Shown here in pieces: positions 1 to 64,000 of a DNA stretch of 64,000 bases. The notes under the pieces are model-generated. The model saw only the letters and a list, made by a program, of their open reading frames with translations, did not search any database and was not told the DNA's origin. Where the stretch lies: IMG/VR virus record IMGVR_UViG_3300042891_001180; one strand, 5' to 3'. The position numbers were made by a program, and so were the translations under genes. Within the stretch, counting starts at the first letter, position 1; each line of letters begins with the position of its first letter. This DNA is from a virus.

Positions 1-1298
1 CAGTACCTTCTATCGGGCAGGTACAGTATGGTTTTATAGGTAGAGATAATAATGGGTGGGCAGGACCTTATGGACCGGAAATCTATAATGTTAGTTTTAG
101 TTTAAAATATTCTGTAGACCCATGTGCAACAAATGTATTCAGTAGCCCTACATGTCCCGGTTATTCAGATGCTTTGGCTAAATTAGCTCCTAAGACTACT
201 ACGACAGAAGCTACAGTATCAGCGCCACCTCCGCCACCGCCTGAAATGGTTGCAATGGCACCAGGAGCACCGCTACCTCCAGGCAGTCCTCCTCCCCCCG
301 GTAACCCTCCTCCACCTGAAGGCTCACAACCTCCACCACCTCAACAAAGCGGTCCTGCTCCAGCTGGAGCTCCCGCACCTGGACCAATGCAACAAGCATC
401 GGCTCAACAACCTGCACCAGGGGGGCAACAGGCGAAGGCTGGGGAGGTAAGTGACTCGTCAGGGTCATCTAAGACTACTGTTTCTTTATCTTCAGTTCTT
501 AGTATGATTAGTTCTAATCAAGACAAGACGTCTGCACTAGAAAAGTCTGTTGTACAATCTGCAGATGCACAAGCATTTTCTGCAGGTGAATCAGCTAAGC
601 AACAAGCTGAGAAGATTGCAGGGGATCAACAATCACAAAGTATGAGTGCGGGGGGTGGGTCAACTAGCACTTCACAGACAGCAAGTTCCCAAGCATCATT
701 TACTACAACACAAAGCTCAATGGCTTCCTTACAGGGAGGTCAGCAATCAAGTAATGCATCTAATACTGCAAGAGTACAACAATCTATTAACAACAGCGTT
801 AGTTCTCAATCAAGTACTTTAAACTTTACTGGTACAACAACTCAACAAAGTAGTTATCAAAATACAACTAGACAAGAAACTAATGTATCTGTGGCTACTC
901 CTACAGTATCTTACAGTCTGGTTACCCCTATCAGACAGACCATTCAACCTCAAGTTGAATTACCCATGCTTGAGGGTATAAAGTTTGGAGTTAAAAATGC
1001 AGTTGACTCGGCAATGGAGTCAAGACCCTTTGTACCTCAAATGAATGATAATTCTCAACAGAATGACAGTGTAAAGAAAAATGTTGCGAATAACGAATTA
1101 GCTGGTAATGTATCGATTGAGTCAATTGCAAAACAACCTGCAAATTATGCACAATATTTTGTTATGATGCCAGATGTTGCATTTTATGCACCTAAAGAAA
1201 TTTATAGAAATCAAAGAACTGTAGATAACGTCAGAGCATTAAGACAAATGAGTTCTGATAGATTACACCAACAAATGGTTGACCAACAATACAAATAA
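1..1298 (+). CDS. Pro/Ser/Gln-rich low-complexity phage protein, 5' truncated by the window
   Basis: Frame 3 is open from position 3 (VPSIGQVQYGF...DPCATNVFSSPTCPGY) into the listed ORF 174-1298; poly-Pro and S/T/Q tracts. Confidence 0.75.
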   Translation, partial: VPSIGQVQYGFIGRDNNGWAGPYGPEIYNVSFSLKYSVDPCATNVFSSPTCPGYSDALAKLAPKTTTTEATVSAPPPPPPEMVAMAPGAPLPPGSPPPPGNPPPPEGSQPPPPQQSGPAPAGAPAPGPMQQASAQQPAPGGQQAKAGEVSDSSGSSKTTVSLSSVLSMISSNQDKTSALEKSVVQSADAQAFSAGESAKQQAEKIAGDQQSQSMSAGGGSTSTSQTASSQASFTTTQSSMASLQGGQQSSNASNTARVQQSINNSVSSQSSTLNFTGTTTQQSSYQNTTRQETNVSVATPTVSYSLVTPIRQTIQPQVELPMLEGIKFGVKNAVDSAMESRPFVPQMNDNSQQNDSVKKNVANNELAGNVSIESIAKQPANYAQYFVMMPDVAFYAPKEIYRNQRTVDNVRALRQMSSDRLHQQMVDQQYK

Positions 1299-1307
1299 GG
1301 AAGTAAA

Positions 1308-1895
1308 ATGGCAGAAGAAATTAAAAACGTAAACGCTAAGATTGACGAAGCAGAAGCAGCAGTAAAGAAGTACGCTTCAAAAGATACTGTTATCAGTATT
1401 GGTGGTTATGAATTTACCCCAGCAAAATTAATGGTTGCATTTACTATTGTATCTTCTACACTTGGCGGTCTTTACGGTACTTTTGAAGTATACAAAGACT
1501 ATCAAGGTATGAAAAAGAAAATTGCCTCTTATGAAGCACCGGACCTCTCTGGATTCGATAAAAGGCTGGCTGTTATAGAAGAAAATTCTGGTAAGACGAG
1601 TGACTATACACGTGATATTAAGAATGATCTTAAAAGTGATATTCGCCGAAATGAATCTGTTACCGAACAAGTTGAACGTAGTGTAAAAACAGTACAACGT
1701 GAAACAGAATCTGAAATGAGAGAAATGCGTAAAGCAGTCAGAGAAGACTTAGAGAAAGCTCGTAACGAGGCAAATATTATTCGCAGAGAAATGGCTGATA
1801 CACGTAAAGAAATTGAACGTGAAGTCGTTCAGTTGAAGAAAGAAGTCGATACCAAGATTCAAAAAGCAGTTGATAACCCACTGGCGAACAAATAA
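1308..1895 (+). CDS. Single-TM coiled-coil protein
   Basis: AGGAAG RBS; hydrophobic LMVAFTIVSSTLGGLY followed by a long E/K/R coiled coil. Confidence 0.75.
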   Translation: MAEEIKNVNAKIDEAEAAVKKYASKDTVISIGGYEFTPAKLMVAFTIVSSTLGGLYGTFEVYKDYQGMKKKIASYEAPDLSGFDKRLAVIEENSGKTSDYTRDIKNDLKSDIRRNESVTEQVERSVKTVQRETESEMREMRKAVREDLEKARNEANIIRREMADTRKEIEREVVQLKKEVDTKIQKAVDNPLANK

Positions 1896-2035
1896 TGTTT
1901 GGAACCGCTCTAGCCCTCTACATGTACATTAAACCACCTGAATGTATCAGGTGGACATGGAGTGGGGATGTTTACAACCGAAAAGTAGTCTGTTTAGAGT
2001 GGCGTAAAAAAGACAAAGAGGAGAAGAAGAAATGA
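1895..2035 (+). CDS. Small 46-aa protein, not in the ORF track
   Basis: MFGTALALYMYIKPPECIRWTWSGDVYNRKVVCLEWRKKDKEEKKK; TAATG and ATGA overlaps with both neighbours. Confidence 0.65.
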   Translation: MFGTALALYMYIKPPECIRWTWSGDVYNRKVVCLEWRKKDKEEKKK

Positions 2036-2529
2036 TCGATCCAATGACAGCACTTGCAGGTATACAATCTGCAATTAGCATGGTTAAGAAAGCTAGTAAA
2101 GTAGCTAACGATCTGGGATCCCTTGCTCCTATGATCGGTAAAATGTTTGATGCTAAGAGCACTGCCACAAAAGCTTTAATGGAGGCTAAAAAGTCTAAGA
2201 AAGGTTCCAACATGGGAACCGCGCTTCAGATTGAAATGGCTTTAGAACAGGCTAGGGCTTTTGAAGAAGAACTAAAGATGTTGTTTATGCAGACGGGTAA
2301 AATAGACGTCTGGAATAAGATTAAAGCACGTCAAGCAGAAATGGATGCTGATGATGCCAATGATTTAAGAATGTTTAACGATCAAGAGCGTAAACGTAAA
2401 CAAAAAGAAGCAGAGCTAAATGAGTGGGCAGTAATATTAGGTGCAAGCGCATTTATTTTATTCATACTGTTTATTGGTGGTTATGAACTGCATCAGTTTT
2501 GTCAAACAGGTAATAGGTGCGGAAGATGA
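2032..2529 (+). CDS. Hypothetical protein with C-terminal TM helix
   Basis: RBS GAGGAG; WAVILGASAFILFILFIGG. Confidence 0.75.
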   Translation: MIDPMTALAGIQSAISMVKKASKVANDLGSLAPMIGKMFDAKSTATKALMEAKKSKKGSNMGTALQIEMALEQARAFEEELKMLFMQTGKIDVWNKIKARQAEMDADDANDLRMFNDQERKRKQKEAELNEWAVILGASAFILFILFIGGYELHQFCQTGNRCGR

Positions 2530-2678
2530 ATGAATACCAAAAAACATTTGATATGTGTTTAAAGATATTTGTATATGGCTGCGTAGCGTTATACTTCTTA
2601 GGGTTTCTTAAATTTCTTCCAGATGACCTGTCTGACAGATTAGTTAATGGTTTAATAGGTAGATTTTTACCTGGTTAA
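2526..2678 (+). CDS. Small 50-aa membrane protein
   Basis: MNEYQKTFDMCLKIFVYGCVALYFLGFLKFLPDD...; ATGA overlap with upstream stop. Confidence 0.6.
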   Translation: MNEYQKTFDMCLKIFVYGCVALYFLGFLKFLPDDLSDRLVNGLIGRFLPG

Positions 2679-2701
2679 TAAATATTTTAAAGGAGAAAGT
2701 T

Positions 2702-2818
2702 ATGTTAGATATTTTACTTTGGGTAGCAGTAGGTGCATTTATTGGCTGGAATTTCCCCCAACCATTCTGGGCTAAAATGATGCAAGAAAAAATTCAAGCA
2801 ATGATTGCTAAAAAATAA
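2702..2818 (+). CDS. Small 38-aa membrane protein
   Basis: AAGGAG RBS; MLDILLWVAVGAFIGWNFPQPFWAK; upstream TAATAAATA late-promoter-like site. Confidence 0.65.
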   Translation: MLDILLWVAVGAFIGWNFPQPFWAKMMQEKIQAMIAKK

Positions 2819-2827
2819 GGAGTACTT

Positions 2828-3376
2828 ATGGCTGAAGAAAAGAAACCTCTAAGTAGGAGTGAGCGTGAAGCTCAGATCAAAGACAAAGCCGGGTGGCTTA
2901 TTACCGTACTTGCTGCACTTCTGGCCATTAATACCTATATTGCTTCTGGCAATAGTTCTAAAGTATTAAACAATACTATTAAAGCAAACGATACCTGGGC
3001 TTTCTATCAGGCTAAGTCTATTAAGCAGACCCTGGCTGAAATGGCAAGAGACGATGCAGTTGAGAGAAAACAATTTGATAAAGCAGACAAATTAACTGCT
3101 AAGATTAATCGTTACGAATCTGAACCAGCTACTGGTGAAGGTAAGAAGGAATTAATGGCTAAAGCACGAGCATTAGAAGCCGAGCGCGATCAAGTTCGTA
3201 AATCTGGTCCCTGGATGACATTTGCTGGTTCAGGTTTTCAGATTTCTATCGTTCTATTATCAGCTAGTATATTAGCTGTTGCTCCTGCACTTTACGTTGC
3301 AAGTATTGTAGTTGGTGCATTGTCAGCGTTACTAATGAGTCAAGGAATATGGCTCTGGATACCAATAGTGCTGTAA
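2828..3376 (+). CDS. Membrane protein, DUF4337-like
   Basis: AAGGAG RBS; N-terminal TM, DTWAFYQAKSIK motif, two C-terminal TMs (FQISIVLLSASIL). Confidence 0.7.
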   Translation: MAEEKKPLSRSEREAQIKDKAGWLITVLAALLAINTYIASGNSSKVLNNTIKANDTWAFYQAKSIKQTLAEMARDDAVERKQFDKADKLTAKINRYESEPATGEGKKELMAKARALEAERDQVRKSGPWMTFAGSGFQISIVLLSASILAVAPALYVASIVVGALSALLMSQGIWLWIPIVL

Positions 3377-4140
3377 TGAGCTCAAAAAAGTATCGGAGCA
3401 TCTTTATCAGTGATGTTCATCTAGGTACTAATGATTGTAAAGCCAATAAACTAAATAATTTTTTAAAATATAATACCTGTGATACTTTATACCTGGTAGG
3501 TGATATAATTGACGCCTGGCGCATACAACAAAACAAATGGCGTTGGAAGCAGTCTCATACTAATGTGGTGAGACGGGTTCTAGGTCATGCCAAACGTGGG
3601 ACCAGGGTAATATATATTGCTGGTAATCATGATGAATTTTTACGACCAATGATACCTTACGGGTTCAGTTTTGGCTTGATAGAAATTCATAATCAATTCG
3701 AACATATTGGTGCAGATGGTAAACATTATCTTGTTACACATGGTGACATGTTTGATGGTATTACCAGACTTGCACCCTGGTTAGCATTTTTAGGAGATCG
3801 TGCATATGATGTGGTTTTATCGCTCAATAACAAATTCAATTGGATACGTCATCGCTTTGGCTTTGGGTATTTTAGTCTTAGTCAATATCTCAAAACAAAA
3901 GTAAAAAAAGCGGTTGACTTTATATTTCACTTTGAAAAAAACTTAGCTGGTTATTGTAAAAAGCGCGGCTACGATGGAGTAATATGTGGTCATATACATC
4001 ATGCTGAAATAAAAGAGATAGACGGTGTAGTATACATGAACGATGGTGACTGGGTAGAGTCTTGTACTGCCTTAGTTGAACACTGGGATGGGCGCTGGGA
4101 AATTATTACCTGGACTAAGGAAACAGATGAAACTATCTGA
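3376..4140 (+). CDS. Calcineurin-like metallophosphoesterase, UDP-2,3-diacylglucosamine hydrolase (LpxH)-like family
   Basis: SDVHLG, LVGDIID, GNHD, HGD, CGHIH, NDGDWVESCT motifs. Confidence 0.85.
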   Translation: MSSKKYRSIFISDVHLGTNDCKANKLNNFLKYNTCDTLYLVGDIIDAWRIQQNKWRWKQSHTNVVRRVLGHAKRGTRVIYIAGNHDEFLRPMIPYGFSFGLIEIHNQFEHIGADGKHYLVTHGDMFDGITRLAPWLAFLGDRAYDVVLSLNNKFNWIRHRFGFGYFSLSQYLKTKVKKAVDFIFHFEKNLAGYCKKRGYDGVICGHIHHAEIKEIDGVVYMNDGDWVESCTALVEHWDGRWEIITWTKETDETI

Positions 4141-4837
4141 TCAAATTACTATCGTTGTACCTTGCAAGAACGAAGAAGATTATATTCACCACTTACTAGA
4201 TTCTTTCCGTTCTCAAGATATAGGTGATACTAGAATTATAATTGCTGACTGTTCAACTGATAATACTAGACAAGTCATACAGGATAACAGTCATTCCTTA
4301 AATGTAGAAATTATTAAAGGCGGTCCTGTTTCTGAAGCTAAGAATAATGGAGCTTACCTAACTAAAACACCTTATATTTTATTCATCGATGCTGATGTTC
4401 GTTTCTTTGACAATAACGTTATTAAGGATGCTGTTAGAGAAATAATAACAAAAGACTTAGATCTTGTTGGGTTAAATATTAAATGCTACGATAATGATGT
4501 TAGAGCAGTAATTGGATTTACTCTTTTTAATATTATAAACCACACCCTAAAGTACTTCTCACCATTTGCAGTTGGTGCATTCATGCTGACTCGTAGAGAT
4601 AGGTTTGAAGAGTTTGGAGGGTTCCCTGAAAAGACTGTAACGTCTGAAGACTACTTCCTATCTCGAATGTACAGCCCTAAAAAGTTTAAAATATTAAACC
4701 ATTACTTCGGACAAGATTCACGCAGATTTAAAAAGATGGGATACTTTGGTATGGCAACATACCTTGTAAAGAATTTTATTAATCGCAATAACAAGGCGTA
4801 TTGGGATAACCTAGATTCTTCTAAATACTGGAATTAA
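4127..4837 (+). CDS. Glycosyltransferase family 2
   Basis: IVVPCKNEE, DCSTDNT, FIDAD, GGFPE, SED motifs. Confidence 0.85.
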   Translation: MKLSDQITIVVPCKNEEDYIHHLLDSFRSQDIGDTRIIIADCSTDNTRQVIQDNSHSLNVEIIKGGPVSEAKNNGAYLTKTPYILFIDADVRFFDNNVIKDAVREIITKDLDLVGLNIKCYDNDVRAVIGFTLFNIINHTLKYFSPFAVGAFMLTRRDRFEEFGGFPEKTVTSEDYFLSRMYSPKKFKILNHYFGQDSRRFKKMGYFGMATYLVKNFINRNNKAYWDNLDSSKYWN

Positions 4838-5541
4838 CTTTGTGAGACAATAAACTCGGCTTCAGGTATTCGTACCTTACCATTCTTACTTCCAAGTACA
4901 ATAACGATACGGCGTCCAACATCCGTATCTACCATCATGACAATGCAGCCACCGGCTGCATTTGTAGTTCCAGTCTTACTAACAATAAAACTATGACGCT
5001 TGCCAACGATAGGGTTGGTGTTATTGAATGATTGAGATTGCTTACCACTTTTAATAGTAAGTACGGCAGTACGACTGGCTTGAGTTATTTCTGAATAATG
5101 ACTTGCCTCAAATACCAATCTAAGTAAGTCTAAGGCAGTACTGATATTCATTGGACTTAGCCCGGTTGGCTCTACAAACTTAGTCCTCAACATCCCCAGG
5201 TAAATTGCTTTTTCGTTCATGTAGCGAATACATTCAAAACGACCGCCTGGAAAATTATCACATAACACTTTAGCAGAATTATTATCTGATTTCACTAAAG
5301 CCAGTTGAATGTGTTGCTCTCTTGTATACTTACCAAGTTTCTGTTGCATGTTTTGATTACTATCAATAACAGCCATTACGGTCATTAACTTGGTAATACT
5401 TGCAATAGAACGAACTTCGGTAATATTGTACCCCTCAATCAAGTTACCCTGATCATCAGTCTCAAGCCAACTTTGTGCCGTTATATTAACCGCAAATGCA
5501 TTACTAGCAAATAGTAATACAGCGAGTATAATCGCTCTCAT
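4834..5541 (-). CDS. Peptidase S11 (D-Ala-D-Ala carboxy/endopeptidase, PBP7-like), secreted
   Basis: Signal peptide; SITK (SxxK), SDN and KTG catalytic motifs; EPTGL. Confidence 0.88.
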   Translation of the reverse strand: MRAIILAVLLFASNAFAVNITAQSWLETDDQGNLIEGYNITEVRSIASITKLMTVMAVIDSNQNMQQKLGKYTREQHIQLALVKSDNNSAKVLCDNFPGGRFECIRYMNEKAIYLGMLRTKFVEPTGLSPMNISTALDLLRLVFEASHYSEITQASRTAVLTIKSGKQSQSFNNTNPIVGKRHSFIVSKTGTTNAAGGCIVMMVDTDVGRRIVIVLGSKNGKVRIPEAEFIVSQS

Positions 5542-5584
5542 CAGTTATACCCCAGTATAATATTATGAGGTATAATAATAAAGG

Positions 5585-5656
5585 GTGCAGGGGAAGGAGT
5601 CGCACCTACGACCTCTGGATTATGAGTCCAGCGCTCTTCTACTGAGCTACCCTGCG
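5585..5656 (-). tRNA. tRNA-Met(CAT), atypical, possibly initiator-like
   Basis: CGCAGGG-TAGCTCAG...CTGGA-CT-CAT-AA-TCCAG...GTAGG-TGCGACT-CCTTC-CCCTGCA; C1:A72 mismatch; non-canonical T loop; no encoded CCA. Confidence 0.75.
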
Positions 5657-5664
5657 TTATCGGT

Positions 5665-6399
5665 CTACAAGTTCCAGGGAAAACCGCCGGGATAAACTTC
5701 CGCTTGTTTGCTGTTCCCGTCAATGAAGAATTCGGCTTGAACTGAGCCATCGTTACCCCCTAGCCTGTAGTTAAGTGTGTATTTACCAGAGCATGCATAA
5801 TTGTCATGCTTGATATGGTCTTTTAAAATAGTATAAAATCTTCTATCTCCGCCCCACCCGTAATCCCAGATGTGACATACTTGTCGATAGAAGGATGTCT
5901 TAAAACAATATGAACTTGTATCTATTAAATAGGCATCTTTATTTACCCATGCAGGCCACCTACCTAATGACTCACAGTTATCAACTGTAATATAATTTTT
6001 ATCTTTATCAAAAATCTGTCTGAGTGAATATGCCCAGTCGAGCTTCTTACTCTCAATAGTATTTATTAAGGAGTCTATATGATCAGTTTCGAACCAATTA
6101 TCTTGATCTAAGAAGAGAACATAATCGTGATTGATAAGATGGCCAAACCCAGCCATGATTCGGTGGCCGTAAAAGCCCCCGCCACCGGTGTTAAACGGTA
6201 AATCAATTCGTTTAACTTTTCCACCTGTAATGATTCTTGCATCGTTTAATACCTCGTCTACCTTAGATGAAAACTGAACACCGTCTACAACCAGAAGATG
6301 TTCAACCTCTTTATTCGTCTGATTTAATACTGAGTGTACAGCATCAGCTAATTCTGGTGACCCTATTGTAGGTGTAATAACTAAAATACTCAATCCCAC
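5665..6399 (-). CDS. Glycosyltransferase family 2
   Basis: VITPTIG, VVDG, FLDQDN, GGDRRF motifs. Confidence 0.8.
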   Translation of the reverse strand: MGLSILVITPTIGSPELADAVHSVLNQTNKEVEHLLVVDGVQFSSKVDEVLNDARIITGGKVKRIDLPFNTGGGGFYGHRIMAGFGHLINHDYVLFLDQDNWFETDHIDSLINTIESKKLDWAYSLRQIFDKDKNYITVDNCESLGRWPAWVNKDAYLIDTSSYCFKTSFYRQVCHIWDYGWGGDRRFYTILKDHIKHDNYACSGKYTLNYRLGGNDGSVQAEFFIDGNSKQAEVYPGGFPWNL

Positions 6400-6998
6400 A
6401 ACCCCTGATAGTATTTACCGAATAAACGGAACCCGTTTGCTTTACGATCTTGATGGGCTTTAAGCCCTGGTTGATCGATTTTAATCTTATGAAGATTTTT
6501 ATTAAAGTCTTTTTCTTTCTCATCCCATTCAGCATGATCAAAGAACTTCTCTTCACTGTTAGTATCAAGGTTTTGCTCAAACGCCCAGATCATTTCATTA
6601 AGTGCCCAGTCCCATCGCTTAAAATGATTTTCATCCGTATCATAATCATTTTCTTTAGGAGGTGCAGATGTGCTCTTCAGTTCTTCAGGTACATCTTCAT
6701 CATCTACGAAGGGTGCACCGTGTTTTGTTTCCTTAAGCTGTTTAAGCATCGGAACAATAATATGAGAAAGAGTATAATCCATACTCCACGTATCCCATCG
6801 ATCTATTTTAACGTAATTAATCTTAGGATGAATGAAGTCCAGAACTTTTTGAATACCTTGACAGATAGGCGTTAGACGATCTGACCATTTATCAATGATA
6901 GGTTCATCGTATTCAATTTCACGCCAGAAGAAGACTTTTTCCAGTACCGTATATGGACTAATCCAATGGTAGCGGTATTTGCTCAAATATACCTTCAC
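6390..6998 (-). CDS. Hypothetical phage protein
   Basis: 202-aa ORF coupled to both neighbours; DTWSMDYTL, NGFRLFGKYYQGLWD. Confidence 0.7.
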   Translation of the reverse strand: MKVYLSKYRYHWISPYTVLEKVFFWREIEYDEPIIDKWSDRLTPICQGIQKVLDFIHPKINYVKIDRWDTWSMDYTLSHIIVPMLKQLKETKHGAPFVDDEDVPEELKSTSAPPKENDYDTDENHFKRWDWALNEMIWAFEQNLDTNSEEKFFDHAEWDEKEKDFNKNLHKIKIDQPGLKAHQDRKANGFRLFGKYYQGLWD

Positions 6999-7167
6999 GT
7001 CTATTCCTATCTATATTTGTTAACCTAACAGTCTCACCAACTACCTCCATATGGATACGATCGCCTTCACGCCAGTCGTCCTCCTTACAAAAGTCTTCTG
7101 GTAATTGAAGGATACCGTCTCCGGAACCATCTTCGGCATCTAATATTTCAGCAGTATAAGTTTTCAT
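6958..7167 (-). CDS. Small AbrB/MazE-like protein
   Basis: ILQLPEDFCKEDDWREGDRIHMEV resembles the swapped-hairpin consensus. Confidence 0.55.
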   Translation of the reverse strand: MKTYTAEILDAEDGSGDGILQLPEDFCKEDDWREGDRIHMEVVGETVRLTNIDRNRREGIFEQIPLPLD

Positions 7168-7171
7168 AATA

Positions 7172-7247
<76 letters not shown>

Positions 7248-7248
7248 G

Positions 7249-7560
7249 TTATTGGTTAACACAAAGCATTACTTCGTTTTTAACGATACGAGTAATAGGG
7301 TCGTATACCTGAACCAAACAATTGTATGTACTAGTTTGAGGGAACGGTTGTTGAATAATAATTGGTGGTTGTGGTGCTGGTTGGTTAGCGCGTGCAGCAT
7401 CAGTTAAGATAGCCCCAACAATTACACCACCTATAAGAGGGGCAACCCAGTTACCACCACCGTGACGATGACCGTAGTGACCGTGATGGCCATAATGACG
7501 ATATTGCGCAAAAGCACTAGCTGAGACTAAAAGTAACAATACTACGAGAAACTTTTTCAT
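7249..7560 (-). CDS. Small exported His/Gly-rich protein
   Basis: Signal peptide ending SAFA; HYGHHGHYGHRHGGG; hydrophobic WVAPLIGGVIVGAIL. Confidence 0.7.
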   Translation of the reverse strand: MKKFLVVLLLLVSASAFAQYRHYGHHGHYGHRHGGGNWVAPLIGGVIVGAILTDAARANQPAPQPPIIIQQPFPQTSTYNCLVQVYDPITRIVKNEVMLCVNQ

Positions 7561-7583
7561 AACATTCCTTAGTTAATGAGTCT

Positions 7584-7619
7584 ATTATATAGCTATCTCA
7601 CGTTACTATCAACTGTTAC
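7584..7619 (-). promoter_or_regulatory. Sigma70-type promoter with upstream GTAAC element
   Basis: GTAAC-AG-TTGATA-N17-TATAAT. Confidence 0.65.
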
Positions 7620-7822
7620 TTCTTACGTAACGCCTCTTTGCGCATAGATACTGAATGTCTCATGTGAGGTTTACGTACCTTGACATATTCTACACCATCA
7701 ATGATACGTATATCAGTATAGTCCTCACATATCCATTCCTCCGAGTTAATCGGATTTACAAGTGTTACGGGTTGAGACTTCTTTTCATTTTTCATAATAT
7801 TTTGCATTATGACGTGAAACAT
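7616..7822 (-). CDS. Hypothetical protein
   Basis: Short ORF coupled to neighbours; start codon uncertain. Confidence 0.55.
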   Translation of the reverse strand: MFHVIMQNIMKNEKKSQPVTLVNPINSEEWICEDYTDIRIIDGVEYVKVRKPHMRHSVSMRKEALRKK

Positions 7823-8103
7823 TATAGACCGGCCAGTTGAATGCCTGAACCGAAAGCTGAATTATATTGATTATAGAGTTCTTTGACAGGTTTTGCACTC
7901 CAGACAACTCTAGCCCTATCTACCTCAATAGAATGATCTTCAGTAAAAGCCGCATAAGGGAACATACCCATCATAGGTTGTTCAGGGTTTTGACGTGATG
8001 GGACCATTTGTATTGCACAAGGCTTACTTAAGGTAAGTATTTCACTACCCGTTACATCTGCAATCAACTCTTCACCTGTAATCAATTTTACAACTTTAAT
8101 CAT
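7822..8103 (-). CDS. Sm-like fold protein of T4-like phages
   Basis: KLITGEELIA N-terminus; YNSAFGSGI C-terminus. Confidence 0.65.
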   Translation of the reverse strand: MIKVVKLITGEELIADVTGSEILTLSKPCAIQMVPSRQNPEQPMMGMFPYAAFTEDHSIEVDRARVVWSAKPVKELYNQYNSAFGSGIQLAGL

Positions 8104-8276
8104 GTTACAACAATCTCTTCTATAAATTTAAAAGCACATTCTTCATTATAAAATATTTTAAAGAAATATGCAAGTGTTAACGGGTTGTGAAAAAACACTA
8201 ATATCTGGTCATCAAAAACACTGGCCTTAATGACCCAGTTTTTTCTTCTGACAGGTATTAGTGATAGTATAATCAT
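8100..8276 (-). CDS. Small 58-aa hypothetical protein
   Basis: MIILSLIPVRRKNWVIKASVFDDQILVFFHNP...; ATGA overlaps; a 27-aa ORF (8273-8356) lies just upstream. Confidence 0.55.
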   Translation of the reverse strand: MIILSLIPVRRKNWVIKASVFDDQILVFFHNPLTLAYFFKIFYNEECAFKFIEEIVVT

Positions 8277-8355
8277 GATCCTCTGAAACGATTTAAGTGT
8301 CTTTTGGCTAATGCCATTCTAGTTTCGATAATAATATTTAGTAATTTCTTTAACA

Positions 8356-8541
8356 TTATAGCATACCTCTTCTTACCAATGTTCTCGTTCTCGTCTCTAG
8401 ATCTTTATGATCTACAGAATCGCTAAGATAACTTTCTATTTCATTTTGGTAAGACGGGGTAAATGTTCTTCCCACCCATGCCCAGAAATCTGATAGTTTA
8501 GGGGCGTCGACTCCCCCTAGTGCTTCTAGTTCTTTATTCAT
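8356..8541 (-). CDS. DUF3563-like small protein
   Basis: ESYLSDSVDHKDLETRTR resembles the YLA.S.D..DLE.R.R pattern of DUF3563. Confidence 0.6.
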   Translation of the reverse strand: MNKELEALGGVDAPKLSDFWAWVGRTFTPSYQNEIESYLSDSVDHKDLETRTRTLVRRGML

Positions 8542-8566
8542 ATCTTTTCCTTGTCTTGTGAACAAT

Positions 8567-8591
8567 TTAAAAAGCCCCCGAAGGGGCCTTG
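8567..8591 (-). terminator. Intrinsic terminator after hsp20
   Basis: Minus strand GCCCC-TTCG-GGGGC-TTTT. Confidence 0.75.
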
Positions 8592-8593
8592 TC

Positions 8594-9103
8594 TTACAGA
8601 TCTCGATCTTGTGGATCTTCTGTAAGTAGTTGGGGTTTAGTTTTTTTAGGTTTAGCTTCTGAAGTATCTTTAACTTCGATCTTCTTTGGCTTTCTATGTT
8701 CAGGAATAATACGCTCTAAAAATACTTTAAGCATACCATTGAACATCTCGGCATTTTGAACTTCGATTTGATCATCGAGTGCAAAAGAGCGGGTAAATGC
8801 GCGATTGGCAATTCCCTTAAACAGGAAATTATCTTCGGCTTCGTTTGACTGAACATTGCCCTTGATTAACATCTTACCATCATTAAGTTCAATCTCAATG
8901 TCTTGTTTTGAAAAACCGGCCACAGCTACTTCAACAACGTAAGTATTATCGCCTGTCTTCTTAATGTTATAAGGGGGATAGTTAGGAATATTTTTCGTCA
9001 TATCGTCATGCATTTTAGCAAGACGGTTAAACTGATCATCAAAGCCAACAAAGAATTTATCCATGTCTTTAAAGCCAGGACCAAATGTAGTTAGTAATGT
9101 CAT
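8594..9103 (-). CDS. hsp20: Small heat shock protein (IbpA-like Hsp20)
   Basis: NYPPYNI, AVAGFS, FLFKGIANRAFTRSF, NGMLKVFLE motifs. Confidence 0.92.
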   Translation of the reverse strand: MTLLTTFGPGFKDMDKFFVGFDDQFNRLAKMHDDMTKNIPNYPPYNIKKTGDNTYVVEVAVAGFSKQDIEIELNDGKMLIKGNVQSNEAEDNFLFKGIANRAFTRSFALDDQIEVQNAEMFNGMLKVFLERIIPEHRKPKKIEVKDTSEAKPKKTKPQLLTEDPQDRDL

Positions 9104-9104
9104 A

Positions 9105-9326
9105 TTAAGCTCCCTTTTTTGCTGTACCTGTAATTGCGTTTGCAAATGTTTCTGAAGCAATGTTCATTACGTCATTTGCAGACTTAAAAATTTGTTTTGT
9201 AAAGACACGTTGTGCCTCAACGAAATCAACTAAAGGTTTTTGAAGGGATTCTTCCTTAACTGTTTGTTTGAGGAAGTTAATTTTGGCGTTTTGAATGGAA
9301 TCAATAGCCATGTTTGAATAAAACAT
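9105..9326 (-). CDS. Small amphipathic helical protein (phasin-like pattern)
   Basis: AGGAG RBS; FVEAQRVFTKQIFK; first gene of the hsp20 operon. Confidence 0.6.
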   Translation of the reverse strand: MFYSNMAIDSIQNAKINFLKQTVKEESLQKPLVDFVEAQRVFTKQIFKSANDVMNIASETFANAITGTAKKGA

Positions 9327-9331
9327 ATAGT

Positions 9332-9475
9332 TTCTCCTATTAAGCGAGTTTAAAATTTGATACCCCTAAGGCGTATCGTTAATCCAGCTTACCGACTACT
9401 GGGGTACCTTATCGTTGTACCGGCTTTAGACGCTCCTAAGGTAGAAGAGCCTATTACGTTCCCATCCCGGGGATA
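9332..9475 (-). ncRNA. Structured 5' leader ending in a ROSE-like thermometer hairpin
   Basis: Consecutive hairpins GCTCTT/AGGAGC, GGTAC/GTACC, CCAGT/GCTGG, GATAC/GTATC, then CTCGCT-TAAT-AGGAG over the RBS; TATAAT just upstream. Confidence 0.55.
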
Positions 9476-9489
9476 TATTATATATGCTT

Positions 9490-9921
9490 TTACTCGTCAG
9501 AATCTATTCTTTTTTTACCAATATTATACTTGGTTTGTAGATCCCATTCGTGCTTATCCTTATGTGCAATTACTTTAATCTGCGATAAAGGAGCAAGCTC
9601 AGTAAACTTTGTATTGTCTAAAATCTTTACCAGACCCCAATCGGATAGAAGTTTGGCAATTGTATTTCTACGTTCTAAATCGTTATCTGATAAATCGGCT
9701 TGCTTCCCATCTAAGGCAAAGAGCTCTTTAAAGTGAACGATGTAGTATTTTCCTTGTTTATGCAGGATGTGGCAAGATTGATAAAGAATCTTATCTTTAC
9801 GTGATGCGACACCAATTCTAGTTAACGTTTCTCTTACTTTTAAAAAATCATCTGGTTGAACAAGAAGGACTTCTAGAGGTGCATATCCAGGCAAGTCAAT
9901 CTTGAAGTACTCGTTTGACAT
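9490..9921 (-). CDS. regA: Translational repressor RegA
   Basis: DDFLKVRETLTRIGVAS, LYQSCHILHKQGKYYIVHFKELF. Confidence 0.97.
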   Translation of the reverse strand: MSNEYFKIDLPGYAPLEVLLVQPDDFLKVRETLTRIGVASRKDKILYQSCHILHKQGKYYIVHFKELFALDGKQADLSDNDLERRNTIAKLLSDWGLVKILDNTKFTELAPLSQIKVIAHKDKHEWDLQTKYNIGKKRIDSDE

Positions 9922-10351
9922 TATTAATTCCACCTTTTTCTAATTTTTGTTTTATCAGGTCAATTTGGGATTGATCTAGAAGGGGAAGTACCTGGCGGGC
10001 TTTATCTGTGCTATAACCATAGTATTGTTTAATTACTTCTATCGACTCAATCTTATCAGCTTTGATCCACTTGTTAAAGCGTTTCTTAGGCCTAATGTTA
10101 TTTATTAGAAATTGGAATTGGAGTTTTTTATCTAAATGAGGCCTAGAATTCATCTCATTTGCCTGGATTACGGTATCGGCGCCGTACGAGAGTCCTTTAT
10201 TAACGATGTATGGGACATACTGCTTTTCAGCCCAGTCATCTATCATAAGATCGTTCTTATTATAGGTGATTGCATTTATAAAATCGAAAGGTGAAATAGC
10301 AGGCACCTTGTAAGGCTCAACAACTATCTCTACTTTAGGTTCCCCGAACAT
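9896..10351 (-). CDS. gp62: Clamp loader small subunit
   Basis: YVPYIVNKGLS, ANEMN, YYGYS; immediately upstream of regA as in T4. Confidence 0.92.
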   Translation of the reverse strand: MFGEPKVEIVVEPYKVPAISPFDFINAITYNKNDLMIDDWAEKQYVPYIVNKGLSYGADTVIQANEMNSRPHLDKKLQFQFLINNIRPKKRFNKWIKADKIESIEVIKQYYGYSTDKARQVLPLLDQSQIDLIKQKLEKGGINNVKRVLQD

Positions 10352-10638
10352 CAGAATACCATCCTAATTAAACCGACTGTGTCGATTGTGGTGAGTAGTA
10401 TATAGTTGGCGAGCATTCCAAATGATTTCCTAGTGTAAGCAGCCCAAGCATACAAAGCGCAGCCAGCGATCCAAATAGGATACAAAACAAGAAGCGGTGG
10501 AGTAGGGACTGTAGCGGCCATAGTGATGCTACAACCAATACTAATGCCCCAAGCAAGCAACTCGATAAAAAAGCGTACAGGGTGAGAATTAAAATCATCT
10601 TTTATCCATTCAAATGTCGGTCTTAGTAGGTCGTTCAA
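10351..10638 (-). CDS. Small 3-TM membrane protein
   Basis: Three hydrophobic segments; overlaps neighbours. Confidence 0.7.
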   Translation of the reverse strand: MNDLLRPTFEWIKDDFNSHPVRFFIELLAWGISIGCSITMAATVPTPPLLVLYPIWIAGCALYAWAAYTRKSFGMLANYILLTTIDTVGLIRMVF

Positions 10639-11422
10639 TGCCTAGCTCCTTACGAATTTTTGTAGCAGAAATAGAATGAGTAGCCTCATCGAATACTTCT
10701 TGTTCAATTTTATATCCAACATCTCTGCCATATGTGATATTTACAATGTTAGGAACTACTTGAATCTCGTATTGACCTTGATATAGCATATCAAGATCTC
10801 GTTTAATATAATTTTTAACTTGATCAATAGCGAATGGATTAGACCCTTGCCATCCTTGACAATCTCTAATCTGAATAATCACCTGACCGGTCTTTGCAAT
10901 AGATCTTTCAAACAAAGCGCGGTGTCCGGCATGCCAAGGTTGCCAACGACCAAGCATTTGAACCGTTTCTTTTTTCCAATCAAATATCGGGCGACGACGA
11001 TTATCTAAAATGTGAGCAGCAATAAACTCTCCCCACCTCTCACCACTTTGTTCATTAATCCTAAAGTCATAAACATCTGGTGGTATGAATACTTTGTTTG
11101 TATCCTCAAAACGACCTTTATCGATTGTATCAACCCAGATAGTCCAATCAGCTTTAAAGTTATTACGCATCTCAACAAGAGGAGCAACAAAATCACAAAT
11201 TACAAAATCACAATCATAACTATCAGCCAACTCTCTCATTCGTAAGCTTTGACGAATACGACCTTCATGACTGAAGTCCCAATCATTATACTTCTTGCGT
11301 ACATCATCGGCATTAAGCCACATTACCGTTTTACGCTCATGCTCTAGATGTTCTAAAATGTGTTGTGCAAGATATGTCTTACCTGAGCCAGGTAGCCCCA
11401 TTACTAAAATACGCTGTGTCAT
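10610..11422 (-). CDS. cysC: Adenylyl-sulfate kinase-like domain fused to an HxGH nucleotidyltransferase domain
   Basis: GLPGSGKT, LNADDVR, DFSHEGRIRQ, DFVAP; C-terminal LGRWQPWHAGH and SISATKIR. Confidence 0.78.
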   Translation of the reverse strand: MTQRILVMGLPGSGKTYLAQHILEHLEHERKTVMWLNADDVRKKYNDWDFSHEGRIRQSLRMRELADSYDCDFVICDFVAPLVEMRNNFKADWTIWVDTIDKGRFEDTNKVFIPPDVYDFRINEQSGERWGEFIAAHILDNRRRPIFDWKKETVQMLGRWQPWHAGHRALFERSIAKTGQVIIQIRDCQGWQGSNPFAIDQVKNYIKRDLDMLYQGQYEIQVVPNIVNITYGRDVGYKIEQEVFDEATHSISATKIRKELGIERPTKTDI

Positions 11423-12231
11423 GTATACTGCTCCCAAAAAGACGGAAAATATTGCTGCTGATGCTGAATGGTATGTTTACCTATATATTTTTCATACGCA
11501 TACCTATTTGATTCAATTATAGGTCTCAGATCATGCTGGTTGATAAAGTGACCGCCTGCATGTTTATTATGAAAAATTAATTTAGATTGTGGAACATTTT
11601 TAAAATCATGATTAAAATATGGCAAATCTAAAAAATTATAAATTCGCCTCATCTGCTTATCAGGGTCATCACATAACTTATTATAATCTATAAAGAGTAA
11701 TCTATCACTATAACCTTGAACTACATTATCATAAAGATGATTATAGTTTGATCCTAATACCCCCTGAAACCGATTAAAGAATTCAGCGCGTGAACCGATC
11801 GTGCTACAACCGTTATCAATTTCATCAAAGTTACACTCTAAAGGGTTCTCTATTCGCATTTTTTCAAACGACGCAATAATTTCATGCGTTGATCGAACCG
11901 ATACTATCATTTTTATTTTTTTTTGAATTAAGCTTTCTAGTAGAGGAATACTTACCCGCGTCCAGTTGTGGTCATTACTAATTACCGCAGATTTATTGCA
12001 TCCCTTAAAGTAACCATACAGAAGACCCGCTAAGGCGTCACGCCTAGGAGCTAATTCTTTCATTTCATACTGACTGCTTATTGTATTTAACGCAAAACTA
12101 CGCCGTGCAGATGAAAGCGCGATAACGAGTGCATTAGAAGTATCACAGAAGAAATAATCATTCTGTTCTAGTATACTGGTTAGTAGTGTTGAGCCTGATC
12201 TAGGTAACCCACATCTAAAAAATATATCCAT
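11419..12231 (-). CDS. Sulfotransferase family protein
   Basis: GLPRSGSTLL 5'-PSB loop; VRSTHEIIAS 3'-PB motif; YNKLCDDP..MRRIYNFL. Confidence 0.82.
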   Translation of the reverse strand: MDIFFRCGLPRSGSTLLTSILEQNDYFFCDTSNALVIALSSARRSFALNTISSQYEMKELAPRRDALAGLLYGYFKGCNKSAVISNDHNWTRVSIPLLESLIQKKIKMIVSVRSTHEIIASFEKMRIENPLECNFDEIDNGCSTIGSRAEFFNRFQGVLGSNYNHLYDNVVQGYSDRLLFIDYNKLCDDPDKQMRRIYNFLDLPYFNHDFKNVPQSKLIFHNKHAGGHFINQHDLRPIIESNRYAYEKYIGKHTIQHQQQYFPSFWEQYT

Positions 12232-12253
12232 ATAGCTTATCTTTTTGTTTATA

Positions 12254-13186
12254 TTACTTTAATTCTACAGATGCCATAATTTCAGTCAAGCATGCAACAA
12301 GGTTAATTTCTTGATCAGCAACAAATGCAGACTTATACTGATAGTCAGCTATCGTCAGCACCAATTGAGGTACCTGGTTAGTAAGGGGTACGAAAGTATC
12401 ATATATCTTTCGAAATATGGAAGCAGGATCGTTATCTAAGTTATTAACTACCCAGGTACGCATCTTTTTCCAGTCTTTATCTTTAATAGCATCGACCAGG
12501 TCTTTCATATTAGCTTCACTTACACTAACAAGAATACCTTCATCAATAGAACCCGATTGAGAATAGCGCTGAAGTTCGTTTAACGTTCTACGGAAGTCCG
12601 GGAAATGCTTTTGTACTACTTTAGCAATTACCTTCGGATCAAAAGGTATAAGTTCCTGATCCAAAATGCTACATACTCGTCTATAGAAATTTGTAGCAAT
12701 AGTTGGCTTATCAGCATTAGGAATCTTAAACTCAATTACAGCGCACCTAGAATGTAAAGGTGGGATAATACGATTCTTAAAATTACACGTTAAGATGAAT
12801 CGACAGTTACCTGCAAACTCTTCGATAAAGCCACGAAGTGCAGGCTGGGTAGAGTTAGGGTTAAGGTAATCTGCCTCATCAAGGATAACTACTTTTGTAT
12901 TACCTGTAAACGAGACCGTCGATGCAAATTGCTTAATCTTTGTACGTAAGACATCAATACCTGACTCTTCTGATCCGTTAATGATCATGTAATCGGTTTG
13001 CAGTTCCTCACACAAGGCTCTAGCAACAGTAGTCTTACCAGTACCAGCAGTACCACATAAAAGCATATTCTGAATCTCACCTTTAGCAACCATTTGCTTA
13101 AAGTATTCTTTTTGAGACTCAGGTAGAATACAATCGTCTATCTTCCTAGGGCGATACTTCTCAACCCAGATAAAATGCTCCGTCAT
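12254..13186 (-). CDS. gp44: Clamp loader large subunit (AAA+)
   Basis: WVEKYRP, GTAGTGKT, DEAD, LHSRC. Confidence 0.96.
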   Translation of the reverse strand: MTEHFIWVEKYRPRKIDDCILPESQKEYFKQMVAKGEIQNMLLCGTAGTGKTTVARALCEELQTDYMIINGSEESGIDVLRTKIKQFASTVSFTGNTKVVILDEADYLNPNSTQPALRGFIEEFAGNCRFILTCNFKNRIIPPLHSRCAVIEFKIPNADKPTIATNFYRRVCSILDQELIPFDPKVIAKVVQKHFPDFRRTLNELQRYSQSGSIDEGILVSVSEANMKDLVDAIKDKDWKKMRTWVVNNLDNDPASIFRKIYDTFVPLTNQVPQLVLTIADYQYKSAFVADQEINLVACLTEIMASVELK

Positions 13187-13196
13187 ACTCTACCCC

Positions 13197-13868
13197 TTAA
13201 ACTACTGAACCAGGCTCGGCAGCAATCCAGTATTGGAGTTGTCTTGACTCATGTTTAAAGTGAAGAAATTTAGCTTTACCGTTAGGAGTCTTAGCAACAG
13301 TAATATCATATGCATCAGGAATAACTTTTAAATTCTCAACAGCAATAAAAACATCGAAGTCATCAAAGGAAGTACCAAGACTCTTTTTAAAGTTAGATGC
13401 AGTATCGTTTTTACGATCACTTACAGATAACATTACAGATTGATTCTTACAAGTTACAGATACAGTAGGAGCACCGGTGATAGCGGCCGCTTTCATAATC
13501 ATCTGAATGTCTTCGGCAGTTACTTTGAACTTATAAACATCCATATGCTCAATTTCTGTAGTAGGCGCGGCAGTTACAATCTCAGGATTCGAATAATAGT
13601 ATTCAAACTTACCAGCCGGGCTCGTAATACCAATACACTTATCACCGAATTCAATCTCTTGACTATCAGTCAACGTCCACATAGCCAGAAGAGAGTTTAA
13701 ATCATAAATTGCAAACTCTTTAGGTATAGTTTCTTTAATAGTAGCTTTAGCAAAGATATTCTTAGCATTAGATATAGTACTTACTGCATCACCCTCCTTA
13801 AATACGATGTTCGTATTAATAGATGCAAAGTTCTTCAACAACGCAATAGTTTCACTTCCAATTTTCAT
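13197..13868 (-). CDS. gp45: DNA polymerase sliding clamp
   Basis: LKNFASIN, FAIYDL, YWIAAE; upstream of gp44. Confidence 0.94.
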   Translation of the reverse strand: MKIGSETIALLKNFASINTNIVFKEGDAVSTISNAKNIFAKATIKETIPKEFAIYDLNSLLAMWTLTDSQEIEFGDKCIGITSPAGKFEYYYSNPEIVTAAPTTEIEHMDVYKFKVTAEDIQMIMKAAAITGAPTVSVTCKNQSVMLSVSDRKNDTASNFKKSLGTSFDDFDVFIAVENLKVIPDAYDITVAKTPNGKAKFLHFKHESRQLQYWIAAEPGSVV

Positions 13869-13899
13869 AATGTAGTCCTCATAATTACATATTATAGTA

Positions 13900-14640
13900 T
13901 CATTTCCAGTTCAGTGCTACTTCTTTCGTTGGCATTGTACCATTATATTTGTCAATACAATATTGTCGTTCTCTTACATCTAATTCTTGAAATTTTGGAT
14001 CCCGGAAGGCAGAGGAACCATGTTCCCTAAAACAGACCAAAACATCATCTAGTTTAATTGGGTCACCGTGGTAAAAGTAAGACCGGTAAAAGTATTCCCC
14101 GTCTACGATCCAAAGCAAGTCATCGTCCATCTCTAAAGCACAGTTGTTTCTAACGGCATAGTTGGATGGGTTACCTGTGGTATTATCCCCATTGACATAT
14201 TTGTTCTCGTACCAAGGGAGTCTGGTATCGAAGAACTGTGTTCGATCTTCATTGCTGTGAGTGAACCCTGATATAAACCATTTACCGTCTGGGTTATTAT
14301 CAAATGCATTAGAGATTTTAAGTAATGCATCCTGATCTACGAAGTAATCATCCATGTAGAGTAATTTAATTATCTCCCCTGTAGCATGCTTGACTGCATT
14401 GTTTACATTATTGGCAGCATTCTTTTTATTACTTGTATTTTTAATATACTTAATATCCAGAACGTGTGAAAATGTATCACAAATGGTTTTAAGGTTATCA
14501 CCCTCGCTTTGATCCGATATTACAACATCAAAGTCTTTAAGAGTCTGATACATCAGATGTGAAAAATATTCTACTAAGAATCTCTCAGCAGTTTTATTTT
14601 TCATTGTGTATACAGGACAACAAATAGATATTTTAGACAT
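13900..14640 (-). CDS. Glycosyltransferase family 2
   Basis: SICCPVY, ISDQS, LYMDDY, GNPS. Confidence 0.82.
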   Translation of the reverse strand: MSKISICCPVYTMKNKTAERFLVEYFSHLMYQTLKDFDVVISDQSEGDNLKTICDTFSHVLDIKYIKNTSNKKNAANNVNNAVKHATGEIIKLLYMDDYFVDQDALLKISNAFDNNPDGKWFISGFTHSNEDRTQFFDTRLPWYENKYVNGDNTTGNPSNYAVRNNCALEMDDDLLWIVDGEYFYRSYFYHGDPIKLDDVLVCFREHGSSAFRDPKFQELDVRERQYCIDKYNGTMPTKEVALNWK

Positions 14641-15073
14641 AATCAACGCATACCCCGTGTATACCTAATAGTTTATATTTTTCAAAATCTACATTTGGAT
14701 AAAAATCTAAAAGAACTTGATTATAGGAAAATACGTTTTGAGGCTTAGGGTAAGTCCAAACATTTCCTTGAGAAGTCAAAGTATAATCATCTTTATCATG
14801 AAAGAAATAATTAAACCCCCTGTACCTATACAACTCAGTACTTGCTTGGAGATTCTTACAATGTATCCATAATCTTGTCTTCATTGATACCAGATAATCC
14901 ATAGGGACAGGGTATGTCGGTTCATCATGCCCAAGATAAAGATCGTTATTATGAACCCAGAGATCAATTTCTATATCGTGCCCTTGACTAATACAATAAT
15001 CAATTACCTCAGGTTTATTTTCATTATCTGGATCAGGTCCAAATGTATTACCTCTATGACAAATAATTTTCAT
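14633..15073 (-). CDS. Glycerophosphodiester phosphodiesterase/PLC-like protein
   Basis: ICHRGN, EN, EIDLW, LGHD, WIHCKN. Confidence 0.75.
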   Translation of the reverse strand: MKIICHRGNTFGPDPDNENKPEVIDYCISQGHDIEIDLWVHNNDLYLGHDEPTYPVPMDYLVSMKTRLWIHCKNLQASTELYRYRGFNYFFHDKDDYTLTSQGNVWTYPKPQNVFSYNQVLLDFYPNVDFEKYKLLGIHGVCVDYV

Positions 15074-15729
15074 TAGATTAGCTTAGGTGCGCCCAGTGGC
15101 TGTACGTTAAGGTACTTCTTCCAGGGTTGACCTTTATCAACACGCTTAAGTTTAGTAAAACCTTTTTTACGAATAATAATATTATCACCTGGTTCGTACT
15201 TACCGTCAATACACTCCTTTACCACCTCAGCAACTTGTAGTGTAGAAAGTCTGGTACGCTTATCTTCACCGGGGTAGTCGTTTTCTCTCATCTTAGTATC
15301 TACACGCCCAGGGCTAACAGAATACGCTTTATAGCCCTCAAAACCTAATGACTGTACGAATGAGATAACACCGGACTTAGATGCAGAGTACCCACTATGT
15401 TCTGGTTTACCGTACATACCGGCAACTGATGCAATAAAGATCATAGTCTTAACATTACAGTTAATAGATGCCCGTGCAATTAAATAACTACCTAACAAGT
15501 TAACTTCAATCTCTTCTTGCCAGTGTTTAATATTCGAATCTTTAACTACTTGTACATGAGAAATGCCAGCGCAGTTAACAATTACGTCAGGTTTATATTT
15601 CTCTAGTGTTGCGCAAATAGCATTATAATCCCTTACGTCACATTCTTCTTTTGGAATGTTTACAGTATCAGGGTAAAGTTGTTTAATACCTTCACCAATG
15701 TCACTCTTACCAAAAATCAATACTTTCAT
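15073..15729 (-). CDS. Short-chain dehydrogenase/reductase
   Basis: VNCAG, IAS, YSASK, SPGRVDT. Confidence 0.85.
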   Translation of the reverse strand: MKVLIFGKSDIGEGIKQLYPDTVNIPKEECDVRDYNAICATLEKYKPDVIVNCAGISHVQVVKDSNIKHWQEEIEVNLLGSYLIARASINCNVKTMIFIASVAGMYGKPEHSGYSASKSGVISFVQSLGFEGYKAYSVSPGRVDTKMRENDYPGEDKRTRLSTLQVAEVVKECIDGKYEPGDNIIIRKKGFTKLKRVDKGQPWKKYLNVQPLGAPKLI

Positions 15730-16451
15730 AATACAACATCCCCGTTTTCAACTTTATCTAAAAATATTTCTAACTCATACGGCGTGCCAAGCATATGCTT
15801 TTTGTTAACATCAACTTCATATACCGATACATTGCCTGACCCTGCAATTAACTCATTGTATGCAGGCGCAATATAAAACTCGTTATTAGTTCTGATGTTT
15901 TTAGCAACCATCATAACAACACTTTCGATATATTCATTACCATGTCGGAAGTAATAGATACCCGCGCAGGCTTTATCGGAAATAACTTTCTTTTCAGCTA
16001 CTTCTACAACTTGGCCTTTTTTAACCTTAGCATAACTGTGGTGTGGGTTAGTTGAATTAAACACAACCAAGGAACCATCACGATCTTTAGACTGCTCTAA
16101 GTAATCATCAAAATCCCATTCAAGATATTGATCGCAGTTTGCAATAACCAATGGCTTTGAATTATTAATGTAAGGTAATGCCATCAACGTGGTACACGCA
16201 GCACCTTCAGTAACAATATCCAATGGAATAATTGTACCCTGTTGCTCCAGAAATTCTTGAAGCCCATTATCTAAATGTTCTTTTAATGCAATAAAAATAA
16301 AATTACATTGACTATGTTTCGATGTAAGTGAATCAATAACTCTTTTAATCATTGGAACACCAACAACATCAATCATTGGTTTAGGCTTGTCATAACCACT
16401 TTCAACAAATCGCTGACCTCTACCGGCCATAGGAATAACTACGTTAATCAT
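15726..16451 (-). CDS. Sugar nucleotidyltransferase (GT-A fold)
   Basis: IPMAGRGQRF...PKPMI, NCDQ, EKKVIS, NNEFY, LGTP. Confidence 0.85.
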   Translation of the reverse strand: MINVVIPMAGRGQRFVESGYDKPKPMIDVVGVPMIKRVIDSLTSKHSQCNFIFIALKEHLDNGLQEFLEQQGTIIPLDIVTEGAACTTLMALPYINNSKPLVIANCDQYLEWDFDDYLEQSKDRDGSLVVFNSTNPHHSYAKVKKGQVVEVAEKKVISDKACAGIYYFRHGNEYIESVVMMVAKNIRTNNEFYIAPAYNELIAGSGNVSVYEVDVNKKHMLGTPYELEIFLDKVENGDVVL

Positions 16452-16462
16452 TTAAATCCTTA

Positions 16463-17131
16463 TTATGGAAATCTAGCTAAGATTTCTTCGTTGATTGGAA
16501 TCTTACCACGCAGACGATCAGTATAATCTTTGGTACATAAACTTGTTAATAGGTGACCGCTCAATTGTGGTTCTTCACTCATAAAGTGAATATTTTCTGC
16601 GCCCATGATAGGGGCAAGAATAGAGTAAAAGTTGTGCATATGATTGGGGTCGAATTTAGCAAGCTCTGCAAACCCTTCAACCACCTGACTATGAAGTCTT
16701 TTAGGCCATGCATAAAATGTATCGCCTACGAATTGTTGACTCTCCCAGTACCCATTACCCTCGCGGGAAACAAAATTAAATTTATCCCAGTCTAAGTTAA
16801 AGTCTTTTAAACTTTTATTGTAATGAACATCAAACCTTGACATGACATAAAAGTCAATACGTTCATCATCCCCCGTGAGGGCGATAGCGGCGGCACGGGT
16901 AGGGTTTTGTTTACTACCTTCAAAAGGTATAGAGGCAATTCGTTTAGGGTTAAGGAGTCTTGTAACTTCATCCATTCTATCATTATCATACGTCATGACA
17001 TATTTGTAGATAGAGTGTTCCTCCCGAAGAGGTTGAATTAAGTTACGATCAATGTTAGGGAAACAATGATTAAAATCTCTTTCAGATTTATGACCGAATG
17101 ATATACCTGCAAAAATTAATGCTATGTTCAT
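16463..17131 (-). CDS. Hypothetical protein, possibly glycosyltransferase-like
   Basis: NIALIFAG, MSRFD motif; sits inside the sugar cluster behind a TATAAATA site. Confidence 0.6.
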   Translation of the reverse strand: MNIALIFAGISFGHKSERDFNHCFPNIDRNLIQPLREEHSIYKYVMTYDNDRMDEVTRLLNPKRIASIPFEGSKQNPTRAAAIALTGDDERIDFYVMSRFDVHYNKSLKDFNLDWDKFNFVSREGNGYWESQQFVGDTFYAWPKRLHSQVVEGFAELAKFDPNHMHNFYSILAPIMGAENIHFMSEEPQLSGHLLTSLCTKDYTDRLRGKIPINEEILARFP

Positions 17132-17152
17132 ATTTACCTTATATAATAGTTT

Positions 17153-17160
17153 TATTTATA
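17153..17160 (-). promoter_or_regulatory. T4-type late promoter TATAAATA
   Basis: Exact consensus about 20 nt upstream of the ATG at 17131; gp55 is in the window. Confidence 0.65.
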
Positions 17161-17869
17161 TTTCAGATTTAAGGTTTACAGCAAAAGGAAAGTAGTCTTT
17201 TCTAAATATTTGATTCAACTTATTTTCATCAGCAATATGTTGTGAACCAAAGCCTCTTGCCTTGTCTGATTCTGGAATCCTATTTTGTATTTGTAGCTTA
17301 CGACCCAATGATCTTTTATTGAATGGCGACCATCCATACCATAATACTTTAAGTTTATCCGTATTAAAATCAGGGTAATGTCTACCAAGAGGGTAATCTA
17401 CTCTGGTTTTATTATGAATTAGTCTAGGTCGTCTTGCTAAAGGGTCTCTACCGTGATAATGAATACCATGGTACTTTTGTTCTATAAGCGGTTTGTTGTA
17501 AGAAGGTGAAATCTCTGGTTCTGCATCTACCATTATAAAACACGGTACCGCAATTTCCTGATTTGGTGTATTATTCATTAAAGAATAATCACCAACCAAC
17601 AACTCGGTAGTATTAAGGCAAGTCTTCCAACCGGAAACTGTACTCTCAATATCAGATACTTCGTCATCAATAAGCTTTGCATCAAAGAATTGATTTCTAG
17701 AATTTATAACTGTCCAATCTGGACATATCTGCTTAATAATACTTAAAGAGTTGTCTGTAGAGGCATAGTTAATCATTATACCATGATTAAAGTATTTCTT
17801 ATGATGCTCTAACCACCAAGGGAGTAAATACTCCTCATTATAAAAGTGAGATATTATTGTCTTGTACAT
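17156..17869 (-). CDS. Glycosyltransferase family 2-like
   Basis: FYNEEYLLPWWLEHH, INYASTDNS. Confidence 0.75.
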   Translation of the reverse strand: MYKTIISHFYNEEYLLPWWLEHHKKYFNHGIMINYASTDNSLSIIKQICPDWTVINSRNQFFDAKLIDDEVSDIESTVSGWKTCLNTTELLVGDYSLMNNTPNQEIAVPCFIMVDAEPEISPSYNKPLIEQKYHGIHYHGRDPLARRPRLIHNKTRVDYPLGRHYPDFNTDKLKVLWYGWSPFNKRSLGRKLQIQNRIPESDKARGFGSQHIADENKLNQIFRKDYFPFAVNLKSEI

Positions 17870-19761
17870 ACTACTTCTGGGAAGTATTTTAAGAAGTTAA
17901 TTTTATCGGATTTGCGAGAAAGAACTTTGGATTTAATTTCATCGAAGAAATTCCATGCTAAAGGTACCACGCAAATCTCTCCTTCTTCACCAAATAAAGT
18001 ATCAGGGTGTAAGATTGGTATTTTTGAACCAGGGCTAAATTTATTATGCTTTAAATTATTATCATCAACTATATAATCTAAATTAAATTTTGAGAAGTTA
18101 AGGAATGTATTACCCTTAGCGGCAGCCCCGTACCCAATAACTTTAATACCTTGTTTTTGCAATGCTTCAACCATCGCTTTTGTTTCTTTAGCAATACGTA
18201 TACAGTTACTTGCATACTTAAGCATAGTACGGTAGGTAAGTGTTTGTTCTTCTGCAATAAACTTTTCAGATTGATCAGGTAAGTCTTTAGATAGTACAAA
18301 TACAAAACTTGTACCGTGGATAGGGGTACGAGTTACATCAATAACATTTAACCCTGCCCGATGAGCAAGTGCACAAAAGGACTTAACACTAAAGAATGAA
18401 ATATGCTCATGGTAAATAGTATCAAACTGATTATTTGCCACCATGTCTGCTTGTGATGTCTGAATAAAAATACAACCATTTGTATCCAATGCATCTTTAC
18501 ATGACTCTAAGAACTCTTTAGGGTATGAATTATGCGCAAACACGTTCTGTGCAGTAATAATATCGAACTTAATATCAAATTGTTCTGCAGACGTAAAGTA
18601 ATCACATACTATAGAATGATTCTTAGAGCTTGCAGGGTAAAGGTTTTCAGCTGGATCAATACCGTAAGTTGTAAATCCTTTTGCCTTATAAGAGTCTAAT
18701 TGCGTACCGTCGTTACACGCAATATCAAGCACCTTCTTACCTTCTGTATATTTACCAGTAAAGTCAACAAACCAGTCAAAATAGTCCTTGAGTGTTTTTG
18801 TGGTACCACTTACATACAGGTAGTGTTTAAATAACTTATCTGGATCTACAACATGGGTTAACTGAATATGCGTACAATCCATACAGTAATTAATACCTAA
18901 TGGGTAAATATGCTCTTCCTCGTCTGCTGAATCAAGGTAGCTGTTAGCTAAGGGTTGATTATTAAGGTTTAATATATCCTCTAGGTTAGTACCACCACAG
19001 CATAAACACTTATCTAGTTTTTTATAACTGTTATAGTCCAGTGATATAATTTCTTTTATCTCCGTCTTAGATGCTTCATTCCACCGCCTGTGGGAACCAG
19101 CAACATAATGTACCCCCATCATATCACCATCATTGTTCCTAAAATAACAGTTACCGTAATCAGTAGCATCTGTCTTCCAGTTTTCCGAAAGAATATTATT
19201 CTCAAATATATGCTTACGAATTCTGTATCCTACTTCTACATAACCACTAGGACGATTTTCATCTAATTCTTTTTCAGTAATGATCCAGGAATGAGATTTA
19301 GCTAATTCAGCATCATAGTACGCACCAAAACAAGCCGGTATGTTTTCAAATGCTTCTGGTTTTTTAGCTACCCAATTTTTAGTATCTTTACCATCGTTAT
19401 ATTCTGTACCGATTGCTTTATAACCCTGACTAAACTTTTTATAAACATAATCATGAATATTTTTATTAAGAATAAAATAATCAGAGTCAATAATACCGAC
19501 GATATCGGACTGCACGTATTTTAGCCCTTCGTTAATAGCTTTACCATGCGACAATCCATCAAATGTAGGGATACTCTCACACAGTACAAAGTTATCAATA
19601 ATTGGATCTCTACTAGCCTCACTAATACGCTTTTCACTATCAGGTGTATTATCTACTACGATAAGTCGATAATCTTTATTAGGGAAAAGACGTTTAAAGT
19701 TCTCTACCTGTAGATCTAGCAGGTCATAATTTTTATATATGACAATAATGTAATCAATCAT
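17854..19761 (-). CDS. GT2-like domain fused to an NDP-sugar C-methyltransferase
   Basis: N-terminal VVDN and IIDSD; CLCC, QPLAN, CMDC zinc module; DIACNDG; QNVFAH; FDTIYHEH; GYGAAAKGNT. Confidence 0.85.
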   Translation of the reverse strand: MIDYIIVIYKNYDLLDLQVENFKRLFPNKDYRLIVVDNTPDSEKRISEASRDPIIDNFVLCESIPTFDGLSHGKAINEGLKYVQSDIVGIIDSDYFILNKNIHDYVYKKFSQGYKAIGTEYNDGKDTKNWVAKKPEAFENIPACFGAYYDAELAKSHSWIITEKELDENRPSGYVEVGYRIRKHIFENNILSENWKTDATDYGNCYFRNNDGDMMGVHYVAGSHRRWNEASKTEIKEIISLDYNSYKKLDKCLCCGGTNLEDILNLNNQPLANSYLDSADEEEHIYPLGINYCMDCTHIQLTHVVDPDKLFKHYLYVSGTTKTLKDYFDWFVDFTGKYTEGKKVLDIACNDGTQLDSYKAKGFTTYGIDPAENLYPASSKNHSIVCDYFTSAEQFDIKFDIITAQNVFAHNSYPKEFLESCKDALDTNGCIFIQTSQADMVANNQFDTIYHEHISFFSVKSFCALAHRAGLNVIDVTRTPIHGTSFVFVLSKDLPDQSEKFIAEEQTLTYRTMLKYASNCIRIAKETKAMVEALQKQGIKVIGYGAAAKGNTFLNFSKFNLDYIVDDNNLKHNKFSPGSKIPILHPDTLFGEEGEICVVPLAWNFFDEIKSKVLSRKSDKINFLKYFPEVVCTRQ

Positions 19762-20638
19762 ATTGGAAGTATTCGTTTCTAATTACTATTTCGGGGTTTT
19801 TATTTTTATAGCATTCAATTACATTCTCAACTACTGAATGTAAATTATCTTCATAGGTAAAATTACCAAGAACTTTAAATTTTGTATTATCTATTGCAAA
19901 GTTATATGCCCCAGGTACATCACCGTTATCAGTAATATCAACTTTTGTATAATCGCTAACAATATTTGCAATACTTTCTACAGTTGAATTAAAAGATGCT
20001 AAATTAAAAATATTCGATGCAGCTTTACTTTTAATCATCGTTTCAACAGCTCTCGAAAGATCGCGAACTGATAATATAGGTCTCTTAATATGCTTATTTG
20101 TAATCGTAATATGTTTCTCAAAGAGAGCAGTATATACCATTGAGTTGATCATAAGATCACGTCGTATAACCGGTGAACCACCGTTAACAGTACCAAACCG
20201 TAGACCTATAATGTTTCTACCTTCACCAATATACTTCATTGCGAGTAGATCAAGACTTACCTTAGTAAGATCATAGTTATTAACATAATCAATGCTAATA
20301 TCTTCTTCTGTATAAAGAGGTTTCGTATTTTTATCCCCGTACACAGAAGCACTACTTGCATATATGATAGTTTGTCGATTATCAGTCTTTTCAACTAAGT
20401 TCTTAAAATTACGAACATTATTTTTCCAAGGTGATTCAAGCGGGCCTTTACACCGTAGCACGCTTGAGTGGCCAGCTAACAAAACAATGTGGGTAAAAGA
20501 ACTTAAAAATATTCTTCCAAGAAGATTGTAATCCAACAGTCTGTTACCAACTGTTTGAACATCTATTCCTTGTTTGAATAGATGATTGAATAGGTATGAA
20601 CCAACATATCCTTCACCACCAATAATTAAAACTTTCAT
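19754..20638 (-). CDS. NAD-dependent epimerase/dehydratase
   Basis: GGEGYVG, YASSASVYG, YDLTK, LRFGTV. Confidence 0.88.
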   Translation of the reverse strand: MKVLIIGGEGYVGSYLFNHLFKQGIDVQTVGNRLLDYNLLGRIFLSSFTHIVLLAGHSSVLRCKGPLESPWKNNVRNFKNLVEKTDNRQTIIYASSASVYGDKNTKPLYTEEDISIDYVNNYDLTKVSLDLLAMKYIGEGRNIIGLRFGTVNGGSPVIRRDLMINSMVYTALFEKHITITNKHIKRPILSVRDLSRAVETMIKSKAASNIFNLASFNSTVESIANIVSDYTKVDITDNGDVPGAYNFAIDNTKFKVLGNFTYEDNLHSVVENVIECYKNKNPEIVIRNEYFQYD

Positions 20639-21714
20639 ACACCGGTATAATCGTTAAGTACTCTAATAATATGCTCTTGTTCCAACATAGTGATCCAGAA
20701 GCCGTTAGGAATACAAATTTGTGTATCTGTAAACGCTGTTACACCAGGTAAGTCACCTTCACGGAATTGAGTAATACTACTATACATATCATTTCTAAAA
20801 TGTACGGGGCTTGAAGCAATACCATTATCAGTTAAGTACTTGGTAAAGTGATCTTTAAGACCTGCTTTAACATGCATACTAAACAACCAGTAAGAACAAT
20901 TAGGGTCCCATTCAGGTAAGGTCAATAACGGGTTTTTAACCTTGTTAATATATTCTCTAGAATTTCTTCTGCTACAAGTTACAGAGTATTCTGCCTTACT
21001 AATATTAGACATACCAATAGCTGCATTAATATCATTCATGTGGTACTTAAAACCAACCTTAGTAATGTCTTGGGTACATCTGAACGACTCATTCTTAGTT
21101 CTATCTAAACCATACCAACGGAGTGTACGGGCTTCGATCTCTGTCTCAGGAGGACACACTAAAATACCACCATCACCTGTAGTTAAGAATTTAATCGCCT
21201 GAAAACTGTAACAAATATAATCTCCACGCTCTACAATATCAGTTGCATGTACGTCCCAGCAATGAGCAGCATCCTCAATAACAGGTACCCCTGTTGCTTT
21301 GAGGGCTTTATAATCACAAAATTTACCGGCCCAGTTGACAGCTAGGATAGCTTTCGTTTTAGAGTTGACTAATTTTTTTACCGACTCAGGATCAATTAAA
21401 CCTGTTAGCGGATTAATATCAGCCCAGCGGATTCTTGCACCTCGATGTATCGCACCAACGTTAGAGGCAAAGCAAGTCTGAGGAGTTGCAATAACTTCGT
21501 CACCAGGCTTAATACCGATGATATCTAGAGATAGGTCAATAGCAGCAGTACAAGAATTAACTGTCACCGGTCTTGTCTTACTACCTAATACTTTCCACAA
21601 CTCATCCTCAAACTCTTCAACAACTGGCCCTTGACCAATAAAACCTGACTTCAAAACTTCTGTAACTTTGTCTGTTGCGTAATCAGACATTCCTACCTTA
21701 AATAACGGAATCAT
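20635..21714 (-). CDS. DegT/DnrJ/EryC1/StrS sugar aminotransferase
   Basis: NSCTAA, IEDAAH, SFQAIKFLTTGDGG (PLP lysine), GFKYHM. Confidence 0.92.
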   Translation of the reverse strand: MIPLFKVGMSDYATDKVTEVLKSGFIGQGPVVEEFEDELWKVLGSKTRPVTVNSCTAAIDLSLDIIGIKPGDEVIATPQTCFASNVGAIHRGARIRWADINPLTGLIDPESVKKLVNSKTKAILAVNWAGKFCDYKALKATGVPVIEDAAHCWDVHATDIVERGDYICYSFQAIKFLTTGDGGILVCPPETEIEARTLRWYGLDRTKNESFRCTQDITKVGFKYHMNDINAAIGMSNISKAEYSVTCSRRNSREYINKVKNPLLTLPEWDPNCSYWLFSMHVKAGLKDHFTKYLTDNGIASSPVHFRNDMYSSITQFREGDLPGVTAFTDTQICIPNGFWITMLEQEHIIRVLNDYTGV

Positions 21715-22162
21715 ATTGATACTCCATAAAAAATAATTTTTCGTTCTCACCTGTCGCTTTAAAGTTCAGGCCTTCGTAAGTTTTATATGCACGTGTATTG
21801 GTCTTAAGTACTTCAAGCCGAATCGGTAATGACTTGTGACATTGGTCGACAAGAAACTTAAAAATAACTTTTCCTAATCCCTTATCTCTATACTCAGGTA
21901 CTAGACCACCAGTTAAGAGAAACTCATCTTCATTTTTATGAACAACACCAAAACCAGCATCGACAATACACACACCATGTTCGATAGCATATGCAATATA
22001 AAGGTCGTATTTACGGAACGCAGTTTTAAACCACTCTTCTTGCTGCTCTGGAGTAATATAGTCTGTACTCCGCGTCATGTACTCACGACACTTATTACGT
22101 ATAGTACGAAGGATCTCTGCCTCAGCAGGTGTCGTAACTCTTTTAAAAACTATTTGTGTCAT
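21698..22162 (-). CDS. GNAT N-acetyltransferase
   Basis: PEYRDKGLG motif A; LEVLKTNTRAYKTYEGLNF. Confidence 0.82.
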   Translation of the reverse strand: MTQIVFKRVTTPAEAEILRTIRNKCREYMTRSTDYITPEQQEEWFKTAFRKYDLYIAYAIEHGVCIVDAGFGVVHKNEDEFLLTGGLVPEYRDKGLGKVIFKFLVDQCHKSLPIRLEVLKTNTRAYKTYEGLNFKATGENEKLFFMEYQYDSVI

Positions 22163-23109
22163 ATAAACACCTCTTTAAATTTATTCATTACAGGTACTGG
22201 TTTAAATTGCTCTACCCTCTTAGTCCAGTCTTGCTTAAACTCTGATAGGTTATGGAGCATGTAGTTAAGATGGCTTGCATCATTATATAATAGACCACTA
22301 CCTTTTAACATATCTAAATGGTTTAAATCATGACCATTATTCCAGGCAAGGACCGGTTTATTAAGAGATAAGAACTCAGCGATCGATAGACCGAAACTCT
22401 CCCCCCTCTCCCTTGCATGTAACATTGCATCACAAGTATTAATAAAGTCTGCTTTACGTTGAACGTCATGAATTTCGTTAATGAACTTCACATTAGGGTG
22501 AGATACGAAAGGTTCGGTACCCATCATAAGAAAAACAAACGTATCATTATCTTGAACTAGCTTAGTAATATAGTCTTTTACAAATTTAATATCAAAGGTA
22601 AAATAACCACCAAGTCGACCAATAATAATTTGATCAGGTCTAATACCTAATGCTTCTCTATAGTCTTTTTTAGGTTCAGGTAAATCTACAATATGCGGAA
22701 CAAACGGTAACTTACCGTCTGACATTTTATTAGATAACCATTCAGAGATATATGCGTACCGATCACCATGCGGTTCATAATGCTGAAATACTGAATGAAT
22801 AGCCGTCCTGGTATTAGTTACCAGATCACCTTCCTTATGACCGGCTCTGATAAAGTAAGCCATATCGACTTTTTCTTTATCTATTAATTTTTGTAATTGA
22901 CCTTCTTTATAGCATTCGATCTTGAATCGTTGTTTAAGGTTATGTAGTACAACGGCCTCAGTCCCCATGTCTTTTTCATACCCTAGACTCTCATTATAAA
23001 CAATTACGCTTTCATTACCTAAGACTTCTTGATTGTATCTTGCATAGTCGGTAACAGCAACCGTAGTACCCCGAAAGTTTAATGTATTAGCGTGAAATAA
23101 TATCTTCAT
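22159..23109 (-). CDS. GT-B glycosyltransferase (GT4-like)
   Basis: RGTTVA, GRLGG, GESFGLSIAE. Confidence 0.82.
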   Translation of the reverse strand: MKILFHANTLNFRGTTVAVTDYARYNQEVLGNESVIVYNESLGYEKDMGTEAVVLHNLKQRFKIECYKEGQLQKLIDKEKVDMAYFIRAGHKEGDLVTNTRTAIHSVFQHYEPHGDRYAYISEWLSNKMSDGKLPFVPHIVDLPEPKKDYREALGIRPDQIIIGRLGGYFTFDIKFVKDYITKLVQDNDTFVFLMMGTEPFVSHPNVKFINEIHDVQRKADFINTCDAMLHARERGESFGLSIAEFLSLNKPVLAWNNGHDLNHLDMLKGSGLLYNDASHLNYMLHNLSEFKQDWTKRVEQFKPVPVMNKFKEVFI

Positions 23110-23771
23110 AGTTTAAATGTAGTAGCAGAAGTAAAGAACTCAGTTGTAAATTCGTCTCTAGTAACCTGATTGCAACGTTTAACAAACATCTCGATGTTCT
23201 CTGCCATTCGTGATTGATACAGATGATAAATTGAATTATCAAATACAGTACCTATACCATAATAGCCAAGATTACTTAAAGGCCAGATTCCTTCCGAAGA
23301 AGGCTTTTCAAAATATGTAGGCATCAGTGTACGATACTTCATACCCTTTTCTTCAGCCATATAACATATTTCTTCAGCTGTATCTGACCGACGTGTTTCT
23401 GTAAATGACGGGCGGCCTAGCTTATCATATGCTTTCTTAGAGATTGCATAGAAGCCGGGAGCGGCGTAGATATGAGATTTAGGGGGGATATGATTTGAGA
23501 CTTGAGCAATGCCAACGAACGTCTCATTCCTATTTGCATACTTAATATACTCTAAGTAGCTCTTATTAAGAGGTATACAATCGGGTTCCATAAACACTAT
23601 AACATCACTCGATGAATTATTAATTACCCATTGCATCCACATACCATGATTATGACCATCACGGTTATCATAATTCATTGGAATCTTGAAATAATCCATA
23701 ACCCGCTGATGGGCCGACAGCATATCTTTGTCTACGTTATTCCAATGTAACGAATTAAATTCAATTTTCAT
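23106..23771 (-). CDS. Putative GT-A fold protein
   Basis: IVFMEPDCIP (DxD-like); first gene of the sugar cluster. Confidence 0.55.
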   Translation of the reverse strand: MKIEFNSLHWNNVDKDMLSAHQRVMDYFKIPMNYDNRDGHNHGMWMQWVINNSSSDVIVFMEPDCIPLNKSYLEYIKYANRNETFVGIAQVSNHIPPKSHIYAAPGFYAISKKAYDKLGRPSFTETRRSDTAEEICYMAEEKGMKYRTLMPTYFEKPSSEGIWPLSNLGYYGIGTVFDNSIYHLYQSRMAENIEMFVKRCNQVTRDEFTTEFFTSATTFKL

Positions 23772-23800
23772 ATCATACTCCTATCTTATAATTATAATAT

Positions 23801-23833
23801 AAACAAAACAAAACCGCCATGGCGGTTTATTTA
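23801..23833. terminator. Hairpin terminator, possibly bidirectional
   Basis: AAACCGCC-AT-GGCGGTTT palindrome flanked by A/T runs. Confidence 0.6.
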
Positions 23834-23845
23834 TTACCAAATAAA

Positions 23846-24580
23846 TTAAATACCACAGCTTTGCAAAATTGCACTTAAGGATATCCTAGGTGTAGTTGTA
23901 AATGTATCTAATTTCATAAATGCATTATGATATAATGCTCCTTCATATAAATTTAATTTGTTAAATTTTTGATGTGAAAGATGGTACATCTCCCAATCTT
24001 CATTATTAGTTATGGGTGCATATCTTGTAAGACTATCTAACTTACTTTTAAAAACAAAATCTCGATTATATCTGTAAATAGAATTATTCATAGGCATGTA
24101 TTCATTACCTGAATTTTTATTTCTATAAAAGGCTGTACCAGAGTCTTCCCCTATTTCACTATCATAATTAAGAAAAATGTTAGATGCAAATAAAGCAGGG
24201 TCAATGTGTGGAAAATTGGATACTCTTCTAATAGCTTCATTGCCATCTATACACTGATAAGTAAGTTTACTTATGGCGTCTTGAGTAAGACTATAATTAA
24301 ACGCTAGTTTGTAAGCCTTATTAAGAAATGTATTAAGATCATTTAATTTATACTTTAATTCAATTTGGTACCCGGGGAAAGAATTAATAGAATTAGTAAG
24401 ATTAATAGATTGTTCAGAAGCATATTGAATAGGAACAGCATTTAAGAAGTCACGAACTCGGTCGGGATATTTAAAAAAGTTTTCAACCTCTAACAGTCTA
24501 TTTTTTTCATTTCCAATTTCTAACAATGTAACCGTTAGTCTTTTATTAACTTCAAATATTGTTTTATCAAATTTTATCAT
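23846..24580 (-). CDS. 2OG-Fe(II) oxygenase-like protein (DUF6445-like)
   Basis: PHID, SGTAFY, FNKLNLYEGALYH, R. Confidence 0.7.
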   Translation of the reverse strand: MIKFDKTIFEVNKRLTVTLLEIGNEKNRLLEVENFFKYPDRVRDFLNAVPIQYASEQSINLTNSINSFPGYQIELKYKLNDLNTFLNKAYKLAFNYSLTQDAISKLTYQCIDGNEAIRRVSNFPHIDPALFASNIFLNYDSEIGEDSGTAFYRNKNSGNEYMPMNNSIYRYNRDFVFKSKLDSLTRYAPITNNEDWEMYHLSHQKFNKLNLYEGALYHNAFMKLDTFTTTPRISLSAILQSCGI

Positions 24581-24583
24581 AAA

Positions 24584-24835
24584 TTATTTTAAATCAAAAA
24601 AACTTCGTAATTCCTGTTTTGGAGGTAATCCTGTTATACGTCTTACTTCTTTATCATCATCAATAAGTATCATAGTAGGTAGTGCGGATATATTATATCT
24701 CGCAGCTAACTCTCTATTTGTGTCAACATTAATTTCTTCAACTGGATAAGTAATTTCAGATTTTATACAATGAATATTAAATGATAGCTTTTTACAAGGT
24801 TTACACCAATTTGCAAAAAATTTTAAAACTTTCAT
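24584..24835 (-). CDS. Thioredoxin
   Basis: FFANWCKPCK, ISALPT. Confidence 0.88.
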   Translation of the reverse strand: MKVLKFFANWCKPCKKLSFNIHCIKSEITYPVEEINVDTNRELAARYNISALPTMILIDDDKEVRRITGLPPKQELRSFFDLK

Positions 24836-24858
24836 AAACTTCCTTTATAATGATCTGT

Positions 24859-24874
24859 TATTTATTAATAAATA
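24859..24874. promoter_or_regulatory. Palindromic divergent late-promoter-like site
   Basis: TATTTATTAATAAATA gives TAATAAATA on both strands between the divergent thioredoxin and J-domain genes. Confidence 0.5.
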
Positions 24875-24895
24875 CCAGGTAACTATTATATAAAA

Positions 24896-25474
24896 ATGAA
24901 TCCTTATACCGAATTAGATGTGCCTGTTAATGCTTCGTTAGAAAATATTAAACAACGGTATAGAACACTTGCACAAATGCACCACCCCGATAAAGGTGGT
25001 GATGAAGAAGTATTTAAACGTATTAAACTTGCGTATGAAATATTAAGTGATCCTGTCAGAAGAAAGCAATACGATATTACGGGTGAGACTACAACTACAA
25101 ATGCTAAGGATGAAGCAGTAGCAAATATAGTTCAAATTCTGTTACATGTAGTACCAAACTTTAATGTTGATCAAGACGATCTAATTCTTATTGCTGAAAT
25201 GGAAACTAGAACCATGCTTGATCTTGTTCATAAAGATATAGGTGTTACTGAACGATATATTCTTAATCTTGAAAAAGTATTAAGTAAGTTAAGGATAAAA
25301 ACTGAAGGTGAAAATTTACTAAGTAGTTTTATTCTTAATCAAATTCAACAACGAAAGCAAGAACTTGAATCTTTTCAAAGAAGAATACAGATTTGTAATC
25401 TCATGTTAGAAATACTTAAAGATTATGAATATGGTTTACATAATTTAATATTTGAACCACCTGTACAAGAATAA
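24896..25474 (+). CDS. J-domain (DnaJ-like) protein
   Basis: NPY..L, HPDKGG, AYEILSDP..RKQYD. Confidence 0.88.
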   Translation: MNPYTELDVPVNASLENIKQRYRTLAQMHHPDKGGDEEVFKRIKLAYEILSDPVRRKQYDITGETTTTNAKDEAVANIVQILLHVVPNFNVDQDDLILIAEMETRTMLDLVHKDIGVTERYILNLEKVLSKLRIKTEGENLLSSFILNQIQQRKQELESFQRRIQICNLMLEILKDYEYGLHNLIFEPPVQE

Positions 25475-25475
25475 T

Positions 25476-25550
25476 TGGTCCGGCGACCAGGAATCGAACC
25501 TGGATTGATAGCTTAGAAGGCTACTGTTCTGTCCATTGAACTACCGCCAG
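25476..25550 (-). tRNA. tRNA-Arg(TCT)
   Basis: GTAGC-CT-TCT-AA-GCTAT; GGTTCGATTCC; CCA end. Confidence 0.92.
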
Positions 25551-25560
25551 CAAACTAGAA

Positions 25561-25632
25561 GCACTCTTGTTTGGATTCGAACCTTGTTCTAGTATTGTCT
25601 ATCTGCGCTTCCCACAGTGCTGACAAGAGTGC
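25561..25632 (-). ncRNA. tRNA-like structured RNA inside the tRNA array
   Basis: 10-bp closing stem GCACTCTTGT/ACAAGAGTGC; CTGTG-GGAAG-CGCAG hairpin; TAG-ACAATA-CTA; GG-TTCGAAT-CC T loop. Confidence 0.55.
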
Positions 25633-25643
25633 ATGATTATATA

Positions 25644-25717
25644 TGGAGCGGGGTAAGAGAATCGAACTCTCCGCATGAGCTTGGAAGGCTCAGGTATTAC
25701 CACTATACGAACCCCGC
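25644..25717 (-). tRNA. tRNA-Gly(TCC)
   Basis: TGAGC-CT-TCC-AA-GCTCA; GTTCGATTC; CCA end. Confidence 0.93.
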
Positions 25718-25725
25718 AATTAAAA

Positions 25726-25800
25726 TGGAAGAGCGTAGGAGAATCGAACTCCTCTTCTTAGGATGAAAACCTAATGTCCTAACCGATAGACGAACGCTCC
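25726..25800 (-). tRNA. tRNA-Glu(TTC)
   Basis: TTAGG-TT-TTC-AT-CCTAA; GTTCGATTC; CCA end. Confidence 0.9.
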
Positions 25801-25804
25801 AAAA

Positions 25805-25879
25805 TGGCGGTCCCAAGGAGTAACGATCTCCTTCTTCTAGCGTGACAAGCTAGCGTGCGTCCGTGAACACTTTGGAACC
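25805..25879 (-). tRNA. tRNA-Asp(GTC) with atypical T loop
   Basis: CTAGC-TT-GTC-AC-GCTAG; AGGAG-ATCGTTA-CTCCT; GCCA end. Confidence 0.85.
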
Positions 25880-25892
25880 TTATCTAATTAAA

Positions 25893-26867
25893 TCAAGCAG
25901 TTTCTGCATACTCAACGGCCAGGTCAAGGGCACGTTCTTTCTTTACACGATTCAGACCGTACCAAGCGGAAGTCAAACGACTATCGCGCGAACGACCCAT
26001 CTTATGATCGGTCATATAGGTAACGGCATTGAATGCCTGCCACCAACTACCTTCGGCAAAATTTGCACCAGGCTGGGTATGAACAATTGCCATCGCCTCC
26101 TCGGCCTGACGGCTGATAGGAAATGCAGTATTAGCACGTTTCATCTCATCCTTAGACATAGATGGGAATACACGATTAAAATACTCGACAATCGTTTCCT
26201 TATTATACTTCTTCTGCCCCAGGAACTGGGCCTGCTCTTTATAATGCGACAACTGATCTTTAGCAATACCCAAGGTCTCTTTTACAAGATCGCCATTGAA
26301 TACAGCACGGTGATTAATCTTAACGGCATGCTTTGCAGTACTTCCCAACGCCAGAGTCAAGGTATTGTTACATACAACTCGTACAGGCGTGAAACGAACA
26401 TCAATAGAGCGACCAAACTCGTGAGGATTAGAAAATAGTAAGTAACCTTCAACTTTATCTCCTCCAAACAGAGTAAACGAATCTTTAATCTGAGCCATAG
26501 CCCAGACCATCTTGCCTCCCTTAAGGGATCCGGCGGTATGCATCTCCATATCACCGGCATGAACGAAGTCATTAAAGAATTCGAATGCTTCCAGGTTCTG
26601 AACTGGGTTCCAATTATCAGAAACTACGGTCAATACCTTGTTATCGGTAGAACGTACCAGGGCCTGGGCCGAGGTCGGTACAGGACCACCTTCGGAATTG
26701 AAGAATAACTGCTTCTTACTGACAGTCCAGTCTAAGTTAGCGGCTTTCAGCATCTGCTGGGGCGAAACGTCGTTAGGAACCCGTTTACCCAGACCATGCC
26801 AGGGGGTTTCACCGACGAATGCCATGTTAGCTTCACCGTTTTTTTGAATTTCAAGTTCATGAGCCAT
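25893..26867 (-). CDS. DUF932 family phage/plasmid protein
   Basis: MAHE, PWHGLG, QN.EAF.FF, TAGSL.GG, TPVRVVCNNTL. Confidence 0.85.
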   Translation of the reverse strand: MAHELEIQKNGEANMAFVGETPWHGLGKRVPNDVSPQQMLKAANLDWTVSKKQLFFNSEGGPVPTSAQALVRSTDNKVLTVVSDNWNPVQNLEAFEFFNDFVHAGDMEMHTAGSLKGGKMVWAMAQIKDSFTLFGGDKVEGYLLFSNPHEFGRSIDVRFTPVRVVCNNTLTLALGSTAKHAVKINHRAVFNGDLVKETLGIAKDQLSHYKEQAQFLGQKKYNKETIVEYFNRVFPSMSKDEMKRANTAFPISRQAEEAMAIVHTQPGANFAEGSWWQAFNAVTYMTDHKMGRSRDSRLTSAWYGLNRVKKERALDLAVEYAETA

Positions 26868-26898
26868 GATATATTACCTTTTAAGTTAAGATGTACTA

Positions 26899-26934
26899 AT
26901 TATAACGCGGTTTTATGATAAAATCAACTGTTAC
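26899..26934 (-). promoter_or_regulatory. Sigma70-type promoter with upstream GTAAC element
   Basis: GTAAC-AG-TTGATT-N17-TATAAT. Confidence 0.7.
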
Positions 26935-27184
26935 TTTCAAAGATACGGGAAAATTTCTTTAATTTTTGACGTTTCTGGAAAATATTTTCAAATTTTTGAT
27001 CAATGGTACAATTTACTACCTGAAACTCGTACATAATTTCAATCATTGCCTGGAGATCACCAAGTTCCTTGACAAGAGCACTGTGATTTTCAGACATTCC
27101 AAATCTCTTTACCTTAGAAACAGCCTGAATCACCTCAGCACACTCCTCCTGGAGTATAGTCATAATCTCATCATTGCGGTTCAT
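26924..27184 (-). CDS. MazG-like nucleotide pyrophosphohydrolase
   Basis: LQEECAEVIQAVSK...ELGDL. Confidence 0.75.
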   Translation of the reverse strand: MNRNDEIMTILQEECAEVIQAVSKVKRFGMSENHSALVKELGDLQAMIEIMYEFQVVNCTIDQKFENIFQKRQKLKKFSRIFESNS

Positions 27185-27196
27185 ATTAATTTGCCT

Positions 27197-27982
27197 TTAA
27201 AAAGGACACTTTCTCTTACTTCTTTCTTCACTCTCCTTTTCTAAAACCAGACTTTTACTATATTTTTTATTAAAAAACATATGCATTTTACCATTTCTTT
27301 TTTCAAAAATTCTCCACCATTCTTGTTCTGTAACAGTATGAGTATGAATTTGAATTTTTTTATCTGATTGAGGTATTACATTAACCATTGCTTGACCTGG
27401 TTCTAATGAGATATCTTTAAAACTTCTTAAATTAAACATAGTATTAATATTAGTAGTACATTGATGTTTAAAACTTGTAGTTCCGGGTAGTATGATCATA
27501 TCTTCAGGGTTTTTAAAATTCCACACATGAGGTACCCATGTCCAGTTAACGTCAGACTTTGTTGTTATAACCCACGGTGACAACATCTTTAAATGGTAAT
27601 ACCTACTATCTAAAAAACCAGGATATTGTTCATTAGGATGATGCTGCGCTCCTTCATTCATATTTGGTAATTTAAGTGAGAATTCAAACTTAAAGACTCC
27701 ATTTTCAGATTTTGCGGCAAACGATGACCAAAGAGGTATTGTAAATCCACTACGAAAAAAATCTATAAAGCCACTGCAGTTGAGCATATTTGGTGTCTGA
27801 ATAAGCTTGTAGTTTTGATCTTGAGATTTTAAAAACTTAAACGGGGAAAGCTTAAAAGGTGGTATATCTTTCCACCAATCAGGGATAAACTTATGAGAGT
27901 AATCAATAGGGGTATATTTATTAACTGAATCTTTACTTGTAAAGCAGTCAATACTAATTTCTTTATTTTTAAAAATGAACAT
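27197..27982 (-). CDS. Hypothetical AT-rich protein, likely paralogous to 49382-50122
   Basis: PDWWK, CSGFIDFFRSGFTIPLW, C-terminal KCPF. Confidence 0.65.
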   Translation of the reverse strand: MFIFKNKEISIDCFTSKDSVNKYTPIDYSHKFIPDWWKDIPPFKLSPFKFLKSQDQNYKLIQTPNMLNCSGFIDFFRSGFTIPLWSSFAAKSENGVFKFEFSLKLPNMNEGAQHHPNEQYPGFLDSRYYHLKMLSPWVITTKSDVNWTWVPHVWNFKNPEDMIILPGTTSFKHQCTTNINTMFNLRSFKDISLEPGQAMVNVIPQSDKKIQIHTHTVTEQEWWRIFEKRNGKMHMFFNKKYSKSLVLEKESEERSKRKCPF

Positions 27983-27994
27983 GTTATTCCTAAT

Positions 27995-28480
27995 CTATTT
28001 GTATTTTTCTTCAAGTATCGAGCAGACCGTTTCTGCCAGATACATTTGTCGGTTCCAGGCCTCTTGCTCCCAAGGCTGATCCCGGTAAGCCTTATATGTA
28101 GTCCCTTTTTTACCAGGAGTACCGTTCCAGTGATGCATCCAGCCTTTTCTCTGTATGTATTTCTTCTTAAGTTTACCAGTATGGTATTGCTCGGCATGCA
28201 CTAACTCATGGGCAATTACTTCAAGAGCCTTTGCCCAACCCAGGCGACAGTCGATAGTAGCCAACTTACCCTCTACCTCGTAATAGCCATTGGTATTTTT
28301 AGCCTTAATGGGTGCTATACGAAACCTTACATCACAGGGAAGGTTTAATTGCTTACGAAACTCAGGTAAAGATCTCTTGATCATTAAAGCAATGACCTTA
28401 GCCGTTTTAGTATGGGTATAGATGGCCGAAAGGGACATATACACATCCTTGGTAACCATCTTATCTGAATCTTTAATCAT
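27995..28480 (-). CDS. Zn metallopeptidase-like protein
   Basis: AHELVHAEQ (HExxH); YRDQPWEQEA. Confidence 0.75.
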   Translation of the reverse strand: MIKDSDKMVTKDVYMSLSAIYTHTKTAKVIALMIKRSLPEFRKQLNLPCDVRFRIAPIKAKNTNGYYEVEGKLATIDCRLGWAKALEVIAHELVHAEQYHTGKLKKKYIQRKGWMHHWNGTPGKKGTTYKAYRDQPWEQEAWNRQMYLAETVCSILEEKYK

Positions 28481-28505
28481 AATATAGAACTCCTCTTGAT
28501 ACCCT

Positions 28506-28541
28506 ATTATAGGCGGTCGAGCGAGAAAATCAAGCAGTTAC
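28506..28541 (-). promoter_or_regulatory. Sigma70-type promoter with upstream GTAAC element
   Basis: GTAAC-TGC-TTGATT-N16-TATAAT. Confidence 0.6.
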
Positions 28542-28841
28542 CCAATTTACTTTATCCATAACCGTAACAGTTTCGGATCCATCGTATTCATCGATTATGA
28601 ATTGGGTACCGGTAGGAACCCACATAACCTCTAAGTCCTCGGCACCACCGTAATATGACTTAGTACCGTAAACCTCTTGACAGTATAGTTCTATGGTTTC
28701 GGCAGAGGTTTTTTCCAGTACCATATCTACAACTTTGGGATCAAACAGAAGCTCATCTATACTGTGCCACGAGTACCACCCGGCACCAAAGCCGGGAGAA
28801 TACAGTACGGCTACCTTTCCATCAACGGTCTTTTTTTGCAT
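28530..28841 (-). CDS. Hypothetical phage protein
   Basis: VAVLYSPGFGAGW, IDEYDGSE. Confidence 0.7.
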   Translation of the reverse strand: MQKKTVDGKVAVLYSPGFGAGWYSWHSIDELLFDPKVVDMVLEKTSAETIELYCQEVYGTKSYYGGAEDLEVMWVPTGTQFIIDEYDGSETVTVMDKVNWVTA

Positions 28842-29661
28842 ATTCTTTCCTCACAAGTTTAGCAAACTTCTTAAGTTCTTTATCATAGTCACACGACCAA
28901 TCGATGTTGCCCTTTCCGGGGCCCCAGGGCGAGTCATCCCATATGACAAAGCCGGCTTTCTTGGCTAGTTTCTTAATCTTCTTTTTCATTTTGTTCATCT
29001 ACAAATCCGAAATGTATCAGTAAATCTCGACCCAGCAACGGGCCATGCTCCCAGGAAGAGCGTGCATAACGATCACATTCCTCTACAATCATCTGGGCAA
29101 ACTTTTCAGGATCAATCAACAACACCGATTGCATCTGACCATCTACCAGAATAGTCTTATAGGACTTAGATAGTTCGGCAAATTGTTTAATCTTTTGATT
29201 CATACTTTTCTACTATGGTCACAAGAGCCTGTTTTTTAAAGCTTTCCAATATATTACTGGTATAGAAAGACATACCGTAACTACCCTTATAACAGGTATA
29301 TACCGAACCTGATTCATTCTTAATAATATAAGAATCTTCTAACTCTTCTACCTCGGTGATACCGGAGGATAAATGCCAAATATAAGATCCCGTACAACCA
29401 CCGTACCAGGAAGAAAGGATTCTCTGAACCACAGTACCTTCCATGGCAATCTCAATCACCACCCATCTATCAGGTGTATATTCACTCACCGATATTCTCC
29501 ATATCAAACCACTCGTAAAGTTCATGCATGATACTGTCTTTTATAGTACTGGTAATGAACTCTTCCGATGGGTTATCATCATGCTTAAATGCACGGCGAT
29601 AACCATAGGCTACTCCATTCTCAATACACATCTCTAATACAGGTAAAAATTTAGGTTTCAT
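28822..29661 (-). other. Run of four coupled small hypothetical ORFs (about 28822-28989, 28973-29203, 29187-29488, 29482-29661)
   Basis: Overlapping start and stop codons; 28822-28989 (MKKKIKKLAKKAGFVIW...) is absent from the ORF track. Confidence 0.55.
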
Positions 29662-30175
29662 AATGACCCCAGATCTGGAGGGTATGGCGGGGGTAGGGGG
29701 CAAGGGGGGATACAGTGGTAACCATGTGACCGGTTTGATCGGTATTAATGTTAATGCTATTGAAGTGGGGGAAGTTAACCCGAAGAACATTACTATCTTT
29801 ATAAACAAATAAACCACCCCAATTAATACTCCACTCAGGTGTTAAATATATGGTCGCACCAAAAATAGTACCACCATCAGGATGCATATTGATACCGGAG
29901 AGGGGGTGCCAGAGGTAGTGCTGAACGCTGATTTTGTTGCATCCCGGTACATGGGGTTTTATAAGGTTAATGACCCTATCCTTTAGGTCGTCGCTACAAA
30001 AGGCATGAGAAACGGTACCTATAACGGCTCCCTCAGTCAGTGATTTTGGCCAGTGTAGGTTGCTGGAGCGCCAGGAATTACGTACCTCCATGCTGGTTGA
30101 GGATCTTAAATAATCCACCTCATTTTTCGCCATATCAATGGTACTGGAATCTAAGAAATTATACAGTGTCTTCAT
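29651..30175 (-). CDS. 2OG-Fe(II) oxygenase (prolyl-hydroxylase-like)
   Basis: MHPD, IYL..EW.INWGG, HMVT, R..LQIW. Confidence 0.8.
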   Translation of the reverse strand: MKTLYNFLDSSTIDMAKNEVDYLRSSTSMEVRNSWRSSNLHWPKSLTEGAVIGTVSHAFCSDDLKDRVINLIKPHVPGCNKISVQHYLWHPLSGINMHPDGGTIFGATIYLTPEWSINWGGLFVYKDSNVLRVNFPHFNSININTDQTGHMVTTVSPLAPYPRHTLQIWGHYET

Positions 30176-30450
30176 AAGAATGTCTTTATAAAATTATTAA
30201 CAATATCAGCCACCAGGGCGAATACTCATTATAGAGTATAAACGCAATAAAGGCAAGCTTTACTGCCATAACAGAAAGAAGGTAGAGATACTGATTTATC
30301 ACAACATCTTCCATAGGTGGAGTAAAAAGGCATAACCAAGCCCTCCAATCAGGAAGAGCATCAAAAGGCCAACGAAGGAGTATACGATGATGAAAAATGT
30401 ACGCCAGAAAATTTTCCAGATCAATTCTAAAAAATCTTTTATTTGGTCCA

Positions 30451-30681
30451 TTACTTAAACATCGCTTTATTACGCCTATCAATCTCCCTGTCCATATCCA
30501 TGATCCACTCTATAATGGTCCTGGCATTGTACTTGGTATCGTACCCGTTAACGCGGAGTTTACGGCGGCGGTCCTCGGCGTACCCGTGGAGGGTTCTGAT
30601 GACGTTATGCAGATGGTTGGTCTCCATCTCTTTGATAGGGATATCGCCATTCTTGGATGGCCATGAAGTTAAACGTGACAT
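30451..30681 (-). CDS. Hypothetical protein
   Basis: AAAGGAA RBS; IKEMETNHLHNVIR. Confidence 0.65.
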   Translation of the reverse strand: MSRLTSWPSKNGDIPIKEMETNHLHNVIRTLHGYAEDRRRKLRVNGYDTKYNARTIIEWIMDMDREIDRRNKAMFK

Positions 30682-30953
30682 AATAAAGTTCCTTTCTAGG
30701 GTTGTTCCACGGGGTTTTCCTAGCGCAAAAATTTTCTCCGGAGGGAGTTCTAGAGCAAAATTCTAGCGCGCGGAAATTTTTTAACATAGGTATAAGTAAC
30801 GGTGCCTGAAACCTGGTTGATAGAGTAACTATACTTTTTTTTGAGAAAGTGAGTACTACTGTTTTTGTATAGGTGGGGCTGGGCCCTATACGGGTAGCCA
30901 TTTAAACCGGGTTCTCTCTTAAGCGCTATCTTACCCGGTACCCCTTAATCTTC

Positions 30954-31391
30954 TTATGCTCCGAAATAATCGGCCATATCATCTACATCGGATTCTGTAT
31001 ACGGGACGAATGTAGTATCATTCCACTGCTCGGCCTGTAAGATAAAGCTATCGGCCGTACTAGGAGGTATACGAAGAATTCTAACGATTTCGTGATCGGT
31101 ATAGCCTAGAGTCAACATCTCGGCCGCTTTCTCAATAAGATCTTTCATATTAGGCTTTCATCATAAACAAGAAGTAGAAGAAGATGGGGCCGCCTACTAG
31201 AGCAGCCATCAATAGGGCCTGGCCCAGTTCTTTAGCAAATTCTTTCATTTCAATTCCTTAATAAGAGCCTTAACGAATTCTCTGATGATGGTATCCGTAT
31301 CCTTCATCTGCTCCATCGGATCCTTATCTAAGACCAGGACCACATTATCGATGAGCTTATTAACAGCCATCTTATCTATAGTACTACTCAT
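30954..31391 (-). other. Three small ORFs (30954-31148, about 31150-31248 membrane, about 31245-31391)
   Basis: Closely spaced or overlapping ORFs read by eye. Confidence 0.5.
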
Positions 31392-31392
31392 A

Positions 31393-31725
31393 TCAAGCAC
31401 CTAAAGAGGCAAAGGGGTTACCTTTAGCAGTCGGGGCATTAGCCAAGAAGGCGTCGATCTCAGCCAGCTTCTGAGCCTTCTTAGTAGAAGAGGTACCTTG
31501 AACGCTCTCAGAGACCTTCTTATACTGAGGGGATACCTTGCCCATGATCTCGTCCACGTTATTAGCAGAGAACAAGATCTTAGAAGCTTTCGTATGATAG
31601 ACGAAAGCATTAGAGCGGCTTACGCCCAAGATGTTCATGATCTCGGACAAAGCCAGGGCCTTATCAGGAGTATTACGAACGATTGAAACTGCTGTCTCGA
31701 GGTTAGTTACTTTTGTCATTTTCAT
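31393..31725 (-). CDS. Putative HTH-type DNA-binding early protein
   Basis: ALSEIMNILGVSRSNAFVY resembles an HTH; AAGGA RBS; own promoter. Confidence 0.6.
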   Translation of the reverse strand: MKMTKVTNLETAVSIVRNTPDKALALSEIMNILGVSRSNAFVYHTKASKILFSANNVDEIMGKVSPQYKKVSESVQGTSSTKKAQKLAEIDAFLANAPTAKGNPFASLGA

Positions 31726-31755
31726 TTCCTTATGTGTGCGTGTTAAGATGTATCT

Positions 31756-31824
31756 ATTATAAGCTATTTCTAATAACCATGCAACTGGTAGGGTTATTAT
31801 TTACGGGTAACTATAACTAGTTAC
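31756..31824 (-). promoter_or_regulatory. Promoter TTGCAT-N17-TATAAT with upstream 18-mer GTAACTATAACTAGTTAC
   Basis: The same 18-mer occurs at 38449-38466. Confidence 0.7.
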
Positions 31825-32614
31825 TTTCCGCTGGCGCCAAAAGGCGTTGGAATCCACGGAGAGCGGTATTAAAGGCACATCTCTCTACAGACCCAAATTC
31901 ATGTGGATAACGCTTGAAAAGCTGGAGTGTTTCCAGGATTCCAAGGCCCATCGATTCGGCTTCCTTCTGGACGATATCCAGAGCCTCTTTCTGGGTCATT
32001 GTTTCAAACTGCATCATGAGCCTCCACTTGCTTGAAAACGCGCAAGATTTCGGGACACGCTTCACGCGGCAGACCCTCTTCAACCATCAGATCGATGATG
32101 AAGTCTTCATTAAGATCACATGCAATAGCATCGGTGATAATCATGTGCAGGTTAGACATCTTAGACATTATACAGACTCCTTTTGTTTAGCATCCATTAC
32201 TTCGCAAAGAATGAACTTTGCAACATTCATCTGCTGGCGAACATGCTCTACAGCACGAGGACCAGCACCCATTCCCAACATCTCTTGGCAGTCGGACAAA
32301 ATGCCCATCACCACCATCTCTTGACCGGAGAACTTAGCGGTCAAAGATTCCATGTACTGAACACGGATCTGAGCTTCTGTCATTCCGTACATCTTCATTT
32401 CTGCGTAAGCTGTCATCTTAGTTCCTTATTAATAGAGAGAGGTGATTTTGTTTTCGGCAGTTTCGAGAATGTCGAGAACTTCGTCGGCTAAATTCTGCTC
32501 GGAAGGCTCGATTTGAAACTGGCTAATTGCAGAATCGAGAACTTGGAGGAGGAGAGCGAGTTGCTCTTCTGTAAGCTTGATCGTAGTTTGCATAATACCC
32601 TTTCCGTTGAACAT
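31817..32614 (-). other. Operon of four small ORFs (about 31817-32017, 32000-32160, 32168-32416, 32429-32593)
   Basis: RBS-bearing short ORFs downstream of the promoter at 32620-32648. Confidence 0.55.
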
Positions 32615-32619
32615 ACGTT

Positions 32620-32735
32620 ATTATAGTCCAGTTCGGACCAAACGTCAACCTAATACCCTTACGTTACGGTTGGGTACTTTGCAGAAGTAACTAGTTAATT
32701 TGCATTTCATTCTGCATATATTATAGTTACTTTTT
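32620..32735 (-). promoter_or_regulatory. Promoter TTGACG-N17-TATAAT plus GTAACTA-N30-TAGTTAC element (copy 1)
   Basis: Imperfect duplicate of about 70 bp at 35490-35572. Confidence 0.7.
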
Positions 32736-32828
32736 AGGGAAAGCGTTTAAGAGGGCAGAAAAATACTATTTTTATTAATATAAATACATACCAATTTAAA
32801 ATAAATTATAGTAAGTCATCCTTACTAA

Positions 32829-33978
32829 TTATCTTTGATAATCTCTAATATCATAATCGTCTGGTAATTCTTCTATTCTACTGAATACTATATCGTTATT
32901 ATCGATTATATCCTCTATCTTACTGATCATTATCTCATCCTTTATCCCTCTAGAAGGAGATTCTTTATACGATTTTAGTAATGCTTTTAACTCTTCTTTA
33001 TCGGTCATATTATTTCCAATCACCGTTTCTTTTCATATCCCATAATACCGCCCCTATTACTACCACAATAAAGGTAATGAAGATAGTATCATTATACGTC
33101 CACATCTATATACCTGCCTTTATCCAAATCTAATCTCATATTTCTTTGTACTCTCTCGGCAATTAACCCATCGAAGTTTCTCTTCTCTACCAATTTCCGA
33201 TAATCTTCTTCTCTTTTATGTTGATTATTGGCTCTTTCGGCCCTATCTAATTCGATATTGCGATTGTTTATTCTATCTATTTTCATAGCCTGTTCCTATA
33301 CTTAATAAAGTTATTTAGACCCTCCTCGGTGCCCATACTATATTCTTTATTATCTGTATTTCTATCGATACCGGCATTAATGTTATAAAGTCTTTCTATT
33401 TCATTGGCGGCCTCTTCTAATAGATCAGATAATCGATCGGGTTGATTATCCTGTACTGATTTCCTAGTCGGTATCTGTCTACGGATTTCCGCCCTTTTTC
33501 TTAGCCGATATACTAGGTCTTCTGACATTAATTAACTCCGAAACGTGCATTTAATATTTGAATCTGTTCGTTAATACAGGTATTATATTCACAATCATAC
33601 AAGTTACCGGTATAGGGGTCACCCCTTTTACTTATCTCCAGCTCCTTAATACAATCCTGAATGATTAACTTGCCGAACTTTTCAATCCATATATCGCCAA
33701 AGTTCTCACCAAAATTAATATTCTTGAGAGCGAACTCATGGGCTTCATCGGAAAGTAATTTAAATTGTTCGTTCATATTAATAACTCTGATGTGAATGTC
33801 CGATACGGTATATTGGATTACCTGGAACGATTTCTTCAGTCTCAGGTGTATAGAGTTCCGGTAACATAATATCGGCAAATTCCCCATAACAGTAGTACCC
33901 AGACTCGGTTACTACTAATTCTGCATCTGAAGGCAACTTGCTTAATGCCTCTATCATTTCTTTTACTGTAATAGTCAT
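32829..33978 (-). other. Run of small hypothetical ORFs (about 32829-33008, 33092-33286, 33283-33528, 33528-33776, 33778-33978)
   Basis: Coupled ORFs; 33283-33528 carries LVYRLRKRAEIRRQIPTRKSV. Confidence 0.6.
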
Positions 33979-33979
33979 A

Positions 33980-34870
33980 TCAGTTCCCCTGAGTTAAAAC
34001 GTATTTAGCGAGGTCTTTCCATTGAGGATTACCGGTATTGGCAATCTTCGTAACGGCAATCAAGCTACGTAAAGACATATTAGGAATCTTACCTAAATTA
34101 GACTTCAGGAAGTCCAGAGCCAAACCCTTGGCAATAGCATTCACTTCCGGAAGAAACTCGTCGGACTTTGCAATCACTTCCATTCTCTCAAGCTTCTGAG
34201 CCTCAGTCATCGATAAGTCAACAACTAAAGAACGAGTACGAATTGCCTGATCGATCTTCTCCAAAGCCATATTCGATACGAATACGATAGAGCCGGTAAA
34301 CTCGAACGAGCGCGGCAGATCATCGTCACGCATATCGGCGTTCCAAGAGATATAGCGCTTAGAATAAGAGTCCAAAGCACCCTTCAAGAGATTCTTAGCA
34401 ACATCGTCTTTCAAGATACTATCGCAGTCATCGAACACGATAACCATACCGTTATTCTCAAAAAGCGTACGATACAAGCCCTTAGCGGTCGAGTAACCCT
34501 TAACCACCGTATAGGACTTAGCCTTATTGACCTTTGCACCGATAGCAAAATTAGCCAAATCAGTCAGGTTCGTAAAGCCGTTCTTCTCAAGAGACTTCAA
34601 AACCGTATACGATTTACCAAGACCGCCTTCACCGGTAATAACGGCCGAGGGCAAAGTCTTCTGAACGATCATATCAACCATCTGCTCAACAAAGCTAAAA
34701 CGCTGATTGATACCGAACTCCGAAGCTACGGGAGCAGGAGCCTCTTTGAAAGCCAACTTCTGACCTTCAAGTTGACGCTGAACGTAATACTTACCGGAAG
34801 AACGGCAAATGGCTTTACCGTTAACATAACCTACGTATTTCTCGCCATCAAATTTAATTTCTGTGTGCAT
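33980..34870 (-). CDS. P-loop AAA-type ATPase
   Basis: GEGGLGKS Walker A; VFDDCD Walker B; own promoter TTGCCG-N17-TATAAT at 34896-34924. Confidence 0.8.
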   Translation of the reverse strand: MHTEIKFDGEKYVGYVNGKAICRSSGKYYVQRQLEGQKLAFKEAPAPVASEFGINQRFSFVEQMVDMIVQKTLPSAVITGEGGLGKSYTVLKSLEKNGFTNLTDLANFAIGAKVNKAKSYTVVKGYSTAKGLYRTLFENNGMVIVFDDCDSILKDDVAKNLLKGALDSYSKRYISWNADMRDDDLPRSFEFTGSIVFVSNMALEKIDQAIRTRSLVVDLSMTEAQKLERMEVIAKSDEFLPEVNAIAKGLALDFLKSNLGKIPNMSLRSLIAVTKIANTGNPQWKDLAKYVLTQGN

Positions 34871-34925
34871 AATGTGTTCCTTTAAACGATGACCAATTAT
34901 AAGCTAGTTTCGGCGTTACGGCAAC

Positions 34926-35153
34926 TTAAGCCGTAACCCTTGCTGAATACCAGCCTTCTTTCTCAATCTTGCGGTTAGCCCGGCGAATGGTGTTATAAGC
35001 TTTCTCAACGCCTGGGGTTGAGAGAGAGGCATGAATTGAACCGTTAGCCTGGAGGAAGGCTACAGCATCGTGCTTGGCTTTATAAGTCTTAAAGGCAATT
35101 GCAGGGATTAACATCTCGTAACCGCCTGCTGGTGTGAACTTTACTTTATCCAT
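34926..35153 (-). CDS. Hypothetical early protein
   Basis: AGGAG RBS; promoter GTAAC-GG-TTGACG-N16-TATAAT at 35179-35213. Confidence 0.65.
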   Translation of the reverse strand: MDKVKFTPAGGYEMLIPAIAFKTYKAKHDAVAFLQANGSIHASLSTPGVEKAYNTIRRANRKIEKEGWYSARVTA

Positions 35154-35242
35154 TTTCGTTTTCTCCTGTTGATGCCCTATTATAGCTCAATTTTACGTTT
35201 CGTCAACCGTTACGTAAAGAACCCTTACTTTTTAGTAAGGTA

Positions 35243-35434
35243 TTAGGCTTCTACCTCAAAACTCTTACAGATAATCTCATTAATCAAATCTTCATTATAA
35301 TCTTCTGCTTCTACATTATTAACCAGTAATACACATAATGTATCACCATTATCAAATTCTAAACTATATTCGTTATTATCTACATTGCAAGTAATAACAT
35401 TACCATTAACTACCACATTACTAATATTAAACAT
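35243..35434 (-). CDS. Small acidic Asn-rich protein
   Basis: AAGGAG RBS; promoter at 35458-35499. Confidence 0.6.
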   Translation of the reverse strand: MFNISNVVVNGNVITCNVDNNEYSLEFDNGDTLCVLLVNNVEAEDYNEDLINEIICKSFEVEA

Positions 35435-35457
35435 CTTATCTCCTTTAAACATACGTA

Positions 35458-35572
35458 ATTATAGGCTCTTTCGAGCCTATCGTCAAGGAGTTACGTTACT
35501 GGGAAGATGGGTATTGTGCAAAAGTAACTAGATCATTTGCCGTTTAAAATGCATATAAAATAGTTACTTTTT
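35458..35572 (-). promoter_or_regulatory. Promoter TTGACG-N17-TATAAT with hairpin spacer, tandem GTAAC and GTAACTA-N30-TAGTTAC element (copy 2)
   Basis: ATAGGCTC-GAAA-GAGCCTAT in the spacer; duplicate of 32660-32735. Confidence 0.7.
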
Positions 35573-36204
35573 TATTGTCTTTCTGTGATTGAATAAAACC
35601 AATCATCCCCCGAAGTCCACTTACGGGTACCATCTACTGTGTATAAGGTCTGGGCGGCTTTAAAATCAGGAAATTTTGTTACTCCTGAAATTAAACTCTG
35701 ATCATACCACAAACATCTATTGTTAGGTTGGCATGCAAACTGACCATTTTCCAATTTTATAAAGTTAAAACTCTTATGCTCTTCCGCAACCTCTGTAAAA
35801 CCTGTATCAAGATCCATACCATCGGCACAGAAATCTACAGTAAACAAATAGTTACCATAATGCCATTCTTTGTCTTTTCCTAAAAATTTTACTCCTAAAT
35901 TACGAAGACCTATTTTTTCAACAATAGTAAAACTATAACCCATACAGTCCCACAACTGTAATGTATCTATTGGCAAGGTTCCGCTGAAGTTCTCTTGCCA
36001 TACATAGGCATGAATAGGTAGTTTATCATAAAGAGCACCATAATTGGGTAACAGGCTTTCGATACGAAATACCTGCCCCCTAAGGGCTTTAAGACTGATC
36101 CATATAGCAGGTTCTAATTCCCCATGACCTTTTTCAAAGTTATAAAGAAATTCTCGTTTAACAAAACATTTTATAGGCGGCAATGACCCTATGACATAAC
36201 TCAT
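35572..36204 (-). CDS. Hypothetical phage protein
   Basis: GALYDKLPIHA, QLWDC, YLFTVD, NGQFACQPNNR. Confidence 0.75.
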   Translation of the reverse strand: MSYVIGSLPPIKCFVKREFLYNFEKGHGELEPAIWISLKALRGQVFRIESLLPNYGALYDKLPIHAYVWQENFSGTLPIDTLQLWDCMGYSFTIVEKIGLRNLGVKFLGKDKEWHYGNYLFTVDFCADGMDLDTGFTEVAEEHKSFNFIKLENGQFACQPNNRCLWYDQSLISGVTKFPDFKAAQTLYTVDGTRKWTSGDDWFYSITERQ

Positions 36205-36224
36205 TATTATCCTTAAAATTTACC

Positions 36225-36806
36225 TTATGCTAATAAAAAACCCAGTCGGTCTCCTGAAGGGCTATTATAGAACTCATCCTTCCATACGGGGATGATGGTT
36301 GTAGCGTTATGATTGGAGAAATCATCGTTATACCTAAAATGCACCTCTATGACCTTATTACCTATCACCTCTACATTGAACCAGGGATACTTGTCTGCTA
36401 TATCTTGTAATATTTCAGGCAGATCAAATATCGTATCGACCTTGGTCCATCGACTGAATCTATCTAGTCGTAATGGATCGTTTCTGAACCCTTCGACAGC
36501 AAGTACCTGCTTACCCCAATGATAGTCGAAACTAAGATGTCTACCGGTAAATACCTCGCACCAAAAATAGCCATTTGGAATCGTATCTGAATCTAGGTAT
36601 TGAATCCTGGCTCCCATCGACATCATCTTTAGATTCATAATGGGTCTTACCACATACTGGCCAGGATAGGGCGGTACGATACCAGCAGGGCCACATACGT
36701 ATCCCAGTTTCTTCGAAAGAATTAATTTATCTACACACCAGAGATCTTGTAGGGCAATGCTATCAAAGACATCAGCATCTCCTACTAACGGAACCTTATT
36801 CTCCAT
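36225..36806 (-). CDS. ATP-grasp-like protein
   Basis: YVVRP, WCEVFTG.HLSFDY, FNVE..G.KVIEVHFRYN. Confidence 0.6.
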   Translation of the reverse strand: MENKVPLVGDADVFDSIALQDLWCVDKLILSKKLGYVCGPAGIVPPYPGQYVVRPIMNLKMMSMGARIQYLDSDTIPNGYFWCEVFTGRHLSFDYHWGKQVLAVEGFRNDPLRLDRFSRWTKVDTIFDLPEILQDIADKYPWFNVEVIGNKVIEVHFRYNDDFSNHNATTIIPVWKDEFYNSPSGDRLGFLLA

Positions 36807-38372
36807 CTAACCACTTGGCTACATCTGCCTCGCCAAAGAGAACGAGTTCTTCCATCTCATAGACGAGATAGCAATTATTACAGACCGTTCTATAGTCAAC
36901 CGCTCTGTTGTTTTCCCTGGTATATGCCTTGGTAGAAATCGTCCATCCATCCTCATTATCCTTGGCCTTATGACCACAAGTGAATATAACTGTCATTGAT
37001 TAACCTCTATATTTAAATTGTAGATAGGAGTATTATCCAATTGCGATAGCCACAAGGCAACCCTATCTAAGACGTCTTCCTTATCGTTTGTTTCGTAAAC
37101 GAAGTCAGAATGAAACTCATCTGTTACAGTTAACTTAAATAGAGGAATCATTAGAACTGCTCTCCATTCTCGTAAGAACGTAGTCTGCAACTGCAATCGC
37201 AAAAGGTCTTAGATCTTCCACCTTCACCCACTTACCTGAAACGTCAGTAGGAACTTTTTCAATAAGAACGTCTAAAATAGGTCTTTGTGCTTCCATAATC
37301 TCCCTCTTTCGCCACATATTATTGTTCCATTGGATCGCCAAGTTCGTATTCGGTAATCTCTACCATTTCCCAGTCCAAGCTTTCGCGGTTAAATTGATCT
37401 AAGAGCTGAACAGCTAACTCTTTATTGCGGGCAATGTATCCGTTTTCATCACCAATTTTTCTAATTCGCCACATATTTATTCTTTCTCTTGCATGAAAAA
37501 CTCATCCAAGTGACCCTGAACTCGCTCGTCATCTGAAGAGTAGAATACATAGTCTCCAAGCACCGTCACGTGCTCTTCATCCACATACTCAAAGCCGCCA
37601 TAGTAATCCAGGGTACGACGATTATTTTTTCGAATAGCAATATTGTCTTCGTTAATAAAGACATCATAAGCCGCTCTTGAATCTAACCCGATCTCAGTAG
37701 GTTTTACTAATCGAAACTCATCATCGATCAATTGCTCAACCATCTCGTTCATGAGATTCTTAATAGTATACAGATCAGCCATTATACGTTCTCCAAGTTA
37801 ACCAACATCATTTCGTTGTAGGTCTTACGAATAGCAGGGTACATGACCTTACCATCGTACTCCAATTGTGACTGCTCGTAATCAGTCATGAAGTCATCCT
37901 CGACCTTCTCGTAGCCAATAATACTGCTACGATAGTAATCGCTAGACTCATCGATGATGAAGCGGAGTTCATCTACGATCATACGGAGTTTCTTATCGGC
38001 AAACTCTTCGTTCCAGCGAAAGCCTTCGACGTCGACGATATAGTCGGTACCGCCCTTGGCTTTCCAATACTGGGGAACCTCCCCCTCGCCATCCCAATCA
38101 TGGGCGCCGTAGTTCTCTTGATCCTGGGTAAAAATATACAATTTCATACAAACTCACATTCTTGGTTGTTGAACAATTCCCACTCTTGACCGCATTTGTA
38201 ATTATAGTTATATTCTTCAGCCATTGCAATACATTCTTCTTCTACGTCAGAGTAAAATACTACTTTACCCAAGCGTACTCCATTAACAGGAGCAGACCAT
38301 TCAGTCACATCGTAACGCATACGCTTATCATCGTAATCATATGTGTACTTGGCGTTATAATAATCTTGCATT
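36796..38372 (-). other. Operon of small, mostly acidic ORFs (about 36796-36996, 36993-37151, 37135-37317, 37319-37474, 37477-37782, 37782-38147, 38144-38371)
   Basis: Coupled ORFs downstream of the promoter at 38397-38444. Confidence 0.6.
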
Positions 38373-38396
38373 TCGTTATCTCCTTTAGATGTATCT

Positions 38397-38466
38397 ATTA
38401 TAAACCAAAAAAAGGAAACCCGCAACTGTTACGTTACGGGTTACGAAAGTAACTATAACTAGTTAC
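38397..38466 (-). promoter_or_regulatory. Promoter TTGCGG-N17-TATAAT with three GTAAC copies and the 18-mer
   Basis: gttac at 38428, 38433 and 38440; GTAACTATAACTAGTTAC at 38449-38466. Confidence 0.7.
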
Positions 38467-38783
38467 TATTCTATAAATTCAGATTTAAATGAAACATCAG
38501 TATTTTCATATAAGGCTTGAATATCTGTAAAAATACTAGATGAAGAGTCGTTTAAATAATTAAGTAACTGGGTATTATCTTCAGAGTTATTACTTACCTT
38601 TAAATAAACATTTTTTAAATCATCAGACCATGTTAAAGTATATTCCGAGCTTGGAAAAATATTACTTATAATTTCTTTGATTCTAAAACTTTGCTCATGA
38701 AGAGGAGTAAAGTTTTTTAAGCATAAAAGGTCTGAATCGAATCCAAAGGATGGACGGTTTATTGTTATAAGTAAAGAGGCCAT
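38466..38783 (-). CDS. Hypothetical AT-rich protein behind a late promoter
   Basis: TATAAATA at 38814-38821. Confidence 0.6.
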   Translation of the reverse strand: MASLLITINRPSFGFDSDLLCLKNFTPLHEQSFRIKEIISNIFPSSEYTLTWSDDLKNVYLKVSNNSEDNTQLLNYLNDSSSSIFTDIQALYENTDVSFKSEFIE

Positions 38784-38823
38784 AGGAGGTATCCTTTAAA
38801 AAATATTTTTATATATTTATAGT

Positions 38824-39255
38824 CTAACAATATTCATAGTTAACGGATTCTTGATTCTCCCTGTAGGTAATTGCACCGTTTTTATGATGAAAGTTCTTTG
38901 CCATCTCTGTCTTAGGGGAAAGAGTGACAAATCGTTTGATTTCTGGTTTAGTTTCTTTGATATGTTTTACTGCATCAAAGATTAGGTTTCTTCCTGCCCC
39001 AGGTACATAACTCCAGATGGTATAAAATACCGCTGTGTCTGCTTGCCCGTCAATGAATAATTCACTTTCGGAGGAAGGAATAGATGGTTGATACGATACA
39101 CATGTGATAGCTTTTGCTTTGTTTTCATCATCTTTAAGGACAAAAATGTCCTTGCTATCGCCAAATCTCTGTATATGTGGTATGTGGGGGCGTACGGGGT
39201 CTTGATTTAACAAACTAAAAAAGCTATCAGTCAGGCTTCTGATCTGATATAACAT
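38824..39255 (-). CDS. Hypothetical protein, possible GNAT-like fold
   Basis: DPVRPHI, FYTIWSY..GAGR.L, VTLSPKTEMA..FH.KNGA. Confidence 0.6.
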   Translation of the reverse strand: MLYQIRSLTDSFFSLLNQDPVRPHIPHIQRFGDSKDIFVLKDDENKAKAITCVSYQPSIPSSESELFIDGQADTAVFYTIWSYVPGAGRNLIFDAVKHIKETKPEIKRFVTLSPKTEMAKNFHHKNGAITYRENQESVNYEYC

Positions 39256-39415
39256 TTTTGTTTCTTTCTTCTATTAATTTAAATGCTTCGTCTTCTATAA
39301 CTGCGTCGTCTATTTCCTTAGGAGACTTAGAAAAAATAGCGTCCCAGTTACTACTGTATTTATCAAAGTCAACGCCGAGAGGACGGGACTTAGAGCCTTT
39401 ACCTCCATCAGACAT
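39227..39415 (-). CDS. Small hypothetical protein
   Basis: MSDGGKGSKSRP...NWDAIF; coupled to neighbours. Confidence 0.65.
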   Translation of the reverse strand: MSDGGKGSKSRPLGVDFDKYSSNWDAIFSKSPKEIDDAVIEDEAFKLIEERNKNVISDQKPD

Positions 39416-39833
39416 TTGGCTTCCTCTTTGCTATGGTACTATGTGCATACTCTTCTCCGAACGACATTACATCGTAATCAGCCAGAATGAGACCTTTGCG
39501 TTCTAGGGAAGCAACAGCGGCAAGGGTAATGAAAGAATTTAAATGCTTATAAACATCTTCAATACATTCAGTCTCTACCCCTTCCGCCTTAGCTAACATT
39601 TCTGCCAGGAGAAGAATATCGCTGAGCCTCTCATCCTCTTCATCCTCTGATGCTTCTAGTATTAACTGAAGATCTTCTGCTCTCGCCTTTTGAAGAAACG
39701 TCCCTATAGACATATAGGGGTTCTTCATTAGATCGGCGGCAAGCAACCTCACCATGGGAAGTATACTATTATTAGTTAGTATTTTCTCAAAGTCTATTTC
39801 CATAGGAAAATTAAAGTCAAAATCCTCATCCAT
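39408..39833 (-). CDS. Acidic hypothetical protein
   Basis: 141-aa ORF overlapping both neighbours. Confidence 0.65.
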   Translation of the reverse strand: MDEDFDFNFPMEIDFEKILTNNSILPMVRLLAADLMKNPYMSIGTFLQKARAEDLQLILEASEDEEDERLSDILLLAEMLAKAEGVETECIEDVYKHLNSFITLAAVASLERKGLILADYDVMSFGEEYAHSTIAKRKPNV

Positions 39834-40323
39834 CGATTACCTCATTAAGACGTTTAATCGTAGCATTTATATCCCCTAGGTGATAGATAGCAATGCCTCC
39901 AGCGGCATTCCATTCCTCAATGTTAGAAGGACGATCATCAACTAGAATATCACCCGGAGAACACCATTTTTGTTTATCATGGCTGAAAGGACCTATATCC
40001 ATTCTCATACCTGGAAAATACTTATCAACCCAGGCTTGCTTGTCATCTCGAGCCGATGGCATAGTGGTACGACGAGGCACGGCAGTAAGAAACTGCACAT
40101 TGAACCTTGTAGATAAGCTCTTTACATATGCAACAAGTTTCGTTGCATCAGGCATAAGAGGAAGTTGATAGTATAAACGATCGACAGAGGCAAGCTTGCA
40201 CCACTCTTCGTTCGTAAGATCATGCTTAGAATCATTCCACCCAACAGGGCGGCCTAGAAGGGAAGAGACAAACGTATCAAAGTCTGCAACCACCCCATCC
40301 ATATCTAGATATATTGTTCTCAT
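39826..40323 (-). CDS. HAD-family 5'(3')-deoxyribonucleotidase
   Basis: YLDMDGVVADF, FLTA, K..W, ILVDDR..N. Confidence 0.85.
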   Translation of the reverse strand: MRTIYLDMDGVVADFDTFVSSLLGRPVGWNDSKHDLTNEEWCKLASVDRLYYQLPLMPDATKLVAYVKSLSTRFNVQFLTAVPRRTTMPSARDDKQAWVDKYFPGMRMDIGPFSHDKQKWCSPGDILVDDRPSNIEEWNAAGGIAIYHLGDINATIKRLNEVIDG

Positions 40324-40649
40324 TTAGTTCTTTCCTTCACCTTCTTCAAGTAGATAGAGGCGTTACCTTTAGATATATCGCCCAGCTTCAACTGAAAGAG
40401 AGTAATAAATTGTGCATCGGTTAGACCTTGATTGTTCGTAAACAATTCAATAGCTTGATCGATTTTAGATGAACCTAAAGAGGCAGGCTTTGCAACACTT
40501 TTCTTAGGACTAGGTTTAGTTTTAGGGTCGACTTTTACTACGGGAGCAGTCATAACAAATTTAGCAGGAACTTCAGGGGTAGATTTCGAAATCAATTCCT
40601 TATATTCTGCTTCGGTAACTTCAACATCATTGAAAAAATAACGCATCAT
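40320..40649 (-). CDS. Putative DNA-binding early protein related to 31393-31725
   Basis: LGDISKGNASIY; promoter GTAAC-GG-TTGCCG-N17-TATAAT at 40668-40703. Confidence 0.6.
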   Translation of the reverse strand: MMRYFFNDVEVTEAEYKELISKSTPEVPAKFVMTAPVVKVDPKTKPSPKKSVAKPASLGSSKIDQAIELFTNNQGLTDAQFITLFQLKLGDISKGNASIYLKKVKERTK

Positions 40650-40707
40650 ATCTCCTTACAATGCGTTATTATAACCTAATTTATCAGTTACGGCAACCGT
40701 TACGTTA

Positions 40708-41157
40708 TTAGAAGTTATGAAAAACTTTAACTATATTTGGCTTATTAATAAAACCAGCTTTCACCTCATCGTTTAAGATGGGTTTTTCAGTGATTGATGA
40801 TTCTTTAAGATTATCGGCTAACTCAATTTGATTTACAAAGTAAGATGGGTCGATTAAGTCTTGATCAACATCTCTTATTGCATGAATACAGGCTGCAACC
40901 GTGTTATCTTGTAGTGCAGTTATTCTATGCTTGGTATCTTTAGCAATAAAAATAAACGAGGGGGCTTCATGGGTACTAGAAGCGATAACTCTATCTTTTT
41001 TATCAAACATCTCTACAAGCACCTTACCCGTAGATAATAAAGTACCGTGATCAAATATATGACAGTGACCGTTTTCTACATCACCTGCTTTGACAAAATT
41101 CATTAATCTACAATAGACATTACTTACAGCTAGTATTTTAATAATAGGGTTATTCAT
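40708..41157 (-). CDS. Cupin-like protein
   Basis: GHCHIFDH.TLLSTG, FI.KDTKHRI, CIHA. Confidence 0.7.
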   Translation of the reverse strand: MNNPIIKILAVSNVYCRLMNFVKAGDVENGHCHIFDHGTLLSTGKVLVEMFDKKDRVIASSTHEAPSFIFIAKDTKHRITALQDNTVAACIHAIRDVDQDLIDPSYFVNQIELADNLKESSITEKPILNDEVKAGFINKPNIVKVFHNF

Positions 41158-41277
41158 ATATTTTCCTTAGTTAGTCAATCCATAATTGAGTTTGTTTAAA
41201 AGATTTTTCCTGCTGTAATATTATAGCAGCTAAAAAAAAGCTCAAGGTTACTATTCCTAAGCTTTTGTATAATAAAT

Positions 41278-41508
41278 ATGTGTATGAGAAAACTCAATAC
41301 CTTTTTTAGTCTTGCTCCAGCACCCACATTCTTGATAGGAGCAATAGTCAGCTATGTATACTCTCACCACAACATCTGTGGTGCATTCACTTTAGAAATG
41401 CCTATTATGTGGTTGATTATGGCGGCGGCACATATCAGCCCTTGGCTTATGAGGTGGCAACAGCGAAAGTTTCAAAGATTCCAAACCCGACCTGATAAAC
41501 AGCAGTGA
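41278..41508 (+). CDS. Small 2-TM membrane protein
   Basis: LAPAPTF..GA, EMPIMWLIMAAAH..PW; AATAAATA upstream. Confidence 0.65.
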   Translation: MCMRKLNTFFSLAPAPTFLIGAIVSYVYSHHNICGAFTLEMPIMWLIMAAAHISPWLMRWQQRKFQRFQTRPDKQQ

Positions 41509-41723
41509 TAGTGTCCATCTAGCACTGCTAGTATATCTTTATATAAATCCCATAATCTACCCGGATATTGCTCATAGTAGCCTGAGTCAATATAACCTAT
41601 ATCATAACCTTTTACTGTACCATACGGACCGCGTATATACATGTTTGTAATAAGACCGTGATCTGATTCACCCAGTAGTTCTTGAGCAAAGTGTAGTTGG
41701 GAGTCAATATGTTGCCAATCCAT
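41472..41723 (-). CDS. Hypothetical protein
   Basis: 83-aa ORF with weak support. Confidence 0.4.
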   Translation of the reverse strand: MDWQHIDSQLHFAQELLGESDHGLITNMYIRGPYGTVKGYDIGYIDSGYYEQYPGRLWDLYKDILAVLDGHYHCCLSGRVWNL

Positions 41724-41785
41724 ATGGATGAAGATGTATAGTAAGCAAGGCCTCGCTCTTTCTTTTGGAAAGAGCCAACTACTAA

Positions 41786-42937
41786 TCAGTCACCCGTATA
41801 TTCACCAGGTTTCTTACTGGCGTAATAGTCACCAGGTCCCCCATCCTTCTTAGCAGGACCTTTAGGTACTTTATCTTTGTGAGCACGAATTTCAGCCTTA
41901 ATAGCGTTATTTCGTTCTTGAGCTTTATTAATTGCTTCTTGAGGAGCTTTAGCGCTAATTAATTTAGAAGTTTCAGTATGTGCCGCCATATGCTTACCCA
42001 TCAATTTATCTAGTTCTTTCTTATGAGCAACAGGATCGAAGGGGGCATCTTCTTTCAAAGCACCTGCATGGTGCTTAGACAATTCGAATGTAAATTTACC
42101 ATCCTGTACTTTTTTATTAGTATGAATGGCTTGATGCTTTACATTTGTACCATGAATAGCATTGGCAACAGAGAGATTAGCATGAGTATGAATATTACCT
42201 TCTTCATCCCTTGTAACAACTAAAGGATCTTCATGGGTAGTTTTGATTTCTTCGTGAACTGACTTAATACCGTCCCATATAGCGGCAAAGTTAATACCTT
42301 CTGAAACTGCAGGAATCTTATTACGTTGCTTATCCAAAGGATCAGAACGAAGCATAGGACCGCCTTTGCCGTCTTGATCGGCATCACCTCGTTTAAGCTT
42401 ACCATCTTTAGTAAAGTGAAAGCCTTTAGGGGCACCTTTAGTTTCTACCATATTTTCCTCGTTATATTTCTTTTTAAGGTGATCCGTTACCTTACGATCA
42501 TATTCCCCGGCAGGCTTCTTGGAAGCAGGTTTAGCGTGCTCAGAAGTATCAAAGTGATGATAGGGTAATGAAGTAAGAGTACTTCCTGACTTAGGACGAG
42601 TCAAATGAACTGTATCGCCTTCACGGTGAGCATGAACTGTAGAATTAGTCTCGTCTTTAAATGTCGTCTTCATACCAGGTCTTAGCTTTTTAATAGCAGA
42701 CTGGTGTTCAGGGTGGAGAGGATAAGAGGTATCCGAGCCATGATGAACAGTCATCATAGTTCCCCATGAATGTTTTTCTTTCTTGACAGAGACTGCTTCT
42801 TGAAGATCTTCCTTAACTACTTTAGTTTTCTTAGGTTTGATCTCTACGAAAGACAAAGGATCTTCAGGAGCATCGTCAACTTGCGATACACCAGGTTCTA
42901 CGTAGTTGCCTTCTCTAATAGATTTAAATAACTTCAT
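41786..42937 (-). CDS. Lys/His-rich modular protein, candidate head-internal protein
   Basis: GGAG RBS; CATAAATA late-like site; repeated (I/L/V)-x-E sites (IREG, VKED, LQEA, VSEG, LKED). Confidence 0.6.
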   Translation of the reverse strand: MKLFKSIREGNYVEPGVSQVDDAPEDPLSFVEIKPKKTKVVKEDLQEAVSVKKEKHSWGTMMTVHHGSDTSYPLHPEHQSAIKKLRPGMKTTFKDETNSTVHAHREGDTVHLTRPKSGSTLTSLPYHHFDTSEHAKPASKKPAGEYDRKVTDHLKKKYNEENMVETKGAPKGFHFTKDGKLKRGDADQDGKGGPMLRSDPLDKQRNKIPAVSEGINFAAIWDGIKSVHEEIKTTHEDPLVVTRDEEGNIHTHANLSVANAIHGTNVKHQAIHTNKKVQDGKFTFELSKHHAGALKEDAPFDPVAHKKELDKLMGKHMAAHTETSKLISAKAPQEAINKAQERNNAIKAEIRAHKDKVPKGPAKKDGGPGDYYASKKPGEYTGD

Positions 42938-42971
42938 TGTTTCTCCGAGGATTATTTACTATTATTTATGA

Positions 42972-43511
42972 TTATTCAAAATTCATTACAAATGAAAATC
43001 TAAAATTTGTAGTAGTTACAGGAATAGTGTTGCTTTTATGAGGAATAGATGAATCAAACAAAACAATCCGGCCAGGTTTAAATAAAGACGTATAAAGTAC
43101 TTCATCTATTAAGTCGTTAACAAATAAAGTTTCCCCCCCATCATTAATAGACCACTCAAGATTGGCATAATAAAGAAGTGTAAGACCTCCAGGATCACTA
43201 TGAAAATAATGTCTGGTTAAAAAATTAGAACTAAAAACATAACTTCGAGTAATTACTTTATTTTTAATATATTTTCTAAGTATATTAATAAGATAAGGAG
43301 AAAAAAATTTTGAATTTTTTAAATCTTCTTGAGAATAATTGCTTTGAATGTATTCTCTAAGGTTTGCATTAAGCTCCGGATTTGCTGTTCCGTTAAATCT
43401 AAACGGCCCTGAAGTAAAAAAAGAATAAAAATTAAGTCTTTCACTATAACTAAATACATCATCAAAAACTATAAGTTGTTTGCCATTAAGGGTTAATTCT
43501 TTTATAATCAT
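42972..43511 (-). CDS. 2OG-Fe(II) oxygenase
   Basis: FHSD, LYYAN.EW...GGET, PGRIVLFDSSIPH, RFS. Confidence 0.82.
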   Translation of the reverse strand: MIIKELTLNGKQLIVFDDVFSYSERLNFYSFFTSGPFRFNGTANPELNANLREYIQSNYSQEDLKNSKFFSPYLINILRKYIKNKVITRSYVFSSNFLTRHYFHSDPGGLTLLYYANLEWSINDGGETLFVNDLIDEVLYTSLFKPGRIVLFDSSIPHKSNTIPVTTTNFRFSFVMNFE

Positions 43512-43522
43512 TGTTATACTTT

Positions 43523-43936
43523 TTAATTTTCGTAATCATCAGTTTTAATTACAATATGACCGATACGAATTTCACCATCCCATTCACGGCGATTTTCATA
43601 ACGATCTCCTCCTGAAACGGTAAAGTCGCTATCAAATTGAATAATCTGACCGCCTCGGGTAGAATTACCATCAGCATTCAAGTCAATATCATTTAATGCA
43701 ATACAGCCAATCAAGCCAGCATCTACACCGTATTCTTCTCCGTTTTGATCTCGATAGCTTCCATCACCCCATTTGGTATTAAACGATGCAAACCTACGGC
43801 CATCCTTCAACTCAAACATACCTTGGTTACATCCATGGTCGTCTCGTCCTTTAAAGAACAAACCACATACCTCATCCCACTCATCATGCATTACATAGCA
43901 CAAATCACCTACATAGTACTTGCCAGCTGGAAACAT
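43523..43936 (-). CDS. Hypothetical phage protein
   Basis: YYVGDLCYV, T.WGDG.Y, VDAGLIG; promoter GTAAC-AG-TAGAAG-N17-TATAAT at 43964-43999. Confidence 0.72.
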   Translation of the reverse strand: MFPAGKYYVGDLCYVMHDEWDEVCGLFFKGRDDHGCNQGMFELKDGRRFASFNTKWGDGSYRDQNGEEYGVDAGLIGCIALNDIDLNADGNSTRGGQIIQFDSDFTVSGGDRYENRREWDGEIRIGHIVIKTDDYEN

Positions 43937-43978
43937 AATTGACTCCTAAATATTGATAAGACAATTATATACTACTTA

Positions 43979-44527
43979 ATGATTCACTTCTACTGTTACG
44001 ACGTAACAAAGACAATTCTAATTTCCGACCAGCCTGTTGACAAGGTGAGAATTAAGTATGGCCATCGTTACGAGTTACTTAACTCAATTAAAGATAATTC
44101 TGCTGTAGACGTAATAAGGACCAGACTGTTACGTAGTTACAGTAAGTATGAGTTTATTGAATGGTATCAATATGTTCGTAAGCCAATGTCAGAAGAGACT
44201 AGACGAAAGATGTCTGAGGCAAAGATGGGTAAGCCTAGAGACGAGGCCACAAGACAGAAGATATCAGCTGGCTTAAAAGGTAGATCCAACTTTCAGGGTA
44301 AGAAGCATAGCGCAGGTACCAAAGATGTAATGGCTGAGAAGAAGTTAGGAAACCAGCATACCAAAGACTCTTATTGGGCATACGATCCTAAGACAGATAA
44401 AGAGACAAGAGTTAGAGATAGAAACAACCTGCCCCCTGGATATACATTAGGAAGAGACTATGACTCTATTGAGGTTGGACTTTATCATATAGATGAACAC
44501 AGAAAATTAAGAGCGCGTAATAGCTAA
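43979..44527 (+). CDS. NUMOD3-repeat DNA-binding protein (homing-endonuclease-associated modules)
   Basis: MSEETRRKMSEAKMG, EATRQKIS, GKKHSAGTK..M; PPGY.LGR tail. Confidence 0.75.
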   Translation: MIHFYCYDVTKTILISDQPVDKVRIKYGHRYELLNSIKDNSAVDVIRTRLLRSYSKYEFIEWYQYVRKPMSEETRRKMSEAKMGKPRDEATRQKISAGLKGRSNFQGKKHSAGTKDVMAEKKLGNQHTKDSYWAYDPKTDKETRVRDRNNLPPGYTLGRDYDSIEVGLYHIDEHRKLRARNS

Positions 44528-44905
44528 AATCTTTTCTATTTGTTTTTCTATAATAGGTGCACGCCCTGGCCATTTAATCGTATCCTTCTCAGGATTTTTC
44601 ATTAAATTCACTAAAAGCGGCAGAATTAATTTTTCAACAGCTCCTAACTTATCTTTAACATCTTTTTCTATTAACGCTTTATACTCATCAGTATCTAAAG
44701 GTGTTGATACATTTTCTAATCGTTCTAATATATTTAAAACCTCTCCTAAATTAATCTCAACATTACGAATTCTTTCAATAATAGGTTCTGAGATTTCCTG
44801 AGAGGAGACAGCTGGAGACTGTACTACAGGGGGAAGACCTTCATCGTCAGTGGTTGAAAAACCAAAGTCGAATGATGAGTCTAGATATTCTTTAGGTATT
44901 GCCAT
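44507..44905 (-). CDS. Hypothetical protein of T4-like phages
   Basis: FDFGFS, ILPLL.NL.KNPEK..I.WP.R. Confidence 0.75.
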   Translation of the reverse strand: MAIPKEYLDSSFDFGFSTTDDEGLPPVVQSPAVSSQEISEPIIERIRNVEINLGEVLNILERLENVSTPLDTDEYKALIEKDVKDKLGAVEKLILPLLVNLMKNPEKDTIKWPGRAPIIEKQIEKILAITRS

Positions 44906-45464
44906 TTGTTTGTTCTTCCATTGCTCTCTTAATTTCAAAAAGCTTTTTCTGTGTATACTTCTTGACTAGTTTTTGTTTATAATTATTAAGACGCTTGGAT
45001 GCCAGATCCCATTTCAATTTAGATACCTTATCTTTAATAGTGGTACCCTGGAGATTATCAAAGGCATGTTGAAATATTCTAGCTGTTAGACCCTGAAACT
45101 CCTTCTGCTGTAACTCACCGTTCTTATTATAGTATTCTACCGTAACAGCAATTGGTCTTTTTACTATAACAAGGATACCTGGGAACGTTAAACTTCCCTC
45201 GTTCATTAATGCTTCTTCTTTCGAATAAGATATAATGGTAGGATTAAATACTTCTAAATTAACGTTATCTACCCCCATTACAAACATACTCATATCAAGG
45301 CCTACCTGAGGGGCAGATAAAGCGGCTCCTCCCATCTCTGTCATCCTATCCAACATGATGTTAGTAAGCATCGGGGCATCTACATCATTAAAGTTAAACT
45401 TAGAAGCAATCCATAAAGGAAGTTCGTTAGCGGGGACAAGTTTTAGTTCGCTTTTTTTTATCAT
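44892..45464 (-). CDS. Peptide deformylase homologue with degenerate active site
   Basis: GAALSAPQVG, FNP.I, EGSLTFPG, KRP, ARIFQHAFDNLQG. Confidence 0.8.
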   Translation of the reverse strand: MIKKSELKLVPANELPLWIASKFNFNDVDAPMLTNIMLDRMTEMGGAALSAPQVGLDMSMFVMGVDNVNLEVFNPTIISYSKEEALMNEGSLTFPGILVIVKRPIAVTVEYYNKNGELQQKEFQGLTARIFQHAFDNLQGTTIKDKVSKLKWDLASKRLNNYKQKLVKKYTQKKLFEIKRAMEEQTNGNT

Positions 45465-45472
45465 TTTATTCT

Positions 45473-46075
45473 TTAATATGCAAACATTGACATTGTAAAG
45501 CGTCCTGAGCACTCTATTGAAGAGTCAATCATTGTTATTTCTGAAACTTCATGAACATTGTGGCTAAGAAATACAACGCTCATATTATTTTGAACCGGTA
45601 TAGTTATATTATATTCTGAAAATTTAAAATCTCCTCCTGTAAAGTTTTTTGGTTCTTTAAAAAACCATGCGCATATGCTTAAATAAGCTCTGTCTGTATG
45701 AGCCTTATAATAATCTGCAGTTTCATAGTATGATATTAATGTAAAGTATTTTTTTGGTAAATAAATTGACGAGTAATCTGGGTGGAATTGAAAATACAAA
45801 TCCTTCATATCCTTAGTAAGAAATTTACGATTTAATCTTAAAATATCAGAAAAGTCTCTGTTTTTATATACATGATCAAGAAAGACCCCTTTATTTTGTT
45901 TTAAAAAAAACTCTTTTTCAGAATCGATACCTACAGCTCCTCCAGTCTCGTTTGGATAGAGTAATTTTGGATGAATAAATTCAAGTTCGCGATTTATAAT
46001 TTTTAGTTCATCAGGAGTAAATACTTCATTTATAACCATATATGGTATTGGTTCTTTTACATAAGTAATAATCAT
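45473..46075 (-). CDS. 2OG-Fe(II) oxygenase
   Basis: YKAHTD, FTGGDF, HEV, GRF. Confidence 0.8.
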   Translation of the reverse strand: MIITYVKEPIPYMVINEVFTPDELKIINRELEFIHPKLLYPNETGGAVGIDSEKEFFLKQNKGVFLDHVYKNRDFSDILRLNRKFLTKDMKDLYFQFHPDYSSIYLPKKYFTLISYYETADYYKAHTDRAYLSICAWFFKEPKNFTGGDFKFSEYNITIPVQNNMSVVFLSHNVHEVSEITMIDSSIECSGRFTMSMFAY

Positions 46076-47784
46076 TTTGCAATCCTGCTAAAGTTCTGAT
46101 GCTTCTCAAATTTAATTACTGATCTAAACTTATCAAATAAAGCGTCTTTATGACTGATAATAAAGATATTATTATCTTCGCCTATAGTATTTAGGATAGT
46201 CATAACAAAGTCTGTTCCATTGATATCTAACGAGCCATCGAACACTTCATCCAACATCAATAGATTGGTAGAGGCAGAGTTCTTCATTCTAGCAATTGTA
46301 CGCCAGGTAAACAATAAAGCCAAATCAATCTTAGCCTTCTCACCTTCAGAGAACGATGCATAACTAAACTCATCTCTATGTCTAGACTTTATCTTCTCGT
46401 TAAATGCCTCATCTATCTCAAACGAGATAAAGAAGTCCATCGCCTGGAGATACTTATTGACTAGTTTATTAATGACTGGGAGGTACTGTTTAATAATCTT
46501 TGTCTTGATCCCTGTATCCTTAAGGAGTACAGAGGCAATCTCAAGATAGTGCCTCTCTTCAACCAATGCGCTCTTTGCTTCCGAATGAACGACCACTTCC
46601 TTAGCAATTGCTTTGAGTTTGGATTGCTCTTCAGCAAGCTTAGATACGTCTGCCCCTGCTGTCGGGATGTCTTGATTAAGCTTCTGGATATAGTTTTGAC
46701 TGGCAATGATTCTGGTATTGAGGCTAATAATGTTGCTCTTATGTTGAGCGATTTTCTCTTCGACCAGAGTAATCTCATCAAGTCGTGTCTCAATAGCGTC
46801 AAGTTGTTCGGTAAGGGTTTGAACAGCGGTTTCAATTTCACCAATTTTATGAGTGTGAGCCGCCTTTGCATTCTCTTTGACTTCAGCCTCAAGAGCTTGG
46901 TTACATGTCGGACATACATCATGTTCGTCATAAAACGATACATGTTTCTCCTGTGTCTTAATTCGCTCGGATAGTTTTCTAAGCAGCGCATCCAGTTCCG
47001 TACGTTTAGTACGCTTCTCGGTGTTGTCCACAATACTGGATTGAAGTAGACTTGCCCCGTTGTTTTCCTCTTCGACACTACGTTGAAGTTGTGCAATCTC
47101 TGCATTCGATTCAGATATTCGCTTTTGTACATCTTCTACCTTCTTCTGCTTATCTTCTTCCAGCGTCTTGATATAGTCTTGTTGAATCTTTACCTTAGAC
47201 TTACCCAGGTCAATCTTATTTTCGAGATCAGTTATCTTAACTTTAATATCGCTTGCTTTATCCTTCAGTACTGTATTCATAACAGTAAAGATCTTAATAT
47301 CTAATAGATCCTCAATCACCTCTCGCCTATGCGCGGCAGGTAATTGCATGAATGGAGTGAAGGAGGCAGAGCCCAGAATAACAATCTGAGTAAACGACTT
47401 ATAGTTTAGCTTCAGTACCTGATCTTCTAAGTACTTCTGATAGTCTCTTGCAGCGGCATCCTGATTCAATAACTCACCATTAAGGTATATCTCGAATACA
47501 GTCGGCTTACCGCCACGGCATATCTTATACTCTTTACTACCAATAGTAAACTCTACCTCTACCAACATATTCTTACCGTTGATAGAGTTAACCAACTGAG
47601 GCTTATTAATATTACGGAATGGCTTGTTGAATAGGGCAAAGCATAAGGCGTCTAGAATAGTAGACTTACCTGCACCATTTTCACCTATAATTAATGTAGT
47701 AGGTGACTTATCAAATTTAACTTCTGTAAATTGTGCGCCAGTTGATAAAAAGTTTTGCCATCTTATAACTTTAAATTTAATCAT
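46072..47784 (-). CDS. gp46: Recombination endonuclease subunit, Rad50/SbcC-like ATPase
   Basis: GENGAGKST, CPTC zinc hook, SFSEGEK, LDEVFD, ISH. Confidence 0.96.
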   Translation of the reverse strand: MIKFKVIRWQNFLSTGAQFTEVKFDKSPTTLIIGENGAGKSTILDALCFALFNKPFRNINKPQLVNSINGKNMLVEVEFTIGSKEYKICRGGKPTVFEIYLNGELLNQDAAARDYQKYLEDQVLKLNYKSFTQIVILGSASFTPFMQLPAAHRREVIEDLLDIKIFTVMNTVLKDKASDIKVKITDLENKIDLGKSKVKIQQDYIKTLEEDKQKKVEDVQKRISESNAEIAQLQRSVEEENNGASLLQSSIVDNTEKRTKRTELDALLRKLSERIKTQEKHVSFYDEHDVCPTCNQALEAEVKENAKAAHTHKIGEIETAVQTLTEQLDAIETRLDEITLVEEKIAQHKSNIISLNTRIIASQNYIQKLNQDIPTAGADVSKLAEEQSKLKAIAKEVVVHSEAKSALVEERHYLEIASVLLKDTGIKTKIIKQYLPVINKLVNKYLQAMDFFISFEIDEAFNEKIKSRHRDEFSYASFSEGEKAKIDLALLFTWRTIARMKNSASTNLLMLDEVFDGSLDINGTDFVMTILNTIGEDNNIFIISHKDALFDKFRSVIKFEKHQNFSRIAK

Positions 47785-48842
47785 ACTTCTTCATAGTTTT
47801 GCGCTTCAACATATAACGTCTTCATTAAGGTCTTGATGCGTGTCTTATCAGCCTCAGTATCTAAGCTATCAACATATTGTGATAGTAAGGTAACAGTATC
47901 TTCTAGATCTACTTCTTGATCACCCATTGCATCTGCTTCAAACTCAGATAGATCTTCAATAATTTTTAACTCTAAGGGGTTAACCTTATACAATCTCTCA
48001 ATAAACTGATCGTACTTATAGTAATCTTTTTTATTAACAACTATTAACTTAATGTGCTGGTTGGCATACTGACTTACATCAACAGTAGAAGGATCTACTT
48101 TCTCGTCGTCGTAGTAGACTTTAGAAAAGATCGAAAACGGGTTCTGAATAAAATCCAACGATCTCTCACTGGTGTCGAATATATGAAAGCCACGAGGGTC
48201 TTCGAAATCCGCCCAGGTAAGCTCATAAGGATTTCCAAGATAGTTAATGTTCCCATTACTACTACGGTGGTGAAAGTGGCCAGAACAAACCAGATCGAAC
48301 TTCTCAAATATCTTAGGATCAAATCCTTCATCGTTCTCGTGACCTTTATACATCTGAAAGCCAGCAATCTCAAAGTGCCCGAACAGTACCTGGGCATCGG
48401 TAGTCTTGATAGCTTCCATGCTTTGATTATAATTATCTGTACATATCCATGGCATCATGAATATCTTAGACCCATCATCGAATACTATCTCTGAAGGGGT
48501 ATCAATAACATTGAACTCATAGTCTTTAAGCAATAGACGAGGGGAGTTAACGTCATTGGTATTCTTAAAGAAGGTATCGTGATTACCTACAATCATATGT
48601 AGTTCGATATCCCTTTTTTTAATTTCGTCAAAAAAGTAACTACGACAAGAAGACAAGGTATTAAAATTGATATACTTACGGCGATCGAAACAATCACCAA
48701 GGTGTACAATATGTCGTATACCCCTTTTATCAATCTCAGGGAAGAAGACTTCCTCATAAAATTTCCTAAAGAAATTATCAAAGGGGATACTATCCGAGCG
48801 GGCACCGAAATGGGTATCGGTTACAAGCGCTATTTTAGTCAT
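47781..48842 (-). CDS. gp47: Recombination endonuclease subunit, Mre11/SbcD-like
   Basis: TDTHFG, GDCFDRRK, GNHD, GHFE, SGHFH. Confidence 0.95.
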   Translation of the reverse strand: MTKIALVTDTHFGARSDSIPFDNFFRKFYEEVFFPEIDKRGIRHIVHLGDCFDRRKYINFNTLSSCRSYFFDEIKKRDIELHMIVGNHDTFFKNTNDVNSPRLLLKDYEFNVIDTPSEIVFDDGSKIFMMPWICTDNYNQSMEAIKTTDAQVLFGHFEIAGFQMYKGHENDEGFDPKIFEKFDLVCSGHFHHRSSNGNINYLGNPYELTWADFEDPRGFHIFDTSERSLDFIQNPFSIFSKVYYDDEKVDPSTVDVSQYANQHIKLIVVNKKDYYKYDQFIERLYKVNPLELKIIEDLSEFEADAMGDQEVDLEDTVTLLSQYVDSLDTEADKTRIKTLMKTLYVEAQNYEEV

Positions 48843-49311
48843 TAAACTCGTTATCTTCCTTGTGTCCAACACGCATGGCCATATTGCTATCAGTCTCACG
48901 TACCTCTACCTTATAGCACCAGATACGATTTTGCTCTCCATAGCTTGGTAAAAAGATAGTATTTATATATTCATACAAAAAGTCTGCCAGACCTTCACAC
49001 CCAGTCTTTTCTACTTCTGTAATCTTAGCAATACCCTGCTTACCAAGTTCAAGTAGATATTCACGCTTAGGGTCGTCTTGTGCTACTAGCAAAGTATGAT
49101 CAAACCATTCTTCTAGTTTATCTTTTAATGGGCGCAGACCACCAAAGTCCATTACCCAATTGCGTGCATCCAATGTATCAGATTCGAACTCAAAGTGAAA
49201 TGATAAAGCATAACCATGGACTAAGTTACAGTGACTATCAGCTCTCCACTGACGGTACGCAACAGGTCCAATCTGCTTATACGTTTTAGTTGAAATATAT
49301 TTTTTTGCCAT
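48835..49311 (-). CDS. queD: 6-carboxytetrahydropterin synthase
   Basis: HCNLVHGY, WVMDFGG, FDHT, VRET..N.A. Confidence 0.88.
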   Translation of the reverse strand: MAKKYISTKTYKQIGPVAYRQWRADSHCNLVHGYALSFHFEFESDTLDARNWVMDFGGLRPLKDKLEEWFDHTLLVAQDDPKREYLLELGKQGIAKITEVEKTGCEGLADFLYEYINTIFLPSYGEQNRIWCYKVEVRETDSNMAMRVGHKEDNEFND

Positions 49312-49314
49312 TTT

Positions 49315-49378
49315 TTTCCTATGTTAATTAGCATAGGCAGCAGAATTTATAGAGCGGGATGACGCCGGAGACCGCTTA
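49315..49378 (-). promoter_or_regulatory. Candidate preQ1-I-like riboswitch in the queD leader
   Basis: AGCGG-TCTCCGGCGTCATC-CCGCT-CTATAAATTCTGCTGCC, then CCTATG-N8-CATAGG hairpin over the RBS. Confidence 0.5.
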
Positions 49379-49381
49379 TTT

Positions 49382-50122
49382 TTACTCAAGTAGATTATCT
49401 TTTATTTCTTTAAGCATACGCTTCTTTATCTTACTCTGATTAAAGATTAAATATATCTCTTCAAAATATGTCTTAATAGGAAATTTTTTTGTTTCTCTTA
49501 CTGACACACAAGTTTCATACATATTTCTTAATGCAAGGGTGTAGTAAAATTTTTTAAATACTATTTTTTTATCTGTAAAAAACTCTATGTAATATAAGAT
49601 ATCATTTAACTTAATGTTTACTGTTCCTGGCTCTTTAATATACAGAGCAACATCTAATAGTCTTACCCATTGACCGATGTCAAAGGATCCTTCAATAATA
49701 CCTGTTTTTTTCGTAAAGTCATTATTTGTATAATTGGCATTCTTTTGTTTTATAAGTAAAGATGGTTCCTCTGTAAAAAGAAAATATTTACATAAATTAA
49801 AAGACATAAGTCCTGTATTAGCATCCCTTGCAACGATACATTTATCTGAAAACTCTTTATCATGATCAGGCGTATATATGTTATGACCGTCCCATTTAAT
49901 TTTTACTTCAGCTGGTGATGTAATTGTAAATGTATTATTTAAACTATTAAGTACAGCAGGACATTTTAGAAAATTATTTTTATCATTATCAGGGTGTACA
50001 AGTTTATGCCCCAATTGCCTTAACTCCTTAATTGCAGGTTCAGGTTCTTTGTGGGTCAAGTTAAATTTTGATTGTACAAAGCCTGGCGCCCAATATACAA
50101 TAATTTCTTCTTTATCTCTCAT
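49382..50122 (-). CDS. Hypothetical AT-rich protein interrupting the deazaguanine cluster
   Basis: VYWAP, KCPAV...NTFTI.SP, GSFDIGQWVR. Confidence 0.65.
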   Translation of the reverse strand: MRDKEEIIVYWAPGFVQSKFNLTHKEPEPAIKELRQLGHKLVHPDNDKNNFLKCPAVLNSLNNTFTITSPAEVKIKWDGHNIYTPDHDKEFSDKCIVARDANTGLMSFNLCKYFLFTEEPSLLIKQKNANYTNNDFTKKTGIIEGSFDIGQWVRLLDVALYIKEPGTVNIKLNDILYYIEFFTDKKIVFKKFYYTLALRNMYETCVSVRETKKFPIKTYFEEIYLIFNQSKIKKRMLKEIKDNLLE

Positions 50123-50649
50123 ACGTATTTTTTATCATGTTCTTTACCAATACCATAACTACCATCGTACATCTTTAATGCCTCAGCATCAAAGGACAAA
50201 TACTGCCCTACCCTCGTACCTTGCTTAATGCGCGCGACACCAGTCGTAACATGAAGTACCCCGGCCATGACACCGTGATAGCCAGAATCATAAAGACCTG
50301 AAGTAATAAAACAACCATTGCGGTTAAGAGTGCTACGAGTAATGACCCAACCAGCTTCCCCCTCGCCCACATGGATGACGTTTTCCATAACGATCTCATA
50401 ACTCCCCGGGTATAGCGTAAAATAACCTTCTCCGTCTGGATTGAGTTCCGTAGAACCTCTATGCTTTTTGTGATCATTGCTTACCTCAAACACTTCGTTA
50501 TTAATTTGAAATACCTTACCTAAACGTAGATCTACAGCATTAGGTTGAATATCTCCATCAACAACATTGGTAAGCTTAGTCCTACTACTTTCCCCCATCA
50601 CGTGCTTCATACTAAAGGGTTCTGAATATAATTTATATGTAACTGTCAT
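50119..50649 (-). CDS. dCTP deaminase/dUTPase family protein
   Basis: QPNAVDLRL, RSTLNRNG, YDSGYHG, RVGQ. Confidence 0.8.
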   Translation of the reverse strand: MTVTYKLYSEPFSMKHVMGESSRTKLTNVVDGDIQPNAVDLRLGKVFQINNEVFEVSNDHKKHRGSTELNPDGEGYFTLYPGSYEIVMENVIHVGEGEAGWVITRSTLNRNGCFITSGLYDSGYHGVMAGVLHVTTGVARIKQGTRVGQYLSFDAEALKMYDGSYGIGKEHDKKYV

Positions 50650-51263
50650 GCATTCTCCGGGATGTAATATGGATTCTCCATTGTCTGAAAATAAGCAATA
50701 GGAGATATTTGTTTGTACTTAAGATTAATTTTAAATACTCTATTAGGTGGTAACGACTCAGTAAACTCAACCTTGGTGGATGAGAAGTTTAAATCTTTAT
50801 CGTAGAACATTGGTGATATTTCATTCCTGAATACAAACAACTCACCACTATTATACATGATACAGGCAAAAGTGCCATCGACTCTGGATAATGCACTCCA
50901 GCCGTAGTTAAGAACTTGTTCTAGTAACCATTGAGTATCCCAGGTACCTTCTGATAAGTTCTTTTGCTTGATAATACCATTATGCCATAGCATACAGTCC
51001 CCGTATACTGCTGGGTGAATATTATTGGCATTGGTAGTTGGTGCCTGGCTATGAGCAATATAATACTTGTTATCTCCTTGAGCAAGACCCGTGATAAGAC
51101 CTTCAGGTATCCTATCTCTATCTTGCATCATTGTATCTAATCGTACCTTATGCTCATCAAACGAAAACGCGGAAAGGGAGTAACTTAACTCCCCCCTATA
51201 AGCATTCAATCGATATAAATCGGTCAGTTTATTCTGACTAAATGAACCAGTTATTGCGCACAT
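50646..51263 (-). CDS. Stand-alone class II (Ntn) glutamine amidotransferase
   Basis: N-terminal nucleophile Cys (M-CAITG), RG, HSQAPT, HP, HNGII, DT, DGTFA. Confidence 0.8.
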   Translation of the reverse strand: MCAITGSFSQNKLTDLYRLNAYRGELSYSLSAFSFDEHKVRLDTMMQDRDRIPEGLITGLAQGDNKYYIAHSQAPTTNANNIHPAVYGDCMLWHNGIIKQKNLSEGTWDTQWLLEQVLNYGWSALSRVDGTFACIMYNSGELFVFRNEISPMFYDKDLNFSSTKVEFTESLPPNRVFKINLKYKQISPIAYFQTMENPYYIPENA

Positions 51264-51264
51264 G

Positions 51265-52029
51265 TTACACCTTCATTTTTCCGATTAGGTCTTGCCAAGG
51301 GATTACTTTAGAATACTCTACAGGATCATTATAACCTATTTTAGCAAAATTGGCAATACGTTCCGAGCAACTAGGACACTCACCACATGAACGATGTTGT
51401 GCATCAGGGTTGTAACACGTCATAGTAAATGCCGTAAGCATAAAGTTACCATCTAGTTCTTGCAAGATCTGTAACTCATCGTACTTAGACAGTTGACTGA
51501 AAGGTGCAGTTAATTTAATCTTAATGATACGGTTTTCAGATAGCAGATCATTTACTTTATCTACCCAGCGTTGAGTAGTATCGTGGTAGCCATACTCATC
51601 ATGAACCTGTAGCCCACAAACAACAGTATCAACGTTCTGGGTCTCTGCAAAGGCGGCCGCAATAGACATCAAGATCATATTACGGTTAGGTACATAAGTC
51701 TTAGGACGAGGATCACCTAAAACGTCTTTAATGGTAGGCATAGCCATATCGGTATCAACATTAGCAGAAAAGCCTTTACTGATATCACCTAGGAAAGATG
51801 CATCAACTACTCTATGCTTAACACCTAGTAGGTTAGTAGACATTCTAGCCATCTCAATCTCACGCTTCTGCTTCTGACCGTAGTAGAAGGTTAGAGCCGA
51901 TACGTTTTCTTTGCCATACTTCTGTACAGCCAATCTCATAGCAATGGTACTATCCATACCGCCAGATAGAATAACTACACAGCCGTCTACATCAGGCAAT
52001 AATGCTAGCGCTTCACTTGAAGTCATCAT
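51265..52029 (-). CDS. queC: 7-cyano-7-deazaguanine synthase
   Basis: LSGGMDS, YGQK, TYVPNRN, TCY...CGECPSC..R. Confidence 0.94.
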   Translation of the reverse strand: MMTSSEALALLPDVDGCVVILSGGMDSTIAMRLAVQKYGKENVSALTFYYGQKQKREIEMARMSTNLLGVKHRVVDASFLGDISKGFSANVDTDMAMPTIKDVLGDPRPKTYVPNRNMILMSIAAAFAETQNVDTVVCGLQVHDEYGYHDTTQRWVDKVNDLLSENRIIKIKLTAPFSQLSKYDELQILQELDGNFMLTAFTMTCYNPDAQHRSCGECPSCSERIANFAKIGYNDPVEYSKVIPWQDLIGKMKV

Positions 52030-52231
52030 GTTTCTCTTTCAATTCTTTTTGAATACGGTGAATATAAACTACTGCATCCATCAGCTCTTCTTTCAGATGC
52101 TGAATCCATTGCATTAGATCTAGATCGGTACGCTCGGTAGTCACCCCGTACTTATCAAAGCCGTGACAGGCTCTTAACTCAAATTCATTACAAATTTCAT
52201 TTACGTTGGGATCAGGTCCAGTTATTTTCAT
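52013..52231 (-). CDS. Small MazG-like all-alpha NTP pyrophosphohydrolase
   Basis: G..KYGVT, W.QHLKEELMDAVVY (EExxD). Confidence 0.6.
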   Translation of the reverse strand: MKITGPDPNVNEICNEFELRACHGFDKYGVTTERTDLDLMQWIQHLKEELMDAVVYIHRIQKELKEKHDDFK

Positions 52232-53148
52232 TGTCTTGCTGTCTTTTCACAGAAGTTATAAGCATCAATAATAGGTGCTTGGTTTAAGAGATAGTAATTA
52301 GATGCGCGAGTAGGATTGATATCAATACCACCTCTACGAGTATACAAGCATGTGACCAATAACTCTTCAGGGTCTAACAAGTCATATAAGCGCTTGTAAA
52401 TGCATTCGGCAATCTCTTCATGGAAATGATTCTCTTTGCGCATTGATACAATGTACTGCAGTAATGATTCAGGGGTAACAGCCTTCTCGCCTTTAATATG
52501 AATATAAACATCACCCCAGTCTGGCTGGTTAGTTACTCGGCAATTTGAACGCAACGAATGTGAACGCCATCTTTCATAACGACCAATAGAAGGGACAACT
52601 TCAAGAATATCAGATGATTCATTATATTGATCAAATGACATCTTAGCAACATTACAGTATTCTTCAAGCGCCATAAAGTCACCTTTCAAAGGCTTGAGAG
52701 TATCTACATCACCAACTGCAATATAAACACCAACGTCTCCGCCTACAGCCTTGGAGAGATCTTTTTCAATTTGTTCTTCAATATAATGAAGATCTTCTTT
52801 ACCTTCAATTAAGCGAGCCATATTATAAGAGTTCAAATATAACTTAACCGATTTAGACTCAACAATATTAGGAGTACTGGATGAGTAAGTAAACTTTAAC
52901 CAACCGGAGATAGGAAAGCCATTCTTCTGTAAGGTAGAGAACTCATAAGCATTCCAGGCATCCATACCTACAAAAGGTAATTCTTCTTCTTGAATATCGT
53001 ATGCTGTACGATTCAAATAACGAGGTACAGAAACCAAGAGACTTGGATCAACTTCATCTGGCGTTACATAGGGGTTAACAGCTGACCCATCACCTGCCTT
53101 ACCTAAATGGACCCCAATCAGCTTATTCAGTTCGTCTTGATTACTCAT
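52228..53148 (-). CDS. queF: NADPH-dependent preQ0 reductase, bimodular type
   Basis: DAWNAYE, ESKSVKLYLNS QueF motif, catalytic C in SNCRVTNQPD, FHE, YTRRGGIDINP. Confidence 0.93.
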   Translation of the reverse strand: MSNQDELNKLIGVHLGKAGDGSAVNPYVTPDEVDPSLLVSVPRYLNRTAYDIQEEELPFVGMDAWNAYEFSTLQKNGFPISGWLKFTYSSSTPNIVESKSVKLYLNSYNMARLIEGKEDLHYIEEQIEKDLSKAVGGDVGVYIAVGDVDTLKPLKGDFMALEEYCNVAKMSFDQYNESSDILEVVPSIGRYERWRSHSLRSNCRVTNQPDWGDVYIHIKGEKAVTPESLLQYIVSMRKENHFHEEIAECIYKRLYDLLDPEELLVTCLYTRRGGIDINPTRASNYYLLNQAPIIDAYNFCEKTARQ

Positions 53149-53681
53149 TATCTTCCTTCTAAATGATCTAAAATTGTATTAACTCTATTACGCACAGAGC
53201 CTTTAACTCTAAGCATACTTAAATTTTCTTTTTCAATAACATATTCAAATAATTCTGCAATCTCATCTCTAAATTGCTTATTGATACTGCGTACACCATC
53301 ATCCACAATCTCAAACTCAGGCTCAATATAGAAGACATAATCATACGAATGCCATACTTTATTAAATACTTCTCTAACATATTTCAAAGTATTTGCACTA
53401 ATTTGATTTTTATTATACAAGTACGCACTATAAACTAAACCGTCTAGTGCAGTACGATCTGTTAACATATTACCGTACATGAACACATTAACAATATGCT
53501 CATTCATAATAAGACGTTGAGTTATATCGGTACCTTCTTCATTAATAGGTAAGCCATAACTCTTTACGCGACGAGTTACCTCATCACATACAACATAGTC
53601 TTTAAATAGTTTTTCCGAGCGCAACGCATTCAATAAAGTAGTCTTACCTACCGACTGCGCACCCGTTATACCAATCTTCAT
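53148..53681 (-). CDS. P-loop nucleotide kinase (NadR/AAA_28-like)
   Basis: ITGAQSVGKTT, DRTALD..VY, DDGVR. Confidence 0.8.
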   Translation of the reverse strand: MKIGITGAQSVGKTTLLNALRSEKLFKDYVVCDEVTRRVKSYGLPINEEGTDITQRLIMNEHIVNVFMYGNMLTDRTALDGLVYSAYLYNKNQISANTLKYVREVFNKVWHSYDYVFYIEPEFEIVDDGVRSINKQFRDEIAELFEYVIEKENLSMLRVKGSVRNRVNTILDHLEGR

Positions 53682-54220
53682 AATCCCTTTTCCCTTAAGA
53701 AGAAATTCCATGCCGATAACGAAGTCATCTTAAGTGAAGCATATAGATCTTCTCTAGTATAATTTCTATTACGTACATAGACAGATTTCAGTACATCACC
53801 ACCATCTAGTTCAGCTGTGCATTTATGTACAACACTGCCTATTATATTATACTTGTCGTTATCTTGCCATACTTTTTCTTGCGGATCTTTTCCTTTTAAC
53901 TCAGGGAAGAGAGTAATTGCTCCAGGATGGCCGTTATATACTTCGTATTTTTCACATATATCAGCTGGTAGAATGCGAAGGTAACCATGAAGACTAATAA
54001 GGGTCTGAGGAACATTATATACCACCTGATTTCTAAAGTAGTTCATTATCATATCATGCTTAGCAGACATAATAGTAACACCCAGCTCACGAATGCCTGG
54101 GTGAAATTTAATTTTATCTTCGAAGTTATTAGTTACCAATAAGTCTGGCTTACGCTTGATAGACTTAGATAACTCTACAATCTCAGAGCCTGTCTGACTA
54201 AAGAATGCAACCCACAACAT
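53678..54220 (-). CDS. PurN-fold formyltransferase, probably DpdN-like preQ1 formyltransferase
   Basis: FSQTGSE, LHGYLRIL, NGHPG, G.VVH...ELDGG; embedded among Que genes. Confidence 0.78.
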   Translation of the reverse strand: MLWVAFFSQTGSEIVELSKSIKRKPDLLVTNNFEDKIKFHPGIRELGVTIMSAKHDMIMNYFRNQVVYNVPQTLISLHGYLRILPADICEKYEVYNGHPGAITLFPELKGKDPQEKVWQDNDKYNIIGSVVHKCTAELDGGDVLKSVYVRNRNYTREDLYASLKMTSLSAWNFFLREKGL

Positions 54221-55020
54221 TACCTGTATCCGTGAACAAAAGAACGGAAGTACAAAATGTTATGCTTGATGGTATGCATAGTGGCTACCGAGGGCTCAGG
54301 AGTGTTAAGTAGCTCAATGAGCTTGATGGATTTCTTAGCATCCAGACCACCAGGCTCGTAACCAAGGCCCAGCAAAGCGTGAACAATAGGGTTGGAAGTA
54401 TCCAATGACTCCAACCATTCGAAACCTTGACGATAGAACATAAATTCAATCGGTAACGCGCACCCAAGGAGGTGATGCGGCTTTTTAGTATTGATAACAT
54501 CATCTTGTAATAATCTAGTTAAAGTTTGTACCCTACCTAATGCATAACCCACCCACTTGTTAGGATGAGGACAAACCTCGAGGTAGTACGAGTAGTCAAA
54601 GGAAATTGCAATCTTATCTACACCAATTACATTATCAAGATAATCATAGCATTGAACTATGTCTTCATAACTCTTACCCTGAACAACACCAATTTTCTTA
54701 CCAGGTATATCGGAATACTTTTCTTTCCAATCTAAAGCATTATCCATTGTACCGAGTGTATCTTCGAGTACATCAGGAATAATATATTCAGTAGGTTGTA
54801 GTTCTTTAATCCAATGGGCATACCGATCAGAATCAAATGCCGTACCTAATTCAAAGATAGAATTATCTAGCAAGACGGTTCGACCCTGAGCTAGAGAATC
54901 TTTAAAGAATTGGTAATAGGTTGGTTCGGTTTCGAACAAGTGGACAAGAGCGTAATCGTAATCGTTATAACTACGAGACCGATCAAGAAGGCAAAGCGGG
55001 GATTCATGACTAATTTTCAT
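54220..55020 (-). CDS. TGT/DpdA-like TIM-barrel protein (DpdA3-like candidate)
   Basis: LLDNSIFELG, IPDV, GVVQG, HHLLG, SLDTS in the order of TGT-family motifs; cluster context. Confidence 0.65.
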   Translation of the reverse strand: MKISHESPLCLLDRSRSYNDYDYALVHLFETEPTYYQFFKDSLAQGRTVLLDNSIFELGTAFDSDRYAHWIKELQPTEYIIPDVLEDTLGTMDNALDWKEKYSDIPGKKIGVVQGKSYEDIVQCYDYLDNVIGVDKIAISFDYSYYLEVCPHPNKWVGYALGRVQTLTRLLQDDVINTKKPHHLLGCALPIEFMFYRQGFEWLESLDTSNPIVHALLGLGYEPGGLDAKKSIKLIELLNTPEPSVATMHTIKHNILYFRSFVHGYR

Positions 55021-55454
55021 TGTAGTTTCTCAATAATATTCGATGTTACAGGGACCCAAATTACAGTATCATCGTACTTAGTTTTCTTTGCTCGATGTTT
55101 ATTTTCATTAACATAAGCTATCATATCTGTTATATTATAACGGTAAATAGATTTTGTATCCACATCTACCCCGTAAATTTGTTCCGCCATTGTAGTATAT
55201 AACCACCCTGCGCGATTTTTTCTTTTATTAACCAACTCCACACAAAGGGTACCCTTATAGTAGTTAGATTTAACATCAACAGCAACCCCGTTAATAATAC
55301 AATCAATCTTTAATACTACTTGACTGTTAATATCGTTCTTATCTTCAAATAAAATATTATTAGTCTTGCAATATTCTTCTACAATTGCTTCACCAAGGTC
55401 GCCCTTGGCACCATTAGCACCATAGCGACCTTCGGAGTTTGCATACCATGTCAT
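55017..55454 (-). CDS. PD-(D/E)XK nuclease-like protein
   Basis: G.LGE helix, ID, DVK, VE, GW. Confidence 0.55.
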   Translation of the reverse strand: MTWYANSEGRYGANGAKGDLGEAIVEEYCKTNNILFEDKNDINSQVVLKIDCIINGVAVDVKSNYYKGTLCVELVNKRKNRAGWLYTTMAEQIYGVDVDTKSIYRYNITDMIAYVNENKHRAKKTKYDDTVIWVPVTSNIIEKLQ

Positions 55455-55457
55455 ATA

Positions 55458-56135
55458 TTACTTCTTAATAAGAGACATGAACTCAGCGCGGCAATCGGGC
55501 TCACTCTTAAAGCAACCACCAAGCTTGGCTGTAAGCGTAGAGGAGGAATGATCTTCAACACCTCGACTCTTAACACAGTAATGGGTACCTTCAATGACCA
55601 CAGCAACATCTTCAGTACCAAGAATGAAGACCAATGCATGGTATACCTGCTCAGCAATACGTTCTTGGACTTGAGGACGACGCGAAAAGTATTCTACAAT
55701 ACGATTTAACTTAGATAGACCAAGTACTTTACCTTTAGGAATATAACCAATATGTGCTTTACCATCGATGGTAACAAAGTGGTGCTCGCAGTTAGACATC
55801 ATAGTGATGTCCTTCTCTACTACCATCTCATCATACCCCATCTTATTATCAATAACAGTACACTTAGGAAAGTTCTCTGGTTTCAGGCCCCAGAAAATCT
55901 CACGTACAAACATCTTAGCTACTCTCTTAGGAGTATCCATCAACGAGTCATCGGTCAAGTCAAGACCCAACGTCTCCATAATGACAGCAAAGTTCTTTTC
56001 GATCTTTGCAATCTTACGCTCATCCTTAACCCCAAGTCTATCCAAGACAATAGGTGTATGAACACCTTTAGAGATAAGATATTCTTCTACTTTATAGCCG
56101 AGTTCGGCATCTGTTTTTCCAGCTTGTAATGACAT
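55458..56135 (-). CDS. folE: GTP cyclohydrolase I
   Basis: DTPKRVAKM, CEHHF, GLSKLNR, RPQVQER, HYCVKSRGV. Confidence 0.96.
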   Translation of the reverse strand: MSLQAGKTDAELGYKVEEYLISKGVHTPIVLDRLGVKDERKIAKIEKNFAVIMETLGLDLTDDSLMDTPKRVAKMFVREIFWGLKPENFPKCTVIDNKMGYDEMVVEKDITMMSNCEHHFVTIDGKAHIGYIPKGKVLGLSKLNRIVEYFSRRPQVQERIAEQVYHALVFILGTEDVAVVIEGTHYCVKSRGVEDHSSSTLTAKLGGCFKSEPDCRAEFMSLIKK

Positions 56136-56136
56136 T

Positions 56137-56994
56137 TTAGGTTCCCCATTCATTTTTAAATAAAGGCACTTGAAGGCGATCGCTGTATCGATACCCCTTC
56201 TTCATGGCAAGTTCTGCCACAGCCCGGTTGTTCATATGATATACCGACTCGACACCACCAACAGGCATCAAGTATACCGGTCCTCTAAAGCCAGCTGCAC
56301 GATATGCTTCTACTGCCTTCTCTGCCTCATCTGCATCTTCCTGAGATGCAACTACAAACTTCAAGTACACATAACCCACCATACCATAGTCGGCTACGAT
56401 TTCTGGCTTGATAGCTTCATCCCACTTCTCACCTGATACCGATAACTTAGGAGATACAGAGAACGTTATCTGACGATCAAGGTTACCAGGATGACCCCAC
56501 CCCCATCTTTCAAGATAGTCTTTAAACTCTTTGGAAAGGTCTTGTGTGCCATTGGTCTCAAAGGTAATCTCCTTTAATGATCTCATCTTCGGGTGCTCAA
56601 GCAAGTCAGGGTACGCTCTCTGCCATCCCAGTAAAGGCTCCCCACCTGTAATTACTAGATGCTCTTCTTTCCATTCTTTGTACGGTAGAGAATCCACAAC
56701 AGCTTCGGCAACCGAATTAGTATCAAGAACGGGAGATAGGTGCTTAAAACGAGGATCCCAGCTAGCGTATGAATCACAGCCTGTACTGACAAGCGGTAAT
56801 TCTTTATATGAAAGATACTTCTTAACCTCTGCCGCCACATAGTCAACCTCTTTACTTTGTTCACCTTTAGGCATACCAAAGCCACTGCAGGTAAAGTTAC
56901 AACCAAAGGTGCGAAGGAATACAGAAGGTACACCCATGTACCGACCTTCACCTTGGATGGAGTAGAATAGCTCTGCTACTTTAAGTTTAGCCAT
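56137..56994 (-). CDS. queE: 7-carboxy-7-deazaguanine synthase (radical SAM)
   Basis: FYSIQGEG, FLRTFGCNFTC...CDS, ITGGEP, ETNGT, SVSPKL. Confidence 0.94.
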   Translation of the reverse strand: MAKLKVAELFYSIQGEGRYMGVPSVFLRTFGCNFTCSGFGMPKGEQSKEVDYVAAEVKKYLSYKELPLVSTGCDSYASWDPRFKHLSPVLDTNSVAEAVVDSLPYKEWKEEHLVITGGEPLLGWQRAYPDLLEHPKMRSLKEITFETNGTQDLSKEFKDYLERWGWGHPGNLDRQITFSVSPKLSVSGEKWDEAIKPEIVADYGMVGYVYLKFVVASQEDADEAEKAVEAYRAAGFRGPVYLMPVGGVESVYHMNNRAVAELAMKKGYRYSDRLQVPLFKNEWGT

Positions 56995-57170
56995 TAGACA
57001 AGCTCCTCCGCAATGCCGAGTATTTCAGCAACGATTAAGAGGACACCCGTAGTAATAAGGCTACCGTAGATGAGGGCAATGCCAGCTAGAATACGTAGAC
57101 CACTTTTTACAAAGCTAATCTTACGGTGGCGGTCGGGATCTGGAAGCAGATCAAAGTCAAATTGAATCAT
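56994..57170 (-). CDS. Small 58-aa membrane protein leading the Que operon
   Basis: AGGAG RBS; SFVKSGLRILAG...AEILGIAEELV; TAATG overlap with queE. Confidence 0.7.
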   Translation of the reverse strand: MIQFDFDLLPDPDRHRKISFVKSGLRILAGIALIYGSLITTGVLLIVAEILGIAEELV

Positions 57171-57176
57171 TAGATT

Positions 57177-57236
57177 CTCCTAGTTGTACGTGGAAGGGCA
57201 CGATCCATTATATAGGCTAGTCATAATCTGGATCAA
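57177..57236 (-). promoter_or_regulatory. Promoter and mini-hairpin leader of the Que operon
   Basis: TTGATC-N18-TATAAT, then CGTG-CCCTTC-CACG-TACAACT-AGGAG. Confidence 0.5.
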
Positions 57237-57531
57237 CGGGTTCTGGTGGTTTCTCGATAACATATCTACCGAAAGCCAACCTGGTTTTTTTCAGCTTAGG
57301 AAAGGGTGCAGGAGGCCAATCTGGATTAATCCAAGTTGACTTCTTACGAGGGGAACAGGAGGTATTAATTATAAAGAAACGTTCGCGAGGAACCCCAGCC
57401 TGCTTGCGAGCTTTATTAATATGCTGCCACAGGAAAAGGCCGTCTTCGTCTTCTGGGGTACTCTCATAGGTTTTATCCTCTGAGGCGTAACCATCTTTAT
57501 CTTTAATATAGTAATATACTTTAACAGGCAT
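57217..57531 (-). CDS. Hypothetical protein
   Basis: Promoter TTGACG-N17-TATAAT at 57538-57566 lies so close that the mRNA is probably leaderless. Confidence 0.6.
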   Translation of the reverse strand: MPVKVYYYIKDKDGYASEDKTYESTPEDEDGLFLWQHINKARKQAGVPRERFFIINTSCSPRKKSTWINPDWPPAPFPKLKKTRLAFGRYVIEKPPEPVDPDYD

Positions 57532-57552
57532 GTACCTATTATAAGCTATACC

Positions 57553-58125
57553 CTATTCAACGTCAAGCATTCCTTCGTCAGAAACGGCTTTTTTCTTAGG
57601 TTTTTTTACCGTTCTCTTATCAATATCAATGTTATCTACTTGCTTTCGCATCATTTCTACAATGGAATTCGCAAATTCTTCATTACCGTCAGAATGGGCT
57701 AGTAGCATATCAATATCAATGTTTTCAAGTAACTTGTATTTTGTAGCTTGCTGTTTCTTTTCTTTCTGTATACGTCTTACGAACGCAAAGAAAGTAATTT
57801 GAGTAAAGTAAGCAAAGGGGTTCATACCTCTCTCGGGGTCAAACTTCTCAACAGCAGTCAAGCAGTTCTCTATCCCATCAGAGATCATATCGTCTTTAAA
57901 CGTATAATTAATAAAGTTAGCTTTATATGATAGGTGGGTGGCAATCTTGAGAAAGCACTCACCAATATATTCTGTAACCCTAGGCTTTTCTAGATTACCC
58001 TCTTTTGCCTCTAATACCTTTTTACGATATTCAACTAAAGCTTCAAAAAACTTTTTATTGTCGACGTAATGGGCAGGGGCTTTTTTAGTGGAGGGTACGT
58101 TCTCCACCACTTGACCAACTATCAT
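57553..58125 (-). CDS. gp55: Late transcription sigma factor
   Basis: HYVDNK, YIGECFLKIA, NF.NYT..DDMISDGIENCL, NPFAYFTQI..AF.RRI.KEKKQ. Confidence 0.96.
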   Translation of the reverse strand: MIVGQVVENVPSTKKAPAHYVDNKKFFEALVEYRKKVLEAKEGNLEKPRVTEYIGECFLKIATHLSYKANFINYTFKDDMISDGIENCLTAVEKFDPERGMNPFAYFTQITFFAFVRRIQKEKKQQATKYKLLENIDIDMLLAHSDGNEEFANSIVEMMRKQVDNIDIDKRTVKKPKKKAVSDEGMLDVE

Positions 58126-58507
58126 TATCTTCCTCCTCGGAGATTTCATTATCACTACTATCGTCATCACCCGAGAGTGCTTGTTCAATATCTTCTTCTG
58201 TAGCCATTTTTAAACTATCGTACTCAATAATAAATTGCTTATATTGAGACTCGGCTTTCTCTAACACGTTAGTTACAATTACAACGTTGCGTGCAGGAAT
58301 TCTTAAAACTTCTTTTGCAGACATCTTAAGCCAGGGCTGCATCATATAGGACTCAATAACGCCTCCGGCATAAGGCATCTTCATTGAGTGAATTTCTACT
58401 GGCTCAGAAACTTCAATATACTTCTTATCTGCTAGATCCATACACTCATCTTCAGTAGAGACAATTAAATTCTCCCCACTGGTTAATTTTAAAAACTTAC
58501 AGTACAT
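58085..58507 (-). CDS. Sm-like fold protein between uvsW and gp55
   Basis: KLTSGENLI; position typical of non-T-even T4-like phages. Confidence 0.7.
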   Translation of the reverse strand: MYCKFLKLTSGENLIVSTEDECMDLADKKYIEVSEPVEIHSMKMPYAGGVIESYMMQPWLKMSAKEVLRIPARNVVIVTNVLEKAESQYKQFIIEYDSLKMATEEDIEQALSGDDDSSDNEISEEEDNDSWSSGGERTLH

Positions 58508-59985
58508 TATAGAGATACCTTTACTAATTTGTAGTCAAAGTGCTCATCATTATAGGTCTTAATTCTCTCGATCATATGTAATAATGTATAGTTCTTTCTT
58601 GCTTTCCAAGTCAGATCATCACCAATATCATATAGATTACAAAACGTCTTTGCATCACCTTTTCGTAAACCTCTACCTACCGATTGTAGATTTCTAATCT
58701 TAGACTTCGTAGGAGATGCAAATATAATATTATGAAGATTCCTAATATTTATACCTGTAGAAAATGTACCGTAGGATGCAACAATAATAGCATCAGTCTC
58801 TAACTCCGTAATGCGTCTGATATCTTCTCTATCGGCAGTCTCAGTACCACCGAATACAAAGAATACTTTTCTATCCCCAGCCTTAGCCTTAATCATATCA
58901 AAAAGTATCTGTCCATGTTTCTCTACATACTGAAATAGTACCAAAGAGTTACCAGTTTGTTTAAGAGCAAGATTACGAATGAATTTATTTCTAGGCTCGT
59001 ACCCACAAAGAAAGTCCATCTCATCGGGGTACTTATTATCCTTACAAGCCTTTTTTACATCATCGGGATACTGAAGTATCAGACCAAAGATTCTTAACTC
59101 AGCCAATTGATCGTTATCCATCAACTGCTTGGTAGATGTTACCTTATACACAGAACCGAAAAGACCTTCTAATACTAACCTGTGTGTCTTCGTACCATCT
59201 AATGTACCTGTAGTACCGATACGATAAGGGGTATTAATCATCTTATGCATGATACCAGTTAAGGACTTTGCCTTAAAAGTATGCGCCTCATCTCCATAGA
59301 CTACCTGATAGTTCTCGAAAAACTTCTTAGGTAGTTCGTAAACAGATTGCCATGTGGATATTACTATTGGTAAGAGGTTCTCTTTAGAATGCCCTGAATA
59401 TATACGTGAGCAATTTTCTGATACTTTCCATCCATTGTTTTGAGAGTAAGATTGGAAATCTGCGTACATTTGCTCGACCAAAGAGGTCGTAGGGACCAGG
59501 ATAAGCTGGCGCCTTCCAAACTTTTCATTCCAACGGAGTAGACAGTAGATGATAAGAGACTTACCGGAACCTGTTGGGGACAGAAGAAGGCGTCTTCCAT
59601 CGGTAATTGCTCTATAAACTGCATCGAGTTGATAATCTCTGATGGACTCGCCACCGGGGAGAGATAGGTTAAGTTCATTAATAAATTCCTTCAATTGTTC
59701 TATTGTTACTGAATCAGATTGCTCAATATACTCACTGTAGTCAATTGTGTATTGATTAACTTCGGCAAAATGCTCTAGATAACTTTTTAAACCAACATAT
59801 AACTCTTTTGTAAACATAGAGAAAAGTCTTATCTTGCCATCCCATATCTTGTTACGGAAAAGGGGATGAAACTTAGCGCCTGGAGCATCAAAAGAAAAAT
59901 GGTCAGCCAACTCCTGTGCAATACTAGGATCTGATTGAACGGTTAAGTAGACATTATTTTTCTTTTTAATTGCTATATCAGCCAT
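58507..59985 (-). CDS. uvsW: DNA/RNA helicase UvsW
   Basis: WDGKIRLF, RDYQ, SPTGSGKS, DEAH, TGT, QSVGRGLR. Confidence 0.96.
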   Translation of the reverse strand: MADIAIKKKNNVYLTVQSDPSIAQELADHFSFDAPGAKFHPLFRNKIWDGKIRLFSMFTKELYVGLKSYLEHFAEVNQYTIDYSEYIEQSDSVTIEQLKEFINELNLSLPGGESIRDYQLDAVYRAITDGRRLLLSPTGSGKSLIIYCLLRWNEKFGRRQLILVPTTSLVEQMYADFQSYSQNNGWKVSENCSRIYSGHSKENLLPIVISTWQSVYELPKKFFENYQVVYGDEAHTFKAKSLTGIMHKMINTPYRIGTTGTLDGTKTHRLVLEGLFGSVYKVTSTKQLMDNDQLAELRIFGLILQYPDDVKKACKDNKYPDEMDFLCGYEPRNKFIRNLALKQTGNSLVLFQYVEKHGQILFDMIKAKAGDRKVFFVFGGTETADREDIRRITELETDAIIVASYGTFSTGINIRNLHNIIFASPTKSKIRNLQSVGRGLRKGDAKTFCNLYDIGDDLTWKARKNYTLLHMIERIKTYNDEHFDYKLVKVSL

Positions 59986-59986
59986 A

Positions 59987-60634
59987 TTATTCTTGTGGAG
60001 TTAAATTACCAGCAAGTGATATTCTATAATCGTCGCTTGTATAAAATGGAGTTACACTATGTTGCAACCACGAAGGAAATATAATCATTTTTCCTTCCCA
60101 GCTGTTATCAAGCTGAATATCATAATTTATAATATTGGAAGTAAAGGGTTGCGGGGTGGGGTAATGAAATGAAAATACTGGGCCGTTAAAACGACTACTA
60201 TTTTTATTACTAGGCAAATCTGCTTCATCCTCTAAGTTATAAGGTATTTTTATCCAACCTGTAAAGCTTAAAGCACCAAAATGCTCATGAGCTGGGTTAT
60301 ATTCATATTTTTTTTGAAAATTTATCCATAAATTAAGGGTACCATCACGAGTTTTTGCTATGTTATATTTTCTTCCTGCTTCATAAAAATTATATTGAGC
60401 TTTCCAATATTCAGGTACTATTACTTCAAAAAATTTATTGAATTCTGCTACTGGTGTAGTAAATTTATATTCATGCTCTATTGCGCCTGCTAGACCATAC
60501 TTAAACGTTTTTTGACCTTTAAAATCTGAATCAATAATTTTAATAGATTGGAATTTAACATAATCTAAAATAGATTTTGGAATATCACAAATAAAATAGC
60601 CTAAAGAAACTAGTGGTATATATTCTGATGGCAT
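59987..60634 (-). CDS. 2OG-Fe(II) oxygenase-like protein
   Basis: WINFQKKYEYNPAHEH, FPSWLQHSVTPF, RISLAGN. Confidence 0.8.
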   Translation of the reverse strand: MPSEYIPLVSLGYFICDIPKSILDYVKFQSIKIIDSDFKGQKTFKYGLAGAIEHEYKFTTPVAEFNKFFEVIVPEYWKAQYNFYEAGRKYNIAKTRDGTLNLWINFQKKYEYNPAHEHFGALSFTGWIKIPYNLEDEADLPSNKNSSRFNGPVFSFHYPTPQPFTSNIINYDIQLDNSWEGKMIIFPSWLQHSVTPFYTSDDYRISLAGNLTPQE

Positions 60635-61074
60635 TATAACATCCCGTTAGTAAATTTTGCCCACTCAATACCTGATTTAATATCCCAGGTACGAGAGTTA
60701 AGTGATCTGATTATTTGTTCAAGTGTATAGATAGTAGTCTTAAAATATTCTATCTTATCTTGTAACTCTACAAGAGTTTGATCGCATTCAAGCAACTCAT
60801 CCATTTCATTCTTTAATGGTTTGTTGCCCTGGTATTGTGACCAACCTTCATCCTCCAATTCCTGCTTAGTCATTTCCCCTCTAAAGTATTTGTACTTCAG
60901 ACGTCTGGTGTTAAGGTAGTCAGACTCAGCCTTGCGTAGCTGGAGCTTGGTCTTTGAAAGGACTGTAATGTACTTGGCATGGAGGATAGGAACCCGGGCA
61001 GCTTCGTGCCCAAGGTTCGTTTCATTGATAGGAGCGTCTTTAGTCCACTCCTCCGTCAATTCACTTAATTTCAT
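60634..61074 (-). CDS. uvsY: Recombination mediator UvsY
   Basis: W.KD..I, P.LHAKY, R.W.IK..IEW.KF..G. Confidence 0.92.
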   Translation of the reverse strand: MKLSELTEEWTKDAPINETNLGHEAARVPILHAKYITVLSKTKLQLRKAESDYLNTRRLKYKYFRGEMTKQELEDEGWSQYQGNKPLKNEMDELLECDQTLVELQDKIEYFKTTIYTLEQIIRSLNSRTWDIKSGIEWAKFTNGML

Positions 61075-61092
61075 AATGTAGTTAAGTTAACT

Positions 61093-61959
61093 TTATTCAG
61101 GAAGATCTAAAGTTAGAATCTCTTCTCTCTTCTCTTCTGGTCGAGGTCCAAAACTAATGATAGCTTCTGGGTTACCCTGGAAGCAGAAGTGACCGTAGTG
61201 GTTTAGAGAGATAGAAGGATCAAGCCAAACATCACCACCAATTTCTTGCCAGCGACGGCAGAACGTATAGTCTTCTGAAAGGTATCGGCGATCAATAGGA
61301 TCGATCATAGTATCGAACAATGCATAGAAATGATCCTTCAAGTCAGCATTGGCGATGTTAACGTCGTTATTGTACTTGAGTTCAGGGTAAGCCTTAATCA
61401 TTTTAAGAATAGCTTCACGGCTAATCATCATGAAACCAGTACCGGCATCATGAAGTTTAATCAACCCGTTTTCAACACCAATGGTCTTAGTTTCTTTATC
61501 TACAAACTTAAAGTTAATAGCATAGTCAGAACCGAAAGATGCCATATCGCGATCGGATAACTCTTTACCTTTATTAGCAGGATCAGTTAAGTTAGCTCTA
61601 ATCTTATCCCAGGCAACACCCTTCTTAGGATATGCACCCACAACTACATCTTTCTTGTGAGCATAGAGCTTCAAGATATCTTCGGTCTGAAATTCAATAT
61701 CAGCATCAACGAACATAAGATGGGTATAATCAGATGCAAGAAAGTAGGCTACCAATACATTTCGGGCCCGTGTTACCAAGGACTCATTAGCAATAGTACC
61801 GAACGCGAGAGGGATTTGATGACCGTTAAAGAATGTCATCATCTTGATAACAGAACGGAAGTAAGGTTCGTTTAGCTGACCACCATAGCATGGTGTAGCG
61901 ATAAAGAATTTGTTTTTACGAATCTCTTCAACAGAAAGTTGAACTTGCTTAGTTGCCAT
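61093..61959 (-). CDS. GT-A glycosyltransferase-like protein
   Basis: IATPCYGG, ESLVTRARN, FVDAD, GTGFM, LSEDY.FC. Confidence 0.78.
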   Translation of the reverse strand: MATKQVQLSVEEIRKNKFFIATPCYGGQLNEPYFRSVIKMMTFFNGHQIPLAFGTIANESLVTRARNVLVAYFLASDYTHLMFVDADIEFQTEDILKLYAHKKDVVVGAYPKKGVAWDKIRANLTDPANKGKELSDRDMASFGSDYAINFKFVDKETKTIGVENGLIKLHDAGTGFMMISREAILKMIKAYPELKYNNDVNIANADLKDHFYALFDTMIDPIDRRYLSEDYTFCRRWQEIGGDVWLDPSISLNHYGHFCFQGNPEAIISFGPRPEEKREEILTLDLPE

Positions 61960-61979
61960 AATTTAGCTCCAAAAAAGAA

Positions 61980-62567
61980 TTATAATACTTCAATATCAAA
62001 TAGTTTATATTTAAAAGAAGCGATGCCTACGAAATAATCAACCGAGGAAGACGTTATATCAAAATCAAGAGCTTCCACGGAGATCGGGAAAGTATCTTTA
62101 AAGTTAATATTAGTCTTCGGTACGTTGTTACTATCCAATATAGTTAAAGTTGCATCTGAGTAAGCTATAGCAGTTGAGTTACCAGAAGCATCTCTTACAA
62201 AAGGAAACCTATTTAACCGTTCTCCAGTAAAATTTCTATATTGATTATAGTCGTTTGGAAAGCCAAGTGCAACTAACCATTCGTATAATTCAATGTAATT
62301 TGACATATCTTCAGTAATTAAAAACCGAATTGTAAAGTCTCCAAATAAATTCTTATCTCCTACAACAGGAATATCTAAGAATGGAGTTGGTTGAGTGGCA
62401 AAACCTAAAGTCAGACCTGGTAAATTAGCTGATTGACAGGTAAATGCGACACTCGGAAGATTCTTTATAGAGAATCTAAAAGCGTTCGGTCTAAGATAGT
62501 TAACAACAGGTACTGTCGTTATACTACTTACATCGTTTAATATTGTTGAAAGATTGGCTGTAAACAT
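61980..62567 (-). CDS. gp3: Tail completion and sheath stabilizer
   Basis: NYL.PN.F.F, CQSANLPG, EDM.NY.E.Y.W, YSDATL.IL; late promoter TATAAATA at 62585-62592. Confidence 0.9.
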   Translation of the reverse strand: MFTANLSTILNDVSSITTVPVVNYLRPNAFRFSIKNLPSVAFTCQSANLPGLTLGFATQPTPFLDIPVVGDKNLFGDFTIRFLITEDMSNYIELYEWLVALGFPNDYNQYRNFTGERLNRFPFVRDASGNSTAIAYSDATLTILDSNNVPKTNINFKDTFPISVEALDFDITSSSVDYFVGIASFKYKLFDIEVL

Positions 62568-62595
62568 TATAAGTTCCTTTACAATATTTATAAAC

Positions 62596-62626
62596 AAAAA
62601 AAGGGAGCTTTTTAGGCTCCCTTTTA
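62596..62626 (-). terminator. Intrinsic terminator after gp23
   Basis: Minus strand GGGAGC-CTAAAAA-GCTCCC-TTTTTTT. Confidence 0.8.
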
Positions 62627-62664
62627 ACCCGTTTCCGGGATCCGTTCTTATCGACGGCTTTAGA

Positions 62665-64000
62665 TTACATCAAGTTAGTAACCTTGGTGCGACGATAGTA
62701 TTGGTTACGGTTAGCTGTGAAGGTAGATGCATCAGCAACACCGCCAGCAGAAGTTGTAACATAGGGGTTAGCAATCATACCATAACGGGTCTTGAAACCA
62801 ATCTTTGGCTGGAAGCTGTTAGGATCAACTGCGCGAACCATTTGCAATGGAACGTAAGGGCAGTAGAAAATACCTGCGTCATAAGGTGATGTACCTTTGT
62901 ATCCGGCAACATAGAACTGGTTAGCAGAACCGAGGTTGGCAGAATATGGATCAACATAAACTTTGAAACGACCATTCAACACACCAGCAAATGTGTTACC
63001 AGTGTCATCAACGTTCAAGTTTGTAGACAATGCAGGTGTATAATCCAACACACCGGCCATGGCCAATGCGGAAGCTACGTCAGCAGAGCAAACAATGAAG
63101 TTACCTTTACCACGACGTGTGTCTTGACCAATGTGGTTAGCGTCGCGCTCGATGTTGAACAACAAGCCTTTAAAACGCTCTACAGACCAACGACCGTTGG
63201 AGTCAACGTCAAGGTTGAAAGTACCGGCAGTAGCAGTAGCAGGTGAACCGGCTTTAGCAACTGTATAGATAGTACGAACAACTTCGCGGTTAATTTCAAA
63301 CATAATTTCTTGTGAAAGAATGTTTGACAATTCGGATTCAGCATCCAGACCGTGAACAGCTTTCAAGTCTTGAGCAAGTTCAAGAGTGTATTCAGCTTTC
63401 AGAGCACGTGACTGAGCAGTCACTGTAGTCTTGTCAATTGAGAAACCCATTTGACCGAAGGCGTTAGAAGCACTGTCACCCAAGGCTTCAGCTTGTGCTG
63501 TAGACATACCCTTACCTGTGGTATAACCACCTGCAGTAGGATCTGTACCAGCATGTGTACCGTTGAATGGTGTGCCAGAGTTAGCAAGGGCAGACGTATA
63601 AGATGAAGAAGAGAAATCAGTATCGGCTTCGTTAAACAAAGCTTCTGTTTCTGTTCCAACAATACGTGTATTACCGTATACGGAGCGCATTGCGAAGATC
63701 AAGCCTGTTGGGCCTGTCATTGGCTGAACGCCACAGATGTCATATGCCATCAAGTTAGGCATTGCACGACGTACAAGACCGATTAAGATCGGGTCATACT
63801 TGGCAATACCAGTAGAGCCGTCACCGATACTGTTGGCAGGAGCCAACTCGTTCAGCATGCCGCGCTCTTCTGCAAGAGCTTTCTCTTGGTTCTCTAAAAG
63901 AATGGCTGTAACAGTCTTCTTGTAGTTGTCTTTGATCTCAGGAAGATCGGCGTGCTCGAGAATGGCACCCCACTTCTTTTGGATATTTTCTGATAGGTAC
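62665..64000 (-). CDS. gp23: Major capsid protein; start codon lies just beyond the window
   Basis: Frame open to the edge (YLSENIQKKW...LLENQE); LVRRAMP.L.AYD.CGVQPM.GPTG, SRALKAEYT.ELAQDLKA.HGLDA, FQPKIGFKTRYG. Confidence 0.98.
   Translation of the reverse strand, partial: YLSENIQKKWGAILEHADLPEIKDNYKKTVTAILLENQEKALAEERGMLNELAPANSIGDGSTGIAKYDPILIGLVRRAMPNLMAYDICGVQPMTGPTGLIFAMRSVYGNTRIVGTETEALFNEADTDFSSSSYTSALANSGTPFNGTHAGTDPTAGGYTTGKGMSTAQAEALGDSASNAFGQMGFSIDKTTVTAQSRALKAEYTLELAQDLKAVHGLDAESELSNILSQEIMFEINREVVRTIYTVAKAGSPATATAGTFNLDVDSNGRWSVERFKGLLFNIERDANHIGQDTRRGKGNFIVCSADVASALAMAGVLDYTPALSTNLNVDDTGNTFAGVLNGRFKVYVDPYSANLGSANQFYVAGYKGTSPYDAGIFYCPYVPLQMVRAVDPNSFQPKIGFKTRYGMIANPYVTTSAGGVADASTFTANRNQYYRRTKVTNLM

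What the first reader, a model, noticed from the sequence alone, without database searches (positions are those of the whole stretch)
48835..57170. Complete 7-deazaguanine DNA-modification cluster predicting formyl-preQ1 in a T4-like phage
Seen: queE, folE, nuclease-like, TGT/DpdA-like, PurN-fold formyltransferase, nucleotide kinase, queF, MazG-like, queC, Ntn amidotransferase, dUTPase-like, an insert and queD form one coupled run between gp55 and gp47. Established: FolE-QueD-QueE-QueC make preQ0 and QueF makes preQ1; DpdA-family enzymes place 7-deazaguanines in phage DNA; a PurN-like formyltransferase (DpdN) giving fdPreQ1 has been described in a Flavobacterium phage (from memory, should be verified). 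Inference: this T4-like phage carries fdPreQ1 or a related base as anti-restriction armour, in a lineage and gene combination that may be uncharacterised.
Basis: partly seen in the sequence, partly recalled or inferred. Interest (0 to 1): 0.88.

Follow-up and report, generated by a model that had tools for sequence, protein, structure and literature searches.

The report
Phage formyl-preQ1 guanine-replacement gene cluster
An uncultured T4-like phage carries a diverged but complete copy of the known gene set that replaces the guanine in phage DNA with a formylated 7-deazaguanine, and the enzymes that always sit next to it suggest, without proving, that the swap is made on free nucleotides before the DNA is copied.

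Summary
Window 48835-57170 (minus strand) is one tightly coupled run of 14 genes between gp55 and gp47. It holds FolE, QueD-like, QueE, QueC and QueF, a TGT-fold enzyme, a PurN-fold formyltransferase and a nucleoside-kinase-like protein. It also holds an Ntn amidotransferase, a dUTPase/DCD-fold protein, a PD-(D/E)XK nuclease-like protein and three small or unknown ORFs. Only the "MazG-like" label could not be confirmed.

The TGT-fold protein is 52% identical to DpdA3 of Flavobacterium phage immuto_2-6A. The formyltransferase is 42% identical to that phage's DpdN. In immuto every G is fdPreQ1 (Cui, Hutinet et al. 2023). This is therefore a new member of a known system, on a new backbone (an uncultured T4-like phage).

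In 57 of 57 related viral contigs with enough flank, the order DpdA3 > (DpdN) > kinase > QueF is fixed. Distant DpdA3 lineages carry other P-loop kinases and dNTP-hydrolase-type genes. I therefore slightly favour entry through the nucleotide pool over the published editing of finished DNA; this is inference.

This scan has already reported the same system and the same idea on other DNA (54 notes, at least 38 genomes).

A conserved pseudoknotted leader precedes queD. It matches no Rfam family.

The parts
56994..57170 (-). 58-aa small hydrophobic protein, first gene of the run; function unknown
   Evidence: ORF list. The sequence has one long hydrophobic stretch. Homologues occur in 24 related loci. 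No family match.
56137..56994 (-). QueE-like radical-SAM enzyme (7-carboxy-7-deazaguanine synthase), with a 36-residue insert between the second and third cluster cysteines
   Evidence: NCBIfam QueE models reach E 4.5e-15 to 2e-10, below their cut-offs. Radical_SAM match is weak. Cys32, Cys36 and Cys73 are invariant in 37 homologues, which include immuto and phiST QueE.
55458..56153 (-). FolE, GTP cyclohydrolase I
   Evidence: PF01227, 203 bits. 45% identical to immuto FolE. CEHH and HYC motifs are present.
55017..55454 (-). 145-aa PD-(D/E)XK nuclease-like protein, fixed directly upstream of DpdA3 in the T4-like lineage
   Evidence: AF2 model pLDDT 83. Foldseek top matches are I-Ssp6803I, Eco15I/NhoI, D212, PvuII and Hjc, E 1e-3 to 0.1, TM about 0.5. 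There is a weak profile match to the FokI cleavage domain. D51, D60-V-K62 and E73 are invariant. Found at the same position in 19 loci.
54220..55020 (-). DpdA3-family TGT-fold base-exchange enzyme
   Evidence: 52% identical to immuto DpdA3, 43% to CP220 gp056, 26% to phiST CGPG_00065. pLDDT 97.4. TGT fold. D52, D83 and D207 are invariant. D207 and L185 align with the nucleophile Asp256 and Leu236 of bacterial DpdA.
53678..54220 (-). DpdN-family PurN-fold formyltransferase
   Evidence: 42% identical to immuto DpdN, and immuto strains are the only phage records with a match. The family profile matches PurN structures at E 1e-11. N96, H98, D139 and the N-terminal loop S8-Q9-x-G11-x-E13 are invariant. 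A natural DpdA3-DpdN fusion exists, P0132.
53148..53711 (-). Nucleoside/nucleotide-kinase-like P-loop protein (AAA_28)
   Evidence: PF13521, 62 bits. The family profile's best solved relatives are the NadR ribosylnicotinamide-kinase domain, deoxynucleoside kinase and thymidylate kinase. 38% identical to the immuto 'thymidylate kinase' next to DpdN and about 30-33% to the Campylobacter-phage kinases next to DpdA3 (CP220 gp057 29.6%). Present in 57 of 57 loci with flank.
52228..53148 (-). Bimodular QueF, preQ0 reductase that gives preQ1
   Evidence: QueF_N 107 bits and QueF 73 bits. The ESKSVKLY motif and the catalytic Cys in SNCRVTNQPD are present. 45% identical to immuto QueF.
52013..52231 (-).
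   Evidence: Only PHROGs families of unknown function match. No Pfam, NCBIfam or PDB match and no profile match to a PRA-PH hydrolase. 23 invariant columns in 11 homologues.
51265..52029 (-). QueC, preQ0 synthase
   Evidence: PF06508, 177 bits. SGGMDS loop and C-terminal Cys cluster are present.
50646..51263 (-). Ntn (class II) glutamine amidotransferase, probable ammonia donor for QueC
   Evidence: Weak GATase_6/7 matches. phrog_12378, E 2e-44. N-terminal Met-Cys. Homologues lie beside queC in KVP40-like Vibrio phages, including phi-Grn1, phi-ST2 and VH7D. [quoted passage not shown]
50119..50649 (-). Trimeric dUTPase/dCTP-deaminase-fold protein, substrate unknown
   Evidence: PF22769, 55 bits. 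NCBIfam archaeal-type dUTPase, 90 bits, below its cut-off. Best solved relative is a probable dUTPase, 9w59, E 3e-16. A related gene lies in the DpdA3 cluster of Chryseobacterium phage MA9V-3.
49382..50122 (-). 246-aa ORF of unknown function, inserted relative to the closest relatives
   Evidence: Missing between the dUTPase-like gene and queD in L006-L008. No phage match. phrog_17480, unknown function. Atlas neighbours are viral hypotheticals.
49306..49376 (-). Conserved structured leader of queD: H-type pseudoknot followed by a hairpin that covers the ribosome-binding site
   Evidence: 49 unique copies in viral contigs, and all 69 with a readable downstream ORF are followed by queD. The pseudoknot is 99.5% paired with compensatory changes in both helices. 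The nested alternative is 88% paired with none. No Rfam match.
48835..49311 (-). QueD-like 6-carboxytetrahydropterin synthase with HCxxxHGY in place of the CxxxHGH signature
   Evidence: PF01242, 58.6 bits. 37% identical to immuto QueD. The variant motif is shared by immuto, phiST and all related loci.

Best explanation
The cluster is a DpdA3/DpdN-type guanine-replacement module.

Shown by homology: FolE, QueD-like, QueE and QueC (fed ammonia by the Ntn amidotransferase) make preQ0 from GTP, and QueF reduces it to preQ1. DpdN puts a formyl group from a folate donor on the aminomethyl nitrogen. The TGT-fold DpdA3 exchanges guanine for the 7-deazaguanine. Virion DNA should therefore carry fdPreQ1 in place of most or all G and resist restriction enzymes.

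Inferred, and against the published model: I think the exchange is more likely made on a free deoxynucleoside or deoxynucleotide than on finished DNA. On this reading the neighbouring kinase phosphorylates the product on its way to the triphosphate. A dNTP-hydrolase-type enzyme (here possibly the dUTPase-fold protein) keeps dGTP out. The nuclease-like protein may supply dG nucleotides from host DNA. The phage polymerase then incorporates the modified dNTP, as in the T4 hydroxymethylcytosine pathway.
For: Module and product:
- DpdA3 is 52% and DpdN 42% identical to the immuto proteins. Immuto DNA has no dG and 345,000 fdPreQ1 per million nucleotides.
- TGT fold and the three invariant Asp residues.
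- The PurN catalytic Asn-His-Asp is invariant in DpdN.
- All five preQ1 genes are present with their motifs.
- A natural DpdA3-DpdN fusion exists.

Route:
- The kinase is present and in fixed order in 57 of 57 loci on three different phage backbones.
- Its nearest solved relatives are small-molecule kinases of nucleosides and nucleotides.
- Distant DpdA3 lineages have a different P-loop kinase family directly beside DpdA3: phiST CGPG_00066, MA9V-3, and the CP220 gp055 HD-kinase fusion.
- Hydrolases of the dNTP-cleaving kind, of three unrelated folds, sit in these clusters: dUTPase/DCD here and in MA9V-3, PRA-PH/MazG type in immuto, HD in CP220, and MazG/dUTPase in phiST per Cui et al..
- The bases made by these phages (DG, ADG, fdPreQ1) share no phosphorylatable side group, so the sugar is the only common kinase target (inference).
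- DpdN keeps the loop that aligns with the PurN loop GxGSN, which from memory binds the phosphate of GAR.
- DpdA3 has no Cys/His zinc motif and a net charge of about -12.
- ADG nucleoside was seen in CP220-infected cells, and DpdA3 did not work alone in E. coli (Cui et al.).
Against: - No DpdA3, DpdN or neighbouring kinase has been assayed.
- All characterised transglycosylases of this fold act on tRNA or DNA, and the authors who defined DpdA3 propose post-replicative insertion.
- Bacterial DpdA needs an ATPase partner, DpdB, to work on DNA. The P-loop neighbour could therefore be a helper ATPase and not a kinase.
- Complete post-replicative modification is possible in principle; T4 glucosylation is an example (own knowledge).
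- The dUTPase-fold gene occurs in only 10 of 80 related loci and may simply be a dUTPase.
- The 80 loci are relatives of the query, so the 57 of 57 count is not 57 independent events.
- The QueD-like protein lacks two of the three canonical zinc histidines.
Confidence: 0.45

Rival explanations
1. Same module and same product (fdPreQ1 DNA), but by the published route. The phage polymerase makes ordinary G-containing DNA. DpdA3 then works as a DNA transglycosylase that swaps each G for preQ1 or formyl-preQ1. DpdN formylates the free base or the base already in DNA. The P-loop neighbour is a helper ATPase or has an unrelated task.
For: - This is the model of Cui, Hutinet et al..
- The DpdA3 fold is closest to archaeosine TGT and bacterial DpdA, which act on polynucleotides.
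- The catalytic aspartates are as in DpdA.
- Bacterial DpdA requires the ATPase DpdB, a precedent for an NTPase partner.
- DpdA3 genes often lie next to the DNA polymerase gene.
Against: - The partner protein resembles nucleoside and nucleotide kinases, not ParB-like DpdB.
- Two different kinase families recur beside DpdA3.
- dNTP-hydrolase-type genes have no role in this model.
- DNA-level DpdA enzymes reach at most about 30% replacement.
- DpdA3 lacks the zinc subdomain.
- DpdA3 with DpdL gave no modified DNA in E. coli.
Confidence: 0.35
2. The module modifies DNA, but the final base is not fdPreQ1. Examples are plain dPreQ1, a mixture, or another acylated or amidated derivative. On this reading the formyltransferase homologue has a different acceptor or donor, or the separate amidotransferase diverts preQ0 toward an archaeosine-like base.
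For: - DpdN activity has never been shown in vitro.
- Identity to immuto DpdN is only 42%.
- A fused Gat-QueC gives dG+ in phage 9g.
- The cluster holds three proteins of unknown function.
Against: - DpdN is the gene most tightly linked to DpdA3, in 55 of 57 loci, and is sometimes fused to it.
- The catalytic triad and the family-specific motifs are invariant.
- Vibrio phages with the same separate amidotransferase plus QueC and QueF contain dPreQ1 and no dG+.
- QueF carries the nitrile-reductase motifs.
Confidence: 0.12
3. The genes do not modify phage DNA. They boost queuosine in tRNA (the window encodes a tRNA-Asp with anticodon GUC) or feed purine and folate metabolism, with the formyltransferase acting as PurN as in cyanophages.
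For: - Public annotation calls the formyltransferase PurN.
- purN is a known auxiliary gene of T4-like cyanophages (phrog_9240).
- Six tRNA genes are present, including tRNA-Asp GUC.
Against: - The closest characterised relatives of the TGT-fold protein belong to phages whose DNA is fully modified.
- No QueA, QueG or QueH is seen in the run.
- The formyltransferase matches PurN models far below their cut-off, 27 bits against 150.
- Its position between DpdA3 and the kinase is fixed.
Confidence: 0.03

Closest known systems
[quoted passage not shown]
   Same: - Orthologous DpdA3 (52%), DpdN (42%), kinase (38%), QueF (45%), FolE (45%) and QueD-like (37%).
- Same local order DpdA3 > DpdN > kinase > QueF.
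- Same variant QueD motif.
   Different: - The backbone here is T4-like (gp46/47, gp55, UvsW, gp23-type capsid). Immuto has a family A polymerase and GroEL/ES.
- This window lacks immuto's PRA-PH hydrolase and phosphoribosyltransferase.
- It has instead a dUTPase-fold protein, a separate Ntn amidotransferase, a PD-(D/E)XK nuclease-like protein, a 72-aa protein and a 246-aa insert.
- All pathway genes form one run here.
dADG system of Campylobacter phage CP220 and other Firehammervirus phages (DpdA3, complete replacement of G)
   Same: - DpdA3 is 43% identical.
- A kinase of the same family lies directly downstream.
- The phage is distantly T4-like.
   Different: - CP220 stops at CDG/ADG and has no QueF or DpdN.
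- It has an HD-phosphohydrolase fused to a second kinase upstream of DpdA3.
dDG system of Cellulophaga phage phiST (DpdA3 plus DpdL)
   Same: - Distant DpdA3 (26%).
- QueD-like with the same variant motif.
- A P-loop kinase-like gene directly upstream of DpdA3 and a dNTP-hydrolase-type gene in the cluster.
   Different: - No QueC, QueF or DpdN.
- The kinase belongs to another family (AAA_18/AAA_33).
- The product is 7-deazaguanine.
Bacterial DpdA/DpdB DNA transglycosylase (PDB 7UI4)
   Same: - TIM-barrel TGT fold (Z 17.0, rmsd 3.3 over 232 residues).
- The nucleophile Asp and the base-stacking Leu align by profile match; the general-acid Asp is assigned from motif spacing only.
   Different: - DpdA3 is about 150 residues shorter, lacks the zinc site and the DpdA-specific insertions, and has no DpdB.
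- Bacterial DpdA modifies under 0.1% of G.
T4 hydroxymethylcytosine pathway (gp56 dCTPase, gp42 dCMP hydroxymethylase, gp1 dNMP kinase). This is a comparison of how it may work, not of membership.
   Same: The gene logic matches: a dNTP hydrolase type, a base-changing enzyme and a small kinase in one module, in a phage that replaces one base completely. From memory, the T4 alpha-glucosyltransferase gene also lies between genes 47 and 55.
   Different: No homology between the enzymes. The nucleotide-level route here is inferred only.
Class I preQ1 riboswitch (Rfam RF00522), for the queD leader only
   Same: A small H-type pseudoknot with a 5-bp first stem, a 4-bp second stem, a C just before the 3' strand of stem 1 and a UAUAAA tail, placed before a 7-deazaguanine synthesis gene. 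The likeness to the class I consensus is from memory.
   Different: - No match to any Rfam preQ1 model, even at E up to 10 on 56 bases.
- The third loop is about twice as long.
- The second stem does not hold the ribosome-binding site.
- No ligand is known.

Membership tests
DpdA3 subfamily of TGT/DpdA (Cui et al. 2023) | Sequence homology to the founding members (phiST CGPG_00065, CP220 gp056, immuto YP_010114477) | tested here: met
   52%, 43% and 26% identity over most of the length. A family HMM built here scores the three at E 3e-134, 3e-88 and 1e-39.
DpdA3 subfamily of TGT/DpdA (Cui et al. 2023) | TGT-like TIM-barrel fold | tested here: met
   Model pLDDT 97.4. All 50 listed Foldseek matches are TGT, E about 3e-8. 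An independent aligner ranks archaeosine TGT (Z 18.2), DpdA (17.0), TGT (15.8) and QTRT2 (15.1) first, above generic TIM barrels at 14.9 or less.
DpdA3 subfamily of TGT/DpdA (Cui et al. 2023) | Catalytic aspartates of the TGT/DpdA mechanism (general acid/base, base-binding, nucleophile) | tested here: met
   D52, D83 and D207 are invariant in 88 homologues. D207 in the DTSNP motif aligns with the SIDS motif of bacterial DpdA, whose Asp256 is the nucleophile. The D52-x3-F56 spacing equals Asp95-Phe99. The assignment of D52 and D83 rests on motif spacing, not on a residue-level structural alignment.
DpdA3 subfamily of TGT/DpdA (Cui et al. 2023) | Co-encoded 7-deazaguanine synthesis genes | tested here: met
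   FolE, QueD-like, QueE, QueC and QueF lie in the same run.
DpdA3 subfamily of TGT/DpdA (Cui et al. 2023) | Complete replacement of G in virion DNA; guanine-exchange activity | not testable with these tools
   Needs nucleoside mass spectrometry of virion DNA and an enzyme assay. The phage is uncultured.
DpdN (proposed preQ1/dPreQ1 formyltransferase, group 1 of Cui et al.) | Homology to immuto YP_010114479 and co-encoding with DpdA and FolE-to-QueF | tested here: met
   42% identity over 97% of the length, and immuto strains are the only phage records with a match. The gene lies between DpdA3 and the kinase in 55 of 57 related loci.
DpdN (proposed preQ1/dPreQ1 formyltransferase, group 1 of Cui et al.) | PurN-type formyltransferase fold with the Asn-His-Asp catalytic triad | tested here: met
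   PF00551, 31.6 bits, above its cut-off. The family profile matches PurN structures at E 1e-11 along the whole length. N96, H98 and D139 are invariant.
DpdN (proposed preQ1/dPreQ1 formyltransferase, group 1 of Cui et al.) | Formylation of the 7-aminomethyl group | not testable with these tools
   Never assayed for any member.
PurN (GAR transformylase) | Score above the curated equivalog cut-off | tested here: not met
   TIGR00639 gives 27 bits against a cut-off of 150. The public name 'PurN' is therefore not supported.
preQ1 biosynthesis (FolE, QueD, QueE, QueC, QueF) | Each enzyme family present with its signature motifs | tested here: met
   FolE, QueC and QueF score well above the Pfam cut-offs and carry their motifs. 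QueE is below curated cut-offs but has three invariant Cys and clusters with immuto and phiST QueE. QueD is above the Pfam cut-off but carries HCxxxHGY instead of CxxxHGH, as do the QueD proteins of immuto and phiST, whose DNA is fully modified.
MazG-like NTP pyrophosphohydrolase (for the 72-aa ORF) | Profile or fold similarity to MazG/PRA-PH | tested here: inconclusive
   No Pfam or NCBIfam match at E 0.01. hhalign to immuto's PRA-PH hydrolase gives probability 0.2%. No PDB sequence match. Its structure was not predicted.
PD-(D/E)XK nucleases (for the 145-aa ORF) | Fold and the D...(D/E)xK motif | tested here: inconclusive
   All best fold matches are PD-(D/E)XK nucleases, but at E 1e-3 or weaker and TM about 0.5. 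D51, D60-x-K62 and E73 are invariant. No HMM match.
Class I, II or III preQ1 riboswitch (for the queD leader) | Match to the Rfam covariance models | tested here: not met
   No preQ1 family is listed at E up to 10 on 301 or on 56 bases.

The most novel reading that the evidence does not exclude
DpdA3 may not be a DNA transglycosylase at all. It may be a base-exchange enzyme for free deoxyguanosine or its phosphates. With its fixed kinase neighbour, a dGTP-removing hydrolase and perhaps a host-DNA nuclease, it would form a pre-replicative pathway that feeds a 7-deazaguanine dNTP to the polymerase. DpdN would formylate a preQ1 nucleotide that mimics GAR. The conserved pseudoknot before queD would be a new class of riboswitch sensing a pathway intermediate.
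Probability: 0.4. Interest if true: 0.8.

Novelty: new member of a known kind. Interest (0 to 1): 0.45.

Why it matters
It adds an abundant, uncultured T4-like lineage to the phages predicted to replace all G with fdPreQ1. The DpdA3 family counts thousands of sequence clusters in metagenomes, where it is annotated only as 'hypothetical' and its partner as 'PurN'. Such DNA resists most restriction enzymes and may be misread by sequencing and PCR, so it bears on phage ecology surveys and on the use of such phages or enzymes as tools. The fixed kinase neighbour turns the open question of how DpdA3 reaches 100% replacement into a simple set of enzyme assays. The queD leader is a candidate for a new regulatory RNA tied to 7-deazaguanine synthesis.

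Tried and rejected
- A megablast of the whole cluster against 50,697 phage records found nothing. No whole genome is held for this window.
- The 72-aa ORF could not be tied to MazG.
- The 263-aa 'methyltransferase' upstream of the homologous kinase in Streptomyces phage Karimac is not a DpdA3 relative (hhalign probability 0.2%). That kinase family therefore also occurs without DpdA3.
- My AAA_28 kinase HMM does not hit the phiST, BSTP12 or MA9V-3 loci. Pfam shows other P-loop kinase families there, and for BSTP12 only a weak P-loop match.
- The 246-aa insert has no phage match and no usable family.
- The promoter and terminator scan was not above its shuffled background.
- Rfam gave no family for the queD leader.
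- The nested minimum-free-energy fold of that leader (z-score -0.4) is contradicted by sequence variation.
- I found no paper after 2023 in the held library that tests DpdA3, DpdN or the kinase.
- I did not compute isoelectric points for DNA-acting DpdA enzymes, so the acidic charge of DpdA3 is only a weak hint.

Full report
**What is there**

Window 48835-57170 holds 14 minus-strand ORFs that overlap or abut. The only gap is 70 nt, before the last gene.

Family searches and motifs identify the five preQ1 enzymes:
- FolE: 203 bits.
- QueC: 177 bits.
- Bimodular QueF: 107 and 73 bits, with the ESKSVKLY motif and the catalytic Cys.
- QueD-like PTPS protein: 58.6 bits.
- QueE-like radical-SAM enzyme.

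Between them lie these genes:
- a 266-aa protein without any family match;
- a PurN-fold formyltransferase;
- an AAA_28 P-loop protein;
- an Ntn amidotransferase;
- a dUTPase/dCTP-deaminase-fold protein;
- ORFs of 145, 72, 246 and 58 residues.

The flanks are the late sigma factor gp55 (phrog_234, E 2e-58) and gp47/gp46 homologues. A gp23-type capsid protein, a clamp loader and UvsW are also in the window. The gp46 protein is 52% identical to Methylophilales phage Melnitz and 48% to T4-like cyanophages. The phage is therefore an uncultured T4-like phage. Its contig is about 154 kb.

**The two key enzymes**

The 266-aa protein matches, among 50,697 phage records, immuto-type Flavobacterium phages best (52%; annotated DNA guanine transglycosylase, DpdA). 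Next come Campylobacter Firehammervirus phages (43%), and distantly Cellulophaga phiST, some Bacillus phages and a Chryseobacterium phage.

Its AlphaFold model is very confident (pLDDT 97.4). All 50 listed Foldseek matches are tRNA-guanine transglycosylases. A search that does not lean on Foldseek ranks these first, above generic TIM barrels:

| Structure | Z |
|---|---|
| Archaeosine TGT | 18.2 |
| Bacterial DNA transglycosylase DpdA | 17.0 |
| Bacterial TGT | 15.8 |
| QTRT2 | 15.1 |

D52, D83 and D207 are invariant in 88 homologues. D207 and L185 align with the nucleophile Asp256 and with Leu236 of bacterial DpdA. There is no Cys/His zinc motif among the conserved columns.

The formyltransferase matches only the immuto phages (42%). 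That protein is DpdN. Its family profile aligns end to end with PurN structures (E 1e-11). The Asn-His-Asp triad is invariant. It scores far below the PurN equivalog cut-off.

Cui, Hutinet et al. 2023 (PMC10516641) showed that immuto DNA has no dG and 345,000 fdPreQ1 per million nucleotides. They defined DpdA3 as the subfamily that gives complete replacement and named DpdN as the predicted, untested formyltransferase.

**How common, and what travels with it**

The DpdA3 family is large:
- 3956 clusters at 90% identity within the length range searched;
- 1647 representatives at 50% identity;
- public names for the window's own proteins are 'hypothetical protein' and 'PurN'.

One natural protein fuses DpdA3 to DpdN.

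I fetched 80 viral contigs with DpdA3 at 50-98% identity. Around DpdA3, the most frequent companions are DpdN, the kinase and QueF, ahead of the preQ0 genes. Of the 57 loci with at least 2.5 kb downstream:
- all 57 carry the kinase and QueF;
- 55 carry DpdN;
- the order is always DpdA3 > DpdN > kinase > QueF.

Two loci lack DpdN and probably make plain dPreQ1.

The loci fall on three backbones:
- T4-like, like the window;
- immuto-like, with a family A polymerase, a PRA-PH hydrolase, a phosphoribosyltransferase and a non-specific endonuclease;
- a third with a family B polymerase gene ending at the start of DpdA3.

These loci are relatives, so the counts are not independent events.

**The route question**

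The authors of DpdA3 propose that all 7-deazaguanines enter DNA after replication. Several observations made here fit a nucleotide-pool route better.

The kinase profile's nearest solved relatives are the ribosylnicotinamide kinase domain of NadR, a deoxynucleoside kinase and thymidylate kinases. It has a P-loop, a DR motif and a conserved DDGxRS segment.

The more distant DpdA3 lineages have other P-loop proteins directly beside DpdA3:
- AAA_18/AAA_33 proteins in phiST (CGPG_00066) and Chryseobacterium phage MA9V-3;
- an HD-phosphohydrolase fused to an AAA_33 kinase, plus an AAA_28 kinase, in CP220;
- a weakly P-loop-like protein in Bacillus phage BSTP12.

Hydrolases of the dNTP-cleaving kind, of three unrelated folds, sit in these clusters:
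- dUTPase/DCD fold here and in MA9V-3;
- PRA-PH in immuto;
- HD in CP220;
- MazG or dimeric dUTPase in phiST, according to Cui et al..

The bases these phages install differ at position 7, so the sugar is the only common target for a kinase (inference). DpdN keeps an invariant N-terminal loop that aligns with the GxGSN loop of PurN. From memory, that loop binds the phosphate of GAR. A preQ1 nucleotide would place a primary amine at a similar distance from a ribose phosphate (inference).

ADG nucleoside was found in CP220-infected cells, and DpdA3 expressed with DpdL gave no modified DNA in E. coli.

Against this:
- No member of any of these families has been assayed.
- Known transglycosylases of this fold act on tRNA or DNA.
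- Bacterial DpdA needs the ATPase DpdB, so a P-loop partner could be a helper for work on DNA.
- The dUTPase-fold gene is found in only 10 of the 80 loci and could be an ordinary dUTPase.

One structural neighbour, Cap10 of type IV CBASS (Z 14.5), is deposited in complex with its CD-NTase (entry title: 'NDG modification'). Abstracts listed report protein-nucleobase conjugation with a 7-deazaguanine in that system. This hints that the fold is not confined to polynucleotide substrates.

I put the pool route at about 0.45, the published route at about 0.35, another product at 0.12 and a role outside DNA at 0.03.

**Accessory genes**

- Ntn amidotransferase. It has homologues beside queC in KVP40-like Vibrio phages. 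Two of these, phi-Grn1 and phi-ST2, have DNA with dPreQ1 and no dG+. It most likely feeds ammonia to QueC and does not make archaeosine as the fused Gat-QueC of phage 9g does.
- 145-aa protein. Its model resembles PD-(D/E)XK nucleases at weak scores and it has invariant D51, D60-x-K62 and E73. It holds the same place upstream of DpdA3 in 19 loci, which does not look like a roving homing endonuclease. It may cut unmodified DNA; that is speculation.
- 72-aa protein. It is conserved but could not be shown to be MazG-like.
- 246-aa ORF. It is absent from the nearest relatives and is a lineage-specific insert of unknown function.

**A regulatory RNA candidate**

I found the same sequence in over 60 viral contigs, with 49 unique versions. 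It is often just downstream of a TGTATAAT promoter-like box. In all 69 contigs where the downstream ORF could be read, that ORF was queD.

An H-type pseudoknot (AGCGG/CCGCU and GGCR/YGYC) is 99.5% paired. The outer pair of the first stem switches between A-U (32) and U-A (16). One pair of the second stem runs through G-C (23), G-U (15) and A-U (10). The nested fold preferred by energy minimisation loses pairs at exactly the variable positions. A hairpin that covers the AGGA ribosome-binding site follows.

No Rfam family matches, the three preQ1 classes included.

Caveats: the copies were collected with sequence patterns that fix many columns, and the two covarying pairs may reflect few events.

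**Verdict**

This is a new member of the known DpdA3/DpdN fdPreQ1 system on a new, T4-like backbone, with an accessory set of its own. The same system and the same pool-route idea have already been reported by this scan on other DNA (54 notes in at least 38 genomes). I had noted the idea before reading them and tested the linkage on my own set of loci.

Noticed in passing
window 49306-49376 (minus strand): Conserved leader before queD. It forms an H-type pseudoknot with compensatory changes in both stems, followed by a hairpin over the ribosome-binding site. It is present in over 60 viral contigs, and all 69 with a readable downstream ORF have queD there. It matches no Rfam family, including the preQ1 riboswitch classes.
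   Followed up: yes
window 48835-49311; also L001:4917-5378 and L003:4630-5124: The QueD-like protein carries H-C-x3-H-G-Y and lacks two of the three canonical zinc histidines of the CxxxHGH signature. The same variant occurs in immuto, phiST and all related loci. Bacillus phage BSTP12 keeps the canonical motif.
   Followed up: partly
window 56137-56994: QueE has its three invariant cluster cysteines spaced C-x3-C-x36-C. The insert lies between the second and third Cys; immuto and BSTP12 have short spacers there.
   Followed up: partly
window 49382-50122: A 246-aa basic ORF of unknown function is inserted between the dUTPase-fold gene and the queD leader. It is absent from the closest relatives (L006-L008). 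Homologues at 33-34% identity lie elsewhere in L019 and L021.
   Followed up: partly
P0132; P0124; L063 and L066: Variants of the module seen elsewhere: a natural DpdA3-DpdN fusion protein (447 aa); a DpdA3 with a C-terminal NUMOD3 motif (475 aa); and two contigs with DpdA3 > kinase > QueF but no DpdN, which probably make plain dPreQ1.
   Followed up: partly
L003:7475-7954, L086:5507-5977, L002:7868-8899: Proteins left unexplained in the literature or annotated as hypothetical, all directly beside DpdA3. phiST CGPG_00066 and a 156-aa MA9V-3 protein are AAA_18/AAA_33 kinase-like. CP220 gp055 is an HD phosphohydrolase fused to an AAA_33 kinase.
   Followed up: partly
window 17854-23771 (minus strand): A run of sugar-nucleotide-type genes: a 635-aa protein with a methyltransferase-like part, a nucleotide-sugar epimerase-like protein, an aminotransferase and several unknowns. 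It is possibly a second modification or glycan module.
   Followed up: no
window 5583-7247 and 25476-25879: Six tRNA genes: two Met, Arg-TCT, Gly-TCC, Glu-TTC and Asp-GTC. tRNA-Asp GUC is one of the tRNAs that normally receive queuosine.
   Followed up: no
window 45473-46075 and 59987-60634: Two 2OG-Fe(II) oxygenase homologues lie near the module, separated from it by gp46/gp47 on one side and by gp55, a 140-aa ORF and UvsW on the other.
   Followed up: no

Follow-up and report, generated by a model that had tools for sequence, protein, structure and literature searches.

The queD leader and its gene neighbourhood

The window analysed here is a stretch of viral DNA of 64,000 nucleotides (IMG/VR record IMGVR_UViG_3300042891_001180), in which queD belongs to an array of T4-like replication and nucleotide metabolism genes, all of them on the minus strand. 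The array begins with UvsW, the late sigma factor gp55 (phrog_234, E 2e-58), a QueE-like radical-SAM protein and FolE. These are followed by a 145-aa ORF, a 266-aa DpdA-like protein, a formyltransferase, a P-loop kinase and QueF, then by a small ORF, QueC, an amidotransferase, a dCTP-deaminase-fold protein and a 246-aa ORF, and the array ends with the queD leader, QueD, and the Mre11/Rad50-like gp47 and gp46. The leader is the 70-nt gap at 49312-49381 (minus strand; the sequence quoted is the reverse complement). As its first helix, P1, begins so soon after the stop codon of the 246-aa ORF, the leader is part of the read-through mRNA of the gene array. All coordinates are given in Table 1.

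Table 1. Features of the queD leader and of the flanking genes in the window.
Feature	Sequence	Positions	Strand	Remarks or basis
Upstream 246-aa ORF		49382-50122	minus	PHROG 17480, function unassigned; no Pfam match
Stop codon of the 246-aa ORF	TAA	49382..49384	minus	P1 starts 5 nt 3' of TAA
P1 5' strand	AGCGG	49372..49376	minus	partner 49353-49357
L1	UCUCC	49367..49371	minus	first three bases UCU, ACU or CCU among relatives
P2 5' strand	GGCG (P2b), U (conserved U.C mismatch), CA (P2a)	49360..49366	minus
L2	UC	49358..49359	minus	C adjoining P1 invariant; candidate ligand-pairing base
P1 3' strand	CCGCU	49353..49357	minus	covariation counts
L3	CUAUAAAUUC	49343..49352	minus	A-rich, 10 nt; reads TATAAAT in the window phage
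P2 3' strand	UG (P2a), C (mismatch), UGCC (P2b)	49336..49342	minus	doubles as anti-SD/anti-start strand
Sequestor hairpin	CCUAUG, loop CUAAUUAA, CAUAGG	49318..49337	minus	covers AGG of the ribosome site
Shine-Dalgarno (SD)	AGGA	49317..49320	minus	sequence
queD (regulated gene)		48835..49311	minus	PTPS family, 158 aa; PF01242, E 7.7e-16

Some details of the neighbourhood differ between related contigs. The 246-aa ORF is an insertion relative to the sibling contigs and is shared only with L001 (75% identity); in L002-L011, the end of the dCTP-deaminase-fold gene directly adjoins the leader. Downstream, the longest ORF of the Mre11-like gp47 (47781-48899, starting with GTG) shares 65 nt with the 3' end of queD, and the true start of gp47 probably lies further downstream. 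The order DpdA, formyltransferase, kinase, QueF (53148-55020, minus strand) is found again in phage NC_055915.1, for whose DNA Hutinet et al. 2023 report 345,000 fdPreQ1 per million nucleotides. This common gene order supports formyl-preQ1 modification of the DNA of the window phage as well. No leader motif is present before the queD gene of NC_055915.1.

The minus strand of 49336-49376 forms an H-type pseudoknot, with the sequestor hairpin CCUAUG/CAUAGG downstream. After the P2 3' strand, the leader reads UAUG CUAAUUAA CAUAGG, then AAAAAA AUG; the hairpin takes up the CC with which the P2 3' strand ends, and AUGGCA at the start of queD is an alternative partner for the UGCC of the same strand. 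The features that a sequence-only reading of this gap had pointed out are all found in the window: the 5-bp stem AGCGG/CCGCU with a U after the last G of its 5' strand, a C before the 3' strand and a CUAUAAA tail, a loop GGCG complementary to UGCC, and a hairpin CCUAUG/CAUAGG overlapping both the CC of UGCC and the AGGA ribosome site. Its further proposal, that the pseudoknot and the SD-hiding hairpin compete, is borne out, the two being mutually exclusive through their common strand.

Comparison with relatives refines this picture. UCA and UGC, earlier taken as loop and tail, pair with each other, and P2 comprises seven or more positions including a conserved U.C mismatch. L1 is 3-9 nt long and starts with WCU; L2 is 2-3 nt long, with the variants UC, CC, AC, UUC and CUC, every one of which ends in C. 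Of 41 distinct copies from queD-seeded loci, 40 have an L3 of 10 nt and one has an L3 of 11 nt. The consensus of L3 is NWANANAYUC, with A as third, fifth and seventh base and UC at the end; its commonest forms are UUACAAAYUC and AUACAAAYUC. Taken alone, the window sequence folds in an unremarkable way (MFE -14.5 kcal/mol, z = -0.59 compared to shuffles), and it is the comparison of relatives, not the single sequence, that argues against chance.

Conservation, covariation and distribution

A QueD protein search of IMG/VR yielded 429 relatives, and the best 80 of these 429 loci (82-98% identity) were kept. In these, the same element lies in the 130 nt upstream of queD, whichever gene is located farther upstream. 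Further copies were retrieved with a sequence pattern anchored on the stretch of constant length, 13 nt, that separates P1 from the P2b 3' strand, together with a P1 filter. The main alignment contains 133 distinct copies, from both the queD-seeded and the pattern-derived loci.

In these 133 copies, 91.0% of the cells in paired columns are paired, versus 74.5% in column shuffles, and none of 500 shuffles reaches the observed value; when the partners are slid by 1-3 columns, pairing falls to 33-52%. Double-change cells number 260 versus 71 in shuffles, and the covariation score is 0.42 versus 0.125. P1 is 99% paired, with two covarying pairs, its positions 2 and 3 varying as GC/CG/UA and CG/AU/UA and hardly ever being mismatched. 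In P2, pairing amounts to 85-88%, and six pairs covary. Up to six pair types occur per column of P2b (examples are GGCG:UGCC, GGCAU:AUGCC, GACAC:GUGUC, GACUU:AAGUC, AGGAC:GUCCU, AGUGU:ACACU and AUGC:GCAU). In P2a, the C:G pair is invariant, and the adjacent pair is A:U in 105 and G:C in the other 15 of the 120 distinct copies, none of which is discordant. The strand asymmetry of the paired columns (39 G.U versus 25 A.C) is weak and was given no weight.

Because the second retrieval relied on a pattern and a P1 filter, the pair count was redone on the queD-seeded loci only. In this set (40 distinct rows), 92.9% of cells are paired versus 74.6% in shuffles (0/500), and P1 is again 99% paired. 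The absence of covariation upstream of homologous queD genes had been set beforehand as an outcome that would count against a riboswitch; covariation is strong both in the 133 copies and in the queD-seeded set. As the second pattern forced some loop bases, invariance was judged on the queD-seeded alignment only. There, no fewer than eight unpaired positions never change, while the helices do: base 3 of L1, the C that ends L2, A3, A5, A7, U9 and C10 of L3, and the mismatched C. Compensating helices around invariant loop bases have the look of a ligand pocket or of a tertiary core.

A covariance model built from the relatives (R1) has a single match in the window, at 49331-49379 on the minus strand (63.5 bits, E 6e-13). 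It matches 66 of the 80 queD-seeded IMG/VR loci, in each case in the leader ahead of queD or of a short ORF followed by queD, and has no match outside queD-operon leaders on either strand of the 525 kb that these 80 loci represent. R1 also matches 97 of the 100 pattern-derived loci, once each. Beyond the queD-seeded loci, the motif is found in about 110 or more further viral contigs. Among the pattern matches listed in viral contigs, 108 of 119 lie directly before a QueD homologue, and for the other true copies among the matches listed, a short ORF comes between the motif and queD. The structure combines covariation, invariant loop bases, a nearly exclusive link with queD and mutually exclusive pairings.

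The element is also dispensable, since in two contigs (L007 and L012) the leader is cleanly missing despite the same gene neighbourhood and a QueD of 87-96% identity. A region at the operon head (57177-57212), earlier named as a second miniature preQ1-like leader, has no R1 match at E<=10 and is not a copy of the queD-leader motif. One further contig (L205, minus strand) carries tandem copies of the motif, at 3262-3312 and 3484-3532, which differ from each other in platform type (see below); the first copy precedes a short ORF and the second one precedes queD.

In the cellular genomes scanned, the motif is almost absent. Two pattern variants, AGCGG and AGAGG, to which about three quarters of the observed P1 types belong, were run against 185,579 prokaryote species, each represented by a single genome. 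The AGCGG variant has no match in these 185,579 genomes. The AGAGG variant has three, of which two are real, both located before a PTPS/QueD gene on short phage-like contigs of metagenome-assembled genomes (MAGs). These two contigs (CAYXKP010000258.1 and JBDNIA010000391.1), whose ORFs are mostly unannotatable, were binned into Nitrospira and Crocinitomicaceae MAGs and look like mis-binned phage contigs. Among cultured phages, a blastn search of INPHARED with the leaders gave chance matches only, and the motif is absent from the closest cultured phages checked.

Catalogued RNAs, preQ1 riboswitches and expression platforms

When the whole window is searched with Rfam 15 at gathering thresholds, five tRNAs are the only matches, and nothing is found at the leader. 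At E<=10, the 201 nt around the leader and the type B and C leaders (see below) give chance matches only (e.g. U4, STnc480 and snoU83D). The preQ1-I model RF00522 (gathering threshold 39 bits) has no match at the motif at E<=10, in the window as well as in five related contigs, its matches in the latter being at chance level and away from the motif, and neither RF01054 (preQ1-II) nor RF02680 (preQ1-III) matches the window leader. The queD-leader pseudoknot matches no catalogued RNA family, and is therefore not a mislabelled known RNA. In the literature searched, most of it outside subscription journals, we came upon no account of an RNA in a phage queD leader, nor of a preQ1 riboswitch that is naturally of the ON type, and the word riboswitch is absent from the two main papers on phage 7-deazaguanines.

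The element is nevertheless built like a preQ1-I aptamer, of which there are types I to III, with examples such as B. subtilis queC, T. tengcongensis, C. antarcticum and E. coli (2024 review, PMC11625349). Both are small H-type pseudoknots with a 5-bp P1, a P2 formed by the hairpin loop and the 3' tail, and an A-rich L3. In both, a pyrimidine follows the 5' strand of P1, and a conserved C immediately precedes its 3' strand. This C is preceded by U in the window, and UC at this place is given as the mark of type I (PMC11625349). A queuosine-pathway gene lies downstream in both cases, and translation is controlled through SD access.

The dimensions of the element are outside those of types I to III. 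Generally, L1 of preQ1-I aptamers is about 2 nt, P2 3-4 bp and L2 4-6 nt. Against these general values, L1 of the phage element is longer (3-9 nt, starting with WCU), P2 is longer (at least seven positions with a U.C mismatch) and L2 is shorter (2-3 nt); L3 is also longer than is usual for the class, at an essentially fixed 10 nt with C at its end. Moreover, the P2 3' strand of the phage element is an anti-SD and not the SD, its logic would be ON and not OFF, and the element is seen only on phage or phage-like contigs. A ligand-bound fold that hides the SD or forms a terminator, as expected of a preQ1-I OFF switch, is not what the leader offers. The description of the window leader as preQ1-I-like has therefore to be divided: a conserved preQ1-I-shaped pseudoknot tied to queD is indeed present, but membership of the preQ1-I family is not supported, since the Rfam search suggested along with it finds nothing at the motif, and the dimensions differ.

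In the review already mentioned, the preQ1 riboswitches described are all OFF switches, preQ1-II and preQ1-III, limited to certain bacteria, included (PMC11625349). The likeness to these two classes is restricted to a pseudoknotted aptamer, a queuosine-pathway link and an action on translation; they are HLout pseudoknots of about twice the size, with extra helices. The proposed switching principle of the phage leader resembles that of the add adenine riboswitch of Vibrio vulnificus, a translational ON switch with a bacterial three-way-junction purine aptamer, in which the ligand-stabilised aptamer pulls a strand away from the helix sequestering the SD and start codon; the two folds are unrelated.

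Downstream of the aptamer core, three expression platforms can be distinguished. In type A, to which the window belongs, the SD is covered by CCUAUG..CAUAGG(AG), whose CC provides the last two bases of the P2 3' strand. In type B, UG(C/U)CAUC pairs with GAUGGCA, which comprises the start and second codons, four of the bases coming from the P2 3' strand. In type C, ACUCC pairs with GGAGU, with three bases from P2. These platforms are unrelated to each other, and each of them uses the P2 3' strand in its sequestor helix. As the type A hairpin barely varies, its pairing is supported by the existence of three analogous designs and not by covariation.

The consequences of this arrangement were estimated by folding 141 leaders twice, with the P2 3' strand either free or masked, ignoring pseudoknot energies and coaxial stacking. 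Masking changes the MFE of the platform from -8.7 to -2.9 kcal/mol and lowers SD pairing from 0.67 to 0.26 over the 141 leaders. In type B, pairing of the start codon falls from 0.94 to 0.48, and in the window the SD pairing probability falls from 0.75 to 0.02, so that masking frees the SD. As the strand that closes the knot is also the strand that hides the ribosome-binding site in platforms A, B and C, formation of the knot should turn translation on. Estimated from nearest-neighbour energies in which the pseudoknot and stacking terms are ignored, the direction of the switch should be ON. The possibility of an ON switch, raised from the window sequence alone, is in keeping with the wiring of all three platforms.

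No terminator-like site is present in 48800-50200, and instead of the GC-rich stem and U run of an intrinsic terminator, P1 is followed by CUAUAAAUUC. An OFF arrangement in which L1 (UCUCC) would pair with the SD (GGAGA) was considered and dropped, as L1 is unconserved beyond UCU and types B and C do not fit.

Proposed switch, candidate ligands and alternative readings

The element is a conserved RNA pseudoknot, found almost only in phages, with a preQ1-I-like design and ON wiring. It has what is generally expected of a riboswitch, namely a covarying structured leader with invariant unpaired bases before a metabolic gene and, in silico, a platform mutually exclusive with the aptamer. The reading that we favour, and consider fairly probable, is that the leader is a cis-acting translational ON riboswitch with an H-type pseudoknot aptamer. 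The knot would compete with a helix formed further downstream by the P2 3' strand and the SD, the queD start codon or both. Most likely, a small guanine-like ligand would dock between P1 and P2 against the invariant C and stabilise the knot; the stabilised knot would capture the anti-SD strand, the ribosome site would open and QueD could be translated. Ligand binding itself, the identity of the ligand and the direction of control in vivo are what we infer here. ON control of a biosynthetic gene by the product of its own pathway is unusual, and this counts against an ON riboswitch.

To narrow the choice of ligands, the gene content of 27 long queD contigs was surveyed, 26 of them with the motif and three rated complete by CheckV. 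FolE is present in 25 of the 27 and a close QueE homologue in 25 of the 27; neither QueF nor a Pfam TGT is found in any of them. Full-length QueC and a homologue of the DpdA-like protein of the window occur only in the single contig without the motif. QueF-MazG-QueC-Gat beside the leader is found only in the lineage of the window (L001-L012, L119, L189), and the aptamer core is the same in this lineage and in the carriers with only FolE, QueD and QueE. As only the window lineage can make preQ1 and the core is the same in both groups, phage-made preQ1 is unlikely as the common signal. Regulation of a phage DNA-modification pathway, which had also been suggested for the switch, suits the window phage, which has a DpdA-like gene, QueC and QueF, but does not extend to most long carriers, which have only FolE, QueD and QueE. 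In the contigs behind L023-L166 (G001-G029), which include complete-rated jumbo phages of 230-355 kb, the pathway genes are mostly FolE, QueD and QueE, and most of the long queD contigs among them are without QueC, QueF and a recognisable DpdA/TGT.

The ligand candidates that remain are a host-derived 7-deazapurine, an early intermediate of the pathway (H2NTP, CPH4 or CDG) and a guanine compound, all of which offer a guanine-like face that the invariant C could read. If a ligand is bound, a 7-deazapurine (preQ1, preQ0 or CDG, host- or phage-made) would be our first choice, made tentatively. A pterin of the same pathway, either H2NTP, the substrate of QueD, or CPH4, comes second, as a possibility with clearly less weight. 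Guanine or a guanine nucleotide appears doubtful, and some other compound more so. Substrate feed-forward would be the most sensible logic for an ON switch placed on a committed enzyme. One bolder version would be a riboswitch class restricted to phages that senses H2NTP, CPH4 or CDG and activates QueD by feed-forward, diverting pterin from folate only when it is in excess; we hold this to be a speculative proposal with a small share of the probability. Such a class would give the preQ1-I fold both its first ON-type member and a new ligand specificity.

Were a ligand confirmed, the leader would represent a riboswitch class living only in phages, as far as the collections searched show, in which the smallest known aptamer architecture has been rewired from OFF to ON. 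It would then reveal how phages control the timing or the extent of the committed step in making 7-deazaguanines, and would provide synthetic biology with a compact natural ON switch of about 70 nt. In the window, 7-deazaguanine synthesis appears to feed a DpdA3-type pathway like that of Flavobacterium phage immuto_2-6A, in which G is described as fully replaced by formyl-preQ1. The leader also gives a handle on the role of the widespread FolE-QueD-QueE trio in freshwater phages without QueC, QueF and a recognisable DpdA.

Among the other readings, the one that survives best, while still unlikely, is that the pseudoknot is read by a protein or by the translation machinery, either as an operator for a phage translational repressor or QueD itself, much like the leader pseudoknot of T4 gene 32, or through coupling of queD translation to termination at the upstream ORF. 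A structure with invariant loop bases and a link to the ribosome site suits an operator as well as an aptamer, and in the window, as in many other loci, P1 follows closely on the upstream stop codon. However, the queD-linked element spans phages from T4-like ones to jumbo phages of 230-355 kb with differing gene content; as the carriers differ so widely in size and genes, a common trans-acting protein other than QueD is not evident. The size and topology of the element and its single invariant C by P1 also closely copy a small-molecule aptamer design.

Somewhat less probable still is a ligand-independent tuning of the mRNA, in which the SD hairpin would silence queD on early or middle read-through mRNA, transcripts started inside the leader would be translated, and the knot would set folding or stability. 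T4 offers precedents for such an arrangement. The ribosome-binding sites of gene e and soc are hidden in a hairpin on read-through mRNA with a possible internal promoter, and transcripts started inside the leader lack its 5' half and get translated. The leader of T4 gene 32 contains a pseudoknot serving translational control. The window, being T4-like, shares with them the hairpin over the ribosome-binding site, a possible internal promoter and a leader pseudoknot; the T4 elements have no tie to a metabolic enzyme and no preQ1-like pocket design, and are not common to unrelated phage groups with one and the same gene.

An internal start is favoured by the late sigma factor gp55 encoded nearby, by the TATAAAT of the window L3, and by a sigma-70-like TTTACA-N17-TATAAT of fixed spacing in 49 of the 86 type A leaders. 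In the latter (e.g. L018:2925-2997), the -35 box lies across the end of P1 and L3 and the -10 box in the sequestor loop; a transcript started there would be an aptamer-less mRNA with a free SD, which could coexist with a switch. As these 49 of 86 leaders are promoter-like, some of the conservation of sequence could reflect constraints on the DNA. Against this, the platforms of types B and C and of the window contain no TATAAT, and a promoter leaves unexplained the compensatory changes of P1 and P2 and the switch from A:U to G:C in P2a. TATAAAT as a gp55 late promoter, the alternative foreseen for the window, is unlikely as a conserved function: exact TATAAATA is found in only 2 of 141 leaders and is not enriched in the window (6 found versus 10.4 expected). 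The window itself lacks TTTACA-N17-TATAAT, its sequestor loop being CUAAUUAA.

It is very unlikely that the leader is an ordinary, divergent preQ1-I riboswitch that binds preQ1 and turns queD off as in bacteria. The topology, the 5-bp P1, the type I UC, the A-rich tail and the Q-pathway gene downstream are what such a riboswitch would have, but RF00522 does not match the motif even at E<=10, the known types have a shorter L1, P2 and L3 and a longer L2, the SD lies outside P2, whose 3' strand is the anti-SD, and none of the 26 long carriers, three of them rated complete, has QueF or a full-length QueC. Finally, a chance resemblance or a DNA-level element without RNA function (a promoter or a protein-binding inverted repeat), to which the unremarkable single-sequence fold could point, can practically be set aside, as two interleaved helices covary over 133 distinct copies at values that no shuffle reaches, and as orientation and distance to the start codon are fixed, with one copy per contig, always on the sense strand of queD.

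Follow-up and report, generated by a model that had tools for sequence, protein, structure and literature searches.

Nucleotide kinase and pyrophosphatase genes beside DpdA3 in a T4-like phage operon suggest that guanine may be replaced before replication

The uncultured T4-like bacteriophage IMGVR_UViG_3300042891_001180, analyzed here over a window of 64,000 nucleotides in which UvsW, UvsY and gp44-47 are present, encodes the known set of genes by which guanine in DNA is exchanged for formyl-preQ1 (fdPreQ1), and its operon was assigned from sequence as a DpdA3/DpdN-type 7-deazaguanine system. The presence of a kinase and of a dNTP-cleaving enzyme beside DpdA3 suggests that guanine may be exchanged at the level of free nucleotides, ahead of DNA copying and not on finished DNA, and we lean slightly towards an operon acting on the nucleotide pool prior to replication. 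A first-pass annotation of this DNA had proposed such a pre-replicative route instead of base exchange. The comparative evidence partly supports these enzymes as a predicted nucleotide-level arm of the pathway, since the kinase always accompanies the cluster and is replaced elsewhere by non-orthologous kinases and NTP hydrolases. Nevertheless, base exchange is not replaced, because a DpdA3 orthologue, overlooked in that annotation, is encoded at 54220-55020. The substrate of this DpdA3 could be either DNA or a nucleotide.

All genes of the cluster lie on the minus strand. The first of them encodes a QueE-like radical SAM enzyme (7-carboxy-7-deazaguanine synthase; 56137-56994) with weak Radical_SAM/Fer4_12 Pfam matches, for which a syntenic QueE exists in relatives and in pf16, and it is followed by FolE, GTP cyclohydrolase I (55458-56153; PF01227, 2.9e-60). 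Directly upstream of DpdA3 there is a conserved 145-aa protein of unassigned function (55017-55454), which had no match in Pfam or PHROG and is kept beside DpdA3 within the T4-like clade. The PurN-like formyltransferase DpdN (53678-54220; PF00551, 1.7e-7), predicted to act on preQ1/dPreQ1, has a PurN-type Formyl_trans_N domain and is encoded together with DpdA and the FolE-to-QueF genes. After it come the AAA_28 nucleoside/nucleotide kinase (53148-53681), the bimodular preQ0 reductase QueF (52228-53148; PF14819, 6.6e-31, and PF14489, 3.2e-20), a 72-aa protein (52013-52231), QueC (51265-52029; PF06508, 5.2e-52), a stand-alone glutamine-amidotransferase (GAT)-like protein adjoining QueC (50646-51263; weak GATase_6/7 matches, phrog_12378 with 1.8e-44), a DCD-fold protein (50119-50649), a 246-aa protein of unassigned function matched by phrog_17480 only (49382-50122), and QueD, of PTPS fold (48835-49311; PF01242, 7.7e-16). 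The QueC-GAT pair is also present in pf16 and VH7D, while the 246-aa protein is variable, being missing from most relatives or placed elsewhere in related loci.

The three ORFs that had been singled out beside queF and queC (the kinase, the 72-aa protein and the DCD-fold protein) were all found on the minus strand, at the positions given for them and within one overlapping chain. Indeed, the kinase, QueF, 72-aa, QueC, GAT-like and DCD-like ORFs form a single operon with start-to-stop overlaps: the kinase stop and the QueF start have base 53148 in common, and the overlaps are 4 bp between QueF and the 72-aa ORF, 17 bp between the latter and QueC, and 4 bp between the GAT-like and DCD-like ORFs. 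The arrangement was found again in dozens of IMG/VR relatives and is therefore not due to chance.

The closest comparison is with the Flavobacterium phage immuto, in which substitution of the DNA by fdPreQ1 is complete (PMC10516641). The core order DpdA3-DpdN-AAA_28 kinase-QueF is alike in both phages, with identities of 52, 42, 38 and 45%, respectively, and FolE, QueD, QueE and QueC are encoded in both. They differ in that immuto is an Immutovirus with PolA while the present phage is T4-like, and in that the PRA-PH and phosphoribosyltransferase (PRTase) genes of immuto are not in the present cluster, which has instead the DCD-fold pyrophosphatase, the 72-aa module and the stand-alone GAT-like gene. 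The kinase is not mentioned in the paper that describes the immuto system (PMC10516641).

The reading of 53148-53681 as a P-loop kinase was borne out by its Pfam AAA_28 match (1e-16) and by its structural model. The protein has 177 aa counted from Met11, the ORF reaching 53711, and the AF2 model (pLDDT 96) gave as best PDB matches deoxyadenosine kinase, dCK, thymidylate kinases and the RNK domain of NadR (for the deoxyadenosine kinase 2jat, Foldseek 2e-7 and TM 0.71-0.73). Gly7, Gly12 and Lys13 of the P-loop, Gln55, Asp75-Arg76, Asp80 and Arg131 are invariant in the family, so that the P-loop, a DR(Y/H)-type motif, the LID arginine and the base-binding Gln of the dNK/TMPK/NadR-RNK group accompany the matching fold. 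The modelled fold and these residues are thus those of small-molecule deoxynucleoside/dNMP kinases.

The association of this kinase with DpdA3 is constant. An AAA_28 kinase occurs on the same strand and within 1.3 kb in all 70 IMG/VR DpdA3 loci that have at least 1.8 kb downstream, although 70/70 overstates the number of independent observations because these loci are related to one another. In two IMG/VR loci DpdN is absent and the kinase overlaps DpdA3. Both genes are present in the complete relative G001, CP220 and immuto, and both are absent from Fletchervirus NCTC12673, pf16 and VH7D; likewise, a small P-loop ORF was nearby in 73 of 75 DpdA3 loci versus none of five DpdA2 loci. Fusions of the kinase to DpdN, QueF, dUTPase and GNAT exist, and an AAA_28::dUTPase fusion adjoins a DpdA3. 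Genomic context and fusions suggest that the kinase may act on a modified dG nucleoside or nucleotide.

In other lineages, non-orthologous genes predicted to encode nucleotide kinases take the same slot next to DpdA3. An AAA_28 kinase lies by DpdA3 in immuto and CP220, an AAA_18 kinase occupies the adjacent slot in phiST and MA9V-3, a T4 gp1-type DNMK does so in D479 and Ahp1, and in RHph_I1_18 a DUF3310 domain, common to the T7 gp1.7 nucleotide kinase, is fused to DpdA3 itself. An NTP hydrolase (PRA-PH, MazG, HD, DCD-like or dUTPase) was found in each lineage checked with the exception of Bacillus BSTP12. The Campylobacter phage CP220 (dADG) and the Cellulophaga phage phiST (dDG), both with DpdA3 and 100% replacement, have P-loop kinases and an NTP hydrolase flanking DpdA3: an HD::AAA_33 fusion upstream and AAA_28 in the former, AAA_18 and MazG in the latter. 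They differ from the present phage in their final bases (ADG and DG), in the absence of QueF and DpdN and, in phiST, in a kinase that is not orthologous.

The automatic JGI name of the kinase, nicotinamide riboside kinase, would imply that it raises NAD(P)H for QueF and is unrelated to DNA precursors. AAA_28 does cover the NadR RNK domain, NadR structures are among the best matches (TM 0.73-0.76), and a kinase-QueF fusion is known. We consider this role very improbable, given that CP220 and L109 have DpdA3 and the kinase with no QueF in the stretch examined, that the kinase is also fused to dUTPase and DpdN, and that dNMP kinases functionally replace it in other lineages.

The gene at 50119-50649, described earlier as a dUTPase/dCTP-deaminase-fold protein, retains the fold but not the deaminase glutamate. 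Its product belongs, as judged from PF22769 (1.3e-14) and from the archaeal-type dUTPase 9w59 as best PDB match (3.3e-8), to the trimeric dUTPase/DCD-like superfamily, and its family shows no variation at Arg105 and Ser106 of the RS(S/T) motif, at the catalytic Asp121 or at Gln149. A dCTP deaminase proper was rejected: where the M. tuberculosis DCD has its catalytic Glu there is Val or Leu, the family consensus of this region after motif 3 being MAGVLHV, and the protein is annotated as a dUTPase-type NTP pyrophosphatase. Homologues come after DpdA3 and the kinase in Vibrio phage D479, Aeromonas phage Ahp1 and Rhizobium phage RHph_I1_18, and Chryseobacterium phage MA9V-3 has a DCD-like gene immediately upstream of its kinase-DpdA3 pair. 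To our knowledge, pyrimidine nucleotides are the substrates of all trimeric dUTPase/DCD-fold enzymes, and a dGTPase among them would be new. Specificity of the present enzyme for dGTP is conjectural, and it may be no more than a dUTPase.

The product of 54220-55020, two genes upstream of the kinase, is assigned by sequence to the DpdA3 subfamily of TGT/DpdA transglycosylases, with 52% identity to immuto DpdA (E 7e-102), 43% to CP220 gp056 and 26% to phiST. Its AF2 model (pLDDT 94.5; Foldseek TGT match, E 2e-8) has the TGT (beta/alpha)8 fold, and in the VIA comparison, which covered ArcTGT, TGT and DpdA 7ui4 and gave Z values of 17-18, it scored 18.2 with 1iq8 (rmsd 2.9, 233 residues) and 17.1 with 7ui4 (rmsd 3.3, 232 residues). 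Asp52, Asp83 and Asp207 are invariant in eight divergent and 44 related sequences, and by analogy with Asp95, Asp130 and Asp256 of DpdA they would serve as acid/base, in base recognition and as nucleophile. We know of no characterized TGT/DpdA enzyme whose substrate is not a polynucleotide.

DpdA3 shares its TGT fold and three catalytic Asp with enzymes acting on tRNA or DNA and could also act after replication, as put forward by Cui et al., who defined DpdA3 (PMC10516641): it would replace G by preQ1 or formyl-preQ1 in phage DNA that is already synthesized, while the kinase and pyrophosphatases would be ordinary nucleotide-metabolism genes, of which many are mixed into T4-like operons, an ATPase partner like DpdB, or dGTP-lowering enzymes. 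The bacterial system for preQ0 insertion has a TGT-fold enzyme in which these three Asp are found as well, and requires the ParB-like ATPase DpdB (PMC10164549). However, the bacterial DpdA has 436 residues and contacts DNA by a positive, crescent-shaped surface built from insertions (PMC10164549), whereas DpdA3, with 266 residues, is a bare catalytic barrel that lacks them (232 of the 266 align to the 413-residue DpdA chain). It is acidic (net charge -12), a trait that discriminates poorly because DpdA2-like proteins are likewise acidic. Its neighbour is a small-molecule kinase of dNK/TMPK type and not a ParB-like or DNA-dependent ATPase, and replacement of that kinase by T4 gp1-type dNMP kinases and a T7 gp1.7-type domain is not expected of an ATPase helper. 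Furthermore, the characterized DNA-level phage enzymes DpdA1 and DpdA2 reach at most about 30% substitution, in contrast to 100% in genomes with DpdA3 (PMC10516641). DpdA3 failed in E. coli when produced there without the kinase and hydrolase partners, and ADG nucleoside was detected in cells infected by CP220 (PMC10516641). In view of the above, post-replicative exchange is a serious but less likely alternative.

In the pre-replicative pathway that we propose, an NTP pyrophosphatase, for which the DCD-fold enzyme is a candidate, perhaps along with the 72-aa module and a distant MazG, would cleave dGTP to dGMP, at once removing the competitor and supplying the substrate. DpdA3 would then exchange the guanine of dGMP or dG for the 7-deazaguanine base, DpdN would add a formyl to the aminomethyl group, either on the base or on the nucleotide, and the AAA_28 kinase would phosphorylate the modified deoxynucleoside or deoxynucleotide. 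Finally, host NDP kinase would complete the dNTP, to be incorporated by the phage polymerase. We infer all substrates here, including that DpdA3 acts on nucleotides and that the hydrolase is specific for dGTP; what is observed are the identities of the genes, the folds, the conservation of catalytic residues, the synteny and the fusions. That DpdA3 is not DNA-modifying but a nucleotide-level transglycosylase, acting with the kinase and a dGTP-directed pyrophosphatase, we hold to be an evenly balanced proposition; if true, it would account for the 100% replacement of G.

The proposed logic is like that of the T4 hydroxymethylcytosine pathway (gp56 dCTPase, gp42 dCMP hydroxymethylase, gp1 dNMP kinase) and of the S-2L Z-genome pathway (DatZ/MazZ/PurZ), in which the canonical dNTP is converted to the monophosphate, modified and re-phosphorylated, and some DpdA3 clusters share with them a gp1-type DNMK or an HD hydrolase. 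Set against these and the dU phages, candidate hydrolases are present here and the kinase is universally linked to DpdA3. The proposed modifier, in contrast, is a TGT-fold transglycosylase exchanging the whole base, for which we know of no precedent in any nucleotide-pool pathway. Modified nucleotides could also arise by ribonucleotide salvage, a PRTase placing the 7-deazaguanine base on PRPP, the kinase and ribonucleotide reductase making the dNTP, and DpdA3 only repairing residual G. A short PRTase-like gene is found repeatedly, namely in immuto-type clusters, L110 and some T4-like relatives, but such an enzyme could equally well salvage the released guanine; the PRTase profile found no homologue within the 64-kb window, none was seen in the examined stretches of CP220, phiST, D479 and Ahp1, and DpdA3 and the kinase are universal. 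We therefore regard salvage as improbable.

As for the 72-aa protein, previously called MazG-like for its EExxD motif, that motif is invariant in its family but the upstream ExxE is not conserved. Neither its sequence nor a 12-member family profile matched Pfam or PDB, and hhalign gave a probability of 0.2% with the PRA-PH family; with no profile match and EExxD alone conserved, its identification as a MazG/all-alpha NTP pyrophosphohydrolase was rejected. Phage proteins of ~195 aa with MazG or PRA-PH as their C-terminal half begin with ~70 aa that are homologous to the 72-aa protein (50-62% identity, E 1e-26). The 72-aa protein was annotated as a stand-alone copy of this associated domain, which in the fused relatives sits N-terminal to, and outside, the MazG domain. 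Fused relatives occur in phages without que genes too. A genuine MazG-domain NTP pyrophosphohydrolase of 86 aa is encoded 25 kb away from the cluster (26924-27184, minus strand; PF03819, 3.4e-5), its 24.4 bits exceeding the Pfam curated cut-off of 22 bits, and it has 51% identity to the MazG ORF of G001.

UvsW, UvsY and gp46/47, together with homologues of gp44 and gp45, are encoded in the window, and its source is assigned on gene content to the T4-like phages. The genes under study form an uninterrupted minus-strand run from ~57.0 kb to 48.8 kb, with gene ends that overlap or abut. In order, they encode QueE, FolE, a 145-aa protein, DpdA3 (266 aa), a PurN-like formyltransferase (DpdN), an AAA_28 kinase, QueF, a 72-aa ORF, QueC, a GAT-like product, a DCD-fold protein, a variable 246-aa protein and QueD. 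The coupling of candidate nucleotide enzymes to queF and queC, proposed in the first-pass annotation, was confirmed, all of them lying in this one contiguous run. A scan for promoters and terminators gave no signal above chance. No near-identical isolate was found by megablast of the 49-56 kb region against phages (zero matches); the phage is known from metagenomes only, and its nearest QueF relatives are those of Pseudomonas phage pf16, Vibrio phages and Flavobacterium phage immuto. In whole-genome comparisons, G001, a complete relative of 163 kb, was used as a stand-in for the window phage. The 145-aa protein (55017-55454, minus strand) had no family match and, within the T4-like clade, is conserved directly ahead of DpdA3. 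The 246-aa ORF (49382-50122, minus strand; phrog_17480) is missing from most relatives, and its homologue occupies a different position, between QueE and FolE, in comparison loci L012 and L029; it is possibly a mobile insert.

The product of 54220-55020 (266 aa) showed 52% identity (E 7e-102) to the protein annotated as DpdA in immuto, 43% to gp056 of Campylobacter phage CP220 and 26% to CGPG_00065 of Cellulophaga phage phiST, the last two being described as DpdA3 by Cui, Hutinet et al. Its AF2 model (pLDDT 94.5) matched tRNA-guanine transglycosylases in Foldseek (E 2e-8), and VIA gave Z scores of 18.2 to ArcTGT and 17.1 to the DNA preQ0 insertase DpdA. A fold search was needed, as the DpdA3 profile gave a single, non-significant match against PDB sequences (DpdA, E 0.72). 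Asp52, Asp83 and Asp207 are invariant and correspond to the three invariant Asp of TGT and DpdA. The protein is acidic and consists of a bare barrel of 266 residues, compared with 436 in DpdA, whose insertions build a DNA-binding surface. The presence of DpdA3, DpdN and QueF, arranged as in immuto, marks the cluster as one of the DpdA3/DpdN, fdPreQ1 (formyl-preQ1) type, and the cluster itself is a T4-like newcomer to this published type. Full substitution has been described for immuto DNA (PMC10516641). The DpdA3 gene had been overlooked in the first-pass annotation, which placed synthesis of the modified nucleotide before replication instead of base exchange; since a base-exchange enzyme is encoded, that opposition does not hold.

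The P-loop kinase predicted at 53148-53681 was well supported, with a match to Pfam AAA_28 (1e-16) and a model (pLDDT 96) whose best matches were the deoxyadenosine kinases of M. mycoides and Giardia, human dCK, thymidylate kinases and the RNK domain of NadR. The P-loop, Gln55, Asp75-Arg76, Asp80 and Arg131 were invariant or nearly so across 92 representatives, 35-61% identical to the query, and these residues, like the modelled fold, are characteristic of small-molecule kinases. A search with the PF21448 family did not find a T4 gp1-type DNMK in G001, immuto or CP220, so that the cluster kinase may be the only phage-encoded deoxynucleotide kinase in the three. For the protein at 50119-50649, the dUTPase/dCTP-deaminase fold was upheld (PF22769, 1.3e-14; top PDB match, dUTPase 9w59) and the deaminase part was discarded: dUTPase-type residues are kept and the catalytic Glu of the deaminases is absent, which points to a pyrophosphatase. 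Its homologues are scarce in isolates (4 records), three of the four lying directly after DpdA3 and a kinase; searches of the immuto, pf16, CP220 and phiST genomes gave no homologue of this protein or of the 72-aa ORF. The MazG-like label of the 72-aa ORF (52013-52231) found no support in any test. Homology links the ORF to the N-terminal module of phage proteins of ~195 aa that carry MazG or PRA-PH in the C-terminal half; one such fusion adjoins ThyX and RNR in a phage whose examined stretch (14.6 kb) contains no que genes. The family of the 72-aa ORF showed no similarity to the PRA-PH family or to DUF3310 (hhalign), and in ESM Atlas the ORF matched unnamed viral clusters only. A genuine MazG of 86 aa is encoded at 26924-27184.

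The core module DpdA3, usually DpdN, kinase and QueF was found in 31 close and ~50 more distant IMG/VR loci. The kinase was present in all 70 IMG/VR DpdA3 loci with enough downstream sequence, which are mutually related and not independent; in two IMG/VR loci lacking DpdN it overlaps DpdA3. A small P-loop ORF was nearby in 73 of 75 DpdA3 loci and in none of the five DpdA2 loci, a small control set, and Fletchervirus NCTC12673, pf16 and VH7D lack both kinase and DpdA3. Elsewhere the position of the AAA_28 kinase is taken by unrelated kinases: phiST and Chryseobacterium phage MA9V-3 have an AAA_18 kinase there, Vibrio phage D479 and Aeromonas phage Ahp1 a T4 gp1-type DNMK, and in Rhizobium phage RHph_I1_18 (L122:4723-5991; 422 aa) the DpdA3 barrel (residues 24-300) is itself fused to a C-terminal DUF3310, which is also the domain found in T7 gp1.7, a nucleotide kinase; a DCD-like gene comes next. 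Both gp1 and gp1.7 accept dGMP. Fusion partners of the kinase were DpdN, QueF, dUTPase and GNAT, an AAA_28::dUTPase fusion following a DpdA3 in locus L109. CP220 encodes the kinase ~40 bp downstream of its DpdA3 gene; an HD phosphohydrolase::AAA_33 fusion (L003:6868-7899) stands just upstream, and a second AAA_28 paralogue (CP220 5419-5931) elsewhere.

We lean slightly towards a DpdA3 pathway acting at the nucleotide level, before replication. In it, dGTP would be converted to dGMP, the base would be swapped on the nucleotide and the modified nucleotide would be re-phosphorylated, a logic that would be shared with T4 gp56/gp42/gp1. This reading is based on deoxynucleotide kinases and NTP hydrolases having been recruited beside DpdA3 repeatedly and from non-orthologous sources, which is hard to explain if DpdA3 acts on finished DNA; the bare barrel without the DNA-binding insertions of DpdA, and its acidity, also fit. 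Against it, to our knowledge, the TGT/DpdA enzymes characterised so far all act on polynucleotides, and dUTPase-fold enzymes are known for pyrimidines only. Post-replicative exchange by DpdA3 in finished DNA, which is the sole published model for 7-deazaguanines and for DpdA3 a proposal (PMC10516641), seems to us rather unlikely. Consistent with the nucleotide-level route, substitution reaches 100% in DpdA3 phages vs ≤30% for DpdA1/DpdA2, and DpdA3 expressed in E. coli without its neighbours failed (PMC10516641). The ADG nucleoside reported in CP220-infected cells (as cited in PMC10516641) and the acceptance of 7-substituted 7-deaza-dGTPs by polymerases (as attributed to reference 1 of PMC10516641) fit this route as well.

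Neither a pre-replicative 7-deazaguanine route, nor the kinase link, nor further DpdA3 work was found in the searchable literature. The word kinase appears nowhere in PMC10516641, where phiST CGPG_00066, here recognised as a P-loop kinase, is said to have no homologues in other such phages. From gene neighbourhood, a kinase and an NTP hydrolase are likely the partners missing for DpdA3, and this evidence provides a directly testable alternative to post-replicative exchange. Phage DNA in which a canonical base is fully replaced resists most restriction enzymes as well as some CRISPR nucleases. The nucleotide-level route, if true, would give the TGT fold a new substrate class and offer enzymes for making 7-substituted 7-deaza-dGTPs, of use in modified-DNA synthesis.

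An AAA_28::GNAT acetyltransferase fusion was observed directly upstream of QueF (L110:6001-6999; also P0273, P0364 and P0330), with a PRTase and a dUTPase in the same cluster, and the phage encodes a PolIII-alpha polymerase; the fusion may represent an acetyl-preQ1 variant replacing formyl-preQ1. In the window, a second P-loop kinase (275 aa; 10610-11437, minus strand; phrog_10255 'kinase') lies near the gp44/gp45 clamp genes, its N-terminus being APS_kinase/KTI12-like and its C-terminal half weakly cytidylyltransferase-like. Three separate 2OG-Fe(II) oxygenase-like ORFs surround the cluster on the minus strand (42972-43511, 45473-46075 and 59987-60634), and the sole plus-strand gene of the minus-strand block (43979-44527) encodes a probable homing endonuclease with a NUMOD3 motif.
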